DNA of 62,634 bases from Folioceros fuciformis. Taxonomy: Eukaryota. Positions within the stretch are counted from its first letter, which is position 1. Each line of letters opens with the position of its first letter. Both the position numbers and the translations under genes were made by a program. Positions 1 through 62,634 of this stretch are shown here, in pieces. The notes beneath the pieces were generated by a model. That model was not told the DNA's origin and searched no databases. It saw only the letters and a list, made by a program, of their open reading frames with translations. The stretch lies in the NCBI GenBank assembly GCA_049999805.1, contig JBNGIO010006249.1, positions 464,796-527,429 of the forward strand. Direction: 5' to 3'.

Positions 1-33
1 CTTGTTCTGACGAAGTAGGGATCCGCCGAAGCG

Positions 34-723
34 ATGGCCTTGGTGACGGTTTCTCAGCATCACTTCACGGGGGAGGGGGAGGAGGAGAACCTCACTGTGG
101 GCATCCGGGAGGTGATGGAGGAGGGCTATGGACTGTATGTTTGGCCCTGCAGCGTTGCCCTAGCGGAGTACGTGTGGCAGAACAGAAGCAGTTACGAAGG
201 ATTGAAGGTGCTGGAGTTGGGAGCCGGCACGGCCCTACCGGGCATTGTGGCAGCCAAGGCAGGAGCCTTAGTGACTCTCACAGACCGGGAGGACCTATCT
301 CAAGTGCTGGACAACATGAGCCAGACATGCGAGCGAAATCAAGTTGAGTGCAGGGTTGTTGGCCTGACCTGGGGCAATTTTGCTTCCATTTCGTCTGCCA
401 TTCTACATGACAAGCCAGAAGTTGTTCTGGGAGCTGATGTGTTGTATGATGGAAAAGACTTCGACGATCTGTTTGCGACCGTCAGCTTCTTGCTGGAGCA
501 AAAGGATGGGGCGAAGTTCATCACCACTTACCAGCGACGTTCTGGCCACTGGTCAATTGAATACTGGATGCGGAAATGGGGCCTGCACGTGACAAAGTTG
601 GCCGACGCATCCTCCTTCTTGCCCTTAGAGAAGCTGTCCAGAATATCATGCACTGTGGAGCTGATAGAAATGGAACTTCGGCATTGTGCCGGAGGTGGAG
701 ACCGGGTTAGGTTAGAGCTATAA
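34..723 (+). CDS. SAM-dependent methyltransferase, METTL23-like (family 16), intronless
   Basis: 229-aa ORF with YGLYVWPCSVALAEY, motif I VLELGAGTALPG, LTD, LTWG and GADVLYD, typical of METTL21/23-type methyltransferases. Confidence 0.88.
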   Translation: MALVTVSQHHFTGEGEEENLTVGIREVMEEGYGLYVWPCSVALAEYVWQNRSSYEGLKVLELGAGTALPGIVAAKAGALVTLTDREDLSQVLDNMSQTCERNQVECRVVGLTWGNFASISSAILHDKPEVVLGADVLYDGKDFDDLFATVSFLLEQKDGAKFITTYQRRSGHWSIEYWMRKWGLHVTKLADASSFLPLEKLSRISCTVELIEMELRHCAGGGDRVRLEL

Positions 724-1112
724 AATGCTTCAAAAAGCTTATTCTTGCTGTCTGCAACCTGTTGTGGACAGCTACGAGTGTCCAGCCAGCTCAGAAATAG
801 GAGTACTGTAGACCGTAAAGTGACCTCCTCATGTCCCCCCACCCTTTATACTAATGCCCAAGTGGCCATGGGGCACTGTTGCCACATACTGTTGCTATTG
901 TGTCTCTTCAAACTAACAACCCTACACCGATTGCTTAGAAAATGGAAGATGCCTTCAACCATGTCGGTCAGCGTTCAATCTCCGCCGTCCCACGGAAGGA
1001 GAAATGCTGGACCAAGGCAGAACCAACACTCGGGCTCCGGCTGTTCAAATTCCTCACCAGTGGAAACGACGCTTTCGTCGATCATACCTGAGACCAGTTG
1101 AAAACACGAAAC

Positions 1113-2627
1113 TTACGAATCCCGACAGGCTGACGGTTGAGTGTCATAAGCAGCGTCGGCGGATGACGTGTCTATGTCATTCAGACCAAGCTCCTCGTTC
1201 TGCTCCCAAGTTCTCTCATACTCCTGAACAGTAAGCTGTGTGTCGTCCTCCAGACCTTCGACGTCGGAGGAGGGAGCGATGAAAGAATTAGCCAACGCAT
1301 CATCCAAAACCAGCGTCCACGGCGAGTCAGCATCTCTGAGCTTCTTCAAAGCCTCAAAAAACTTGTCCCATCGCTGCTTCTCTCCAGGTGCAGCACTGTC
1401 CCCTAACCTAAAGCTAGTCAAGCCCTGCAAGGTTTCTACTATCTTGCTCACAAGCCCTTCCACCGTAGTAACCATACCGCCGAGAGTGCCCGGCTCCAGG
1501 TCCAGGTCCAGTTCAGGAATCCGAACACTAGCCGTGTCCGACTTAATGACATCCCTACTCAAATCCTCTTTCGTCACAACGCGGACTGTGATCGTCTTCC
1601 CCTTCAAAGGAATGCTTCCACCCGGTTTAACCTCTGAATTCCGGAAACCACAGAGAACGCAACTGGTCGCCATAACGATCACCTCCTTGAAGTACGGAAT
1701 GTTGGTGACGTACATCCGAGTCTCACACGCCGCTGCACACGCTCCACATGAAGCCGGAAAGATCATCACCTCCTCCGGGGCAGAATACTTGAAGAGTGCC
1801 GCGGCCACATCCGCACTGTTCCCCTGCGCAATAGCTCGTTGCGCAGCGTAGGCGCCGACCGATCCGTGGGGCTCTCTGCTAGTTCCCGCCGGCACATACC
1901 CCCGCACATCGCCATCGGCAACAGGAGCAGTTCCACCTCCACTTCCATCGCTCTCCTGCCCCGCCGGCAACGCCACATACCCTAACGCAGTCTGCTGCTC
2001 CGGAGTCCGATCATAATACACTGTTTCCAACCTCGGATCCTGCGCAGGAGCATGCAGGCTTTCCACAAAGCTGTTCCCCGCCGGATCATCCACCACAAAG
2101 GTGAATCCACGGCGTCCAGTGCCGCAATCCCTCAGCTTAGCCAGAAACTCGTCAATAGCCGCTGCCACAACCGGATCAGCCTTCCTCCGCTCCGGCTGCA
2201 ATGCCTCCAGGTCCTCCGCGGCCCGCATCAGGACTCCCTCCACCGTCGACAGCGTGCCCCGCTGCGCCTCCTGCGGTATCTCCAACTCGATCTCCGGTAC
2301 CTTGATGGACGCGGAGTCAGACTTCACCACCTGCCTGTTGAGCGAGGCCGCGTCCCCCGGGGGCACGGTGAGCATGATCCGGCAGCTGCGCGGGGCCAGC
2401 TGCCCTGCGAATTGCACCTCATTGTTGAGCTCTCCGCAGTGCGGACACTCGAACGCCATGAGCAACAGCTCGCGGAAGTGCGGGACGCGACTGAACATGA
2501 TGCGCGTAACACCATTGCCCTTGCAGCGCATGCACAGGCTCTCGATCTCCTCCACCGCCTTACCATCCGCTCTATCCTCATCCCTCGCCACGGCCTCGGC
2601 AGCCGCTCCCACGTCCACCATCGCCAT
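1113..2627 (-). CDS. ZPR1: Zinc finger protein ZPR1, intronless
   Basis: Two C4 finger plus A/B domain modules (ESLCMRC..FECPHCG..NNEVQ; CGAC..SCVLCGFRNSEVK), LNRQVVKSD, TVEG, DDPAGNSF, YERTWEQNEELGLNDI. First ATG at 2627. Confidence 0.95.
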   Translation of the reverse strand: MAMVDVGAAAEAVARDEDRADGKAVEEIESLCMRCKGNGVTRIMFSRVPHFRELLLMAFECPHCGELNNEVQFAGQLAPRSCRIMLTVPPGDAASLNRQVVKSDSASIKVPEIELEIPQEAQRGTLSTVEGVLMRAAEDLEALQPERRKADPVVAAAIDEFLAKLRDCGTGRRGFTFVVDDPAGNSFVESLHAPAQDPRLETVYYDRTPEQQTALGYVALPAGQESDGSGGGTAPVADGDVRGYVPAGTSREPHGSVGAYAAQRAIAQGNSADVAAALFKYSAPEEVMIFPASCGACAAACETRMYVTNIPYFKEVIVMATSCVLCGFRNSEVKPGGSIPLKGKTITVRVVTKEDLSRDVIKSDTASVRIPELDLDLEPGTLGGMVTTVEGLVSKIVETLQGLTSFRLGDSAAPGEKQRWDKFFEALKKLRDADSPWTLVLDDALANSFIAPSSDVEGLEDDTQLTVQEYERTWEQNEELGLNDIDTSSADAAYDTQPSACRDS

Positions 2628-4426
2628 GCCTTTCCACAACCTAGCTAACTCACTCGCTCACTCACTCACTCACGCGAATGACCTAATTTCCAAGCACGTC
2701 TGAGTAGTGCTTCCAGCAGACCCAGCACACCATTGTGAAAGCAGCGCAGTGCTCCAACCGCCACGCCCTTGCAAGCCGCCGGCTTGATACAATTCGATCT
2801 TCAAGTTCCTACGGTGCAAACTGAGTGCATGCCTTCCCGCCTGCCGCACAACTGGCCACATCCTGTCACTGGAGCAGAGGAATGGGAAAATCAGATTGGT
2901 TGCCTGCCATGTGCACTTCATATCCTCGCGCCTGGGTGAAGAAGAATGTCTTTCCAGTCCACTAAGAACAGATTCCCGTCGTGGCTCCAGATATCACACA
3001 TCAAAATCAGAACAGTTGCACCTGGTGGTACAGATACTGTGACTGGTGACAGACTCGGCGATTGACGACTCACCACCCGATTGGTCCCGGTTGAGAATCG
3101 TGCGATGTGGTGTGATTCGCGAATCCTGATCTCCAGACACTGCTGCTGGTTAGATGGGCGCCTGGGAGGGGATGGTGTGAAGGAGAGGAAGGGATCTCTG
3201 GACGCTGGCCCACTCTGTGCATGACGTCCAGTACGGCTTTTCTTTTCAGGCAAGCTGCGCACCGTTGAGGTAGGCCCACTTAGCTTTTATTGATTTTTCT
3301 TGTTTTACTCTTCAGATACAAAATTGAGGCGCATACAATATTAAAAGGGTTTCAAACTCAAATTTAGATTAAGCATCAATTACAAAAGGAAGTGAAGCCA
3401 CAATTTGCTACATTTTTAATTTTTTTGCACAGTGTGGTTACAAATAAGCAACCTATATGCATGATCTAAGAATTTCCTTTGATGACACATGTCTTGAGAT
3501 CCACGCAGGCTTAACATGTCAGCTTGAGCAAAAATCAGCTCCGTAAAGTCTCCGAATCCAGAAAAAAAAAAAAAAACAGGGGGTAGAATAAATGATATTT
3601 ACGCAGTCCCGGTCACCAACCGGTTGGAGAGGACTTACACGAGTGTTGTCTTTACTCGTCGCGATGGCGCGAGTTTAGTGCATCTGCCAGCAGCATCAGC
3701 AGCGGCAGCGCAGCACGAGTTGTAGCAGGAGAAGAGCAGCAGCACAGTTCCCTCGCTGTCCCGGACGGTTCTGCTGGCAGCATTGGCAGGCCTAGACTGA
3801 CGGGCATCTTGAGGCACTGCATTGCCTGGGGCGAGGAATCGGGAAGAGAATCCTGCCTTGCTTGGAATTCTGCTGCAATTGCCTGCTCCAGGCTGATTTT
3901 CGGCTGCCCAATTGGAATGGAGGAGCCCCAGATGGACACTGCGGGTGTCTCAACTCTTGACTTGACCGGAGCCAGGGCCTGCGTCAGTGGCTACAACGGT
4001 GGCTGAGAACCGTGGTGTCGAGCTGGCCTGTGCGCTCTCCGTGAAAGGGGTGCTGCAAGGGGGGGGGAGTGAGGGTTGGATGGATTCCTGCTGTCATTCT
4101 CTGTCAGTTAGACTACGCGGATGCCAGCTGAGGGTGATCTTGGAGCTGGTGGAAGCCAGGGGGTTGGAGGGAAGTGCAATTTTTGCTGCGCTTCGGAGTG
4201 GGCTGCTCTGAGTTAGCCAAATTGTGTTTGGTTTTGTTGCGCCTTGGTTCTTGCGGGGTGATCGGGTGTGGGTGGTAAATGCGGTTTCGGGACTGGTCTG
4301 TGCCGGTGAGGAAGTGGGCTCAGGATTTTTTTCTCTGTGGCCGAGCTTTGCGATGCTTCATGTTACCGCATTTTGGGTCCCGGTTTGTGCGGCCTAGTCG
4401 CCTTTGTGGGGATCCTTTGGGAAGCG

Positions 4427-7400
4427 ATGGCTGTCAAATCGCAGCTGAGGCTGGTGGCGATGGCGGGAATGGTTCTGTCTCTGCTCTCACTGGCCGCTCA
4501 TTTTTTGCTTGCGCGATTCTCCACTGTTGAGCAGCCACGGATCCAAGCGGAGAGCAACTTCCATGCCATGATAAACTTGCGTGAATTCACTCAAATCCGG
4601 CGGGAGGTTAACTCGGTGAGTCGTCTTGTGCTTGTCAGCTTTGTGAACGTACGTCCTTTTCTTTCGCTGTCGCCATTTTGTCAAGGGGGAGTCAAGGGTG
4701 AAGCTCGTGGGCGAGCAGTTGGTTGGCAGTCGAGCTTTTTCTGTGTGACGTGGGAATGTGGTCGGCAAGGGGGTGGCGAGTGCTAGTTTTGGTTGTTCTT
4801 GTTTCACAGAGGTCGAGTTATCGTGCTGCTGAAGCTTCGTGTTGTAATCTTGTTTGGGTAGACTTCGCAAGGATCACAGTTCGGAAAAGTTTGGGGTCAT
4901 GTTAAGGCATTGCGAAGTTTGCATCCACATGCAGGTCCTCGAGAGTATTATCCTCGTAAGTAACAACAGACTCTTTGTGGTAAGAAATTTCTGCAGTGTC
5001 GCTCTACGGGTCATTCTGAAGCAGCCGCTCGTTTCTGATGAGTCTCCATGTCTGCATTGGGTGGGATTCGTAGCGCCAAGCTGGCCTGGTGATGGATACA
5101 TCTTTGCTGAGATCAAGGGAGACTTTCACAACATTAGGTCTTCCGTAAGTTTCTTTTTGTGTGTTTGTGTTATCAGTCGGCGATTCCTGTAGCTGGAAGA
5201 TAACAGCTGTGCAGGCGGTTTCACACATCCCCTCCATCGCTGCAGATCTGCGACCTAGTTGCTATAGCGAGACTACTGAATGCCACTCTTGTCATTCCAT
5301 CCTTGCGTGCAGTGAGTTCTGCCAAGGGAATCAGGTTTGTGTTCCCTTGCTGTACAAACTGCTGCTACATGACTACTAGAATGAAGACAGTCAGATGACA
5401 ATCCTGAACGGTTGTCTTTGTCTGTCGGGCTGAAACATTTTCCATCTGTATCATGTCAGTAATTTGTACAGAGGCTTCAGCTACCTGTACGATGAGCAGC
5501 ACTTCATAGCTGCTCTTGCTGAGGATGTTCGGGTTGTGAAAAAGCTTCCAAAGAATCTCAGAGCAGCAAAGAAGAACAAGCTTCTTCCCATCAAAAGCTC
5601 TCCGATTGGAGCCCCTCCAGATTTTTATGTCGAGGAGGTGCTCCCACAGATGAAAGAGAAAGGTGCAATCGGCCTGCTGATACATGAAGGAGGCGGTCTA
5701 CAGGTGCCTGTCTGATACTGTTCTGCGATCCGAATCCCATGACACGAACTGCAGTATGTGATTCGCATGTTCGTTCTGTCAAAGCAGAGTTTGTTGCCTG
5801 CTGAACTTGCGGAATATCAACGACTGAGGTGTCGAGTGGCATTTCATGCTCTACGTTTCCGGCAAGAGATACATGAATTGGGACTGAAGATGGTGAGCAG
5901 GTATCAGTAACCGTGACCAAGGTCATAGTGCTTCTTTTCCAGCTAGTCGTGGAAGGTTGCTCGATTAATAGACGTCCATGGCAGGCTACAAGCAAGGAGA
6001 CAACCGTACCTGGCGGTTCATGCTGGTCTGGAGAGAGACAGTTTGGCGTTTCATGGCTGTGCAGAGTGTTTCCAGGTACAGTTGTTTCTCACAAATTTCT
6101 GATATTTCCGCCGTCATTGGGATGAGAATGCGGTAGAGGCTTTTGGCATGCGACTGTATCTGATGTGCATCACTAGGTTAGGTTCCCCAGGGATCAGCGA
6201 TGCCGTGTTGCTTTTTCAGGAGTCTTTTAGGCGACGGAATTCTCACGGGCCAGCTGTTGTCATTCTCAACAGGACGTACACACGGAGAGCATCCAGTACA
6301 AAAGGGCTGCCATGATCAAAGAAGGTATTGTGAAGGGGGAGCTAAATATTGATTCTGAAAAGCAGAGGGCAGAGGGCTTGTGTCCCCTCTTCCCTGAGGA
6401 GGTAAAACATTGCATGTACTCTCTGAAGTTGATGTACATAATGGAAATTGGGTTGTATACATCCAATGGAAATTGCTTGATGTGTCTTTTCCACCAGATT
6501 GGTGTCCTTCTTCGAGCTCTGGGCTACAGCAAGGATACCCTGATTTACGTCTCAGGAAGAGAAAATTTTGGTGGTCAGAGGATCCTTCTACCTTTGCGAT
6601 CCATGTTCCACCACCTTGAAGATCTCACCACCGTCACCACAGACGAGGAGGTGGCAAGCGTCTTCGGCCCGGAAGAGCCAATAGAATCTCCTCCGCCTCC
6701 TCCGCCAGATGATCCAGAGGAGCGGGAGAGACTTAGGCTTGAGGAATGGGCGAAAGCAGGGCCCAGACCCAGACCCTTACCACCTCCTGCTGGAAGGCCA
6801 AAGTTGCCTCATGAAGTTGAAGGCTGGTGGGGCTGGATTGGAGAATCTGGCAAGGAGCCTGTGCCAACGAGAAAGGAGACGCGGGAACAAGGTCACAGGC
6901 TACTGCTGGCAGCGATAGACTACATCGTTTGTGTTGAGGCAGATGCGTTTTTCCCTGCATTTGATGCAGACAAGTCTGACCGGCCAAATTTTGCGAGCTT
7001 AGTGATGGGGCATCGGGCGTACGCAATCGCTGCACAAAAGACTTTTCGGCCCGACAGGTCACCACACGACACCTGAACATGCGTGATGCAATCCTTTGAT
7101 TTGCAGCAACAGTTCCTAACATATCTGTGCTGGTGACTGCGGTGTACAGGAAAGTCATGGTGAGATATCTGGATGAGATTCGGGACAGGCTGTATAACCC
7201 GGGGCGGCCATGGCTTGTGGCAGTTCGAGAAGCTCTGAACGTATCCCTAGGTGCCCAAGGCCTCGCCAGACATTCCTTCTTTTCCAAGCCTCGTTCTTTC
7301 ATCTCCCATCCGCTCCCTGAATGTGTGTGTCGGAGTGCGTCGAAGGCAAATTTGTCCCTTATCTACTCCCAGGAAGATGGTAGTGGCAGGGTGTTGTATG

Positions 7401-7606
7401 GGGATGAGGAGGTGTGTCCGGAGTGGATGAAGCACGAAACTCTCCTTCAGCCAAGCACGACGGAACGGCAGAGAGAAGATGATCTCGACTATCTAGAGGA
7501 ATCTGTTTATCCAGTCACCACAGACCTTGACCTGGAAGTCCTATCAGGAGAGAGTGAAAAAGGTGAAGACGATGGAGACCAGGATATGGAGTTGGAGGAA
7601 GATTGA
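4427..7606 (+). CDS. O-fucosyltransferase family (DUF246) protein, EDA30-like, multi-exon
   Basis: N-terminal TM (MAVKSQLRLVAMAGMVLSLLSLAAHF), then exons GYIFAEIKGDFHNIRSS, FSYLYDEQHFIAALAEDV, GLCPLFPEE, RPRPLPPP..EGWWGWIGE, AIDYIVCVEADAFFP and SFISHPLPECVC, joined by GT-AG introns. Not every boundary was verified. Confidence 0.85.
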
Positions 7607-7985
7607 TGTGAATGCTGTGATTTCAAAGCCAGGACTAATGAAGTTCATGCTGCCCCCTTTCTGCTGGCTGGGTCCTTAAGACTGAATGCCCACCAGATTT
7701 TTCTTCCTTGTCCTATTCGTACACACCTGACACATTGGGCGCTGGCGATTGACATCTGGCGCTGGGGCTGATTCTTTCACCGGGTTCATGCCAACAGAGG
7801 CCTCGATTGAAGCTTCAGTCCCAACAAAGGTTTCCCCACAACAACCAGTACACAAAAAGAACAAGATCTACAGGGGCCCGTATGTACTTCCCCATCCTCT
7901 AGTTCAAAGAATAATTAACGACACTTGTCCTCGCACACTCGAATTCATCGCTGTACAACAGGCATGAGGACTTGGAAAATAAGAA

Positions 7986-10900
7986 TCACTTGTCTCGAAG
8001 TTCTATTAGCTGCTGGACAACCCCAGGTTCCGCCAACGTACTTATGTCGCCCAGTTCATCGAGCTGATTCGAAGCAATCTTTCTTAAAATCCTGCGCATG
8101 ATCTTGCCGCTCCTAGTCTTCGGCAGACCAGGTGCCCAGTGAATATTGTCTGGAGCGGCGAAGGCTCCAATCTGGGGGAACAAGAGGATCACGGGTGAAA
8201 AACTGATATGAAATGGTCCAATTGAATGAGAGAGGGCTGAACAGACCTGATGACGAACGGCAGCCACAAGCTGTTTACGTAGATCTTCGCTGTAATCAAC
8301 TCCATCCACTAGCGTTACAAAGGCATATATGCCTTGGCCCTTCACCTGCACACGGGATTGAGCTGGGTTAATCCGACTATATACGATATAATCTGTCCAC
8401 GATGCTGCTCTGTGAGGACTTACCTCATGGTCTACTGCAACAACGGCGGCTTCTGCACAGAGTGCGTGTGAGACCAAGGCCGACTCCACCTCAGCTGTCC
8501 CAATACGGTGGCCACTGTAAACCCGTGTGGACAGCAACAAACGGTAAACAAGGCCGTTCTCAGATTTTCCACAGTTCGCAATCATTGTGTTTTCAGAATA
8601 AGGCCCATGCATTATCTAACCTGACATTGATGACATCATCAACACGGCCTGTCAACCAATAGTAGCCGTCCTTGTCCCTGATAAACATTACAATCATAGA
8701 ATTCTGTAATCATAGAACCACTGTTGGCATTCTTCAAGCAACCAACAATAAGGACACCTAACATCCATCTCAGCAGCGCCTCACAAGTAAACAGGCCCAC
8801 TAACCTTCGACATCCATCACCACTGAAGTAGAAACCTTTGAAAGGCGCGAAGTATGTGGTTTCATATCTGTCATGATCACCGTACAGCGTCCTCATGGCA
8901 CTAGGCCATGGCGTTTTAATACAAAGATAACCACTGCACTCTCCTAGAAGCTCCTGCCCATTCTCGTCCACAATCGCTGGCTACAATGGGTAGAAAAATC
9001 AGTCTTACAGTGGGCAATTTTTCGCTCTAATGCAGATCTATTACATCCCATCGATTTGAGAAACGCGAGTTCGATCACCATACCTGAACACCGAAGAAAG
9101 GAAGCGTTGCAGACCCAGGCTTCAGCGGCCAGGCACCAGGTAGAGGGGTAATCTGGAACGAGGACAGAACGATGGCTCACGAGGGGTGCACTTGTCTGTC
9201 ACAATAGCCTTTATCACCCCGTCAATCTCACTTACAAGGAATCGAACTGCTCTTACCATGAAGCCTCCTGTCTCAGTCTGCCACCATGTATCAGATATAG
9301 GACACCGACCGTCTCCAACAACATCATAATACCATCTGAAGTTACACAAATAGTGTCAGAGAAGAAAAATACGAAGAAACGATAAAACTGCAGGCGTAAC
9401 CTAGTTCGCAGTATTGGCATGACATACCTCCATGCACTTGGATTGATAGGCTCTCCAACACTGCCTAAGACTCTAAGAGACTTTCGAGAATGCCGCTTCA
9501 CAGGCTGCACACACAAATCATCGTGAGCAAAAAACAAAAAAAAACAAATGTGGACTAACACCAGCAATCAAAACGGAGGACTTGAAGTTTTCGCACCCCA
9601 TCACCAAACCGTTGCAGTGATCTTATTGCAGTTGGGGCAGTGTAAAAAATATTGACATTATGTTTATCCACTATCTCCCAGCACCTGCCCGCATCTGGGT
9701 AATTTGGCACCTGTTTGATGTGATCATGATGTATACTTAGTACTTGGAGGAATTCAGCAGAGGGAGAGCCATGACTACACAAATGAACGGTGAGGCTGAA
9801 AGATTTTCAATCAGACTTCACCTATAATATGAATAACACAGATGCAGGCAACGTAAAGAGCATACCCACCCCCTCAAATACTAGCACTGTCGCTCCATTG
9901 AGAAGAGGGCCGTACGTTACATAGCTATGTCCTGTGATCCAGCCACAGTCAGCCGTACACCTGCATGCCACACAGTGTCCCTCGTTAAAGTGAAGCACGA
10001 GCAAAGGAAAAACCATTCAACTCAGGCCCTCCTCGTTTCTAACTATCTACAAGACAATTCTTTCTGCCTGATGTCGAACACAGAGCTAACCTTCCCAGGG
10101 GTGACATGAATGTACCAATACACATCACCCGCATGGTAGTCAAAAGTATACTTGAAGGTAGTGGCAGTGTAGACCATGTAACCACCAGTGGTGTGCAGCA
10201 CACCCTGCCCATAACAAAAGACAAACAATCAGAGGCACAAGTGAAAGCTCAGTACAAATTCCACGCAGAACACGCATGACTGGGCACATACCTTTGGTTT
10301 GCCAGTACTACCACTGGTATACAACAAGAACAAAGGGTCCTCAGCATCCACCCACTCCACAGAACATTCCACTGGGTAGGTCGGCACTACATCCTGCAAA
10401 CCGAATAGATGCTCAGGAACTTCCCATTCGAAAAGATTCCGTATGGACAGACCCACACGTTTAAAATAGAAGATTGCACCTGCCACCACACATCCCGGCC
10501 CTCTTGCCATACTGTCTCATCCCGGCCCACTGCTGCGTCATTGGCAAAGGTCAAACAGGTACCTGTATAGAGGATGTGAGCCTGATGTCAGAACCAAAAG
10601 GGTGTGCATACACGACTAGAGAAGATGTGGAATGCAAGAACACAAAGGCCACGTGTGTTGATGTCCCCCATCGTGAACACCCAGTAGACAGACTTCACAT
10701 GGAGAGGATGACATGCAAAGAGAAACTGACCGACAGAAATCCCTGCCAATTTGCACTGATCCAGAGCTGCATCTACAATCTCTTTCAGCTTGATCACTTT
10801 AGGACCCCTGCGCACTCCGCTAGTTGTGAGAACAACTTTGGGCTTGCAGTCTAGGACTCGTTGTGCAAGAGATTCTGCTGAGAACCCAGCAAAAACGACC

Positions 10901-12242
10901 TGCAAATCCCAAGTAAGCACCCCTCACAAGCATCAATAATAGAGTAGGCAACCTTAACGAGCAGCACAGTGTTACTTACAGAGTGGACAGCTCCAATCCG
11001 CGCACAGGCTAGCATAGCCACTGGTAACTCAACCAGCATTGGCATGTAAATCACCACCGCGTCTCCCTTACCCACGCCAATCCCCCTCAGGTAGTTTGCA
11101 AGCTGCCACCACACCAGCAGCCAGCGTGTAAGCTTCAAGCTTTCACGCAACAGCCTGTACCGGAGCTAAGACATTCCTACTCGTTGCACCCCTCACAGAA
11201 GCAACGAGCCAACGGCGTGAAACCACCTTCCATAACACAAGGATTGGAAACACGTTGAAAATCGTCAGCCGTAACAGCCAGAAGTACCTGGCAAATCTGA
11301 TCAAGCAGCTGCTTGAAAGTAACCCTCTTATCCAACCCCACATCGTTGCCCTCCCATATGATTGCAACGTCCTCACCCTTCCCTGCCTCCACATGCCTAT
11401 CAACTGCGTTGTAACATATATTCGTTTCACCACCTTTGAACCACTGACATCAAAAACCGAAGAAGAGGATGTGAAAACAGTTTCCGCGATACAAGCACCA
11501 CAAAAATCCATCTCGCGCGTCCTGGCCAACAAACAGCAGTACTCACCCCTCACTCGAATCCCAAACTCACTCACCTCAATAGCAACGCGACCTTTATTCA
11601 CGTCTATGTTCGCCGTGTGAACCTTGCCGTCCACGCTCGGCCATTTCTTCTTCCAGTAGAAACTGGACGCAATCTCACTCCAAAACGCGTCGGGATCCGA
11701 GATCGATTTCTCATACATCGCATCGTACTGCAAAATTCCATCACACTAATCAGCTCACTGAGCTCACTTTCTCCCCCTCGGCAGCGAACAACAACACACG
11801 ACCGAGATCTCGCATCCTAGCACAAAATGCGCCAAAATCTCACAATTTTCCGAGACGGAACTAGCGCACGGTCCCGAAACTCCTGACTCGCATACTCCAG
11901 CACGTCCTCCTCCACATGCACGGTCTCCCCGGTCACAACAGCATCCGCCTGCGCAGCCTTCAGCTCGCACACACCAAACCCGTTTGCGTTTCCATTCCCG
12001 TTTCCGTGCCCGAACCCTCCCTCCATGCCGGCAGAGGAAAATGAAGAGGCGAGCCTACGGGATGCAGCGGCCGTCGCCACAGCCAGCTGCCGAGATATCC
12101 CGAGCGTGGCCCCTGCGGTGGGGGAGGCGAGAGCGGCTTGCGCTTGCGCAGCTGGAGGCAACAACACAAGCCCACGCCCTTGCGGAGTCACGGAGGAAGC
12201 TGTTCCCGCACTGACAGGTAGAGTTCCGTGCGCGGCGGCCAT
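7986..12242 (-). CDS. ACS: Acetyl-CoA synthetase (AMP-forming), probably plastid-targeted, many exons
   Basis: Exons encode [96 protein letters not shown] and [18 protein letters not shown]. Ala/Ser-rich N-terminus from ATG 12242. Confidence 0.95.
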
Positions 12243-12507
12243 GGCTATGTGTCTGCCTAAACTTGGTGCGTCAGGCCTCTTTCTCCATGCGAGAATCGAG
12301 ATCCGTCCGTCCTCATCAATGCAGATACCGTGCACCTCAGTGTAACAGAACTTTTCTTTTATTAGTCCCAACGAGCCGAAATGCTGTGAGACGTCTTGGA
12401 CGACCCCAAGTCGACTCGACTGTACAGGCGCCGGATCCCAACGGAGCAGGAGACGCGGTATGCGGGTCTCGGATTGTTGCTGGGAAGAGCTGCTGCTGGA
12501 GCCTGGC

Positions 12508-15304
12508 CTAGTACGGGTCCGGGGCCAGGGCCATCTGCAGCGCTTGCTTGGAACGTTCCAGGAGAGGGCCAGCGAAGACGTGGGCGCCGGCAGCGGTCGG
12601 GTGGTGCATGGCGTGCTGCACCCGTACGGCCATTTCAACCACCAGCTGTTTCCAGTGCTGGGCCTTGGCTTCGGCTCTTGCGACCTGGGAACGGGCGGAA
12701 GGATTGTCAGGTGGGATGCGGGATGCCCTGATTGCGGGCCGGGGTGTTGAGATTCTTACCTTTTGGTCCACCCCCTGGAACTTAGACTTGTCCATCCCTC
12801 CTGAGTGACACCGCCTGAGCCTGGGGTGCAGTGGCGTCGGGCTGTCTTCAGTCGGCAGGCGGAGTGCTGGGAGGTCCTCGGGTGAGGCAGCTTCTGCCTG
12901 GTCGGGTTCTGGCGGCTGCCTCTCTTGTTCTTGCTGCTCTTCATCTTCCGCGGACTGGTGGGGACACGGGACGTGCAAGAATGGCGGGAGAGATAGGGCT
13001 GACGGAGTGAGCGGAGTGAGGCCGGGTCTGATGATGAGGTTCTCAGTCATGGAAACCACGGTGTCGAATTTGGTAAAGTCCTGCAGGGCAAGCGAAGGTG
13101 GATTAGGTGTGGCAAGGCATGCTGCGACGGTGGTTGGACACGAGGAGGGTGAGGATGGAGGAGCTCACCACGCAACGACGGCCGCCGGGGAGTCGTGTCA
13201 CCATGGTCCTGCACTCAAAACGAAGGCTCATTGAGAATTGCATACAACACAGCGTACAGTGTGGAACGGAGAAGGGACGGTGTCACGTACTCGAACCGCG
13301 CCTCAAGGCAGATATCATCAGGACGGTACGAATGGCGTGCTGCACACAGGATAGACAAGGACGTGGAAGGGTGTGAGACTTACTGATTCATGCTGGCAAG
13401 GACGGATTTTGTCTGGCATGTCGTCGGACGTACCCTGAAGTTTACAAGATGTTGAGGAGTCGACGCCTTCGAGAAGGACAAGGATCTCCAAATCACACTC
13501 CTCCATGGCCTGTTCGGATCAAAAGGACAACACTCCATGATCAGATGAGGATGAGCGATTGTTGTTACGGTTCGTTGTTCGGCTGAGCAAGTCACCTGAA
13601 TAGAGAGTCCGTAGAGAGGACTAGTGGCCGTGATTGGGTGCTTCACTAGACATGGGAGTCCTAGAAAAACCTGGCTGCCTCCAATGACCTGCAAACCAGG
13701 GAACGTCAGGGCAGTACAAAGGTTCCTGCGCGGGAGGTGCGTATATTATTCTTGCTCGCCAGGTGCTCTGGACTGAAGGAAGCACTGACCGGGAGGTTGA
13801 TGAAATTGAATACACTCTCATCTTCCTGGGTAAGGGTGTTGTTAAGGGCCACCAACATCCTCACACTAGCCTGCGGAACAGCTGTCAGGACCTGAGACTT
13901 GGCGTGACCACGCCAAGCCTTTTGTGGTCTAATCACCTCAGACTACCTCAATGACTTGATGCTTCCGGATATTCGCCATTCTCAGGGACAACACAGGGAC
14001 ACCATCTTCCTGAAAGAAAAGGAGTAAGGGACATACAACCCCTACCAAGAAAGAATGCCTAGATAATCCTGAAATTGTTCTACTTCTCATGCTCACCTCG
14101 TGAAGGACCATGTATCGGCTGAAGACCAGAGTTTGTGCTCGACGAGTTGGGCGAGAAAACCTGTGTGAAGTTACGAATTAGAGACAAGCAGTACCAGAAG
14201 CAAAGGGGAGACCACGCGTGCCAGGCAAAACCACAGACCTAGCATAAAATACACCGAGCAGCGAATAAGCCATCACCAAGCTCGCAATCGACTGGATCAG
14301 AACAAGACTGTTGGTCACCATACACTTTGGATCCGGTGTTAATTCGCCGCCGTAACCTGGTGCATTCGAAATGACCATGTCAGTAGAGCTGAGAAACAGT
14401 CCTAAGGAAGAGTGCTCAAATTTCAAATGCCACACTCTAAAAGCTCACCGATTGTCATGGAAGTCTGCACGCTGTCCACAACACAAGGCAGGCGCAAAAT
14501 GTTAACCAGGGAACTCATTGGAGGGGTCTGCTTGCAGTACTAGTTTTAACGGGCTGCCCCTCTCTCACGATCTATGGTGAAGTAGTGGTCACCTGAACCA
14601 TACAGCATGGCTGAACGTTTGGACTCCCGGGATACAGAAGTTGTTGTAAGCCTGCTGAAGCAAGTGAAGCAGACACTGGAATTGGTAGCGTGTAGGACAT
14701 CAGGTTGACGGATGTGGCATACATGTTGCGCAGATAACGTCACTGTACCTCATAGTAGAAGGGGATGGCAAACAGCACGAACAGCAGGAAGTAGGAGAGG
14801 AACAGCAGCCAGAAAAACCTTATGTTGGGCATCTGCGGACACGAATGATACACCCATCCGTGTCATTGCCACGTATTCAACCACTGGTGTGAAAACATTG
14901 GCCATGACTTACGTTCACTAGCGTGTGAAAGAGATCCCCCCAGTAGAGGAATGTCTTGGGTAATCCTCGGGTCTCGACATTCAGTCCACCCCTGACAGCA
15001 AGCAGCAAAATTCATGTCATCAAGCATCCAAAAGCGAAACGACATAGGCATGCAGGGTCTATTGTTTACAAATTCTTGTCAAAGCAGTGTTCAGCTACCT
15101 GATAGATCAGAACAAAAGCATTCTACCAAATCATTCGTGACTTACACAGGCCCAACTGCGAAGAGGATTCACTTGAACGGTGAGAGCAGAACTTCAATGA
15201 CAAAAAACATCATGCACGCACCTCTTGTCCACCAGTGGCAGCTTCCTCATGCGCCTGGACTGCAAGGGGGCAGTGAATGCCGAATGCTCAGCCTGTGTTG
15301 CCAT
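12508..15304 (-). CDS. Inward-rectifier potassium channel (Kir/IRK family), 15 exons, ~469 aa
   Basis: Manually spliced exons, all GT-AG and phase-consistent: 15304-15222, 14991-14913, 14832-14749, 14651-14593, 14471-14449, 14356-14239, 14160-14097, 14009-13947, 13870-13790, 13688-13596, 13509-13434, 13339-13291, 13208-13169, 13080-12760, 12684-12508. Product: LVDKRGGLNV..WGDLFHTLVN-M1-FCIPGVQTFSHAVWFSVQTSMTIGYG..PKC-M2-FSRPTRRAQTLVFS..DGVPVLSLRMANIRKHQVIE..HPITATSPLY..LEILVLLEG..QARHSY..DFTKF. The start codon is the least certain part. Confidence 0.92.
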
Positions 15305-16526
15305 GAGGGCTGCCAGGAAAGCTTGAACAGCACCTAGGGGTCTCATCACTCAATTCCTCCCGATACCAGAACGACCAGCTTCAGCAACGCCACCAGCCGA
15401 GAGCAAGCATGCTGGGGCATTCTCAGACTCCTGGAACTCCAACACGCTCTGTCCTCCATCCCCCCAGACAACACAGCCAGGGGGACAACAAAAGCCGGAG
15501 CATACCCTCGACGCAGCTCAAAATTCCTCGGCAGCCCAACAATGTGCAACTCCCGATGCGGGTGTGCAAGGCTCGTGCACTAGTGAGCTCAGAGACGAGG
15601 ACTTGCGGAGCATCCGCAGCAGCCAGGAGCGAAGAAGGTGGGTGCGGTTGCTCCCGAATCGGCGCCGCAGCTGCAGACCAATCTCCAGCAGCAGCAGATG
15701 AACTATTGTCGGCGCGGAAAACGAAGCTGATCAAATGCCAAGGTGGACGGAGGCATGAGCTCTGAGGCTTGTCCGACTCTGGGCAGGCGGGAACGCCACC
15801 AAAGTATCTGAAGTTGCCAATTGGCGAAGCCTGCCAAACATAAAATAGCACGATTCCGACATCTCTCAGAGCAAGAGACGTTCGAGAGAACGTCACAGGG
15901 TACAAATTTGAAGATGCCGTATGTAGATTGCGTGGCCAGAACTCGAAGCACAGATTCTATTTAGAGCCGAGGAAAAGATCCCAGCACCTCAGCTGTGAGG
16001 CACTAGGTGTCTCCGTCTGTCCTCAGCCCATGTTCCTTTGTTTATGCAGCAGCCTGGATTGGCAGTGACAAGTCCAAGTAAGCTGTACAACCTTACGACA
16101 AACCCACGGCCGGATAACCGAAAGGCTCTTGCAACCCATCCCTTCAAGCTAGACTCCGAAATGACTAAGATCTTCGAGAGACTACCCTCCAAACAAGATC
16201 TGGCTGGAAGCCGAAGCACACATGAAAATCATCCTCAGATTTCCTGTCACCTCCGCACTCCTTGCACCTTCCCTTGCAATCATTTTTAGTGCATATATGC
16301 ATAAATAATACATTTATATATGTTACTATAAGCAAGTAGACGAGAGGCCAATGTCTCTCATCCTTGCCCTAGAATTGGAATATGAGAGGGCTAGTCTTCT
16401 GGCTATGGGCAGGGAACGGGGGCTTCGAATGATTTGAGCTTTTTTTATGTCTTGCTTGTTATTTCTTCTTTTCTAGTCTACCATGGAAATTGGCCACAAT
16501 CTAATTAGTAGTGTACCCTCACATGG

Positions 16527-17620
16527 GTGGATCTATTCCTAGAATCCAATGAGGAGGATAATTTCTACCTTGAAGACATAGAGGAGTATAATAATGAGAC
16601 TTGTGAGACTCCTCCTTTACCTTGGTTCTTGAAAGCAAAACTTTCATCAGGATCCATCTTCGAGAATATTTTGGAGTTGTCGCAAGTGCTCAATTTGATC
16701 ATGGAGGTTAAGAATAAAAGACCTCATCCACAACCTCCCACCATAGCTGACCTAGAAAGGATGATAACAACTATGGTGGAGCACATTGTATTAACCCCAA
16801 GGCCAAACTAAATAGCACCAACTGCTAGAAGTGAAGACTTTACCTCAAATAGCACAAGCAATGGAGGATGTCTAGACATGGAGTATTTTGGAGTTTGTTG
16901 GCATGGCTTTCTTAACTCATATAGTGTGGATCTCCAAGTACCCTGCAAGACAGATCATGGCTCATTAAGGAGTCTCACTATTCATTTGGGACACTACAAA
17001 GCAAAAGGAGATGCAGTTGAATTATGGGACTTGGTGCAAATCAAGCTGTATCTATGTGGCTTTCAATGTCAATCAAAAGTGAAGCTCAACTTCCAAGACC
17101 ATGCATCCCTCCAAAAATATCAGAGATCTTACAACTTTCTCAATGGGTGGCCATTAGAGATTGGTGGGATATTATACTATTTGTGAGGATGGAAGTTCAA
17201 GAAAAACGTAAATTTTGCCCCCAATATGAATGCAAAGACCTGCCACATGGTGTGTTTATCAAGAAGGGGAAGGGAAGTGAAAGAGCTAAATATTATGAGG
17301 CTTTTGTTCTTGACATTAGTCATGGCATAGTAGATAGGATTTGCCAAGTTGTTGAGGTGAAAGAGGAACGCCATTGTGTCAGAACCTATAAGCGCTGGAA
17401 GAAACAAGAGGAAACTGGAAAAGCATATGACCCTAAGATTATCGAATTGGGATTGTATCATATTAAGGAGCTCAATTATCCAATGATAGATTACAAACTT
17501 GAGCTTCCGAATTCACCCCATTTTCAACAAGAGTTGGCTGCACTGTACAGAAGGCTAAGGAAAGCTCATATAAAATGCGACGTAGAGCTTTTATCATCGG
17601 AAAGCATAGAGCTTGTGTAG
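16527..17620 (+). pseudogene. Degenerate intronless double AP2-domain-like sequence with an in-frame stop and a frameshift
   Basis: Repeat 1: YFGVCWH..IHLGHYKAKGDAVELWD..KLNF. Repeat 2: PHGVFIKK..YYEAFV..EETGKAYD..LGL..ELNYP..Y. ORFs 16527 and 16878 share a frame, split by TAA at 16809-16811; frameshift near 17100-17180. Lies in an AT-richer island. Confidence 0.5.
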
Positions 17621-17849
17621 AAGATTACAAAGAGCTTGTATCATGGAAAGCATATAATTGTGAGACAGTTATATTGAGATTGTATCATACTAAGGACCTC
17701 AATCATCCAATCATGCATCATATAATCGAGCTTTAGGTTTCACCTAACTTTCAACAAAAATTGATTATGTTGTTCAACAAGAGTCGGTCATGTTGCATAA
17801 GAAGGTTAAGAAGGTTGTGAATTATTGTAATAGTCTGTTGGACACAAAA

Positions 17850-18130
17850 GAGACTACCATACTTGTATATAGGGTGGGCTTCTATAACACGTTCTATAAG
17901 AATGCAATCTATTCTTCTACCTAGTTTTGATCATAGAACGCAAAGGAGACGACCATGCTTCATATTATGGGTAGGCTTGGATAACACGTTCCTAGAAAAA
18001 ATGCAATGACTTGGTTCTAAGGATGCAAATGACTTGGTTCTACCTGGTTCTAAGGAGACAACCATACTTCATAGTGTAGGCTTGGTTGACACATTCCTGT
18101 AAGCACAGGATCTATTGTTCTACCTAGTCT
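17850..18130. repeat. Degenerate ~100-bp tandem repeat, 3 copies
   Basis: Units begin ggagac(t/g/a)accat(a/g)ctt...ggctt...acac(g/a)ttc at ~17850, ~17945 and ~18053. Confidence 0.7.
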
Positions 18131-18523
18131 CACTATAGAACTAGATTGTGCAAGATCATCCACTTTGGATTCTTAACTATTTTTCCAGTTTAACTTACAC
18201 CATCAAAGAGCTCTTCGCATTGCGATCAGATGGGGACAGAAGTGTGGGGCCGCGAAAACAGTCTCCCCAGTAGACACATCTGGGCCTGCAAATGAATTGA
18301 ACACAGCACGATTACAGACTCCAAACTGAAAGATATGTCGTACAAGGGAGATGATCGAATTTCAAACTACATGGAAGCGAAGCCTGAACTCTCGAGAACC
18401 CAAGCCACGCCAGAGCTGCTGTAGGCTCGATAGCTTGGATACAAGCAGTTGCCTGGAAAGGAGGTGGCTAGAAATCACGACGACGTGCACCCACCAGGGA
18501 ATTGCAGAGTCGGTGAGGTGATC

Positions 18524-18943
18524 TCAACGCTGCCAACGAAACTGTCGCTCGGTCTCCGCTATGGCAACATCGTTGATGCTGGCCTGGCGGTGCTCCATGA
18601 GGCCGTCGTCGTCAAATTCCCACAGCTCATTGCCATAGGATCTCCACCACTGGCCCGCAGCATCGTGCCACTCGTACTGGAAGGTGACGGCTATGCGGGT
18701 GTCCGAGAAGCAGAAGAGCTGCTTCCGCAGCCGGTAGTCCAGTTCCTTGGTCCACTTCGCCCGCAGGAAGGCCCGAATCTGGTCTCGGCCTTGCAGGAAG
18801 GTTCCCCGGTTTCTCCACCGGGATCCCGGGCTGTAGGCCAGTGACACCCGGTCGGGGTCCCGGCTGTTCCACCCATCTTCGGCTGCCTGAACTTTGGCCC
18901 GCGCAGTCTCTTCTGTGAAAGGCGGTTTGATGGGCGACGCCAT
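18524..18943 (-). CDS. DUF1348 / SnoaL-like (NTF2-fold) protein, intronless, 139 aa
   Basis: [86 protein letters not shown]...GLM..RQASIND matches the bacterial/fungal DUF1348 pattern. Confidence 0.9.
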
Positions 18944-19135
18944 GCTCTGTGCTCTGCTCTGCACTGCTCTCCGCACTTGCACAGCACTTCAAAGCCCACA
19001 TATATGCCCTCCTGCATTTTGAACCACTGAGATACTGACACAAAGTTCTCACCGCGGTTCGTTCACACTGACAGCTTTCTGACTCGGCCAGCGATTCAAT
19101 GCAGCTGCAGCACCCGTCCTCCTGTTGGGCTGCCC

Positions 19136-22100
19136 ATGGCGGTGCGGGAGGACATGCTGAGGCCAATCCACTTTCATGGGAATCTGCCCACCGCAGTTTC
19201 TGGGTTCCTGCCGACCGCTGGAAGGAGTTACGCAGTGGGTATGGCCGGGGAGGCTGGGAGGACCGTACAGTTCCGGGTGAAAGTGGAATTGGAGTGCTCC
19301 ACTGGTGAGTTGAGTTCGAGTTGCGTCTCGAAGGATGGCCTTGTGATGGAGCATGTTGGGTGTCATAATGGTGTTTCAGAGCCATCTAATGTTTGGTTGG
19401 GGAGGCAGGAGGATCTCATGGACAGATCGAGAGGGAACGGGTGCAGCTGCTGTGGGAGGACTTCTTCTCGGATCCTTCTTTGTGGTGGGACAACAGGTTG
19501 GAGAAGGTATGTTTGTTGCAAGGCATTGACATTTCCTCTTCTGTGAAGTGGTAGAAGGTGGACAGGAAGAGGTTTAAGTGCTCAGTATGTGCAGTCTGCT
19601 CTTGTTTGCAGAGAACTTCTCTGGCTCCGGACTTTGCACATAAGAGAAAGGGAGATGTTCTGTGGGCTCGCAGCAGGTTGAATCCTCCTTGGACGGAGTC
19701 ACGGCTGGCGCTGTATGAACTACCTGCAGACGTGGTGTCGAATTCTGGGACTGATGTTCCCGCGCCCATATGGTGATTGTTGCTGTGTAAAAGATTGCAT
19801 TCGTAACGTTGCTTGCGAGCCGCTGATGTTGATGCAAGGAAAAGGTAGCCAGTGCGGATAGTTTTGGACCCCTGTGTTAACTGAATGGAGCCTCCGCAGG
19901 GCACAGGGCAGAACCTGCGAAGCTCAAATATTATGTGAGCAGGGGAGGCTGGAAGAGGCCGTGGATGCTCTGCGTCTCATGGGTCAGAAGGGCTGCCTGG
20001 CGTCGGTGCAGACCTATTTCGAGTTGTTGCAGGCGTGTCGAAAACAGAAGGCCCTGCATGAGGCTAAGAGAGTGCATGCTCACATGGTGGAGAATGGACT
20101 TGAGAGCAACACATTTCTGGGTGAAATTTCAGTGAATGTGTTTGTTAAGTGCGGGGATCTGCCAAAAGCAGTCCTGTTGTTTGACAGACTACGTCGACGG
20201 ACGGCCTTATCTTGGGCTGCACTCATTTCAGGATATACAAACGCTGGACAAGGTCAAAAGGCGGTCATGACCTACAAAGAGATGCGAAAGCAAGGCGTGG
20301 AACCAAACAAGTACACGTTCGGTGTTGTTCTCCAAGCTTGTAGCCTTCCTGTGGACCTGAAAGTGGGGAGGCAGGTTCATGCCGAGCTCGTGAGACGCAA
20401 TTGGGAGTCTGATTCTTTCCTGGGTAAGTGTCTGGTGGGCATGTATGCCAAGTGTGGGAGCATGGTGGGTGCACAGCATGTCTTTGAGACTCTATCAAAG
20501 CGTGATTTGGTGTCATGGAATGATATGATTAGGGGCTATGTGAAGGATGGGAAGGGTGAGACAGCGATTGACCTCTACTTCCAAATGCAAGAAGAAGGCA
20601 CGCACCCAGATAAATGGACCTTTGTGAACGTGCTAAAAGCTTGTATTTCTATATCAGCCAATGAAGAGGAGATGCTGATTGATGGTCAGGCTCTCAAAAT
20701 GGGTTCTTTACAACAGGGGAAGGCTTTGCATGCTGAAGTGGCCGTAAGAAATTTAGAAACTGATGTCTTTGTGACCAACTGTCTGGTTAACATGTATGCC
20801 AAGTGTGGGAGTCTTCAGAATGCCCGACAAGTATTTGACGGACTGTCGCATGGGAACGTGGTGTTGTGGAATACAATGATAGCAGGTTACTCTCAGCAAG
20901 AAAAGGGTGAGAAGGCTTTGCAACTTTATGCCCAAATGCAACGGTCTGGTTTGAGACCTGATCAGCGTACATTTGTAAGCGTCTTGAAAGCATGTGCTGT
21001 CCAGGGAGCCCTTGAAGAAGCCACTTTGATTGATGGACAGCTGTGGAAGCTGAAGTCCCTGCAACGCAGTAAAGTTGTTCATGCTGACGTTGTCAAAGCA
21101 GGCTGTGAAATGGATGTCTTCGTGGAGAACACCATCGTAGACATGTATGCAAAATGCAGGAGCATGTCGGATGCCAGGTCCGCATTTAATGCACTGTCTC
21201 ACCGCAATGTTGTATCATGGAATGCAATGATGCAAGGGTACTTGGACGAGGCGGATAGTGAGAGTGCCATGCAACTATACAGCCAAATGCAAGAAGAGGG
21301 GATCAGACCTGACCACTGGACATTTGTGTGTGTGCTGAGGGCATGCAGTGACTTGGCTGTGGAGGAAAAGGATACTGTTGTCACTGGAGTACCAGTCAAA
21401 GAGAAGTCCTTGCGACAGGCGAGGAAGATTCATGCTCGACTAGTTAGTTCGGGTCTTGACTCAGATCTATATGTTGGCAATACGTTAATGGATTTGTACG
21501 CTAAGTGTCGGAGCCCTGTGGATGCTCGGACTGTTTTTGACACATTGTCCCAGAGGAACGTGGTGTCTTGGAACGTTATCATTGCATGCTATGCTCAGGA
21601 AGGAAATGGACATGAAGCACTTCAGCTTTATGCTGACATGCAAGGTTGTGGATTCAGTCCCAATGACCGCACATTTGTGAGTGTCCTTATGGCCTGCGGG
21701 ATCCTGGCAACAAAGGAGGCAGAGACGGTTGTTGATGGCCAGCAAGTTAAAGTTCAATCTCTACAGAAAGGCATCATGTTGCATGCCGAAGTCGTTAGAA
21801 GAAGCTATATGTCGGATATCTATGTGGGGAACGCTATGGTGGACATGTATGCAAAGTGTGGATCCATCGTAGATGCACGGCAGGTGTTCGACTCTTTGCC
21901 CCAACGAACTGTGGTGTCCTGGAATGCTATGATTGCAGGTTATGCTCAACAGGAAGAGGGTGAGAACGCTTTGCAGGTGTATGAGCAGATGCGGGCTGTT
22001 GGTGAGATGCCAGATGACCGAACTTTTGTCAGTTTGCTAAAGGCCGTGAGCAGCCTGGCATGTAAGGAGGTGGAAACTATCACAGATGGTGCGGCAGTCA

Positions 22101-23257
22101 AAGTGAAGTCACTAGAGAAGGGTGAGGCTCTGCACGCTGAGGCTATTAGGATGGGTTTTGAGTCTGACTTGTACGTCAAGAACACATTAGTTCGGATGTA
22201 TGCGAACTGTGGGAGCCTTGCCAAAGCGCAACAAGTGTTTCACTCTTTATCCCAACCAGATGCGGTGTCGTGGAATGCCCTCATTGCTGGATACAGTCAG
22301 CAGGGTCGGGCTAACCGTGCTCTGCAATTGTATGGTGATATGCCACATGGTGATGTGCAACCCACCGAAGCAACGTTCCTGAGTGTACTCAGAGCGTGCA
22401 GCATTGTAGGGTCCCTGAGGTGGTGCAAACAAATCCAATCGGACATTGTACAGTGCGAAACAGAGTTAAGTATCCGTGTGTCAAACACGCTGATCCATGC
22501 TTTTGGTCGATGTGGGAGCATGAAAGATGCACAAGATGTGTTTAACACCATGCCGCATCAGCACACTGTGGCGTCCTGGAACGTACTGATTGCAGGATAT
22601 GCCAAACAAGGCGATTCTGCAACAAGCCTGCAGTGCTTTGAGAATATGCAATTGTCAGGTTTGAAGCCAGATTCTGTCACCTTCGTTTCGCTTCTTGCAG
22701 CATGCAGTCATGGAGGAATGACAGACAAGGGCCTGGAATTCTTCAATTCCATGAGCGAGGTGTTTGGTATCACAGCAACAAGCGCTCACTATGTCAGCAT
22801 TGTAGATCTCCTCAGCCGTGCAGGGCTTTTTAGCAAGGCAGAGCAGTTGCTCTTGGCCATGCCAGTCCAGCCTGATCTGGCAGTCTGGTTGTCGCTCCTC
22901 AGTGGTTGCAGGAAGTACGTCAACATAGAGCTTGGACGACGTGCCTTTGAGCATGCCGTCAGGTTGGATCCCAAGCAAGGTGGCCCCTACATGCTCATGG
23001 CTAACCTCTACGCCCATGCCCAAATCTGGCAGCAGGCCAAAGAGATAGAAGGATTGAGAGTCCGTGCGGATGCTCCGAAGAAGCACGGGGAGAGCTGGAT
23101 GGAGGTCGGTGACGATGTGCATCAGTTTGCAGTGGGAGACACCACCCACCCACAAACTCACCATATCTACCAAAAACTCGATGAACTGAGTGCGTACGTG
23201 CAGAATGGGCATCTCGCTCCCTCCCAATGCGAAAGGGAAAGTCTGGCAACGTTGTGA
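19136..23257 (+). CDS. PLS-class PPR protein (E/E+, no DYW) with LL-type motifs and an N-terminal OSB-like PDF motif; 4 exons, ~1261 aa
   Basis: Exons 19136-19304, 19409-19506, 19612-19772 and 19900-23257 join in frame through GT-AG introns. Exon 4 is a long P-L-S array (MYAKCG/VVSWN repeats) ending in E1/E2 and a PG-box-like KKHGESWMEV..HQFAVGDTTHP. Exons 2-3 encode LWEDFFSDPSLWWDNRLEKRTSLAPDFAHKRKGDVLW..NPPW. Confidence 0.88.
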
Positions 23258-23483
23258 CCCATGCAGGAATTCCAGGGTCGTGTATGTACAAAATCCTCTC
23301 TTTTTGTCCATTATTCTCGCAGAAATGAACCGAGCACCCACCGTGTTCCGCCCACCTTCCTTTTGGCAATGATTTGCGATGTGGACGATCGCAGAAATGG
23401 CACTTGGATATCTATCTGGCTGCAGTAGGAAAGACTGCTGAGATTATGGTTCTGCAGACGGAGTATCTGATGTGCAACACCAG

Positions 23484-24412
23484 ATGTCGGACCTCTACAA
23501 GGTGCTCGGCATATCGCCCGACGCTTCCCAGGAAGAGATCAAGAAGGCGTTTCGGCAGCTGGCCCTCAAGTACCATCCAGACCGTCACGTTCACGACTCC
23601 CAGGCTCAGCAGGATGCTGCGGTACTGCGCTTCAAGGAGCTTGCGCAAGCATATGAGGTGCTGAGCGATGACAAGAAGAGGGCTTTGTATAACAGGGAGG
23701 CCAGAGCCAGGAGGTATGGAGCTCCTTCGCATGGAGCCGGAACTACTTCATACCGACAAGCATACGGTGGCGGCTCATACAGTACCCGGGGACCAGGCAG
23801 CAGCACCACCACTGGGGTTGGAAGTCGAAGTTTCTGGAGTCGGAGCTTCTCGCGTGCCGATCTGCTCATTCATGCTGTGATTCTAGGGTCGGTCAATGCC
23901 TTCATCTTGCTCCTGAATTAGGGTTTACTTCCCCGATAGCTTCCTACAGGCGTAATCCGATGCTGGCTGCAATAGCTGGGAGCTGTCCTTGCCGTTTTCG
24001 TTGCTGTTTGGATTGGTGACATTTTTGTGCGTGTTATCGCAGAATTGCGTACACCGGCCTGGTTATCGCTGATCCGTTTGGAGATTTTGTCTGGGGAAAG
24101 AAGAATGCTGGTGTAAGCAGTTATCCCTTCACATCCTTGTTTCTAAGTCACGTCAAATCCTGCAGATCTGGGTGCATCTTTGGTTCTGAGTTTTCTAGGA
24201 AACTCAAGCTCGGTTTTGAGGATGTGTTGCTTGTACTTGGATGCTTGCATGATTGCTGACTCTTGAAGGATGGCGTTCATTTGTAGAAAACCTTTGAAGA
24301 CACAATGGAAGCTGTGAAAAAAGCTCAGGCGCACGATGGCCCCGACAAGGAATCACAAACAACCATTATTTCCAGCACAGGAGCAGCGGGCAGTGCGTCA
24401 GACCGACAGTGA
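23484..24412 (+). CDS. Small DnaJ (J-domain) protein with C-terminal TM segment, DnaJ72-like; 3 exons
   Basis: [29 protein letters not shown]. Exons 23484-23887, 24043-24112 and 24287-24412 (..[18 protein letters not shown]). Confidence 0.88.
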
Positions 24413-25236
24413 TCCTCACACTGTGTGGAATGCTGGAATGTACGTGGTTACGTTGGATTCTGGAGAGGCAACAGTGCTGGTGAACTTCACCCGCACGCCC
24501 CTGTGGCTGTGTGGATCTGGGGAGACTGTCTTTTCTTTGAGGTTTCAATTTCTCACTTCCTTATCTCCTCCGTAAGGCGTCCGTTTCCTTGTTTGGCATT
24601 GCAGGTGGAGTTGCAATCTCTCATCCTCGTTTTGTCTTTCATCTTTCAGGTTCGGAGAGCGTCGTGGCCACAGCCAAGTATGTCGCATTCACCAACATAT
24701 TCATTCACCGAGTATTCGCAAGAACCACACCTATCTAGTCTGAAGAAGAGGAAGTGATTAAGGATTAGTTCACCTCACGCCCTTATCCGAGGGTCACACA
24801 GGAAGATCACTCTTGTTTAGGATCACAGTGTGTTCCAAGGAATTGTGGCTGGCCACAAAAGCAGGTGAAAAAGAATTCTCTCCGATCTTTCTTGGCGCCG
24901 GCGGGATATCCGTCCACACAAAACGCGCTACCCTATGTGCGGCTGCTGCAGATGTTACGAAGCATTCAATTGAGATCAATCAAGGGACATGATTTCTCAT
25001 GCATTCGTCCCGGGTTACTGAGTGTGGCATATCGGCAGTGCTGCTTGCGAGTTGTTGGGCTGCATTTGCTGCACTCCACAACATTCCAGCCGGGAGTGTT
25101 AGCATGCTGCAGTTCGATTGCTTGCTCTTGTGATTTTCATCCTTGTGCCTTGCCATGCGGCCATCTCCACCCACGTGATCATCTGCATCGTTGGCTGTTG
25201 AAGACCATCTATCTCAGGTTCCAGCTTCCTCCACCG

Positions 25237-26190
25237 ATGACTTGCCTCGAAGGCTTGCAACCAGGAGGGCTTCGCTCGCTGGTAGGCCAGGGGCTGGGAG
25301 CGAGAGTATGGAGGAGCTCGTCTCGTTGCCAGAGCAAGGTGGTATTATGCAACGTCGCATCTGAGAGCTGCGGTGAGGAGAAATCCCTTTCTCTTGGTAG
25401 GGACAGCAGCAGGCAGGAACAAGGGCCCATCACCAGGGCTTCTGCGTCAGTGAAAGTAGCACCGAACGTGGCGCCCAGCAACGGGTCTTCACTCTACGCC
25501 GGGGCTCTGGATTTCCGAGGATTGGCGGAGGGCTTGAACGGCAAGTTCCCTCCTGGAGAGAAGGAGATCGTGCTGGTGCGGCACGGCCTGAGCTCCTGGA
25601 ATGCAGAGGGCAGGATACAGGGGAGCTCGGACCAGTCTGTGCTCTCAGACATGGGGAAGGTCCAGGTGCAGAGGTGCAGAGAAGCTCTGTCCAGACTGAG
25701 CTTTGATACGTGTTTCGCGAGCCCCATTGCCCGGGCTAGGTCCAGTGCCGAGCTCATCTGGGAAGGAAGGGACAAACCCATCCAATTCCTGGACAGTCTG
25801 AGGGAAGCCAATCTGCTGTTTCTGGAAGGGATGCGGAACGTGGATGCCAGGGACCAGTACCCACAGCTTTACAGAGCCTGGAGGGAGGATCCTGCCAACT
25901 TTCACGTGGATGGAGTGTACCCTATCAGGGATTTGTGGTCGAAAGCTAGGCACACATGGGAGGAAATCCTTTCTGCTCCTGGCGAGCTTGTCGTTGTGGT
26001 CTCTCATAAATCTATACTGCGAGCTTTGCTCTGTACAGCTCTTGGCATGGGGCCCGAGAGGTTTAGGTCTATTGACATCAATAACGCTGCGGTGTCTTCT
26101 GTGATTATCAGCACCGAAGGCAACGCCATGTTGAAGAGCCTTAACATGACGGCACATTTGCATGCTGATGGAGTGTACTATCGGAAGTGA
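25237..26190 (+). CDS. Histidine phosphatase / phosphoglycerate-mutase-like protein (CA1P-phosphatase-related), probably plastid, intronless
   Basis: LVRHGLSSWNAEGRIQGSSD, FASPIARA, LREANL, VVSHKSILRAL. Ser/Arg-rich N-terminus; ATG 25237 is the chosen start. Confidence 0.85.
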   Translation: MTCLEGLQPGGLRSLVGQGLGARVWRSSSRCQSKVVLCNVASESCGEEKSLSLGRDSSRQEQGPITRASASVKVAPNVAPSNGSSLYAGALDFRGLAEGLNGKFPPGEKEIVLVRHGLSSWNAEGRIQGSSDQSVLSDMGKVQVQRCREALSRLSFDTCFASPIARARSSAELIWEGRDKPIQFLDSLREANLLFLEGMRNVDARDQYPQLYRAWREDPANFHVDGVYPIRDLWSKARHTWEEILSAPGELVVVVSHKSILRALLCTALGMGPERFRSIDINNAAVSSVIISTEGNAMLKSLNMTAHLHADGVYYRK

Positions 26191-27111
26191 CTCTCTCTGC
26201 CTTCGTGTAATCTACGTAGTGTTATAATTGTACTATTGCGTCCTCCAGTTTTTTCTCCCCATCCTGGTGAGACTATGAGTTATGATAAAACTGCCAGCAA
26301 GAACGCTTCGCAGTTCGAGCATTGAGACTGTTTTTCCATAACATTTTGAACACGATGTCGAATTCTTGTGATTTGAGTGTCTTGTTTGTAGTGACGGTGG
26401 GAGTGTAACAAACAAGCGGAAGAGTTGTCAGCTGTTACCTTGTTATGATGCCCCGTTGTGTTCGCAGAGAGTTTGTACACACGTTAGGTGTGACATCAGA
26501 ATCATGTGACAAGGCCGATTGCACCAGGGCACGTCAGAAGTCTGGTGCAATGTGTAAGAGTCTTTGGATGAGGACTTTCTATTTCTTTCCAAGGACGGGT
26601 CCAGGTTCAGGAAACCTACCTTTTGTCGTTGGTGCTCTGGTGATTGCAGGAAAGGAAGCAATCACGGGTGCTGCAGCCATCAAAAGAAGCGTCAAAGGAA
26701 CCCGTGAAGATGTCTAGACTTCGCACAAACATGATCTGACGGAGTGGGTAGATGCAAACCATGGGATTGGAACTTCAGAGGAAGTGTTTTAAGGCAATTG
26801 TGAGAAAAGAGGAAGAAAGCCGAGAAGTACCCAGCCAATTCTCGGCCTCAGCGAGCATGTGATGCTCACAAACAGACAAGCTGCCAGCAGGCACATGCAA
26901 GCATGAAAATGGTATAAATGCTAGTGCACCATTTGCTGTCTTCCAGCTCGTTCTTTCTGCTTGCAGACATAAACAGCGTGTTCATTTCCATAGGGGAGAG
27001 AATGAGAGGAGATCGAGTGTGGGTAGCTTCCACAATGTGATCGGTGTCTTGCTGCTGTGAAGCTCAGGAAGTTTTGAAGGCCGACCTTGTATCGTCTCTG
27101 CACTTAAGACC

Positions 27112-28566
27112 ATGGGGCGGGGAAACGCTGCCATTGTTGCATTGCTCGTCCTGCTCCAGATACATGGAGCTGTACCAGCCCGGGTTCTTCACAAGGAGCA
27201 GCTTCATCACAAGGGTTCGCTGACTGTGGATGGAAATCCGAGAGTGAAAGTGGACCGGGAGCGGACAGTACATGGCTCAGGTGAGGAAATCCTGCGCCTA
27301 CAAATGCTTCAGGACTGCTATGTTGCAATTCCATCAGTCTAATCAGACTTCGTAGTCTCCAAATCAGGAGGTTCCACTCATGAAACTCACCATGCAGATG
27401 TATCAGCTGTCAACAGCCACACCCGTCCACGTGCTGCGCCTGGAGCTGGGAAGGTGGCAGTCATTCCGGAAAAATCCTTTCATTCGCCAATTTCTAGAGG
27501 GAAGAGGAGTCAGCTCAAGGAGATCGTGAAGAAGAGGAGAATGCACAAGAAACACAAGCGCACATCGAGGAAGCGGAGACCAAGAAAGGATTACACGCAA
27601 GGTTCTGAACTATTTCCAGGCTTCACCCTGCCACCCGATCCCTTCATCCCTTCATCTCCTGCAGTGATAAACTTGCCCCCTTTTCCATTTCTTACTTTGC
27701 CACCACTTCCATTCACACGAGGGCCTCTACCCTTTCAGCCACCTCCCATTTCGTTGGACCCACACACAGTACCTTCTGGACTGCCTTCAAATGTCCCACC
27801 CTTGCCATTTGTCAATCCGCCTCCAGTGTCTCTCCACCTGCCACCTCTACAATTCCTCAACCCTCCTCCCCGCACTCTGCAAGTGCCTCCTTTGCCCTTC
27901 GTTTTGCCTCCTCCCCTGCCTGTGAATGCTCCAGCATTTCCTTTTGTGAAGCCTCCTCCACTGAATGGAGATGATCCATCTTTCCCATTCATCAATCCTC
28001 CTCCATATTCCGCAAACTTTCCTCCAATCACTCGTGGGGGTGCACCTCCTTTGCTTCCAGTGATACCTTCCACACCACAGGCCCACATGCCCAAGCCTCC
28101 ACCTCTGCCCGTCGTCAAGCGCCCTCCCTTGCCCTGGGGGCAAGCCTCTCCACCACCTGGCCTGAAGCTGCCTCCATTCAAGCCCCCTCCTCTACATCTA
28201 CCTGTACTGGAGCCGCCTCCATCACCTGCAGCCAAGCTCCCTCCCTTACCAGTGATTCCACATCCTCGTCCACCCCATCTGAAGCCTCTACCACTCCCGG
28301 GAGGACATCCCAAGCCAGTAAATCCCAAGCCAGTAAATCCCAAGCCAGTAAATCCCAAGCCAGTAAATCCCAAGCCAGTAAAGCCCAAGCCAGTAAGACC
28401 CAAGCCAGTTCCTCGAAAACCCAACCCTCCAAAGCCAGGAGTGAAGCCATCCAAACCACCAAAGTCAGGAGCTAAGCAGCCCAAGCCAGGAGGTAAGTAC
28501 CATCATCCAGGAGTGAAGCACCACAAGAGAGGGAAGGGTCGCGGATATCCTGTGCCTGGTCCATGA
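27112..28566 (+). CDS. Secreted proline-rich cell-wall protein (PRP/extensin-like), 2 exons
   Basis: Signal-peptide exon 27112-27280 (MGRGNAAIVALLVLLQIHGA), GT-AG intron to 27397, then an in-frame exon with PPLPF repeats, (PKPVN)n and a Lys/His-rich tail. Confidence 0.8.
28309..28410 (+). repeat. 15-bp coding tandem repeat (cccaagccagtaaat), ~7 copies, encoding PKPV(N/K/R)
   Basis: Four perfect copies plus three variants are directly visible. Confidence 0.95.
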
Positions 28567-29245
28567 CATGAACGCTCCCGCCGTAATGCACCTCATTTCT
28601 CTAGAACCCAAAAAGGTTCAAGTTGAGAACCTTTTGTGGTCCAGATAGTACTCTTGTGGCCCCACCGTGTGGACAGGTCCGGCTCACCACGCCAGAGTTT
28701 TGATTACTCTAAAATAGACAAAAAATAATGATCCCATACAAGGAGGACCGTACTGCAAGGGGTTGATCAATATGAATTGGATAAAGTCATAAAGATATGT
28801 ATCATATTTCAGGGTTGAATATCTTGGAAAAGCTATGCGGCGAGGATGCCAAACACTCGGGACAAAGAAGATGGAGCCGGCCGGTTTGGAATCCCAGGGC
28901 TTGACAATAATATAAAGATAATTTAGATCATGCTAATTTTTAATGCGTTTAATCTATTGGGTATTTAATTATATAAATATAAGATTTCTATTAGCTTGAA
29001 TAAAGAGTACTTAGCTTACTCCTCCATCCACTATGATACTAGAGTAATCCTAATTTAGTCGGGATCATTTGCACGATGCATAAGGACGTTTCTATTCAAA
29101 GTATGTATTCAGTTTTAGAAAAACAAGATAAAAAACCCTCTCCTTCGTTCCTCCTGCCTCCCATCTCCAACCCTAAACTCCCCTCTCACCCTATTCCCTA
29201 CCCTAATCCTATAAATCCCCCTCTCCCGCTTCCTGTCACTAACCC

Positions 29246-29345
29246 NNNNNNNNNNNNNNNNNNNNNNNNNNNNNNNNNNNNNNNNNNNNNNNNNNNNNNN
29301 NNNNNNNNNNNNNNNNNNNNNNNNNNNNNNNNNNNNNNNNNNNNN
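29246..29345. other. Assembly gap (100 N)
   Basis: Run of exactly 100 N flanked by C/T-rich low-complexity sequence. Confidence 1.
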
Positions 29346-29660
29346 CCTCTCCCCCCTTCTCGCACAGGGACAAAGTCCCATGGGCCGTGACCCCTTCTTC
29401 CAGTGAGACAAATTCCCAGTGTCTCCGCTTGCAAGTGAAGTAGTGTTTACATTGTGGTGGTGGCATGCTCCGTACGTCCCCCATAGACCAGATTACCCTG
29501 TTTTTGGGGTGGTCCGCCGACAATAGCCGTAGACAAAAACTTCTGTCTGCAGCTATTGTCCACGAACCGTTTACTGTTTTAGTAAGTTTTAATATTATGA
29601 CCATTTTACATACTGAGTCGGTATTCCCTTCATGGGAACACCGACCCAGCCTATTTTGCA

Positions 29661-29950
29661 GCGTGCCTTCCTTGTAGCCGCCTTCATCGCGGTTTTGCAG
29701 CCTGCCTCCCTTGTAGCTCATCTTCATCGCGGTTTTGCAGCCCGCCTCCCTCGTAGCCCGTCTTTATCGCGGTTTTGCAGCATGCCTTCATCGCAGTTTT
29801 TCAGCTCGCCTCCCTTATAGCTCACCTTCAACGCGGTTTTGTAGCCTGCCTCCCTTGTAGCTCGCCTTCATAGCAGTTTTGTAGCCTGCCTCCCTTGTAG
29901 CTCACCTTCATAGTAGTTTTCCAGTCTGCCTTTTTTGCAGCCTGCCTCCA
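29661..29950. repeat. ~40-bp minisatellite, ~7 copies
   Basis: Unit cctgcctcccttgtagctcaccttcatcgcggttttgcag with variants at 29661, 29701, 29741, 29805, 29845 and 29885, plus a short unit at 29781. Confidence 0.92.
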
Positions 29951-30255
29951 TTGTCGCCCTGCGAGATATATTTTGCTCACACAGTTGTTCGCAGGCCGTC
30001 CTTGCTCGCAAGTTGTCCTTTCCGTAGGCCGATTGCCTCGCTTGCAGCTTGGACAATTCTCAATTACAAGTTAGACAGCTCTCATTTGCAACTTGGGCTT
30101 GGACCTATTGCCATTCCTCCTTGTTTAGGTTCAATTTGTTTCATTGAAGAACAATAGACCTCCCGAACTTGTTGGACTCTTCTATTTCCTCTTCTCAATA
30201 TACTGCATTGTCTTCTCAACCCCCTCTCCTACTCGCAGCATGAGCTTCAGCACCT

Positions 30256-31062
30256 ATGGTTATCACCAAGCCAAAGGTCAACCTTGTAGCATGGACAGTC
30301 GACAACACTTTTGCCTTGATTGCAGCTTTTGAAGACATCTACATGGAGCACCTTCGGCAGAGGAATTTGGTAGCCCACCACCACTATGACGACATTGCCG
30401 TGCTAATTTATCCTCTTTGTGAAGGTTTTTAGCCTACTATAATTCAATGTAGGAACAAGATGGACAGTTTGAAGCGGCAATATAAAGTAGAGGCAAAGAA
30501 GCTCACAACCAAGGTCTATGCCTCGGAGTGGGTGTTTTGGGAGGCCATGGATGCATTCATGAATGATAATCCTAAGGGAGTTAGAATTTCAAACTCTCCT
30601 AACCCTGGGCTTGTTGATATGAAAACTTCAAATTGCTGCTTCAAGCAAGTTGCTGTTTTTCTCAGCACTGCGAAAGACCCTTTTGTTTCTACGGTGGACT
30701 CTCCACTTGTGGCTATTGTTTCACCAAGCTTGCTAGCCGCTTCACCACTAGAAGAAGAATGTGGTGAATCTCCTACAATAAAGGTAAATAAGTTGAAGAG
30801 TATAACAACTAAGAAAGCCAAGACTAGAAAGCATAGGTTTGATGAATATGGGCCTGATAGAATAGCTTATAGTATTTCTAGGTTTGCTGAGGTCTTTGCG
30901 AAGATTGAGACAGCAAAGTTAGAGAGTATGCAAGCTGCGGAGAAGAGTAGACTAGAACAAAGCTTAAAAATCTCGAAGCTATAACAATACATGCAACTAG
31001 AGGTTGTAAAGCTGTTGGTACAGTCTTCTAAAAGAGCAAAGAGCAGCTCCCCTTCAAACTAG
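30256..31062 (+). pseudogene. Harbinger-associated Myb/SANT-like (trihelix) DNA-binding protein, interrupted by stops
   Basis: WTVDNTFALIAAF..QCRNKMDSLKRQYK..SEWVFWEAMD and a C-terminal coiled coil. Single frame with premature stops at ~30430 and 30982. Confidence 0.8.
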
Positions 31063-31143
31063 CTGCAAGTGTTGTTTGTGTTACAAGAAATGCTCAGAAA
31101 CTGTGCATATCAAATTCTGACTCTAGTCTTCATAAAAAATTAC

Positions 31144-31430
31144 AAGTAAGCACTTCAGAGAAATTTCTGTTTCAAAAGCTTCAGAATGATGCATAGCACA
31201 TTTCATTTGGGCAAGTGTGCTGTTCGAAACAAAGCCCGAAAGTAACGGGATTGTTGTTTGTATTGTGTGAAAGCATAAAAACTAGACACCACCATATCTC
31301 ACTCCTGTCGTATTGAAAAAATGCAAGTAAGCACTTCAAAGAAAGCTGGTTTCAAGAGCTTCACAATGATGCATAGCACATTTCATGTAGACAAGTGCGC
31401 TATTCAAAACGAAACCTGAAAGCAATGGGA
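31144..31430. repeat. ~105-bp direct repeat, 2 copies ~181 bp apart
   Basis: caagtaagcacttca..gcttca.aatgatgcatagcacatttcat..caagtg.gct.ttc.aaac at 31144 and 31325. Confidence 0.85.
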
Positions 31431-31492
31431 AATAATCTTGAAAGTAACAAAGCTAAACAACATGCACATTACATTTGTATGCTACAAAGGAC

Positions 31493-32892
31493 TTATGCAC
31501 GCCCGTTCGACCGAGCATTTCTCCAATGATTGACTAAGGTAGCATGTTGTACTTCTGCTTGACTCTTCAAAGCCTCTTCTTGAGCATTTGTTAGTGAGAT
31601 GTTCATTGGATGTGGGAGTTTATGCTCATCCACATATCGACTATTAAAATCCATTTCCCAAACAATTATGCAAAAGTTATGAAGCACAAAACATGCTATT
31701 ACTATACTCGCAGCATATTCAATATGGATATTGAGGTTTTTCAAAATTCTCCACCGGCCCTTCAATGTTGAGAATGCATGTTCTATGACTACACGACCAA
31801 ATGAAAACCAAGAGTTGAAGGACCGCTGCTCCTCATTTGCTGGATTTTTAAATCCTTTCATGAGAAAGGGCCGTAACGGAGATGCTGCGTCTCTAATAAT
31901 GTATGGAGGTATTGGAACACCTTCTACCATGACAATGGGCTCTTTAAATATGCTATTCTCGATAAGGCGTTGCCTTATGAATATGCTGCGAGTATAGTAA
32001 TAGCCTGTTTTGTGCTTCATAACTTTTGCATTAATAATTCATACCTAATGCGATAAACTACTATTCCGCAAAATTCCAGCATCATTAGATCCTCCGAGAC
32101 TATTGACATATATATCTAAAAATAAACGTTGATGGTCACATATAGCCTGTAGAACGATACAGTGCATGTTGTAACATTTGCAATGATATGCTGTTGGCAT
32201 GTACCTTGGTGGCGGCATAGCAGTGAACTTGATCAAAGAGCCATCCATAGCACCTACAATGTCAAGTAGTAGAGTCCACTCCTCAAACTTAGCAGAAATG
32301 GCTTGCTGACGTTGTCTTGATGGAATGCTGATGAAAGACGAATATAATTTTTTGGGATCACTTAAGATGGCCACCATAGCCTTAGTGTATTGCACCATTG
32401 TTGCCACACCTACACCGTATTTCACGGCAACTTCATACGGGGGCAATCCTCTTCCAAGCTGACACAATACCATTGCAACAGCTTTCTCAAGTTTAATTGC
32501 TGCTCTCGGAGAACTACGAACAAGAAAGAGGCAAAGTTCCTCAACCAAAACCATGAAAGTTGTATAAGTCACACGATATTGCCGACTTCACTTCTCATCC
32601 CGCATTGAAGGTGAAAGCATTTGCCATGCTTCCATGTACTACCTCTCCCAAAGACCTTGCCGACTTGGAGCTTTCCACCAAACCCTCGAAACATTGGGTC
32701 ATTAGGTCTTGTAGATCTTGTAGCCTCAATCGTCAAACTACCTGTTGCAGCCATGACCAACAATATGAAAGAACTCATTACATTACTCGATAAAATATCA
32801 TCACTATACATGCTAGGACATTGTCTTAGAAAATTATCTTGAGAATATATCAAAAGAAAGGCTAAGAACAAAAAAACCCTAGTTTCATCCAT
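31493..32892 (-). pseudogene. Harbinger/HARBI1-like DDE transposase, disrupted
   Basis: GAMDGSLI, LQAICDH, GGSNDAGI, RVVIEHAFSTLKGRWRIL and IACFVLHNFC across three broken ORFs. Confidence 0.9.
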
Positions 32893-33179
32893 AGCCAAAA
32901 ACTCAAGAAACCAAGGAGCGACAACTCGAGAGAGAGGAGCATATAAGAATGCCAACATTTGTGAACCAAAGTTCTAGTAGCCCAAAATGTCAGGCAGCTC
33001 GGCATGATCTAGGCTTGACCCTACATATGGATTCACCTTTTGGTGGGTCCAATAGCACCGAGTTAAAATCGCCGATACGGTCCGTCCGTCGCCCGCTATA
33101 CACGGGCTTGTGAGTGGACCGAAGTGCTTTTCAATGTAAATAGTACTTGAGACATATTCCCGTGTCCCTGTCTCACAAT

Positions 33180-33275
33180 GGGACAGATGCAACCCCACCT
33201 TTCGCACCTCAATGTGGGCAGGTGTGGGACAGATTCAACCCCACCTTTTCGCACTTCAATGTGGGCAGGTGTGGG
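33180..33275. repeat. ~47-bp tandem duplication with internal dyad (cccacct...aggtgtggg)
   Basis: gggacagat.caaccccacctttcgcac.tcaatgtgggcaggtgtggg, 2 copies. Confidence 0.85.
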
Positions 33276-34879
33276 TGTCACCGACTCCTACTTAACTCCA
33301 GGGAGCATGAGAGAGGGCGAAGAGATGAGGACTACATTGGGATGGGCTCTTCTAAGTTGATTTTGGGGGTTAAGACAAAGAAGCTCTCTCCATCCTTGTA
33401 ATGTGTTTCATGAGTGTTGAATCCCGGAATCCATATAAGATTCTAGAAGAAGACAAAATCCATAGGAAGAAATTCATAGAAAATAAAATCCCTAAAGTGT
33501 TGGGAAAGCAAGGCTAGAGAGCTTTCTCTTTGAATATATTATTTTTTATTATTAAGAAATAAAATGAAAGTCTCATCTTCTTCAAAGATGCAAGGGACAA
33601 CTTCATCAAATGATCAAGGCCAAAAGGTACTAGCCCCTTATAACATCATTCTCAAAAACTATATACTGCTCCTAAAATATCAAAAGTGTGGAATACCAAA
33701 GTCTTCAAAAAATAAAGTTGCAACTTTTCTCCCAATAATGATCCCAAACAGTTAGAATACCAAAAGTCTTTTAAGAGATAAAGTTGCATTAAAATTATCC
33801 TTATATGGAACCACAAAAGCCTATTATTGAAAAAGAGATACAAAGTTTCATTACTCTAATGATTGAAGTTAAGAAAAAAAAATGGAAAAGATCATCTACT
33901 CCAGAATCTTGGGAGCTCGAAGTAAAGTTGTGAGAGAGAGTAAAGTTGTGGGAGAGAGGAGGCCTTGTCGTGAAGAAACGTATCAGGTGCTTATTGGGGT
34001 GGCACAAAGCTAGTGGAAAAGGGGCATGAGACATAGCACCCAATGCCTTATAAGACAACCTCTTGATGCAAGAGAGAGATGGACCAAGCCGGGACAATCT
34101 CGTCGCGGCATTTGTACCGTGATAGTGGCATCCATGGATTGGCTATGGAAGAATCTTGCTTGGTTGTTCCATCCTGGTACATACACATACTAAAGCGAGT
34201 GGCTGCAACTGGCAGCCTTCCTTTTCTGTGGATCAGGGTTTAGGGTTTGGATGCAGTCCAAGTGGCAACCTGAGATGCAGATTCTGGAGTGTCCTGGACC
34301 TGGACACTGATGAGGCCAGAGATGGTGCTCAGGGACTACAGTTCCAGCTGGTCGGCGGCTGGAAGGGTTTCGTAGGAAAGATGTAGGTCGGGCTTGAGGT
34401 TCAGCAGAATTCACCTGAGGCCCTCCCGGCAACGCAAGGGCCGGCGGGGTGGCACCCGCGACTGTGACTGCTTGTGGGGGCTCTGCAGCCAGGCTAGGGG
34501 GTGCAGCGGCGCATGACAGTAGCTGCGTGTTGACGGATTAAGCATTCCCACCACAAGCCGCTCGGATTTGGTAAGCAGTCCTCCGTGAAAGGTGAGGCGG
34601 CCTCGACTGCTGAGTGGATGTCGGAAGGGCAGCTGAGTAGCCGTAGAAGGGGCGCGGGACCCGCCGATCTCACATGTTCAGGAAGCGCAGATCCCGTGAG
34701 CGAAAGCCACACCGTCCGTGTGGTGGCACCTGTTGCCACGAGTCTGACCACTGTTGCGCGAGGAAGGTCTGCGCAGCAAAACAAGAGGGCACCCCCGCCT
34801 CCACGGAAACCCGGAGATCGATCCTATTCAGAACGCGAGGAATCGCAACGTTAATGGCAAGGAAAACGCAATCAAGACA

Positions 34880-35155
34880 CTGGTCAGAGGGATGTGGAGC
34901 GCCGCAGCTGGAGATGGCGCTCGGCTGGAGAAGGCTCGCAAGTTGCCTATCTGGGGACAGGGGACGTGCTAGTCACCAGCACCAGCAGTCTGGGAGACGT
35001 GAACAACATGCCGCGCGTGGGAGTGTCACAGGCTGTGGTCGTGGTTACGACGTTATCCCTATTCTCTTAACACCAACTGAGATGCAGGCAGGCTATGGAG
35101 AGAATGTGACTCCCAAGCAGATGCGTGACCAGCATGGCTCGGTACCTGAGGTTTT
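34880..35155 (+). pseudogene. Decayed 5' fragment of the adjacent methionyl-tRNA synthetase gene
   Basis: Collinear nucleotide matches to 36430-36720: aagttgcctat, acgtgctagtcaccagc, acgtgaacaa.., tcgtggttac, aggctatggag, tgactcccaag. Contains indels. Confidence 0.85.
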
Positions 35156-35540
35156 GATTCTTGTTTTATAATTGTGGAACGTCACCTCTCCGTGACATCA
35201 ATCTTGCCGCCTTCAGAACGCAAGCTCTCTTGGTTGCAGATGATTCTCGTATCACCATCTTGTTCACAAGATATATCATTTATTAACATCACGCATATGA
35301 TTCGAATACTTTGATACGTCTCTCGAATGCAGTGCAAACCTCGGGTTACGGGAGCAAGGTAATGGTTCCTTTTGTCTGACAATCAACGGTAACCTCCGCG
35401 GCAAGCAATCCTGGAGAACCCTGTGTCGCCTCGCAACGGTAAGAAACAAAGACATGCCCAGGGTTGCCGTTGCTCGGATGGCCAGGCTATGGAACAGATT
35501 GCTAGGGCGTGGACGGCCCGTACCCCCCACCCCCAGGAGG

Positions 35541-35561
35541 CCCTAAGCCCTAAGCCCTAAA
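35541..35561 (+). promoter_or_regulatory. Telo-box-like (ccctaag)x3 element upstream of MetRS
   Basis: ccctaagccctaagccctaaa resembles AAACCCTA telo-boxes, which are common in promoters of plant translation genes. A TAGGGTTT also occurs at 34241. Confidence 0.3.
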
Positions 35562-36019
35562 TCACGTCTGGCACAAGGGGGCCACACAGGGACGCTCATA
35601 GCCCACACCTCCGGTGTGTACTTTTTCGTTTGCCTCTTGTGAGGGGATACGAGACGTGTTTCCCAAGGACGCTGGCGCACAAGAAAGGGCCAGCGCTCTG
35701 TTTGTAACCTGCGGGTTCTAGCCCCCGGTCTGCAATTCCAGCTGCGGCTGGCCGTCTCTTGTATTCCCTGTCTTGGGAATTTCGGCCCTCGTATCTCCCC
35801 GTGTCGAGCAGCTGAGGACTGCACAGTTCCGTGTTTTGATTCTTCTGGGCAGGGCGTTTTTTGCTTTGTGTTCTGACGTCCGTCTTGTACTCTTGTGGTG
35901 CTACTGAGCTCGCGTGGTCGTTCCATGCTCATACAGTGGATGGTTACAAGCTGCTGTGCAAAGACAGGTGGTCGCGCCCTTACTTTTCTTCGGATGCGAA
36001 GCAACTGGCACTCTGAGAT

Positions 36020-36178
36020 GCAGATGCTGGACTGCCCTCGACTCTGAGGCTTTTGCGGGATATAGCGGAGAGCATGCACATGCAGATGCTGGACTACCTT
36101 CGACTCTGAGGCCTTTGCGGGAAACAGAGGAGAGCATGCACATGCTCTGAGGCCTTTGCGGGATACAGAGGAGAGCAC
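36020..36178. repeat. ~62-bp tandem repeat (2 full copies plus 1 partial) upstream of MetRS
   Basis: atgcagatgctggact.cc.tcgactctgaggc.tttgcggga.a.ag.ggagagcatgcac repeated. Confidence 0.85.
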
Positions 36179-36402
36179 CAGAGAAGCTGCTCACGTAACA
36201 CCCTTCAGGTGGTGGGCGGCTGATGTGACGGAAAGGAATGGTCCAGATACTTTGGTCGTCTGCCCGTCATTCCGATCTGCTCTGAACTCTTGCCACAGCA
36301 AAGACTGTTTTTGTGAGCTACTGGCTTGTTGTGCGGGCTCAGGGTTTAACCAGCCTTGTCTTATCCTGTGTTCGCTGCACAGAAGCAACAGTGCATTCGA
36401 GG

Positions 36403-38250
36403 ATGGACAAGCTCAAAATTTCGGGCGATGCGGGAGCTCAAACTCAGGTGAAGGAGCCGAAGTTGCCTATACCGGGGAAGAGGAACGTGCTAGTCACCAG
36501 CGCTCTGCCCTACGTGAACAATGTGCCTCACCTGGGGAACATAATAGGGTGCGTGCTCAGTGCGGATGTGTATGCTAGATACTGCCGTCTTCGTGGTTAC
36601 AATGTACTCTACATTTGTGGCACAGACGAATATGGCACAGCGACGGAGACAAAGGCTATGGAGGAGAATTTGACTCCCAAGGAGATTTGTGACAAGTATC
36701 ACGCGGTGCACGTGGAGGTTTACAAGTGGTTCGATATCAGTTTTGACATGTTCGGACGCACGTCAACCGAGCAGCATACCAAGATCTGCCAGGCCATCTT
36801 CAAGTCGCTGCGGGAGAAAGGGCAGCTGTTGGAGGAGAAGATGGAGCAGCCCTTCTGCACCACCTGCCAGCGCTTCCTGGCGGATAGGTTTGTGGGAGGG
36901 ACGTGTCCTACCCCTGGCTGTGGTTACGAGGACGCAAGAGGAGATCAGTGCGAAAAATGTGGCAAGCTTTTGAACCCTACAGACCTGATCAATCCGCGGT
37001 GTAGAACGTGTGGGAATCCTCCTGAAATTCGTGAAACAGAGCACCTGTTTCTCAACCTTCCTGAGATCAAGGATCAGCTGGAAGCGTACATCAACAAGAC
37101 TTCAGTGAAGGGAACTTGGAGTGAGAATTCCGTTCGCACGACGAGGGCCTGGATAAGAGATGGTCTCAAACCTCGCTGCATAACCAGAGACTTGAAGTGG
37201 GGCGTGCCTGTCCCGTGGGAGAAGTATAAGGAAAAGGTTTTCTATGTGTGGTTTGACGCACCCATTGGCTACATGTCTATCACTTCTAACTACATGGCTA
37301 AGTACGCTGCCAACGACACTATGGATGCCGATAAGTGGAAGCAGTGGTGGCAATCGCCCGACGATGTGGAGCTCGTGCAATTTATGGGAAAGGATAATGT
37401 ACCTTTCCATACTGTAATTTTCCCTAGCACCTTGCTTGGAACTGGGGAGGCCTGGACGCTTATGAGGACTATCAGTGTTACAGAATACCTCAACTATGAA
37501 TCGGGGAAGTTTTCTAAGAGCAGAGGAGTAGGGGTTTTCGGAACTGATGCGAAGATCACCGACACCCCCGTGGAAGTGTTCCGTTACTATTTGCTGACAA
37601 ATCGGCCTGAAGGGTCTGACACACTGTTTACATGGGCAGACTTCCAGGCGAAGCAGAACAACGAGCTGCTGAAAAACTTGGGCAACTTTATTCATCGGTG
37701 TTTGAGCTTCCTGGCAAAACCATCTGGCGGGGGTTATGGGTCTGTTATTCCAGAAGGAGCAGGTGCGAGCGCTCATGTCATGGAACTTACCGAAACATTT
37801 GGTACGCAGGTTTGGGAGGACGTCAAGGATTACGTCGAGAATATGGAGAAGGTGAAGCTCAAAGCTGCGTTGAAGACTGCAATGAATGTTTCATCTCATG
37901 GGAACCTGTATCTCCAGAATAGTAAATTTTGGAAGCTGTACAAGGAGGATCGTCATTCATGCGACGTTGTGATCCGGACAGCAGTGGGAACCACTGTTGT
38001 GCTGGCGACACTTCTGGAACCTTTCATGCCGTCTTTCTCTCGCAAGCTGCTTCAACAGCTAAATCTTGAAACAGCAAGTTTGTCGCTCACAGATGAAGAC
38101 GTGGCCAGAGCCAGGACACCGCGGCTGTTTGTGCGTGAAGGGCATGTAATTGGGAAGCCTGAACCCATCTTTGCCGAGATGAGCGATGAGAAGGTGGAAA
38201 AGTACAGGGTAGCATTTTCTGGTGCTCAGGCGGACAGGGCTGCCGCATGA
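36403..38250 (+). CDS. Cytosolic-type methionyl-tRNA synthetase, intronless, lacking a C-terminal tRNA-binding (EMAPII-like) extension
   Basis: TSALPYVNNVPHLGN (HIGH motif), GTDEYGTATE, Zn knuckles CTTC/CPTPGC/CEKC/CRTC, RCITRDLKWGVPVP, YVWFDAPIGY, KFSKS (KMSKS motif). Confidence 0.95.
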   Translation: MDKLKISGDAGAQTQVKEPKLPIPGKRNVLVTSALPYVNNVPHLGNIIGCVLSADVYARYCRLRGYNVLYICGTDEYGTATETKAMEENLTPKEICDKYHAVHVEVYKWFDISFDMFGRTSTEQHTKICQAIFKSLREKGQLLEEKMEQPFCTTCQRFLADRFVGGTCPTPGCGYEDARGDQCEKCGKLLNPTDLINPRCRTCGNPPEIRETEHLFLNLPEIKDQLEAYINKTSVKGTWSENSVRTTRAWIRDGLKPRCITRDLKWGVPVPWEKYKEKVFYVWFDAPIGYMSITSNYMAKYAANDTMDADKWKQWWQSPDDVELVQFMGKDNVPFHTVIFPSTLLGTGEAWTLMRTISVTEYLNYESGKFSKSRGVGVFGTDAKITDTPVEVFRYYLLTNRPEGSDTLFTWADFQAKQNNELLKNLGNFIHRCLSFLAKPSGGGYGSVIPEGAGASAHVMELTETFGTQVWEDVKDYVENMEKVKLKAALKTAMNVSSHGNLYLQNSKFWKLYKEDRHSCDVVIRTAVGTTVVLATLLEPFMPSFSRKLLQQLNLETASLSLTDEDVARARTPRLFVREGHVIGKPEPIFAEMSDEKVEKYRVAFSGAQADRAAA

Positions 38251-39018
38251 AAATATGCGTAGTCAGTGACCGTGGGTAGTGTGCATAGTAGAGTGACTTG
38301 GACAGGCGCCCTGAGGGATAGGATGGTATTACTCTATTCAGAAGTAGGACTTGAGTAGGCTAGAGTCCTGCTTCAACTCCGGACACGAGTCTTACTCGAA
38401 CTGTATGTTGGTTGTGTTCGGCGGAGGTGAGAGCCTTGTTTGGTACATCCCCCGTCAGTTCCTCCGTCCGTGTACATCTATCGACTTGCTGTCGATGACT
38501 GCTTGTCTCGCGTGAAACTCCGGATTACAGGTGAGTGCTATGGCACCGTGGTGATCACATTACAATGGTATCTTCTGAGCTTTGTCGCAACAAAGATCCG
38601 GGAATCACTCCCGTCACTCGTTCCTTCCTCCACAGGCCTCGCTAAATGGTTTTAGTTTGAAAGCCATGTATTCCTCAGGATAGTTTGCACTTTAGAAAAG
38701 TATCAGTAGACCCTTATACGGCATCCCAATCCGGACGTAAGAGGAATTTGAATAGTTTTGATGGCATCGTTCCCAGAAACGTTGCAACCATGCCGACCTA
38801 GCCGATGGCTCCTTCCAGTCTCAAAGGAATTTTCTTCCCCTTCTTCTTCTTGGCTGTATGCTGTATCTACGACGGTGTGCCATGGCCCTTCCTGATCAGG
38901 ATATTGCTGGTGGGTTAAGTAACCCTGGAACGCTTTAGTCCATGTATGCGAGTCAGAGTCGAACTGGGGAAGTGTGGAAGCGGCAGAATTGAGGGAAGAA
39001 CTAAGATTTTGAGGAAAG

Positions 39019-40398
39019 ATGAGCGGCGTCCCGGTCGATGATGAGGACGAGGAGGCCACGGGCTGCGATGAGGAGAGTCTGGCAGGGGGGAAGAAGGGCG
39101 TGGTGAGTTTTGCTGAGATCGGGGTTTGCGATCAGCTAGTGGAGGCTTGCGCCAAGCTGGGATGGAAGGTGCCCACGCCCATCCAAGTGGATTCCATCCC
39201 TCATGCTTTGGCTGGGAGGGATTTGATAGGGCTGGCCCAGACGGGGTCCGGGAAGACGGCAGCCTTCGCGCTGCCCATTCTGCAGGCGCTGCTGGAGAAG
39301 CCGCAGCCTTTGTTTGCGTGCGTGCTGTCGCCTACCAGGGAGCTGGCCATTCAGATTGCGGAGCAGTTCGAGGCGCTCGGGGTGGCCATAGGGCTGAAGT
39401 GCGCCGTGGTGGTGGGGGGTGTAGACATGATGGCGCAGGCCATTGCGCTCGCCAAACGACCGCATGTCGTGGTCGGGACGCCGGGAAGGATGGTGGACCA
39501 TCTCACCAACACCAAGGGGTTCAGTCTTCGGACTATGAAGTTTTTGGTGCTGGATGAGGCTGACAGGCTGCTGAATCTGGACTTCGAGAAGGATATTGAT
39601 GAGATATTGAAGGGTTTCCCCCGGGAGAGGAACACTTTCCTCTTCTCCGCCACCATGACCTCCAAGGTGGCTAAGCTGCAGAGGGCTTGCTTGAGGAACC
39701 CGGTGAAGGTGGAGGTGTCCTCTAAGTACTCCACGGTGGACACGTTGAAGCAGGAGTATCTCCTGGTGCCTGCCAAGCAGAAGGACGCATTTCTTGTTTA
39801 TATCTTGAACGAGATGCCTGGGAAGTCCATCATGGTGTTCACTAGGACGTGCGAGTCTACCAGGAAGCTGGCCTTGACGCTGCGGAATTTAGGGTTGGAG
39901 GCTATCCCTATTAGCGGGCAGATGAGCCAATCCGAGAGGATAGGTGCCTTGGATAAGTTCAAGGCAAGGGAGCGGAACATCTTGATATGCACCGATGTCG
40001 CTAGTAGGGGGCTGGATATCCCGTCCGTCGATGCTGTGTTGAATTATGACGTTCCTACGAACTCCAAGGACTATGTTCATCGTGTGGGGAGAACTGCACG
40101 CGCAGGAAGGGCGGGCCGGGCTGTAACTCTGGTCACTCAGTATGATGTGGAGCTCTATCTTCGGATTGAGAACCTTATTAAGAAGAAACTCCCCAAGTAC
40201 CCGGCAGAAACGGACGAGGCTTTGATGCTCATGGAGCGTGTGAGTGAGGCTCAGAGAATAGCAACAAACATGATGAGGGAACGGGATGCTCGCAAAAAGG
40301 GCAACAAGAGAGGACGTGGTGGCGACGATGATACTCAAGACTTCTCTGCATACAAGAAAAAAGGGAAGTCTGGATCAAAGACGGGGAAAAAGCGGTAG
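39019..40398 (+). CDS. RH10: DEAD-box RNA helicase RH10 / DDX47 / RRP3-type, intronless
   Basis: Q motif, [37 protein letters not shown], and the subfamily signatures TNTKGFSLR and KLQRACL. Confidence 0.93.
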
Positions 40399-41205
40399 CA
40401 TGCTTTTGCATTCTTCACTTTGGAGTTCCTCAATTCGTTGTGTTGTAGAGATTTGGACGGCCTCAGCTCTTCTATCCTTACAGGCAGCAAACTCTCTATG
40501 GAGCCTTTGGAGGTCAAGCCGGAAGCACACGGGTTTATCAACTGTACTTTCGGCGTTGAGTGCCTTCATTTCAATTTTGTAGCGTGTTAGTGAAACATTG
40601 AACGAATGCGGCATCCTTTCTTCGAGACTATCTCTGTCCAAACAGGCGACCCGGGCTTCGGTCATCACCACACTGCTTTCCAGTTCATTGTTGCACTCTC
40701 ATTCACGAAGTGCATTGTAAATTGCTATGCATCTTTATGGGTCTTTTTTGGTGGGTAGTGGATGGTGGGATCAACATTATTATGGTTGGCGTAGAGTGTT
40801 GGAGACCAAAGTTGCTACTGCGGTGCACCAGTCCCTGCTGTTCATTGCAAAGTCAGGTGCGTGGAAAAGGATTGATATGGTTAGGTTATGTCTTCTCGTA
40901 CATGTACTGAGTTTTCAAAACTTTATCAGAAAAAAAAATCCGTCTACATATCTAGCTTTACAATCGTTTAGACCACTGTCCACCAATGCGTCTTACTGCT
41001 CCCCTTCTGGACCCAACTTAAGACGTCACAAGGCTCTAGGAAATCCTACCTTAACACGTCCTCATCATTCGGCTATGGAAAATCTTCAAAGCTGCTTTAC
41101 GGGGAGGAACGCTATCCTGTGTCCGCAACAAGGGTAAAAGAGACAAACCGAACGCAGAGGCAAATGGAAGCAAAACCAATCTAAATGTACAGATGCGCAT
41201 CAAAA

Positions 41206-42812
41206 CTACTGTCTTTGACCCTTATTGAGTCGTTTGCAGATAGCAATCACTTCCTCCACTGGAGCCCAGTCACCAAAAGTCCTCTCTACGAACTGGTATG
41301 CAACTCCACCCTTCCCCGATCTGACGATGTAGAGACCACCCTTGATGGTACCTTCACCTTTCAGATTGTATTCGATGCCAGGCGTAGCGCTGGCGCGCTT
41401 GAAATTCTTCTTGGCTAAGGGGTTGAGCAGGAAACCGACGATGAGACTGTCCTTCAGCAGCTTTCCACCACCCAGCGCCTTGAAAAGCTCTCTGTCAGGG
41501 TCGGCCACAACCTGTCCGCCCCAGTATCTAGGCCAGAATGCCTTCACCTGGGCAACACAGTTCTGCTTCAGACACTACTGTAGTTCATCAAATTCGATCA
41601 CGCGGGATGTGATATGATGGAACACAAGTGGGGGTTAGGGTAGAGTGAATATCAGAACCTCGGGGTCAATATACTCGTTGAGAACAGCCACGAGCTGAAC
41701 ATTCAATGCATCGAAAATTGGCTTGTTGGAGTAGAGTTGGTGAGCCTCTGCCCGACACATAACGCACCTGCGCAACATCCGGGGCCGATCGAACAATACG
41801 CATGGCTGAGGGGCTAGCTGAATACATTGTTAGCAACTAGGGAGACTGAGCTGCCATGCGGATTGAAACCACAATGAGTGGAAAAGGGAGCAAGAAGGGA
41901 TCACTCACCCCGGCCTTCGCAGGCAGTACAGTATGGTTGTTTGGTCTTTCCACAGATCTGCCGCTCTGGATTTTGGAGGAGGTTGGAGAGAGCCATTTTG
42001 CTTCCAAGGATCCAGCCCAACCTTATGTTCCGGCAACAGCTTTATCACTTGTGCCTGCTCCAGAACAGCTAAAGGAGTGACATCCTCAACCACCGGGGGC
42101 GGTTTAATCAAGCCACAAGCCCTGGAAGGGGCGGGAACAGAGGCCACAATTCCCTTGAACTCTGCAGGTTCCTCTTTACGTGCTGAGTCCGCAAAACCGT
42201 CTAGAGCATGCTCTGTGGTAATTTCCTTCGGTTCGTCGTACGCCGGCTTCGGTGCCTCTGCCTTCTCCGTCTTCGTCAGGTCCTTGGGCAAGACGATACC
42301 ACACGCCGCGCCCCTGTCTGTGAACCTGGCTACATGCCCCCGCTTCATCCCGTACTCAGCCACCAGAGCGGCTGGAGACACGTTGAGCAGCTCGGCGATT
42401 GACTTTCCCGACGCCTCCAACTTCTCTGCATACTCTAGCAGAGCCCGATTGTGAAGATACGTGCGGATGTCCAGAGAATCCTGTCATATCAGCGCCACAA
42501 CACCCAGAGGACTGTGAATAGCAAGTACCCCCAAGCACCCTGGTTGTGATCCGCTATCTGTCCTGTTCGCGAGGTGCCAAACGAGTGCAGAACACGCCAA
42601 GCAGCCAGCAATTTCTCAACAACATTGCCAGAGATGGCGCACAGGAACGTAAAACGCACCCTCTGCTCCTGCGTGAGCTGCAACGCATCCATGTCGGAGG
42701 AATTCATGACCTTGATCGTGGGAACGTCGTCCCATCCTTCCGCCACCAGCTTATCCAGGATCGGGAACAGAGGCCCATTCCCCACAAACTCATCCAAAGC
42801 GAAGGACGCCAT
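41206..42812 (-). CDS. Peroxiredoxin-like 2A (AhpC/TSA-type, PRXL2A/FAM213-like) protein with N-terminal helical extension; 4 exons
   Basis: Exons 42812-42660, 42480-41909, 41767-41659 and 41547-41206 give LRRPG|CVMCRAEA (CxxC), FWPRYWGG, NLKGEGTIKGG, ERTFGDWAP. Confidence 0.88.
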
Positions 42813-43784
42813 AGCCGGGCGGCGGGCACCTGAACCTCAGAAACTGATGCAGACCACAAACCCGCTGACCCCAAGTTGGGTCGCACAAGGCTTGTAAGAA
42901 GATATCCCTGGAGAAGGCACCATCCTGGAGGTGATACCTGTGCCGGTTACCAGCTGCAAGAGGCAGCCGTTTCTATAAATCTTTTTGCCAGTGAGCACTC
43001 ATGCGCTGTCATCAGGCACAGACGATGTCAAAGATAGATCGCCTCCCTGAAACTCGCCACGACAAGCTCACAACAGCACCGCTTTAATAGGACGGCTTCA
43101 GTATGTACACGCGTGTACGTATCTCGTCCTTTGGCGAGATGGTGCTACCCATTCCGCGTGTGCTCGGCCGATGACGTACCCTGTGTAGCTGCCAGATCTT
43201 GCGAGAAGAAGTCAACAGGAACAGATCTGGCAGACTTGCATCCATCGTTAGGGATAGATCTGCAAATGCTCGGTGTATGCAGCGGGAGAGAATGAGGTAG
43301 GTAAACGAATATCCATGCAAGCTAAAGAAACGAACATGGAGCCCAAAAAAAACCGATTGGCACACGAGACTGCGGAAAGAGCTCGAACAAAAATTCCGAT
43401 GAACAAGAGGGAGCACAGAAAAGCTGCCTAAAGAGCAGGGAGGCAGCGCTCTAGCTAGGAGACCTGACCACCCTATCCTGAGCATGGGAAAGAAATATTG
43501 CTGCCGTCACTGATTATGTGACTAATTTAGCCTGGCCTTGAGAGAGCCACATGCTGCCTACCAGATCTGAGTTTCCTACGCATGCTGAATTCTGTCATGT
43601 TGCGCTAACCAGGCTGTGTGATCACTGCCTCTTGTTCAGCCTGGCTGAGAGGAAGGAAGCAGCAACAAGATCAGAGAACGGGATCACATGCAAGCGAAAC
43701 AACAGACAATCAACCAAACCGCAGATCGCGAGAAGGAAGGCTTGGGGAGAGGAGGACAACCTACCGTGAGCAGCAGCTGGCGCA

Positions 43785-43991
43785 TTAAGCGCCGACGATG
43801 ATGTTCTTGATCGGGATGAAGATCAGCTTGACGAAGAAGCCGATAAATCCCATCACCACAAACCCTACAGCAGTCCTGCCGGCCACCTTGGAAAACTCCT
43901 TACGATCTGGCTTGTGGCAGCGCTTCACCAGCCGCACGCTGTCCTTGGCGAATTCCTTCACCGGCCTGACCATCGAATCGACCGTGTCCAT
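43785..43991 (-). CDS. SEC61G: Protein transport protein Sec61 subunit gamma, intronless
   Basis: [43 protein letters not shown]. Confidence 0.97.
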
Positions 43992-44294
43992 GGCTGCTTG
44001 CTCAGAGGCGCGGAGGATCGTGAAGGAAGATGGAAAGCGGGGGGCTCCTCGTCGTTACGCGGTAAGGATAGTGAGCGACGTCACAAAAGCACAGCAGTCG
44101 TGAGGGATAGTTTGACTAGTAGCCCTTACACTCGACTGCCTAGATACATATATAGAAGAATGTCCTTCACTTCTCTTTCGATACACATATTCTAATTTGA
44201 AGAAGAATACACTTTACCCACAAGTATATCGAGAAAGCAAACGAAACGAAGATTACCAGATCATTTGCACTCGTGAGAAGCCGAGCTTGAAAGC

Positions 44295-44846
44295 TTGGCG
44301 ATGGCGGCCGCGGGGCGCTTGGCAGCGAGAAAGTGGGCGGTAGGATTGAGCGAGGGCGTGCCTGCGGCGACGGCTCGGGAGGTGGCGGATCCGCTGGGAT
44401 TCAGCAGGTCGGGTAGCGGCGGCGGCGCGGAGCAGGATGAGGGTGGGCAGCGGCAAAAGAAGGAGTTGGACGCGTCCTGGAAGCAGCAGAAGGCCTGGGA
44501 GGCGGCCCAGGCGCCGTTGAAGAACCTCTTCATGATGGCTTTCATGATGTGGATGGCCGGCAGCACTGTGCATCTCTTCAGCATTGGGATCACCTTCTCC
44601 GCACTATGGCAGCCGATCAGCGCGCTCCAGGGCATGGGAAAGCTCTTTGAGCCTTTCAAGGACGCCAGAGTCGACACTCTGCCTCCCAAGCTCACCTTTA
44701 TCGCTTTGAATTTGGCCGGCCTCGTCCTTGGCCTGTGGAAACTCAACTCGCTCGGCCTGCTCCCCACGCACGCATCGGACTGGGTGTCTAATCTGCCGCC
44801 TCCTCCTTCAGCTGAGTTTTCCGCCGGCGGCCTCCCTCTCTACTGA
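44295..44846 (+). CDS. EMC4: ER membrane protein complex subunit 4, intronless
   Basis: KAWEAAQAPLKNLFMMAFMMWMAGSTVHLFSIGIT, WKLNSLGLLPTHASDW. Confidence 0.95.
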   Translation: MAMAAAGRLAARKWAVGLSEGVPAATAREVADPLGFSRSGSGGGAEQDEGGQRQKKELDASWKQQKAWEAAQAPLKNLFMMAFMMWMAGSTVHLFSIGITFSALWQPISALQGMGKLFEPFKDARVDTLPPKLTFIALNLAGLVLGLWKLNSLGLLPTHASDWVSNLPPPPSAEFSAGGLPLY

Positions 44847-46030
44847 CCAGGACGAAGCTGATGCCGAGCTCTGTGCTTCGCTTGCGTTGCTCTGGTCACG
44901 TGATCTTGGTTCAGAGCTCTGCTGACGTTCTCCTAACCCTAGTTCTTCATTGCAGCTTCCTGCAAATGTAATCGCCGTCTCATTCCCGATGCTCAGTGTA
45001 TAGCTACACTGCAACTCCCTGTTACCGTCACTCCAGAATGGCGTTCTCTATGGTTCGGTGGTTTGCAGCAGCGGGCCGAGCCAGCATCTCCGAATTCTCC
45101 TCTCCTCCGGTTCAGAGCAGAGCATTGCTTGCGATGTCCGGGAAGGATGTGGAAGCATGATAGGTTTTGCACGAGGAACAGGACACTGTAAAGTCCGCTG
45201 TCGATGACATTTGTAAGTGAGACTTGTCCGATGACTTAGATAAACCGGATTCAAGCGATTTTGGACCCTCCTGGTCTGTTTGGGTCCTCCAAGCCACACT
45301 GAGATCGCTAACGACAGAGGTTCCTAGTTTCGCCTCAGGAAGTGCTTTCCCACGAGGAGCCTTGATGGTCGAATGTCTCCTTCGCTAACGGAACGGGGTC
45401 TGATTCCCGTAATGTTGCCGCTCGACCTTGTTCTCTTCAGTCGAACGTCTTCCCTAGCTAGGGCTTCAGCTTCAGGAGCGGAGCGGGGCGCTAAATCCGT
45501 GGCACATGCCTACTTCCATGCGAAGTTTGAACGAGGAAAACGTGGATCTTTTGAGCGCGATTTACTAGCGGTTCTCAAGGACAGCGTCTGCGCGATGTGA
45601 GGAACTTCACAGCTTGCTGTCTCTGCATGTGGTGTGACGAAGCGGGCGCGATGGTGGACAGGAGTGCAATTGCTGGGGAAGAGTTACGTGCAGCAAGGAG
45701 GGAGAGGGGTATTGGCGGCAGAATACGATTAGTGACAGATCAGGCTTCAGAATTTGGAATGCGCACAGGCAATCAGTCAGGGATGGATTTGTCAGCAACC
45801 GCGATGCAGATCTGCGCATTCCGTGGTGGATTGAGAGCTATGGGAGGCAACCCTAACTCTGGTTCCATGTTTGTCATGGATTGTGGAGTAATATTGCGCT
45901 GGTGAGCAGGTGGTGATTTGAAATCAGCTTGGAGGCTCGGAGTGGGAGGAGTTTGAACTCAGGATTGATGATTTTGATTCCAACAGCCGGTCAGTTTTGA
46001 GGGGCACGCATGCTCGGAACGAGCACAATT

Positions 46031-49000
46031 ATGAGCAGGCTTCTGGACTACTTTGTTGTGTGTGGCCTGGGTCCGGAATTGCGGTCGATTGATGGGCCCA
46101 AGGGGTACAATGGCACGTCTGTCATGTATCTGCCAGCTCTCCTGGACCAATATCCACCTCCCTCTGCTGGCTCTTCGGAGGTGCCACCTCTTCCACCGCA
46201 GATTGAGCTGTGCGTGATGCCCGTGGGAGTGGCCTTTCACTCCACGGGGTTCATCCCGAGTGATGAATCCAGCTTCCCTCGTAGCTATCCTATTGTTCTC
46301 ACTGCTGGGGATGGATCCAAGTGTTATGTTACCTGTGTAGCCTTCCGGGATCCAGTTGAGGAGGATGTGGCGGAGGCTTACGGCTTTCCGGCCAATTGCT
46401 ATGCAGACAAATGCATCTGTATTGTTTCGCGGGTCGCTTGTTTCCAAGTTTTCAGGGATATTCTGGAGGAGTTGCATCGTGCCTGTTTTGCTCCTGCCGG
46501 ATGCAGTAGGCCGATTTGGGAAATTGTGAAACATGTTGTGACAGCCGTTCCTCGTCCCTTTCCTGGCAAAAGTAGCGTTTTGTTTTCGGTGGAAAGCAGT
46601 CTTCTGGCGGTGGAAGTTCCACCTGAGAACGGTCTGCCTCATGCGAGTATGTCATTTCAGCCTTTGGTCCAGGCCTTGGATGTGGACAACCTCATTTTCT
46701 TCTTCACAGCTATTCTTTTGGAAAGGAGGGTCCTTCTACGAGCCAGTAAATTTTCTCTTTTGACTATGGTTGCTGAGGCCGTTTGTCATTTGCTCTTTCC
46801 CCTCCAATGGCAGCATGTGTACATACCTGTTCTTCCCTGTGGAGGTGGGGTGGACTACATCTATGCTCCTACTCCGTATCTCATGGGTCTCCATTCGAGT
46901 GTTGATACTACAGGTGAAACCTTGGATGGCGTGGTGGTTGTGGATCTTGACAGAAACAAAATAATCTCTCATGAAGACATTCCTGAAATTCCAGAACCTG
47001 AAATTGAGTATTTAAGGGCAGGACTTTTGCAGCTTATATGTCCGAGCCTTATGTACTTGGATCGCGCCCTCAGATGCAACCCTGCAAGTACCTTCTCAGA
47101 TGATGCTTCTCTGCGCTTGGCTGCAAAGCTATGGGGTCCTGAACACGATAGAGAGTTCAGGCTCGTCTTCCTGAAGTTCTTTGCTAACATTCTGAGTGGA
47201 TACCGTGACTTTGTCGTTCGGGACTTTGTTGGGAGTCCTACCAGCATGTCCTCAAATGTGTTCAACACCAAAGCTTTTCTGAAGAAGCGAACTCGGAATA
47301 CCAATCGTCTGGTTGAACCAATGCTGGAAGAGTTTTTGAACTCCCAAGGATTTGCCAACTTCCTTGCACGAGGTGACGATACTCTCCAGGGTGGGATGAA
47401 TATCTTGGACATGGTGCAAGATGCTATGGCTAATGGACAGAATGTGTCATACCTTCTCCCTGAAGTTTCCACTGATTTAGAGATCATCACAGTATCAGAT
47501 GCCGCCTATCAAAGCGGTGTGACCAGGGCTAGACATTGCTATGATCGGTTTCCTTCGGACCTTCGAACCCCTGAGCAGGAGGACGAAAGGAAGGAGCTGC
47601 TTGCGGCAGCGGGAGCAAACTTGCTTGCTGCCCAGTCGGCAGTGTCAAGCCCCGTAGAAATGCCAAGGATGGAGGTGGTGAAGGAAAGAGTTGGAGAAAG
47701 GGAGATCATGGTACTTGACATAAAGACCAAGTTATTAGACTTATGGAGACGGCTTCTGATGTTGGAGTCTGATGATGACCCCTTATTGTCTCGTGAGTAT
47801 GGCACTCTGCTGGCTCTTATAGAGTCAGATGCAGAGGGCATTGGAGGCACTGGACTCGTTGAGTGCATTAGAGAACACCTGGCCACGGGATGGCATGGTA
47901 AAGTGTCAGAGGAGCAGTTCATTGCAGTGAAAGAACTGATGAAGGCAACAGTCAGTCGAGCTACTTCTCGGAATGATTTGTCTACTGTTCAAGATGCTCT
48001 TACTTTGTGTGCGGAGATTTTCCGTGAGGAAAGTGGACATATCACAGACTATGTCGAAAGGCATATTGGTGTTCTGCCGGTGTGGGATGATTTGAGATTT
48101 TGGGAGGGCTATTTTGACACTATCATGGACAAATCTGCAGACCAATCAGGTAACTATTCTGCTATTGTGCTGGAGCAACTCACTGTGCTCGCACAGCATA
48201 TGGCTGGTCTCGGGTTGCCTGATGCCGAAGCCTGGTATATGTTGGAGGTTATAGCCTTGAAGAACAATCTGCATTCTAAGCAGCTCATGAAACTCAGAGG
48301 TCTACTTGCACATATCAAGCAGATCAAGCATGGTTACTGGGGCCAGCTACCAGGGCGCCCTCAGTTGTCATCTTTTCACACTTTGGAATTGCGGAAGCAG
48401 GAGCCAGAGCCAGAAGACCGACAGATCCCTGAAGATAGTCAACAGGTTGCTGAAGCTGCTGGACGCAGCTGGGTCTCTAGCATGTTCGCTAGGGACAAAG
48501 CTACCTTGAGCAAATCAGTTTCCAAGCATGCACGGAGTCAAAGTGATATCCCTACTTCTCTGAGCACAGGGGATACTCTGAAAAGTGCAAGGCAGAAGAT
48601 ACCTGATGCCCCTGCTCCGCCCCCAAAAAGGGGATCATCAGGCGTTCGTCTCCTGAAAGGCCATAAGGCCTCCGTCACTTCCCTTTATGCGGGGACTGCA
48701 GATGATAAGGGGGACAGCAGCAGCAGGGGGGATTTTGAAGATGCTCGTTATTTCATTAGTGGATCCGCAGATTGTCTGGTAAAAATCTGGGATCCAAGTA
48801 GTCGGGGTAGTGAGCTGAAAGCCACCTTTGTAGGTCATACTGGACCTGTGAGAGCTATTAGCTCCGACAGGGTCCGTGTGGTTTCCGGGTCGGATGATTT
48901 GAAGGTTCTAGTATGGGACAAAAGCACGGCCAAGTTGCTGGAAGAGCTGAAAGGGCATGAAGGAAAAGTGACTTCTGTTCGGATGCTGTCAGGTGAGCGC

Positions 49001-49714
49001 GTCTTGACCTCTTCACATGATGGGACAGTGAAGATGTGGGATGTTAGGACAAACAACAGTGTTGCCACGGTAGCCCGAGACGCAAATGCCGTTCTTTGTC
49101 TAGACTATGATGACAGCACTGGCGTTCTGGTTTCAGCTGGAACACAAGGAGATGTGACTGTGTCTGATGTTAGAGCGGGAAAGTTGAGGCACAGGCTCAC
49201 TGGCCACACAAATTGGGTCAGATCTCTGCGGCTGGTGGGAGACACCATAGTAACGGGGAGCGATGACTGGACAGCAAGGGTATGGTCCGTGTCGCAGGGT
49301 TCCTGTGAAACTGTCCTCACTTGCCACGCAGGAGGCATCACCTGTGTGGAGTACGCTACAGCCTATCATAGCATCGTAACAGGGTCAGCAGATGGCCTGG
49401 TACGAATTTGGGAACGGATTGATGGAGAGCTGTGTTGTGTGAAGGTGTTGGGAATCCATTCCTCAACAATTCTTTCCATCAAATCCAGTGTGCGCTGCCT
49501 GGCCATCGGAGCAGCTGACAACTCTTTATCTCTATGCCACCGTCCCAGCGGTTCCTACAGCCCCAACAGCATGGCAGAATGGCAGCTACTGCGAACATCT
49601 TCCCGAAGTGCTGCTGTGGTGAGGGCAATCGCGGCAGACGTTGAACGGGGCCGAATATGCACTGGAGCTCGAAATGGCTTCATTCGCTTATGGGAGCCTC
49701 TGGGCAGCACTTGA
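46031..49714 (+). CDS. SCD1: DENN domain and WD40 repeat protein SCD1 (stomatal cytokinesis defective 1), intronless CDS
   Basis: uDENN (LDYFVVCGLGPE), cDENN (ILLERRVLL, LFPLQWQHVYIPVL, APTPYLMGLH), IESDAEGIGG, and C-terminal WD40 repeats. Start at 46031, or at 46010. Confidence 0.93.
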   Translation: MSRLLDYFVVCGLGPELRSIDGPKGYNGTSVMYLPALLDQYPPPSAGSSEVPPLPPQIELCVMPVGVAFHSTGFIPSDESSFPRSYPIVLTAGDGSKCYVTCVAFRDPVEEDVAEAYGFPANCYADKCICIVSRVACFQVFRDILEELHRACFAPAGCSRPIWEIVKHVVTAVPRPFPGKSSVLFSVESSLLAVEVPPENGLPHASMSFQPLVQALDVDNLIFFFTAILLERRVLLRASKFSLLTMVAEAVCHLLFPLQWQHVYIPVLPCGGGVDYIYAPTPYLMGLHSSVDTTGETLDGVVVVDLDRNKIISHEDIPEIPEPEIEYLRAGLLQLICPSLMYLDRALRCNPASTFSDDASLRLAAKLWGPEHDREFRLVFLKFFANILSGYRDFVVRDFVGSPTSMSSNVFNTKAFLKKRTRNTNRLVEPMLEEFLNSQGFANFLARGDDTLQGGMNILDMVQDAMANGQNVSYLLPEVSTDLEIITVSDAAYQSGVTRARHCYDRFPSDLRTPEQEDERKELLAAAGANLLAAQSAVSSPVEMPRMEVVKERVGEREIMVLDIKTKLLDLWRRLLMLESDDDPLLSREYGTLLALIESDAEGIGGTGLVECIREHLATGWHGKVSEEQFIAVKELMKATVSRATSRNDLSTVQDALTLCAEIFREESGHITDYVERHIGVLPVWDDLRFWEGYFDTIMDKSADQSGNYSAIVLEQLTVLAQHMAGLGLPDAEAWYMLEVIALKNNLHSKQLMKLRGLLAHIKQIKHGYWGQLPGRPQLSSFHTLELRKQEPEPEDRQIPEDSQQVAEAAGRSWVSSMFARDKATLSKSVSKHARSQSDIPTSLSTGDTLKSARQKIPDAPAPPPKRGSSGVRLLKGHKASVTSLYAGTADDKGDSSSRGDFEDARYFISGSADCLVKIWDPSSRGSELKATFVGHTGPVRAISSDRVRVVSGSDDLKVLVWDKSTAKLLEELKGHEGKVTSVRMLSGERVLTSSHDGTVKMWDVRTNNSVATVARDANAVLCLDYDDSTGVLVSAGTQGDVTVSDVRAGKLRHRLTGHTNWVRSLRLVGDTIVTGSDDWTARVWSVSQGSCETVLTCHAGGITCVEYATAYHSIVTGSADGLVRIWERIDGELCCVKVLGIHSSTILSIKSSVRCLAIGAADNSLSLCHRPSGSYSPNSMAEWQLLRTSSRSAAVVRAIAADVERGRICTGARNGFIRLWEPLGST

Positions 49715-50396
49715 ACCTGGAAGCTCCTACTTGTGCAGATTCAGTGGAAGCTACATTTGTTCCATCACATTCTTTGTTATTCTTTCCTCCATTAGCCGAG
49801 GCGCACTTTTGAAGATTGAGATAGAGCAGTTAATTTTCCATGCAGAAGAAGCTCTCGAACAACATGTACAGTACTTTGCACTGTGCCTCATTCCGGGCTC
49901 GTGACAACGTCAGGGCCCGCACCACACAAATACAAGGCACAGTTATTCTCACAATTGCTTTTCATCCTACCACCGTGAACTTTTAATTGGAGGAAACTTG
50001 GGCCGAGAGCATCCAGCTTCCAAGCCAGGCAGCAGGATTCCTCATCTCAGAGAGGTCAAAATCGGATTCGAAACGTGTAAGAAGCGTGACCACAAGAGAG
50101 AAGCGTTTGCTGCTAGGCCGGGTGGGGATAAGCGCACACGGGATGAAATGCGGAGCAAGACGACAAACAGCAGTCACAACGCTCTCCAGAGCAACAGGGC
50201 CAGCAGGATCTCCTGGTTCGTAGATGCGGCCCGGCGAGCTGTAGCTGCCTTGGCGGCGCACTCGGCGAATTTCACACAGCATTGTGGGCTGCTGCTGCAG
50301 CATCTTTTTCTTTAAGCAGTATGGACTGACGGACTGCTGAGAGACGGGCAGGAATTTGGGAGCGGCTGCACCTGGGTGCTGGGGAATTCCGAGAAG

Positions 50397-53405
<3,009 letters not shown>

Positions 53406-53910
53406 CTGCCTTCTGCCATTCTTGATGCTTCCCTGGCGGACACAATCCGTTCTTCCCTGCCGTCTTTTTTCCTGTCTTTCTAAAACATGCGAGGCTATTT
53501 GTTGTAGCTCGCAAACGTGTACCTTGAGAGTCACTTGCATGACCCATCGTTTCCGCAACAGGATCTGGTGCTCGCTTGTTCTCCAATCCCCTTAGGATAT
53601 TTCCACGAGTTATTTCTCGGCGAATCTCAAATATCCACTCTGTGCACATGGCGTAGGGTGACTGGTTGTCGAATCCTCAGGTAACAAGCCTGAAATTATC
53701 GCCATTTCCCGAGTCTCCCCATTTTCCTCTAGGGAAGCTACGATGGGGAATTTTACCACCCGTCTTCCTTCTCCAAGCAGCCTGCTCTGCGACCGTTGCT
53801 GCAGACTCTTGTTTTGCATGCGAATTCTTTAATGGAAATCTAGGCCGGTGGAGTTGGCCAGTGCAACATTCTGATTCCATTATGCTAGTCTGAGCAAGGA
53901 GAAGGGAGCC

Positions 53911-56323
53911 ATGGAGGTGGCGGGTTTGTTTGCAGCTCCCTGCTCGATCACCTCGTCGCCTGCTTCTTCCTCCTCCTCTCCTTCTTCCTCCTGTTTGGCC
54001 CCCGCTTCTGTGAGCTGGAAGAGCGGGGTATCGCTGTCCGGGTCGTGGCGGCACATTTATCCCACATTGCAGAGGAAGGCTGCGTACCGTGCCAAACTGA
54101 ATGTCACAGCCAAGCAAGCAACAGTATCGCCGCCTGTGAGTACGGACAATGCAGAGGAGACGGGCGTGTATGACTGCGTGGTTGTGGGAGGAGGGATCTC
54201 TGGGCTCTGCACCGCCCAGGCTCTGCTCACTAAGCACGCGAGCGTGGTGGGGAATTTGCTGGTCACAGAGGCCAGGGATCGGGTTGGAGGGAACATCACG
54301 ACAGTGACGGGAGATGGCTATCTGTGGGAGGAGGGGCCCAACAGCTTCCAGCCTAATGACTCCATGCTGGCTATGACGGTGCGTTTCCGGATCAGAAGTG
54401 GCATTCGTTGCTTTGATTTTCTTGTTTTGTATTTTCATGGTTGAAGGATTGTTTCCCTGGTTTCAGGTGGACAGCGGGCTCAAAGACGAGCTGGTGCTTG
54501 GAGACCCTGACGCACCCCGCTTCGTATTGTGGAGGGGGAAGCTGAGACCCGTCCCTGCAGGTCCTGGGGATTTGCCGTTCTTCGACCTTTTGTCCATCTT
54601 CGGGAAGCTTCGTGCCGGCTTTGGGGCTTTGGGCTTCAGACCGGCTCCTCCGGTATTGTTCTTTCTGCGTCTCTGTGGACAGAATGTGTGCATGATTTTG
54701 TGCTGTTTGGTACTACTCATTTAGTGAACAACCCGTCTTTCTCGGGTGCAGGGGTACGAGGAAACAATCGAGCAGTTCGTGCGAAGAAACCTTGGGGACG
54801 AGGTGTTCGAGAGATTAATAGAGCCTTTCTGCTCAGGTGCTGCAATGTTATTTTGTGATGTTGTTGCTGCTGGCTTCGTGGAGGTCTTGGAATAACTCTC
54901 ATTGTGAATGCAGGTGTGTATGCTGGCGATCCCGCAAAACTGAGCATGAAAGCAGCATTTGGGAAAGTCTGGAGGCTTGAAGAATTGGGGGGCAGTATCA
55001 TAGGGGGAACTATCAAGGTCCTGCGAGAGAAGAAGAAAAGCCCCCCTCCTCCTCGAGACCCGTGAGTATCATCTCCATCTCCTTGTTTGTCCCCTTTCTA
55101 TGTACAGATAAGAGTTTCGTCTTGTGTGTGCTTATTGAATTGTGCTGCAGGCGGTTACCAAAGCCCAAGGGTCAAACTGTAGGATCATTCCGTCAAGGGC
55201 TTATAACTCTGCCGAATGCCATTGCCTCCATGTGAGTTGCCTTGTTCAGGGACAGCTCATGTCATTGTGCAACAGTTGATCATGCTGGTGGAATGCTATT
55301 TTATCTAACAGAACGGTTCCAGCCTAGGAGACAAGGTCAAGACGAGCTGGAAGCTTGTTGCAGTACAGAAGAACTCTGAGGGGATCTTCGAGTTAACGTA
55401 CGAGACCCCACAAGGTCGCAAGTCCTTGTCAAGCAGAACGTTGGTGCTGACTGTGCCTTCTTACATCGCCAGCGAGATCCTCCGTCCATTATCGGCAAGT
55501 TCCATGTCCTTCGTGGGTTGGGACTCGGCTTGTCACAGCCCAGACACGTCCCCTCCTTCTGACGTTCTATGTTGCAGGAAGAGGCAGGAGCGGCACTAGA
55601 CCGATTCTACTACCCACCTGTGGCAGCCGTCACAATCTCCTATCCGAAATCAGCCATCAAGGAGGACAGACTAGTTGACGGACAGCTGAAGGGCTTCGGC
55701 CAACTACACCCTCGAAGCCAGGGAGTCCAGACTCTCGGTAAAATGCGAGTCACTATGTTGGGTATTGTGGACGGCCTGTACATCTGTATTGTGCTCCAGA
55801 ACGTGCTGCTCACGCGTCTGTGATCTGCAGGCACCATATACAGCTCCTCCCTGTTCCCTGGCCGGGCTCCAGAAGAGCGTGTGATGCTGCTGAACTACGT
55901 TGGAGGAGCCACATTCACAGACATCACTAAGAAGGTACAACTATCTACCTTCTTTACCAAGCTGAGTGAACGAGTTTGCATGAATGATTGTCTGATGAGG
56001 CTAGTGTCGATCACGGCATGCAGAGTCAAGATGAGATTGTCGCTATTGTGGACCAAGACGTGCGGACGATGTTGGTGAAAGAAGATGCCCCCGCACCCCT
56101 TGTGCATGGCGTTAGGGTCTGGCCGCGAGCCATCCCTCAGTTCAACATCGGTCACCTGGACACGGTCGAAGACGCGCGACGCAGCCTCAAAGAGGCTGGT
56201 ATGGATGGCCTGTTTCTGGGAGGGAATTACGTGGCCGGCGTGGCCCTTGGTCGATGTGTCGAAGGAGCATACGAGAGTGCCACAGCCATCTCGGAGCATC
56301 TCTCCCAAGTCTTGGCCACGTAG
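53911..56323 (+). CDS. PPOX1: Protoporphyrinogen oxidase 1, plastid, multi-exon
   Basis: [79 protein letters not shown]. Confidence 0.97.
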
Positions 56324-56390
56324 AAGTCTTGGCCGCTGATACGAACATCATCGTCGAACAGCTTCTTAGGCTACGATCGAACACCGTACA

Positions 56391-56629
56391 CGCAAGAACG
56401 CTAAACTGACCGATGTACTACCCTACACTGGACCGGTATAGAAGTGAAGACATTGCGTACTTCCAATTGACGCAAGAACGCTGAACTGACCGGTGTACTA
56501 CCCTTCTAGACCAGTCTGAAAATTATGCGGCTGGATTACCAGGTTTGACTGAAAGACTCAGCCAAAACGCACTTCGATCCTGCGCTTTTCCCGGTATACA
56601 AGTGAAGACATGGCGTACTTCCAATTGAC
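56391..56629. repeat. ~80-bp-period local duplications between the convergent 3' ends of PPO1 and tatC
   Basis: cgcaagaacgct.aactgaccg.tgtactaccct at 56391 and 56471; ccggtata.aagtgaagacat.gcgtacttccaattgac at 56433 and 56591. Confidence 0.85.
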
Positions 56630-56775
56630 CCGCAGAGAAAGAGACACCTGAAATCTGATCTCCTAAACGCATCTCCTGACAAACGGGAACAACGCCGAAG
56701 GCATATTGGCTTATGGTGGCAGGCAGCTTCACACCCGCACATGCATATGTTACAGAGTAGCAGGAAGACCCCCTC

Positions 56776-58146
56776 CTACTCCGTAGACTCTCCTTGGGGT
56801 TTCAGAGCCTTCACAAGGAAGGCACCACCCACGTACAGTCCTATGAGGGGTCCGGCTAGGAGAACTTGTGTCAAAGGATCTGTGGAGGGGGTCAAAACGG
56901 CTGCAGCTATCACCGCTCCAACGACCACATATCTCCAGATGGACAGCATCTGATCGCCAGTAACCAAGCCAGTTTGTCCCAATAGCAACTGAATCACAGG
57001 TACCTGCAAGCCCAGAAAGGCGGAGTGCTGACTTGAGGTTCGAACAACAAAACGCAGAGCAAAGGAATTAGATCACGCGTAGTAGCAGCACATACCTGAA
57101 ATGCTACTCCCGTACTGAACATCAGCAGTAGCACAAACTCGAAGTACCGGTCGATGGACCAGAAGGACTCAACAACTCCTTCGGAAAAGGAGACGAAGAA
57201 ATTTAGGGCTGCGGGAGTCAGCACCGAGTAGGAAAAGAAGAGGCCAAAGTAGAAGAGAATAGATGAGCCCAGGACGATAGGCCCCAGGAATCTCCTCTCA
57301 TTGCGGGTCAATCCTGGGAGAACAAAAGCAATAATCTCGTAGAGAATAACTGGGCTCCCAAGGAGGAGGCCGCTGTAGCCAGCCACCTGCAACAGGGCAA
57401 GAAACCATCCGGACTGTTAGTCAGCTCTCTCGTGTTGCAGGCGAAGGTGAGGACGGAGATCTTCCCAGCAGCCCATTTACCTTCAACGTCGTGAAAAAAA
57501 ATTCACCAGGAGAGAGCTGCAGGAAGCGGACACCCTGGTTGTAGACCGGAGCCTCCAGAAACACTATGAGCTCTTTCGAGTAGGCAAAACACAAACAAAT
57601 AGCTGCCCCGACAGCTCCTACCGAAACCACAATCCTGTTCCGCAGCTCGTCCAAATGATCAAACAAGGTCATCTCCTTGTCATCTGGCAGCTCCTCCTTG
57701 CTGGGGTACAGCCAGGTGGACAAATCCGGCGCTTCACGCTGGGATTGTTGCTCACTCCGAACCGGTACAATCGACTCTGTCACTCGTGAAAGCAAGGGTT
57801 AGCTCTGCTCATGCACAGGGCCGTATGCATAACCAGAAGGTGACGAGAGAGGCATGCACGCACCAGAGGGCGAGCTCCTGTCTTCCACAGCCGATCCACC
57901 CCACTTGCCGTCATCACCTTCGGCCAGGACCCGCCAGCTCCCCCTTCGCCGGTCCCCTCCCAGGAGAAACTTGGGGCTCCGCAAAGAGGAAGCCGATGTT
58001 TTGCCACTCAATTGGGCCTTGCCCCACAATTCCCTGCTGCTCCCCCTGCAAGATAGAGCGGGTGGAAGCAGCGGTGCTCCCCTGCAGCAGCTGCTGGCAG
58101 GGGGACATTGATACAAAATATGCGAAGCCCTGGCCATGGCTGTCAT
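56776..58146 (-). CDS. tatC: Chloroplast Tat translocase subunit cpTatC, 4 exons
   Basis: Exons 58146-57864, 57776-57481, 57386-57096 and 57003-56776. [51 protein letters not shown]. Confidence 0.95.
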
Positions 58147-58597
58147 GGACTTGGCCAACTCCAGATTCCAGATTCCTTCTTCACACCCGAAGATGCGAGC
58201 ACGACTGTAGCAGCTGCAGCAAACCCAGCACTTTCACCCGCGCCAAGTTCCACCCAAAAAGCATGCCATCTCCGCTCTCCCTCGATCCTGAGTAAAGGAC
58301 TTGTGCCACTGCTGCAAATCCAATCCCCGCGATGCCGCAACCCTAGACAGGAATTGCTGGATTCCTGCCTCCTACGACCCCACACGCACACTCGAGCACG
58401 GACTTGCGGAAGCGGGAAGCCCTCAGACTTCACTGGAACGGAACCTCGTCCCACGTCATGACTCCACGAGCAGCAACTGAGGGCACACAGACCTTACAGT
58501 CAATCCCTTTCATCTCGCGTATTTCTAGTTTAATATTTGAGTACTTAGTAGATATTCGAAGAAAAACTGTATTTCCACTCAAAGATCAACGATAAAG

Positions 58598-60231
58598 TTA
58601 GGCACTTTTTTCAGTTCCCACGCCCTGGAACAGCCATGCCTTCCATACCATTATGGACTGGAAAACCTGATCAACTAGGGCCAGTATCATGTCTCTTTCC
58701 ATGTCGAACAGCCGCTTCCCGCAAGAGATACGAAATTTGTCGGGATGCCATCGGAGAAGGGCAGTTTTCAGCTTTTGTTTCTGCACTTGAGGAGTGTCTC
58801 CGCGCAGCAAGAACAGCGGGTTGCCGACTGGAGGCCAAGGTATGTCGGGGAACTTAAGAGGACCTTCGTGCGAAGCACTTCGGAGTTGAGCCCAGCAGTC
58901 CTCGTACTGCGCGTGATTCCAGCCTTGGATCTCGTCCGGGATTGCATCTACAAGGCACACAATTAAAAGGTGAGGACAGATGGCGATGGACGTGGTGTGG
59001 TGATGCAAAACCCCAAGCAGGAAAGGTTACACGATGAGGAACGAGATGCAATACGAGATTGCGCCTTGACTCACAAATTTGAGGCAGACGAGTCGCTTCA
59101 CGCCATTGGCGCATGTACTCCGCATCTTTCATTGTTTCTGCTGCCTTTGTCGTCTGTTAACAGAAGAACAAACGAACATCAGGTGCAAAAGGAGGAACAC
59201 ACTGCTCCCGTTCCCTCGAGTAAAGACGTTGATTGCGGGTGCGGAATGCTTCACTGTGGACCGATACTGACCAGCTCTTCCTTCCATCTCTTCAACTCCT
59301 CCCGTTGCTCTTCCTTCCATCTCTTCAACTCCTCTTGATCCTGCGCTTTTTCCTTGCTGGCTGCTATGTTGGCTGCTTTCTTGTCCTCCGAAGAACAGCA
59401 ATTTGTCGTCGCGGCACGTCCAGAATTCGGGCTCTTCAGTTTAATTTCCTCATCGACTTGCCTCTGCCTCCGCCCTTCCTCCTCCTGTTTATGCCTCGCC
59501 TCCTCCTTCCTCGCTGGTACACGTGCCATCTTCTTCTTGCCCTCTTCCTCCCCCTTCAACGATGCAATACGTGCACTAGCCTCCGCCTCCCTCCACTTCC
59601 TCTCTTCCTCCTCCTTCACAGATGCAATCCGTGCCCTAGCCTCCGCCTCCCTCCTCTCGCTCTCTTCCTCCTCCTCCTCTAATGCTACAGTATGCGCTTG
59701 TGCCTCTGCCTCCCACTCCTCCCTCTCTTCCTCCTCCTTCATCGATGCATTTCGCGCACCCACCTCCGCCTCCGTCTTCTTCCTCTCCTCCTCCCCTGTC
59801 ATCGATGCAATCCGTTCAGTAGCCTCCTCTTCCATCTTCCCAGCAGCAACTTCTCTATCCATCTCCGCGTGCGGGACCTCTTCATTATACCTTCCCTTTC
59901 CCTCCACAGTCTCCCCCGTCTGTTCCATCCTCACCTCTGTTTTCAACAGCTTGGCCACATTTTCATCATTTCCTTCCCCATCCTCTCGACTTCGCTTCTT
60001 AGCTTGCCTCGACATCTCTGCGCTTCTGCATCTACCACAGCAGATAGCACCATTGGACGACTTATTTTCGAGCATGTCCGAGATAAATTTGAAGAGCTTT
60101 ACAAGCTCCTCGCTGTTATCGGAAGTGACGATGATTATCAAGCCCTTCGTAGTAACCCTACCCTGGCCTGCAAGCCGCAGCCAGAATTCCGTCACAACCG
60201 CCACTCCCTTGGCGTGAGATCTCGCAACCAC
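58598..60231 (-). CDS. Glu/Arg-rich coiled-coil protein with C-terminal NFKBIL1-like 'IPWP...LRWHPDKF' domain; 5' structure uncertain
   Basis: ORF 59251-60231 has ARIAS.KEEEE repeats. A middle exon reads EYMRQWREA. Last exon: YEDCWAQL..DIPWPP..LLRWHPDKF. Confidence 0.65.
59270..59830 (-). repeat. Coding repeats: 33-bp EELKRWKEE x2 and ~57-63-bp EAEA.ARIAS.KEEEE units
   Basis: Directly visible in the DNA and in the translation. Confidence 0.8.
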
Positions 60232-61321
60232 AGCAGCAGCAACGCAGCAATAGAATCAGCAGAGACACCCCCGCCTAACCTTTCAGAAGATACTTCGTGT
60301 GCAGCTCCGTAATGTCTGACAACGGGATTGCACATTGGTGCTTGCTGCTGCTCCCTTGCTTGCATTCGAAGAGGAGCAGCAGCGGGCAGTCGGCGATTAT
60401 CCGACTCGGCGCATTCTGCCTTAAGGACGAATTGGTGAATTCCAGCGGCCGTTCGAGTACCACAAGGTGGTTCCGCGTAGGACCCGCCCGCTGGCCAGCC
60501 CGCTCTATCTGAGCCTCTACCTGAAAACAGGCCAGTTGCACCCCCTCCATATCCACGCCAAACACGAAGCTGGCTGCTGTCTTCATCTTCTTCAACCAGC
60601 TTCTTTCATCCGGGCAGTGGAAGTGCTCCTGAGTGACTCTCCCTGCCCCAGCCCACGTCTTAGGGTGTTTCACCTAAGCCGTCTCCCTGCTCCAACGCAT
60701 GTCCTAGTGTAGAGTCCACCCGCGCTGTGGAGGGAGGAGATGTACAATTCAAACCTTTCAAACGGGTGAGGGCGCGAAACCAAACTCTGCACGGTTAAAT
60801 ATCAACTATTACACACAATAATAAATAGTTAAATATGAACTGTCGCACAGAATATTATATAATTATAAGGAAGAAACGGTATGGAATACCAATATAGTAT
60901 ACAATTAGGTTTTTTTTCCTTCAAGTATAGGTTGTATATAAATATTCTACGATCTAATATTTCCCTATATTTTCCTACGATCCAAGCATGTTCATCCCTC
61001 GGGACTAGAGGGACGAAGGTGCTTGGATCTTGTTCCTTTTCCTACCCCTAGATAGTGCCTTTGGCGTTGTAGGGGTGGTCCGTCGGGTCAGAGGGAGGTG
61101 GCCTCCCATTTTCGATCCGAAGATTGGCAAGCTCTTCAAGAAGAGGATCTACCAGCAACAAAATCTCGATTGGAGTCAAATAAGGTTGACAAGGTATGTC
61201 ATGACCCATTTAAAACGCGTCTCAAGCGGTGTCTCATGTTGAGCAGAGATGGTGAATATGCTCGGGCTGCTAGAGCATTGTGCCCAGAGCCGACAACATC
61301 TGCAACTGAGGACACCATTGC

Positions 61322-61520
61322 TGCACTTCCTGCCCTTCATCCAGAACCTCATGACACTATACCGCAAGATCTTCTTGACCACATGGTCGAGGAGCCTTTT
61401 TGCTTGGATAGGGTTGTTTTTGCACTTCCTGCCCTTCATCTAGAACCTCATGACACTATACCGCAAGATCTTCTTGACCACATAGTCGAGGAGCCTTTTT
61501 GCTTGGATAGGGTTATTTTT
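61322..61520 (+). repeat. 99-bp tandem duplication inside the RT remnant
   Basis: tgcacttcctgcccttcat...gcttggatagggtt at 61322 and 61421. Confidence 0.93.
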
Positions 61521-61819
61521 GGGCATGTACCCTCTTCTGCGCTACGACTTTCTTCATGGGGTTTGTTTGGATCCCGAGGATCATTTTATTTTTCTCCTGA
61601 GGATCCCTCCAGTGTTTTTCGGAGCTTTATACATTATCAGTTATTATGGCTAGGGACGAAGTTCCCAATCGAATCTCTCAAGTTTTGGCGGGTAGTAGGC
61701 TACTTGTATTAGAAAAGCCCACCTCAGGAGTGCGCCCTATTGTTGTGGGGGAGGTATTTTTGGGCCTTATGAGCCGAAGTATCGCAATTCAACTTCGGGA
61801 GTACTTCCAAGTGCATCTT

Positions 61820-62017
61820 TGTTGAAAGTATTTTATGACATTTAAATACTATACATTATCAACATTGTTATTTAGTTAGGTTACATAGTTTGTTTGGTTG
61901 TTTTAACGGTTATGGGAGTTGCATGCTTTATGAGCGTTTTTGTATCAATCACTATGAAATGAATGTGTGTGCTTTTGAAAATCATGTTTGTGTGCAAGCA
62001 TTGAAAGAATGTGAACA
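61820..62017. mobile_element. 198-bp solo LTR (TG...CA) with 5-bp target-site duplication
   Basis: Starts TGTT and ends AACA, flanked by ATCTT at 61815-61819 and 62018-62022. Removing it restores the RT codons H-L-A-P-H-Q-F-G. Confidence 0.85.
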
Positions 62018-62634
62018 ATCTTGCACCCCACCAATTTGGGATTGCTACCCATGTGGGTGTGAATCTGCCATTCTCGGCATCCAGGCAGCCCTTAAGTTAT
62101 CCTCACTGGGTAGCTTTGCAGGTTGATATTGAGAATGGTTTCAACATCGTTTCTAGGGTCGCCATCTTCTCGGAGCTTAAGAGTGCAGGAGGTCATTTGG
62201 CAATTCTTATCCTTTTTATTCACTCCTTCTATGGCTCGCCATCCAAGCTCTACTACCAACACGGCCCGACTATTGAGAGGGTCTCAATTTTTTATTCAAC
62301 AATAGGCACAAGGCAAGGGGATCCGCTGGGGGTGCTCTTTTTGCAATGGAGCATTTTCGTGCGTTGTCCTCTATTGCCTTAGCATTTTGGGAAAGCCTTT
62401 TCCCTTCGGTGGCTGATGACACTCATATTCTTGGGCAAGGAGTCACAGTCAAGGCAGCATTTGATTTCTTCTCATCAGAGCTCTCCAAGGTGGGGTTGCG
62501 GGTCAAGCTATCTAAATTCAAGTTGGTCCCCTTCAAGCATCACTCCCCCCCTTCAATATTTGGAGGGGATATCTCCCCCTTGTAGGGACTTCGAGTCTTG
62601 GGTGTGCCTACGGGACCTTGTCGCGCAGCAGCCG

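What the first reader, a model, noticed from the sequence alone, without database searches (positions are those of the whole stretch)
12508..15304. Eukaryote-type inward-rectifier (Kir) K+ channel in a land-plant genome
Seen: 15 small exons splice into a complete Kir with slide helix (DLFHTLVN), M1, pore helix, TIGYG, M2, tether (RPTRRAQTLVFS) and the full cytoplasmic beta-domain. Established: angiosperm K+ channels are Shaker-like and TPK types (plant 'Kir-like' KCO3 is TPK-derived), whereas true Kir/IRK channels are known from animals, prokaryotes (KirBac) and some algae/protists. The two extracellular Cys (FCIP, PKC), the basic tether and 14 introns point to an old eukaryotic gene rather than recent KirBac transfer. 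Inference: an ancestral channel retained in this lineage with unknown physiological role.
Basis: partly seen in the sequence, partly recalled or inferred. Interest (0 to 1): 0.82.

Follow-up and report, generated by a model that had tools for sequence, protein, structure and literature searches.

The report
Bryophyte-type Kir potassium channel gene
This is a real, spliced and transcribed gene for an animal-like inward-rectifier potassium channel in a non-seed land plant, but the same gene family is already on record in liverworts, mosses and their algal relatives, so it is a new member rather than a new kind.

Summary
A 15-exon gene on the minus strand (ATG 15304, stop 12508) has 14 GT-AG introns and a 1410-nt CDS encoding 469 aa. 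Spliced contigs of one public run show all 14 introns removed; the DNA run shows none.

It is a true Kir/IRK subunit:
- 214 and 244 bits against local profiles of animal-like and bacterial-like Kir.
- 69% identical to P0001, which passes Pfam IRK and IRK_C.
- P0001's best solved relative is Kir6.2, E 3.4e-42.

It is eukaryote-type, with the long M2-to-cytoplasmic-domain tether, the long post-filter loop and both extracellular Cys. 136 of 146 long-tether relatives have both Cys; 0 of 112 short-tether ones do.

It is not new as a family. Orthologues are annotated in Marchantia, Riccia, Calypogeia, Physcomitrium, Ceratodon, Klebsormidium, Chara and others. No vascular plant is among the 120 listed hits. 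Moss Kir-like proteins (MCamb1/2) were published in 2004 as calmodulin-binding and stress-induced.

The host is probably a hornwort. Two things are worth testing: an Ala at the M2 rectification site, and a streptophyte-only C-terminal helix pair that may bind calmodulin.

The parts
15305..15800 (-). 5' leader, at least 496 nt. It holds 6 upstream ATGs plus an in-frame ATG at 15346 that would add 14 residues.
   Evidence: An X3 contig covers 15221-15800 without a gap and runs beyond the laid stretch (record 7). uATG list. Choice of 15304 as start rests on the alignment with P0001.
15222..15304 (-). Exon 1: start codon and variable N-terminus (residues 1-27, plus 2 nt of codon 28).
   Evidence: joint 14990->15221 in X3
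15099..15221 (-). Part of intron 1 that an alternative donor (last exon base 15099) retains. It carries an in-frame stop at 15196-15194.
   Evidence: Joint 14990->15098 (skips 107) and X3 record 6 covering 15098-15250. Frame read.
14913..14991 (-). Exon 2: N-terminal strand and slide helix.
   Evidence: helices 43-56 in the model of orthologue P0001
14749..14832 (-). Exon 3: outer transmembrane helix M1.
   Evidence: helix 60-89 in the P0001 model
14593..14651 (-). Exon 4: extracellular turret with Cys 88 and the start of the pore helix.
   Evidence: this Cys aligns with a Cys of Kir6.2 in the P0001 alignment
14449..14471 (-). Exon 5 (23 nt): end of the pore helix and first part of the selectivity filter (T-I and the first base of the G codon).
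   Evidence: joints on both sides in X3
14239..14356 (-). Exon 6: rest of the TIGYG filter, post-filter loop with Cys 121, and inner helix M2 with Ala 139 at the rectification-controller column.
   Evidence: the exon alone gives Pfam IRK 16.7 bits, E 0.007, below the 22.7-bit cut-off
14097..14160 (-). Exon 7: basic tether linking M2 to the cytoplasmic domain (four Arg), of eukaryotic length, and the first beta strand.
13947..14009 (-). Exon 8: cytoplasmic beta strands. Its last codon is Glu 191, which falls in the column of a Glu in the fish Kir2.2-like row.
13790..13870 (-). Exon 9: cytoplasmic domain.
13596..13688 (-). Exon 10: cytoplasmic domain.
   Evidence: the exon alone gives Pfam IRK_C 17.3 bits, E 0.0039, below the 22.5-bit cut-off
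13434..13509 (-). Exon 11: cytoplasmic domain with Glu 263 (second cytoplasmic-pore acidic column) and the G-loop region.
13291..13339 (-). Exon 12: cytoplasmic domain.
13169..13208 (-). Exon 13: cytoplasmic domain.
12760..13080 (-). Exon 14: end of the IRK_C domain, then a poorly conserved acidic, Pro-rich linker. The matching part of P0001 is modelled as disordered.
   Evidence: pLDDT below 50 for residues 330-417 of P0001; no Pfam hit
12685..12759 (-). Intron 14: 75 nt, a multiple of 3 and stop-free, so it could not be called from sequence alone. It is removed in the transcript contig.
   Evidence: Joint 12682->12758 with 255 nt on the shorter side in X3; open frame across it
12508..12684 (-). 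Exon 15: the last 58 residues, a conserved streptophyte-specific C-terminal helix pair, plus the TAG stop at 12510-12508.
   Evidence: Conserved from Klebsormidium to embryophytes and absent in the Mesostigma-type, chlorophyte, fish and bacterial rows. Helices 422-454 and 462-478 in the P0001 model, pLDDT about 72-85. No Pfam hit.
12343..12507 (-). 3' UTR, at least 165 nt. It abuts the 5' end of the next transcript contig (acetyl-CoA-synthetase-like gene), which reaches 12360.
   Evidence: X3 records 3 and 2

Best explanation
The feature is an intact, transcribed nuclear gene for one subunit of a eukaryote-type inward-rectifier (Kir/IRK) K+ channel. It is the orthologue, in a non-seed land plant (most probably a hornwort), of a Kir lineage inherited vertically through the green lineage. 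That lineage is retained in streptophyte algae, liverworts and mosses and is apparently lost in vascular plants.

Shown here:
- the gene structure and its splicing
- family membership
- the eukaryote-type indels and Cys pair
- the distribution among named records

Inferred from what is established for Kir channels:
- Four subunits form a K+-selective pore. Each contributes a slide helix, M1, a pore helix, the TIGYG filter and M2.
- Below the pore hangs a beta-rich cytoplasmic vestibule.
- Gating occurs at the M2 bundle crossing and the G-loop. It is coupled to anionic lipid through the Arg-rich tether.
- Rectification arises from block by cytoplasmic Mg2+ and polyamines.

Prediction on rectification. 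The M2 controller column is Ala here. It is Asp in the fish Kir2.2-like, chlorophyte and Mesostigma-type rows and Asn in the Klebsormidium row. Both cytoplasmic-pore acidic columns keep Glu. I therefore predict weak to intermediate rectification.

The C-terminal helix pair. This 58-residue module is streptophyte-specific. It is most likely a regulatory module and possibly the calmodulin-binding site reported for the moss proteins MCamb1/2. If so, channel activity would be tied to Ca2+ signals during cold, osmotic and ABA stress.
For: Gene and splicing:
- 15 exons, 14 GT-AG introns, 469-aa ORF.
- All 14 joints appear in X3 contigs and none in DNA run X1.

Family membership:
- The spliced protein scores 214.3 bits against a profile of 40 animal-like Kir and 244.0 bits against a profile of 111 short-tether Kir, over residues 13-318. 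0 of 120 control proteins hit.
- It is 68.8% identical over 481 columns to P0001.
- P0001 passes Pfam IRK_C (98 bits, cut-off 22.5) and IRK (64 bits, cut-off 22.7).
- P0001 matches 60 distinct PDB sequences at E<=0.001. Of these, 59 are Kir or KirBac. The best is Kir6.2 at 3.4e-42 over query residues 24-319.
- The AF2 model of P0001 has the expected helices and strands. The top 50 listed Foldseek matches are all Kir or KirBac chains, E about 1e-25 to 1e-23.

Eukaryote type:
- Of 265 rows, 7 are partial.
- 146 have a 15-residue tether window, and 136 of those have both Cys.
- 112 have a 12-residue tether window, and 0 of those have both Cys.
- The window protein has tether 15, post-filter loop 11 and both Cys. 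The same pattern shows in the 22-row alignment.

Vertical descent:
- The green clade is supported at 97-99 SH-aLRT and the embryophyte clade at 96-97.
- The order runs Mesostigma-type, then Klebsormidium/Chara/zygnematophytes, then embryophytes.

Distribution:
- Named orthologues are in 4 liverworts, 2 mosses, 6 streptophyte-alga records and 3 chlorophytes.
- No vascular plant is among the 120 listed hits.
- The same database returns many named vascular plants for the neighbouring SCD1 gene.

Literature:
- Passage read in PMC1952061.
- Table row in PMC4532166 and passage in PMC8655846 on MCamb1/2.
Against: - No electrophysiology exists for any streptophyte Kir that my searches found. Conduction, selectivity, rectification and lipid dependence are all inferred.
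- The window's own spliced protein could not be handed to Pfam, the PDB search or the fold tools. Those tests ran on orthologue P0001. Single window exons stay below the Pfam cut-offs: 16.7 and 17.3 bits, and 6 of the 8 window pieces scanned gave no hit.
- Run X3 is labelled RNA only as a guess by the tool. I take its intron-less contigs as the evidence that it is RNA.
- The trees are unrooted. They show three separate groups (green, animal-like, short-tether). They cannot say that green Kir is sister to animal Kir.
- The careful tree search did not finish, so only SH-aLRT values from quick searches are available.
- The local HMM score is somewhat higher against the short-tether profile than against the animal-like one.
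- The C-terminal segment is not more amphipathic than shuffles of itself. Its maximum 18-residue hydrophobic moment is 0.34, and 328 of 500 shuffles reach it. So nothing computed here supports a classical amphipathic calmodulin site.
- I could not read Takezawa and Minami 2004. I therefore could not confirm that MCamb1/2 are the P. patens protein P0017, or where calmodulin binds.
- The alternative donor in intron 1 gives a transcript with a premature stop.
Confidence: 0.85

Rival explanations
1. The gene was acquired recently from a bacterium (a KirBac-type gene) and later gained introns.
For: Short-tether, bacterial-like proteins are among the next-best hits after the green sequences, at E 1e-41 to 1e-29. 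The local short-tether profile scores slightly higher than the animal-like one, 244 against 214 bits.
Against: The window protein has the 3-residue-longer tether, the longer post-filter loop and both extracellular Cys. Both Cys together occur in 0 of 112 short-tether rows. The green sequences form one clade apart from the short-tether clade, and that clade follows the species tree from algae to bryophytes. There are 14 spliced introns.
Confidence: 0.02
2. The Kir gene belongs to a contaminant or symbiont (an alga, protist or animal) and not to the plant.
For: Kir channels are typical of animals and algae.
Against: The gene lies in one 62.6-kb stretch between plant genes. These include an acetyl-CoA-synthetase-like gene, a PLS-class PPR gene with E and E+ motifs, and SCD1, whose named hits are all land plants at 53-57% identity. 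A single 79-kb DNA contig of run X1 covers the whole laid stretch. In the tree the protein sits inside the embryophyte clade.
Confidence: 0.02
3. The protein has the Kir fold but does not work as a K+-selective inward rectifier. It could be a non-selective or constitutively closed channel, a regulatory subunit, or an endomembrane channel with another role.
For: Ala at the M2 rectification column and a long extra C-terminus set it apart from studied Kir channels. The moss relatives were described only as 'transporter-like'. No functional data were found.
Against: The TIGYG filter, pore helix, Cys pair, both cytoplasmic acidic columns and the basic tether are all conserved across streptophytes. 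This argues for purifying selection on a conducting K+ pore.
Confidence: 0.1
4. The window comes from a vascular plant (for example a lycophyte), so this would be a first Kir of a tracheophyte rather than one more bryophyte orthologue.
For: SCD1 is equally distant (53-57%) from all named land-plant groups, Selaginella included. In the Kir tree the pair window + P0001 is sister to everything else in the embryophyte clade, and the unnamed P0003 lies between it and liverworts + mosses. That placement would also fit a tracheophyte.
Against: Liverworts, mosses, lycophytes, ferns, gymnosperms and angiosperms all have named SCD1 hits, and none is closer than the others. This points to the one major lineage without a named hit, the hornworts. 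High gene density and many PPR genes are reported for hornwort genomes (passages read in PMC8075897), and the window shows both. About 50% G+C also fits hornworts, but that comparison is recalled and not tested.
Confidence: 0.2

Closest known systems
Streptophyte Kir orthologues in public records: Marchantia polymorpha MPTK1_2g08920, Marchantia paleacea, Riccia fluitans, Calypogeia fissa, Physcomitrium patens, Ceratodon purpureus, Klebsormidium nitens 'Inward rectifier K+ channel', Chara braunii 'ATP-activated inward rectifier K channel'
   Same: Same domain pair (PF01007 + PF17655). Same filter, Cys pair, tether and cytoplasmic acidic columns, and the same C-terminal helix pair. They share one clade with the window protein, at 52-56% full-length identity to bryophytes and 74% over the 280-residue core to the zygnematophyte-type record.
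   Different: The window protein and unnamed P0001 (69% identical) form their own branch, sister to the other embryophyte rows. The middle linker (exon 14) is not conserved.
Physcomitrella MCamb1 / MCamb2 (Takezawa and Minami 2004, BBRC 317:428; not held, seen only through citing papers)
   Same: Citing papers describe them as membrane transporter-like proteins similar to mammalian inward rectifier K+ channels, calmodulin-binding, and induced by cold, osmotic stress and ABA. P. patens has a Kir orthologue in this clade (P0017), so these are very likely the same family.
   Different: Identity of MCamb1/2 with P0017 was not checked, because the sequences and the paper were not available. Calmodulin binding and stress induction are untested for the window gene.
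Animal Kir channels (Kir6.2, Kir2.x, Kir3.2)
   Same: Full-length match of the orthologue from slide helix to the end of the cytoplasmic domain (Kir6.2 E 3.4e-42, Kir2.1 2.3e-36). Both extracellular Cys align. Tether length is the same, and Glu sits at both cytoplasmic-pore columns as in the fish Kir2.2-like row.
   Different: About 30-35% identity only. Ala replaces Asp or Asn at the M2 rectification column. There is no IRK_N domain. There is an extra disordered linker of about 90 residues plus a C-terminal helix pair. It forms a separate clade.
Prokaryotic KirBac channels (KirBac3.1, KirBac1.1)
   Same: Same overall fold and domain pair (KirBac3.1 E 1.2e-36, KirBac1.1 1.1e-22; Foldseek E about 1e-24).
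   Different: The bacterial-type rows lack three residues in the tether and two to three after the filter. They lack the Cys pair and the second cytoplasmic acidic residue.
Arabidopsis KCO3, the plant 'Kir-like' channel
   Same: Both have a one-pore, two-helix membrane topology.
   Different: KCO3 is a recently truncated TPK channel (passages read in PMC3410407, and PMC8619664). It is unrelated to the IRK/IRK_C family to which the window gene belongs.

Membership tests
Kir / IRK channel family (Pfam PF01007 + PF17655) | Significant match to the IRK transmembrane profile | tested here: met
   Orthologue P0001 scores 64 bits against a 22.7-bit cut-off. The window's spliced protein matches local profiles of 40 animal-like and 111 short-tether Kir over residues 13-318 (214 and 244 bits), with 0 of 120 controls hitting. 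Window exon 6 alone scores 16.7 bits, below the cut-off. The whole spliced protein could not be sent to Pfam.
Kir / IRK channel family (Pfam PF01007 + PF17655) | IRK_C cytoplasmic beta-rich domain directly after M2 | tested here: met
   P0001 scores 98 bits against a 22.5-bit cut-off. Window exon 10 alone scores 17.3 bits. The local profile matches run to residue 317-318. Strands 163-317 appear in the P0001 model. The top 50 listed Foldseek matches are all Kir or KirBac chains.
Kir / IRK channel family (Pfam PF01007 + PF17655) | K+ selectivity filter T-x-G-Y/F-G between two transmembrane helices, preceded by a slide helix | tested here: met
   TIGYG lies at residues 108-112 of the spliced protein. 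Slide, M1, pore and M2 helices appear in the model of P0001. Alignment.
Kir / IRK channel family (Pfam PF01007 + PF17655) | Inwardly rectifying, K+-selective current | not testable with these tools
   Needs electrophysiology. Sequence shows only Ala at the M2 column and Glu at both cytoplasmic columns.
Eukaryote-type Kir (as opposed to KirBac) | Tether between M2 and the cytoplasmic domain three residues longer than in bacterial forms. That this marks eukaryotic, PIP2-activated Kir is recalled from the literature. | tested here: met
   The tether window is 15 residues in the window protein. 146 rows have 15 and 112 rows have 12, of 265 rows with 7 partial. In the 22-row alignment, 4 of 4 named bacterial rows have the gap and 0 of 17 green rows plus the fish row do.
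Eukaryote-type Kir (as opposed to KirBac) | Conserved pair of extracellular Cys flanking the pore loop | tested here: met
   Cys 88 and Cys 121 are present. Both Cys occur in 136 of 146 long-tether rows and 0 of 112 short-tether rows. In P0001 both align to Cys of Kir6.2. Disulfide formation itself is not testable here.
KirBac (prokaryotic Kir) | Short tether, short post-filter loop, no Cys pair, about 300 residues | tested here: not met
   Tether 15, loop 11, both Cys, 469 residues.
TPK/KCO3 'Kir-like' plant channels | Descent from tandem-pore TPK channels; no IRK_C domain | tested here: not met
   IRK and IRK_C are the best Pfam families for the orthologue. Ion_trans_2 reaches only 19.7 bits, below its 22.5-bit cut-off.
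Moss MCamb calmodulin-binding transporter-like proteins | Ca2+-dependent calmodulin binding; induction by ABA, cold and osmotic stress | not testable with these tools
   Known only from citing papers. Orthology to the P. patens Kir P0017 is inferred from the tree. The hydrophobic-moment test of exon 15 was not significant.

The most novel reading that the evidence does not exclude
Streptophyte Kir channels form a distinct Kir subfamily whose gating is set by Ca2+/calmodulin through the conserved C-terminal helix pair. That regulatory mode is not known to me for any animal or bacterial Kir (recalled, not searched). They would be weak rectifiers, because the M2 acidic residue was replaced stepwise: Asp in the chlorophyte and Mesostigma-type rows, Asn in the Klebsormidium row, Ala from Chara to bryophytes. 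On this reading the channel is a stress-switched K+ pathway of non-vascular plants that was discarded when vascular plants arose, and the hornwort copy completes its presence in all three bryophyte lineages.
Probability: 0.3. Interest if true: 0.6.

Novelty: new member of a known kind. Interest (0 to 1): 0.35.

Why it matters
Standard accounts of plant K+ channels list Shaker-type, TPK and, in early lineages, BK-like channels.
- The 2012 inventory of Physcomitrella and Selaginella K+ transporters holds no word starting with 'Kir' or 'IRK' in its main text. In the passages shown it names Shaker, TPK and BK-like channels (PMC3410407, find mode; 12 of 31 places shown).
- The 2021 Marchantia SLO preprint likewise holds no such word.
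- Yet a complete animal-like Kir is conserved from Klebsormidium to liverworts, mosses and this probable hornwort, and it is missing from the vascular plants among the named hits.

That makes it a clean example of an 'animal' channel lost at the origin of vascular plants. It is also a tractable target. Marchantia and Physcomitrium each have a copy that can be knocked out. The sequence gives two sharp predictions to test: weak rectification set by Ala 139, and regulation through the C-terminal helix pair.

For this window alone the gain is modest. It adds one more orthologue, with a fully transcript-supported 15-exon model.

Tried and rejected
- **Whole-genome search.** No genome is held for this window.
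- **Anchor script.** I then worked from coordinates only.
- **Exon search length.** The 39-aa exon query was too short. It was repeated with one more codon.
- **RNA runs.** No listed holder is on record as RNA. X3 is RNA only by the tool's guess.
- **Pfam on single exons.** 6 of 8 window pieces gave no family and 2 gave sub-threshold hits.
- **Careful tree.** It did not finish in two 300-s calls on one CPU, so only quick trees are reported.
- **Green Kir as sister to animal Kir.** I first read this way. I dropped it because searches show the same unrooted three-group arrangement.
- **Amphipathic-helix test of exon 15.** Not significant: 328 of 500 shuffles reach the observed moment.
  - No paper found names or records a current from a liverwort, moss, hornwort or streptophyte-alga Kir.
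  - The gene names Mp2g08920, MpKIR, MpIRK, PpKir and PpIRK gave no relevant paper.
  - The only lead was the 2007 citation of Takezawa and Minami 2004.
  - The Marchantia and Chara genome papers are not held.
Transporter tables there may already list these genes.
- **Earlier findings of this scan.** Nothing returned.
- **Rfam and tRNA scans of the window.** Nothing found.
Full report
**1. The observation**

The region holds a minus-strand gene. Three-frame translation shows a chain of short open segments with recognisable channel motifs.

I searched with the 40-residue M2 exon, asking for longer proteins. This found four full-length relatives, all with precomputed PF01007 and PF17655:
- P0001, unnamed
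- P0002, Calypogeia fissa
- P0003, unnamed
- P0004, a EukProt record with a Spirogloea-style gene id

tblastn of these against the window gave one HSP per exon. Refining each junction at GT/AG sites against P0001 gave introns 1-13. Intron 14 I placed by reading the sequence.

The model has 15 exons: 15304-15222, 14991-14913, 14832-14749, 14651-14593, 14471-14449, 14356-14239, 14160-14097, 14009-13947, 13870-13790, 13688-13596, 13509-13434, 13339-13291, 13208-13169, 13080-12760 and 12684-12508. It has 14 GT..AG introns of 75-230 nt and a 1410-nt CDS encoding 469 aa.

**2. Transcription and splicing**

One search for sequencing runs found three runs that hold the stretch or part of it:
- DNA run X1, all sampled words; possibly the source of the assembly
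- X2, 0.91 of the words; same sample as X1
- X3, from another study and labelled 'RNA?', 0.49 of the words

I laid X3 and X1 on 12000-15800.
- X3 contigs show 15 joints. Fourteen match the 14 model introns, within the stated cut offsets.
- X1 shows none of the 15 and covers the stretch unspliced in one contig.
- Intron 14 is 75 nt, in frame and stop-free. Only this evidence shows that it is removed.
- The fifteenth joint (14990->15098) is an alternative donor. It keeps 123 nt of intron 1, which carry an in-frame stop at 15196-15194.
- X3 contigs extend the transcript to at least 15800 (5') and to 12343 (3').
- The leader holds six upstream ATGs and an in-frame ATG at 15346.

The RNA nature of X3 is the tool's guess. 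The intron-less contigs are my reason to accept it.

**3. What the protein is**

The joined protein could not be handed to the outside tools, so I tested it in two ways.

*Inside the script box.* Profiles built only from non-green relatives match it over residues 13-318. None of 120 SCD1-type control proteins hit.

| Profile | Rows | Bits | E (Z=100000) |
|---|---|---|---|
| animal-like | 40 | 214.3 | 1.6e-62 |
| short-tether, bacterial-like | 111 | 244.0 | 9.4e-72 |

*Through orthologue P0001.* It is 68.8% identical over 481 columns.
- Pfam IRK_C 98 bits and IRK 64 bits, both far above the cut-offs.
- 60 PDB sequences at E<=0.001, of which 59 are Kir or KirBac. Best is Kir6.2 at 3.4e-42 over residues 24-319. 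KirBac3.1 is 1.2e-36, Kir2.1 is 2.3e-36 and KirBac1.1 is 1.1e-22.
- An AF2 model (mean pLDDT 76.9) shows the slide helix, M1, pore helix and M2. It then shows a beta-rich domain to residue about 317, a disordered stretch at 330-417 and two C-terminal helices.
- The top 50 listed Foldseek matches are all Kir or KirBac chains, at E about 1e-25 to 1e-23. TM-scores are only 0.42-0.57 by target length and rmsd is 9-18 Å. I attribute this to the relative placement of the two domains in a monomer model.

Single window exons alone stay under the Pfam cut-offs (16.7 and 17.3 bits). Six of the eight window pieces scanned gave nothing.

**4. Eukaryote type or KirBac type**

In a 22-row alignment, all four named bacterial rows lack three residues right after the filter and three residues in the tether between M2 and the cytoplasmic domain. 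None of the 17 green rows, nor the fish Kir2.2-like row, lacks them.

I then aligned the window protein and 264 relatives to a profile. Seven rows are partial.

| Tether window | Rows | Both Cys | First Cys only |
|---|---|---|---|
| 15 residues | 146 | 136 | not tallied |
| 12 residues | 112 | 0 | 7 |

The window protein has tether 15, loop 11 and both Cys (88 and 121). In P0001 both Cys align with Cys of Kir6.2. That the longer tether and the Cys pair mark eukaryotic Kir is recalled knowledge. The split itself is measured here.

**5. Trees**

Two quick maximum-likelihood trees were built, with 53 and 71 rows. They agree.
- There are three well-separated groups: short-tether, animal-like and green, each at 99-100 SH-aLRT.
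- The trees are unrooted, so they do not show which two groups are sisters. I withdrew my first reading on this point.
- Inside the green group the order is chlorophyte rows, then the Mesostigma-type row, then Klebsormidium, Chara and zygnematophyte rows, then an embryophyte clade (96-97).
- In the embryophyte clade the window protein pairs with P0001 (99). That pair is sister to P0003 plus liverworts plus mosses.
- This is the pattern of vertical descent.
- The careful search did not finish.

**6. Distribution and host**

The full-length search with P0001 gave 323 proteins at E<=1e-3 among 7998 scored candidates, and 120 are listed. Named green hits are:
- four liverworts
- two mosses
- Klebsormidium, Chara and Closterium
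- three EukProt records with streptophyte-alga ids
- three chlorophytes

No vascular plant is among the 120 listed. As a control, the same database searched with the neighbouring SCD1 gene lists many named seed plants, Selaginella and Adiantum.

The exhaustive representative search counts 3364 clusters at E<=1e-3 and 145 at E<=1e-30. The superfamily is large. The close green group is small.

Evidence on the host:
- The window carries a 1131-aa PLS-class PPR ORF with E and E+ motifs, a land-plant hallmark by established knowledge.
- Its SCD1 is 79% identical to one unnamed protein. It is 53-57% identical to every named land-plant group alike: Ginkgo-type id, Cryptomeria, Amborella, Calypogeia, Selaginella, Marchantia, Sphagnum, Adiantum and Ceratodon.
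- Gene density is high. High gene density and many PPR genes are reported for hornwort genomes (passages read in PMC8075897).
- Taken with the tree position, I rate a hornwort at about 0.7. A lycophyte-like vascular plant is the main alternative.

**7. How it probably works**

The following is established for the Kir family and inferred here. Four subunits form the pore, and K+ is selected by the TIGYG filter. Opening requires anionic lipid bound at the basic tether, which has four Arg here. Inward rectification comes from block by Mg2+ and polyamines at acidic residues.

Measured here:
- At the column that is Asp in the fish Kir2.2-like row, the window protein and most streptophyte rows have Ala. 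Klebsormidium has Asn. The Mesostigma-type row and three chlorophyte rows have Asp.
- Among the 146 long-tether rows, this column is D 46, Q 41, A 26, N 14 and E 10.
- Both cytoplasmic-pore acidic columns are Glu (191 and 263), as in the fish row. Chlorophytes have Asp at the second, and bacterial rows have non-acidic residues there.

I therefore predict weak to intermediate rectification. The equation of these columns with Kir2.1 D172, E224 and E299 is recalled.

**8. The extra C-terminus**

After the cytoplasmic domain comes a non-conserved acidic, Pro-rich linker. It is followed by a 58-residue segment, which is exactly exon 15.
- It is conserved from Klebsormidium to embryophytes.
- It is absent from the Mesostigma-type, chlorophyte, fish and bacterial rows.
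- It is modelled as two helices in P0001.
- It has no Pfam family.

Literature gives a lead:
- Rensing et al. [quoted passage not shown] ' (passage and reference read).
- Two reviews list MCamb1/2 as calmodulin-binding membrane transporter-like proteins induced by cold, osmotic stress and ABA.

I could not read the 2004 paper. The link between its calmodulin site and exon 15 is my inference. My hydrophobic-moment test does not support a classical amphipathic site, since 328 of 500 shuffles reach the observed value.

**9. Novelty**

The family in land plants is on record in databases and, for moss, in print since 2004. What my searches did not find is any electrophysiology or any naming of these genes as Kir in K+ channel surveys.
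- The 2012 Physcomitrella/Selaginella inventory holds no word starting with 'Kir' or 'IRK'.
- The Marchantia SLO preprint holds none.
- The TPK review uses 'Kir-like' only for KCO3.
- The ten searches are listed under Tried and rejected.
- The Marchantia and Chara genome papers and all supplements were out of reach, so transporter tables there may already list these genes.

**Verdict.** This is a correct and well-read observation of a real gene, a new (probably hornwort) member of a known but neglected family. The interest lies mainly in the family-level questions it makes testable.

Noticed in passing
window 15099-15221 (minus strand): An alternative 5' splice site in intron 1 of the Kir gene retains 123 nt that carry an in-frame stop. 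The result would be a non-productive isoform or one that starts downstream. It is seen as a separate contig joint in run X3.
   Followed up: partly
window 15305-15800 (minus strand): The 5' leader is at least 496 nt long. It holds six upstream ATGs and an in-frame ATG at 15346 that would add 14 residues. This suggests translational control or an uncertain start codon.
   Followed up: partly
window 46031-49711 (+), 36286-38250 (+), 39013-40398 (+), 1113-2657 (-): Several large conserved genes are uninterrupted ORFs or nearly so: SCD1-like DENN+WD40 (1227 aa), Met-tRNA synthetase, a DEAD-box helicase and ZPR1. The Kir gene next to them has 14 introns. I recall SCD1 as intron-rich in flowering plants. 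The contrast is unexplained.
   Followed up: no
window 19862-23257 (+): A 1131-aa intron-less PLS-class pentatricopeptide-repeat ORF ends in E and E+ motifs with no DYW domain. This is the type linked to organelle RNA editing in land plants.
   Followed up: partly
window 30433-32587: A low-G+C island (about 0.405 G+C from 30001 to 34000, against about 0.50 elsewhere) holds a DDE_Tnp_4 (PIF/Harbinger-type) transposase ORF split over two frames, and a neighbouring ORF without a Pfam hit. It is probably a decaying transposon.
   Followed up: partly
window about 29240-29340: The window's 100 N appear as a run of X (34 shown) in the ORF 29239-29763. This is an assembly gap.
   Followed up: no
window 12343-12360: The 3' end of the Kir transcript contig (12343) and the 5' end of the next minus-strand transcript contig (an acetyl-CoA-synthetase-like gene, reaching 12360) overlap by about 18 nt. 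The two genes have essentially no intergenic spacer, or there is read-through.
   Followed up: no
alignment, Chara braunii row (P0020): Chara is the only green row that has lost both extracellular Cys (Ser and Glu/Ser in their place). It keeps the rest of the pore. Its record is named 'ATP-activated inward rectifier K channel'.
   Followed up: no
/, proteins P0241 (862 aa) and P0243 (1012 aa): Closterium-like relatives of the streptophyte Kir are much longer than the rest. P0021 carries an extra PF01063 domain in the precomputed list. These are possible fusions or gene-model mergers.
   Followed up: no

Follow-up and report, generated by a model that had tools for sequence, protein, structure and literature searches.

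A four-exon gene joins a PDF motif to a PPR array

The window (the whole 62.6-kb stretch of DNA that was analyzed) carries on its forward strand a gene made of four exons and three short introns, and the coordinates of its features are shown in Table 1. The spliced frame encodes 1261 aa, and its sole stop codon is the terminal one; an in-frame TGA at 19774-19776 is removed together with intron 3. The product begins with a short leader at its N-terminus, followed by a single PDF motif of the OSB type, a ~30-residue linker, a long PLS-class PPR array, and the E1/E2 and E+ motifs. The initial annotation had proposed that three upstream exons join the PPR exon in frame; the coordinates, the intron phases, the GT-AG borders and both of the peptides quoted in it were all confirmed.

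Table 1. Features of the PDF-PPR gene (positions are those of the window)
Feature	Position	Strand	Description
5' leader	19072-19135	+	Covered by record 2 of run X1, which begins at 19072
Exon 1	19136-19304	+	Start codon, 56 codons + 1 nt; N-terminal leader; no Pfam match
Intron 1	19305-19408	+	104 nt, GT..AG, phase 1; skipped in X1 record 2
Exon 2	19409-19506	+	19450-19506 encodes the N-terminal half of the PDF motif
Intron 2	19507-19611	+	105 nt, GT..AG, phase 0; interrupts the PDF motif; skipped in X1 and X2 (1 contig each)
Exon 3	19612-19772	+	19612-19710 encodes the C-terminal half of the PDF motif with the P-D-F triplet; remainder, linker
Intron 3	19773-19899	+	127 nt, GT..AG, phase 2; skipped in X1 and X2
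Exon 4	19900-23257	+	PLS-class PPR array, E1/E2, E+, 21-aa tail; stop 23255-23257; single open frame
PPR repeats (approximate limits)	19919-22915	+	~8 P-L-S triplets + terminal motifs
E motif (E1/E2)	22916-23104	+	Pfam PF20431 E_motif, residues 1006-1068 of the exon-4 translation, 34.4 bits (cut-off 27.3)
E+ motif	23117-23191	+	Pfam PF20430 Eplus_motif, 25.9 bits (cut-off 24)

The start of translation is uncertain because an out-of-frame ATG is found upstream, at 19099, within the covered leader; in the spliced RNA it opens a computed uORF of 111 codons. Contig ends cannot reveal the true transcript start. The leader encoded by exon 1 is presumably an organelle-targeting region.

Splicing of the gene in public-run contigs

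Contigs from two public runs cover the exon junctions. Run X1 shows 0 mismatches to the window, while run X2 comes from a related species and is ~92% identical. Both are labelled only ‘RNA? (a guess)’, and their cDNA nature is deduced from the intron-skipping joints themselves. Each X1 junction is supported by one low-depth contig. The first joint, 19303/19408, coincides with the predicted 19304/19409 within a 1-nt ambiguity; the second, 19504/19610, becomes 19506/19612 when the cut is moved by +2 (shorter side 39 nt, depth 3); and the third, 19771/19899, becomes 19772/19900 with a cut at +1 (shorter side 34 nt, depth 8.2). In X2, a single contig of 2092 nt spans exons 1 to 4. Its intron-2 and intron-3 joints are the same as those of the window, with 162 nt on the shorter side of the latter. 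Exon 1 is longer in X2 by 42 nt (14 codons), in frame; its donor lies 36 nt downstream, and another 5 nt are X2’s own.

An X1 contig is continuous over 20532-23600, including the stop codon. The interval 20425-20531, which lies within one open frame, is bridged by no X1 contig because the repeat-like PPR sequence breaks assemblies there. Coverage in two additional runs, X3 and X4, is limited to conserved PPR repeat pieces.

All three junctions put forward in the initial annotation are thus spliced as predicted, and the intron-skipping joints place the upstream exons in the PPR gene. Altogether, the locus is a genuine nuclear gene with four exons that is expressed in a non-seed land plant.

The PPR array ends in E and E+ motifs

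The translation of exon 4 matches Pfam PPR_2 (PF13041) with an E value of 2.5e-139 and PF01535 with an E value of 7.9e-101. Five of the eight triplets are 117 aa long rather than 101 aa, their L motif being extended by an insert of 16 aa. Homologues share 30-47% identity over 65-99% of the query, and the closest named PPR relatives are lycophyte proteins. Like PLS-class E+ PPR proteins, the window protein combines P-L-S triplets with E1/E2 and E+ and has no DYW; it differs from them in the extra N-terminal PDF motif and in the L-motif insert. The PLS-E/E+ class originally assigned to the PPR part holds, as E_motif and Eplus_motif both exceed the curated Pfam cut-offs.

No match to the DYW deaminase (PF14432) was found in the exon translations. 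A DYW remnant past the stop codon was also sought: none was detected in 22800-24500, where only the E/E+ region was matched when the C-terminal part of a DYW-type homologue served as tblastn query. That the window protein has no deaminase is an observation against viewing it as an editing factor. When X2 is compared with the window, a 16-nt deletion is found in the tail that follows E+.

E+ proteins can have non-editing roles, and one may ask if the PLS-E+ array with its PDF motif serves another organellar RNA function (stabilization, processing or splicing) or a DNA-related one. The absence of a DYW domain and of a downstream remnant would agree with such a role, and so would the deletion in X2. 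However, the E and E+ motifs score above their curated cut-offs, and PLS proteins that carry them are overwhelmingly editing specificity factors. We thus regard a non-editing role as quite improbable.

The N-terminal motif is of the OSB PDF type

A PDF profile of 54 positions (profile A1) was derived from 16 other proteins, the window’s own copy not being among them. Residues 71-122 of the 1261 match profile positions 1-52 of 54 with 69.2 bits and an E value of 1e-23. Each half of the motif is recognized separately, exon by exon, with 33.6 bits for exon 2 and 34.6 bits for exon 3; the exon 2 half corresponds to profile positions 1-19, and its last residue is an invariant Lys. The next-best six-frame match within the window reaches 5.5 bits, and nothing besides the PDF motif exceeds 6 bits. 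The window’s motif keeps 12 of the 13 invariant profile columns and 6 of the 7 nearly invariant ones, and P25, D26 and F27 are all present.

The same profile, which represents PPR-linked copies, matches the named seed-plant proteins OSB1, OSB2 and OSB3 with E values from 1e-31 to 1e-74. Among 1.84 billion representatives, it detects 1264 proteins at E ≤ 1e-3. The best 150 of these 1264 matches are made of 10 PPR proteins and 140 others; 149 of them were classified here, and P0005 was already a PPR match in the homologue search. The 140 others are 367 aa long at the median and mostly have 2-5 C-terminal PDF copies. Pfam SSB was found in 7 of 10 sampled non-PPR matches, with a score above the curated cut-off in 2 cases. 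OSB-type copies score 54-79 bits per domain against the PPR-derived profile, a range that includes the 69 bits of the window’s motif, and the likeness extends over ~50 aa, in which the positions of the invariant Trp, Asp, Arg, Lys, Pro-Asp-Phe, Leu-Trp and Pro-x-Trp coincide. Because one profile retrieves OSB1, OSB2, OSB3 and SSB-domain proteins with C-terminal copies, the motif is, as judged from its sequence, a true OSB-type PDF motif, homologous to that of OSB proteins. The OSB-type assignment made at the outset is therefore borne out by the profile score and by the retrieval of the named OSB proteins.

In OSB proteins, an SSB-like OB fold occupies the center and the PDF copies the C-terminus, while in the window protein the PDF motif is N-terminal and is followed by the PPR array. 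No PF00436 match was found in any exon translation, even at E ≤ 1. Lacking an SSB-like OB fold, and with its PDF motif at the N-terminus, the window protein falls outside the OSB family in spite of its OSB motif.

Other searches were less informative. Pfam assigned no family to the three short exon translations, and in whole PDF-bearing homologues the PDF region was covered by no family; hence, the Pfam copy used has no PDF model. When the PDF region of P0020, a DYW-bearing homologue from Calypogeia, was searched by word index against shorter proteins, only 10 candidates resulted, none of them an OSB; this search was superseded by the profile search. ESM Atlas was also searched for look-alikes of the PDF region, leaving PPR families aside, and gave no usable match.

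The PDF motif is predicted to form a small, compact helix, beta-hairpin, helix domain (mean pLDDT 88), rich in conserved aromatic residues. Searching PDB by sequence profile produced a single, chance-level lectin match (E 0.75); Foldseek found no PDB match at E ≤ 0.001; and the best Z obtained with VIA-align against 48,161 chains was 2.3. Since these searches revealed no solved relative of the predicted fold, the structure offers no clue to the ligand.

PDF motifs precede PPR arrays in a family of non-seed plant proteins

PDF motifs and PPR were found together in 62 of 364 fetched proteins. In 61 of these 62, all PDF motifs lie N-terminal to the array. The number of PDF copies per protein ranges from 1 to 4, the window protein having one. 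E1/E2 is present in 52/62 and DYW in 10/62; E without DYW is found in 42/62. The sources are Diphasiastrum, Calypogeia, Sphagnum and Adiantum: uncharacterized proteins of Diphasiastrum complanatum (prefix O6H91_), Calypogeia fissa, Sphagnum spp. and Adiantum capillus-veneris (GOP47_0023879) show PDF copies and then a PLS array, as in the window.

In four moss-like proteins (P0053, P0057, P0123 and P0125) the PDF match starts at profile position 20, and the C-terminal half of the motif shares one uninterrupted ORF with the PPR array. These copies have no intron between PDF and PPR, whereas the window gene has one. Among the matches that contain only the C-terminal half in other proteins, 18 of 27 begin at profile position 20-21, which is consistent with a conserved intron-2 site inside the PDF motif.

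PPR-linked PDF copies retain the same invariant residues as OSB copies. In a FastTree tree of PDF domains, made from a short alignment, 86 of 89 PPR-linked copies form a clade of their own, with a local support of 0.80 only. Diphasiastrum copies are the nearest to the window’s motif.

These observations bear on the claim that the gene encodes a chimeric protein. The fusion of PDF and PPR is upheld by the contig joints; the idea of a one-off is not, given a family found in lycophytes, liverworts, mosses and a fern. The window gene belongs to a large and conserved group of PLS PPR proteins with N-terminal PDF, an old family in which 1-4 PDF motifs stand ahead of editing-type PPR arrays.

A different explanation would be that a small PDF gene adjoins an independent PPR gene and that assembly or read-through has fused the two into a chimera. 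Three facts can be adduced for this artefact: a genomic stop at 19774 ends the frame of exon 3, the ATG at 19979 could begin the PPR protein alone, and the runs have no record as RNA. However, the 19772/19900 joint is GT..AG, in frame and present in contigs of two species, which speaks against a separate PDF gene ending at the TGA, the outcome that the initial annotation had named as refuting the fusion. The architecture is, moreover, repeated in 62 proteins, some of them with the PDF C-terminal half and PPR in one ORF. The artefact is thus largely refuted, and we consider it extremely improbable.

Concerning previous reports, no description of the PDF-PPR architecture was found in the literature searched, key subscription papers being outside that scope, and a search of the same literature for ‘PDF domain’ with PPR gave nothing. 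One review that covers the PDF motif and pentatricopeptide proteins treats them as two separate topics, and a liverwort mitogenome paper surveyed OSB via the SSB domain only. The extra domains named in the accessible part of the PPR review literature are RRM, SMR, NYN and LAGLIDADG, the PDF motif being unmentioned there (PMC9459714).

Possible roles of the PDF motif

The reading that we favor, with a probability of roughly 0.55, combines the gene model, membership in the family, and the PDF motif as an added single-strand-binding module of an editing-type PPR protein. The data show how the gene is built and spliced, that both of its parts have homologues, and that their arrangement is conserved; from this we infer organelle targeting, an editing role and a nucleic acid ligand for the PDF motif. 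By analogy with established PLS-E+ proteins, the PPR array would read ~25 nt of organellar RNA immediately upstream of the target cytidine, with a deaminase provided in trans. The PDF module would sit outside the RNA footprint, past its 5' end, and it might add sequence-independent binding of single-stranded nucleic acid, thus raising affinity or keeping the upstream RNA open.

An alternative possibility, the leading idea of the initial annotation, is that the PDF motif binds single-stranded organellar DNA (transcription bubbles, R-loops or replication intermediates) and places the PPR factor beside nascent RNA for co-transcriptional action. Binding of ssDNA by a PDF motif is known for AtOSB1 only: according to two reviews, the motif of AtOSB1 is sufficient for it (PMC6963530, PMC4166229), and OSB1 and OSB2 favor ssDNA over dsDNA or RNA (PMC4166229). 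The latter preference is easier to reconcile with a DNA tether than with an RNA clamp, and the invariant residues shared by PPR-linked and OSB copies point in the same direction. However, the separate clade of most PPR-linked copies, at its local support of 0.80 only, suggests that the ligand may have diverged. We view a DNA tether as rather unlikely.

A further explanation is that the PDF motif contacts protein rather than nucleic acid, recruiting or stabilizing a partner such as a trans-acting DYW deaminase, an OSB protein or another copy of itself. Proteins with E motifs and without DYW, which make up most of the family, need a partner, and a small, compact domain with many conserved aromatics would suit that purpose. 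Yet the 10 proteins that own a DYW domain retain the PDF motif, and a protein-contact module seems unlikely to us.

Implications for editing in non-seed plants

PPR editing factors have found use as programmable scaffolds for RNA binding. In non-seed plants, the editing complex is commonly viewed as simple, each site being served by a single PPR-DYW protein. A conserved, additional N-terminal nucleic-acid-binding module in dozens of PPR proteins, if true, would alter views on affinity, target access and sub-organellar location. The PDF motif would also gain a second biological setting besides genome maintenance. If PDF-PPR proteins have already been described in the subscription literature, the value of these observations falls to the correct annotation of the window gene.

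A broader speculation, which we regard as a long shot, is that the PDF-PPR combination arose once, early in land plants, from the PDF copy of an OSB protein, and came to serve the editing-type PPR proteins of non-seed plants in general as an accessory module. Such a module might couple editing factors to ssDNA at the transcribing nucleoid, or might do a helper job like that done in seed plants by MORF/RIP proteins, which to our knowledge are missing outside seed plants. If a single early origin and a general role were true, a whole layer of the editing machinery would have been overlooked in bryophytes, lycophytes and ferns.

Gene Model and Splicing

The four-exon model proposed in the initial annotation was confirmed. 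Its translation yields 1261 residues with a sole, terminal stop and contains letter for letter both peptides quoted there. Its introns (104, 105 and 127 nt) are all of the GT..AG type, in phases 1, 0 and 2.

Coordinates of the PDF-PPR gene model and of nearby features in the window
Feature	Position	Strand	Remarks
DUF1348/SnoaL-like gene	18527-18943	-	Pfam PF07080, E 4e-64
Upstream ATG	19099-19101		out of frame; opens a uORF of 111 codons
Exon 1	19136-19304	+	gene model
Exon 2	19409-19506	+	gene model
Exon 3	19612-19772	+	gene model
Exon 4	19900-23257	+	gene model; encodes the PPR part
DnaJ-domain gene	23484-23921	+	PF00226, E 1e-24
Assembly gap	29246-29345		100 N

In genomic DNA, the frame of exon 3 ends at TGA 19774-19776 and the long PPR open frame starts at 19862; the fusion is therefore wholly dependent on removal of intron 3. 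Splicing was examined in contigs of two public runs, X1, identical to the window (0 differing letters in all seven listed pieces), and X2, from a relative with about 92% identity. Neither run is registered as RNA, and we infer that their contigs are cDNA because they carry GT..AG joints.

X1 contains 61% of the sampled words from 19100-20300, and its contigs skip each of the three introns, thus joining all the predicted junctions, with one low-depth contig for each. Record 2 links 19303 to 19408, which, one G being ambiguous, is equivalent to 19304/19409. Record 3 (depth 3, shorter side 39 nt) links 19504 to 19610, which becomes 19506/19612 when the cut is moved by +2, and record 4 (depth 8.2, shorter side 34 nt) links 19771 to 19899, which becomes 19772/19900 with a cut of +1. 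In X2, a single 2092-nt contig comprises exons 1, 2 and 3 together with 526 nt from the start of exon 4, and its joints for introns 2 and 3 agree with those of X1. Exon 1 is longer in X2, with 36 nt more and 5 nt of its own; relative to the window joint this makes 42 nt, or 14 in-frame codons.

The initial annotation raised the possibility that the PDF exons end at TGA 19774 as a small gene of their own; the contigs covering that place have the spliced form instead. Downstream, a 7029-nt X1 contig is continuous from 20532, past the stop codon, to beyond 23600; hence the gene has no additional intron in this part, and the stop at 23255-23257 is upheld. The same contig extends into the next gene, so that a single transcript is not demonstrated by it.

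Identity of the N-Terminal Motif

The PDF motif is described in reviews as the ssDNA-binding element, of ~50 aa, of OSB proteins (PMC6963530; PMC4166229; PMC13393729). Pfam searches gave no family for this region, either in the window exons or in homologues, and a 54-position profile was made from an alignment of 16 copies from other proteins. The window's spliced protein scores 69.2 bits at residues 71-122 and keeps 6 of 7 nearly invariant residues and 12 of the 13 invariant ones (W2, W13, D14, R16, K19, P25, D26, F27, L36, W37, P44, W46 and V47). Exons 2 and 3 separately score about 34 bits each, and no other six-frame stretch of the whole window exceeds 5.5 bits.

Among 1.84 billion representative proteins, the profile matched 1264 at E<=1e-3, 554 at E<=1e-10 and 68 at E<=1e-30. 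The best 150 of the 1264 include 10 PPR proteins (one of them P0005, also found as a relative with the exon 4 translation) and 140 others, whose median length is 367 aa and which mostly carry 2-5 copies ending ~18 residues from the C-terminus. A Pfam SSB domain lies upstream of the copies in 7 of 10 sampled non-PPR matches (2 above the curated cut-off, 5 below). Named OSB1, OSB2 and OSB3 proteins were matched at E 1e-31 to 1e-74, with sources including Eutrema, Amborella, Raphanus, Elaeis, Cryptomeria, Populus and many others; alignments of OSB-type copies extend over the full 54 positions, at 54-79 bits per copy. Because the profile matches both these proteins and SSB-domain proteins, the window motif is, judged by sequence, an OSB-type PDF motif with real homology, as initially annotated. 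The window protein is not an OSB; it lacks an SSB domain and carries the motif N-terminally.

The profile also matched proteins outside this set (P0131, P0164, P0312 and P0161): multi-copy dinoflagellate proteins (9 copies in Effrenium voratum, and a Symbiodinium-type record), a protein of the green alga Ulva mutabilis with both SSB and PDF, and a Coptis chinensis gene model that includes a kinesin motor and may be a merger. The range of the motif beyond land plants looks wider than reviews state.

PPR Array and C-Terminal Motifs

Exon 4 matches Pfam PPR_2 (E 2.5e-139), E_motif (34.4 bits, cut-off 27.3) and Eplus_motif (25.9 bits, cut-off 24). DYW_deaminase has no Pfam match in exon 4, and a tblastn search of 22800-24500 with the C-terminus of a DYW-type relative gave the E/E+ stretch only, with no DYW remnant. 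The predicted product is a PLS-class E+ protein, which upholds the earlier class assignment. The 21-residue tail after E+ is not conserved, as the related species (X2) has a 16-nt deletion there.

Five of the eight P-L-S triplets (20900-22200 in exon 4, model residues 346-930) measure 117 aa, not 101, because of a 16-aa insert between the helices of the L motif. Triplet spacings of 108-125 aa are found in 49 of 127 related proteins, among them entries from Selaginella moellendorffii and from Diphasiastrum complanatum as well as numerous Logan contigs.

A Family of PDF-PPR Proteins

When relatives were searched with the exon 4 translation, the best 120 PPR proteins (30-47% identity) included 19 with PDF copies by simple pattern, one to three each and before the array, and 22 by profile, counting weak partial matches in P0019 (22.5 bits) and P0071 (16.2 bits). 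Among 364 fetched proteins, the profile was found in 266, a PPR part in 160 and both in 62. All copies precede the array in 61 of these 62; the exception, P0084, resembles a merger of two PDF-PPR genes. Copy number is one in 26 proteins, two in 28, three in 7 and four in 1. E1/E2 motifs are present in 52 and DYW in 10; 10 have neither, many of them being fragments.

Sources include the lycophyte Diphasiastrum complanatum (roughly 35 different loci), the liverwort Calypogeia fissa, the mosses Sphagnum jensenii, S. fallax and S. compactum, and the fern Adiantum capillus-veneris (P0166, two full copies). Among the PPR relatives found with the exon 4 translation, none from Cryptomeria or Ginkgo has the motif; this sample is small and does not prove that seed plants lack the fusion. 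The initial annotation had viewed the protein as a chimera; the architecture is not unique to it, and its occurrence in several plant groups indicates, at the level of sequence, a family conserved among non-seed land plants.

Database labels of family members are 'hypothetical protein' or plain PPR. No paper linking the PDF motif to PPR proteins was found in the full text of 8.1 million open papers and 0.36 million preprints; one contains both terms and handles the topics separately. An earlier mention may exist in subscription papers, the large PPR surveys among them, or in supplements. The extra domains named in the relevant part of a 2022 moss PPR review are RRM, SMR, NYN and LAGLIDADG, with PDF not among them (PMC9459714).

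Intron Site and Origin

Matches restricted to the C-terminal half of the motif start at profile position 20-21 in 18 of 27 cases, where intron 2 splits the window motif, which suggests that this intron site is old. Several moss-like ORF-called proteins (P0053, P0057, P0123 and P0125) start precisely at position 20 and run in one frame into the PPR array; in those species, therefore, nothing lies between PDF and PPR.

In a FastTree analysis of 465 distinct full-length copies, as few as 6 changes sufficed to account for the states 'PPR-linked' and 'other'. A single clade of 97 copies (local support 0.80) has 86 of the 89 PPR-linked ones, the window's included. Its 11 other members are 8 copies from 7 short fragments (107-169 aa) and 3 second copies of longer non-PPR proteins (249-342 aa), two of which have Pfam SSB, one being from the fern Adiantum. 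As the tree has 54 columns, a single origin of the PPR-linked copies is only a hint.

Neighboring Genes

The DUF1348/SnoaL-like gene and the PPR gene are arranged head to head. Their transcript contigs have 19072-19081 in common in X1 and are fused into one contig in X2, which suggests that the two genes share a bidirectional promoter and overlap at their 5' ends. The upstream ATG lies within the covered 5' leader of the PPR gene, and its uORF overlaps the main start in spliced RNA; the X2 alignment begins only at 19106, after this ATG. On the other side, the DnaJ-domain gene begins ~230 nt past the PPR stop codon. As the 7029-nt X1 contig (depth 139) extends from within the PPR gene across the DnaJ-domain gene, the 3' end of the former and the 5' end of the latter probably overlap or abut.

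Putative Role of the PDF Motif

PLS-E+ proteins bind RNA in parallel orientation, with N-terminal motifs toward the 5' side and the last S motif four nucleotides upstream of the edited C, and the DYW deaminase is recruited in trans. Given this orientation, an N-terminal PDF motif would be positioned past the 5' edge of the RNA footprint. Its predicted fold is a compact domain made of a helix, a hairpin and a helix (mean pLDDT 88, pTM 0.68, 16-row alignment), and no solved structural relative was found in structure and sequence-profile searches. The main rival interpretation, put forward in the initial annotation, is a putative nucleoid or ssDNA tether, in line with the report that OSBs prefer ssDNA to RNA (PMC4166229). 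A putative role in protein contact comes third. The interpretation that we favor is that PDF is a putative auxiliary, sequence-independent single-strand binder, which would either provide more affinity or keep the upstream RNA open.
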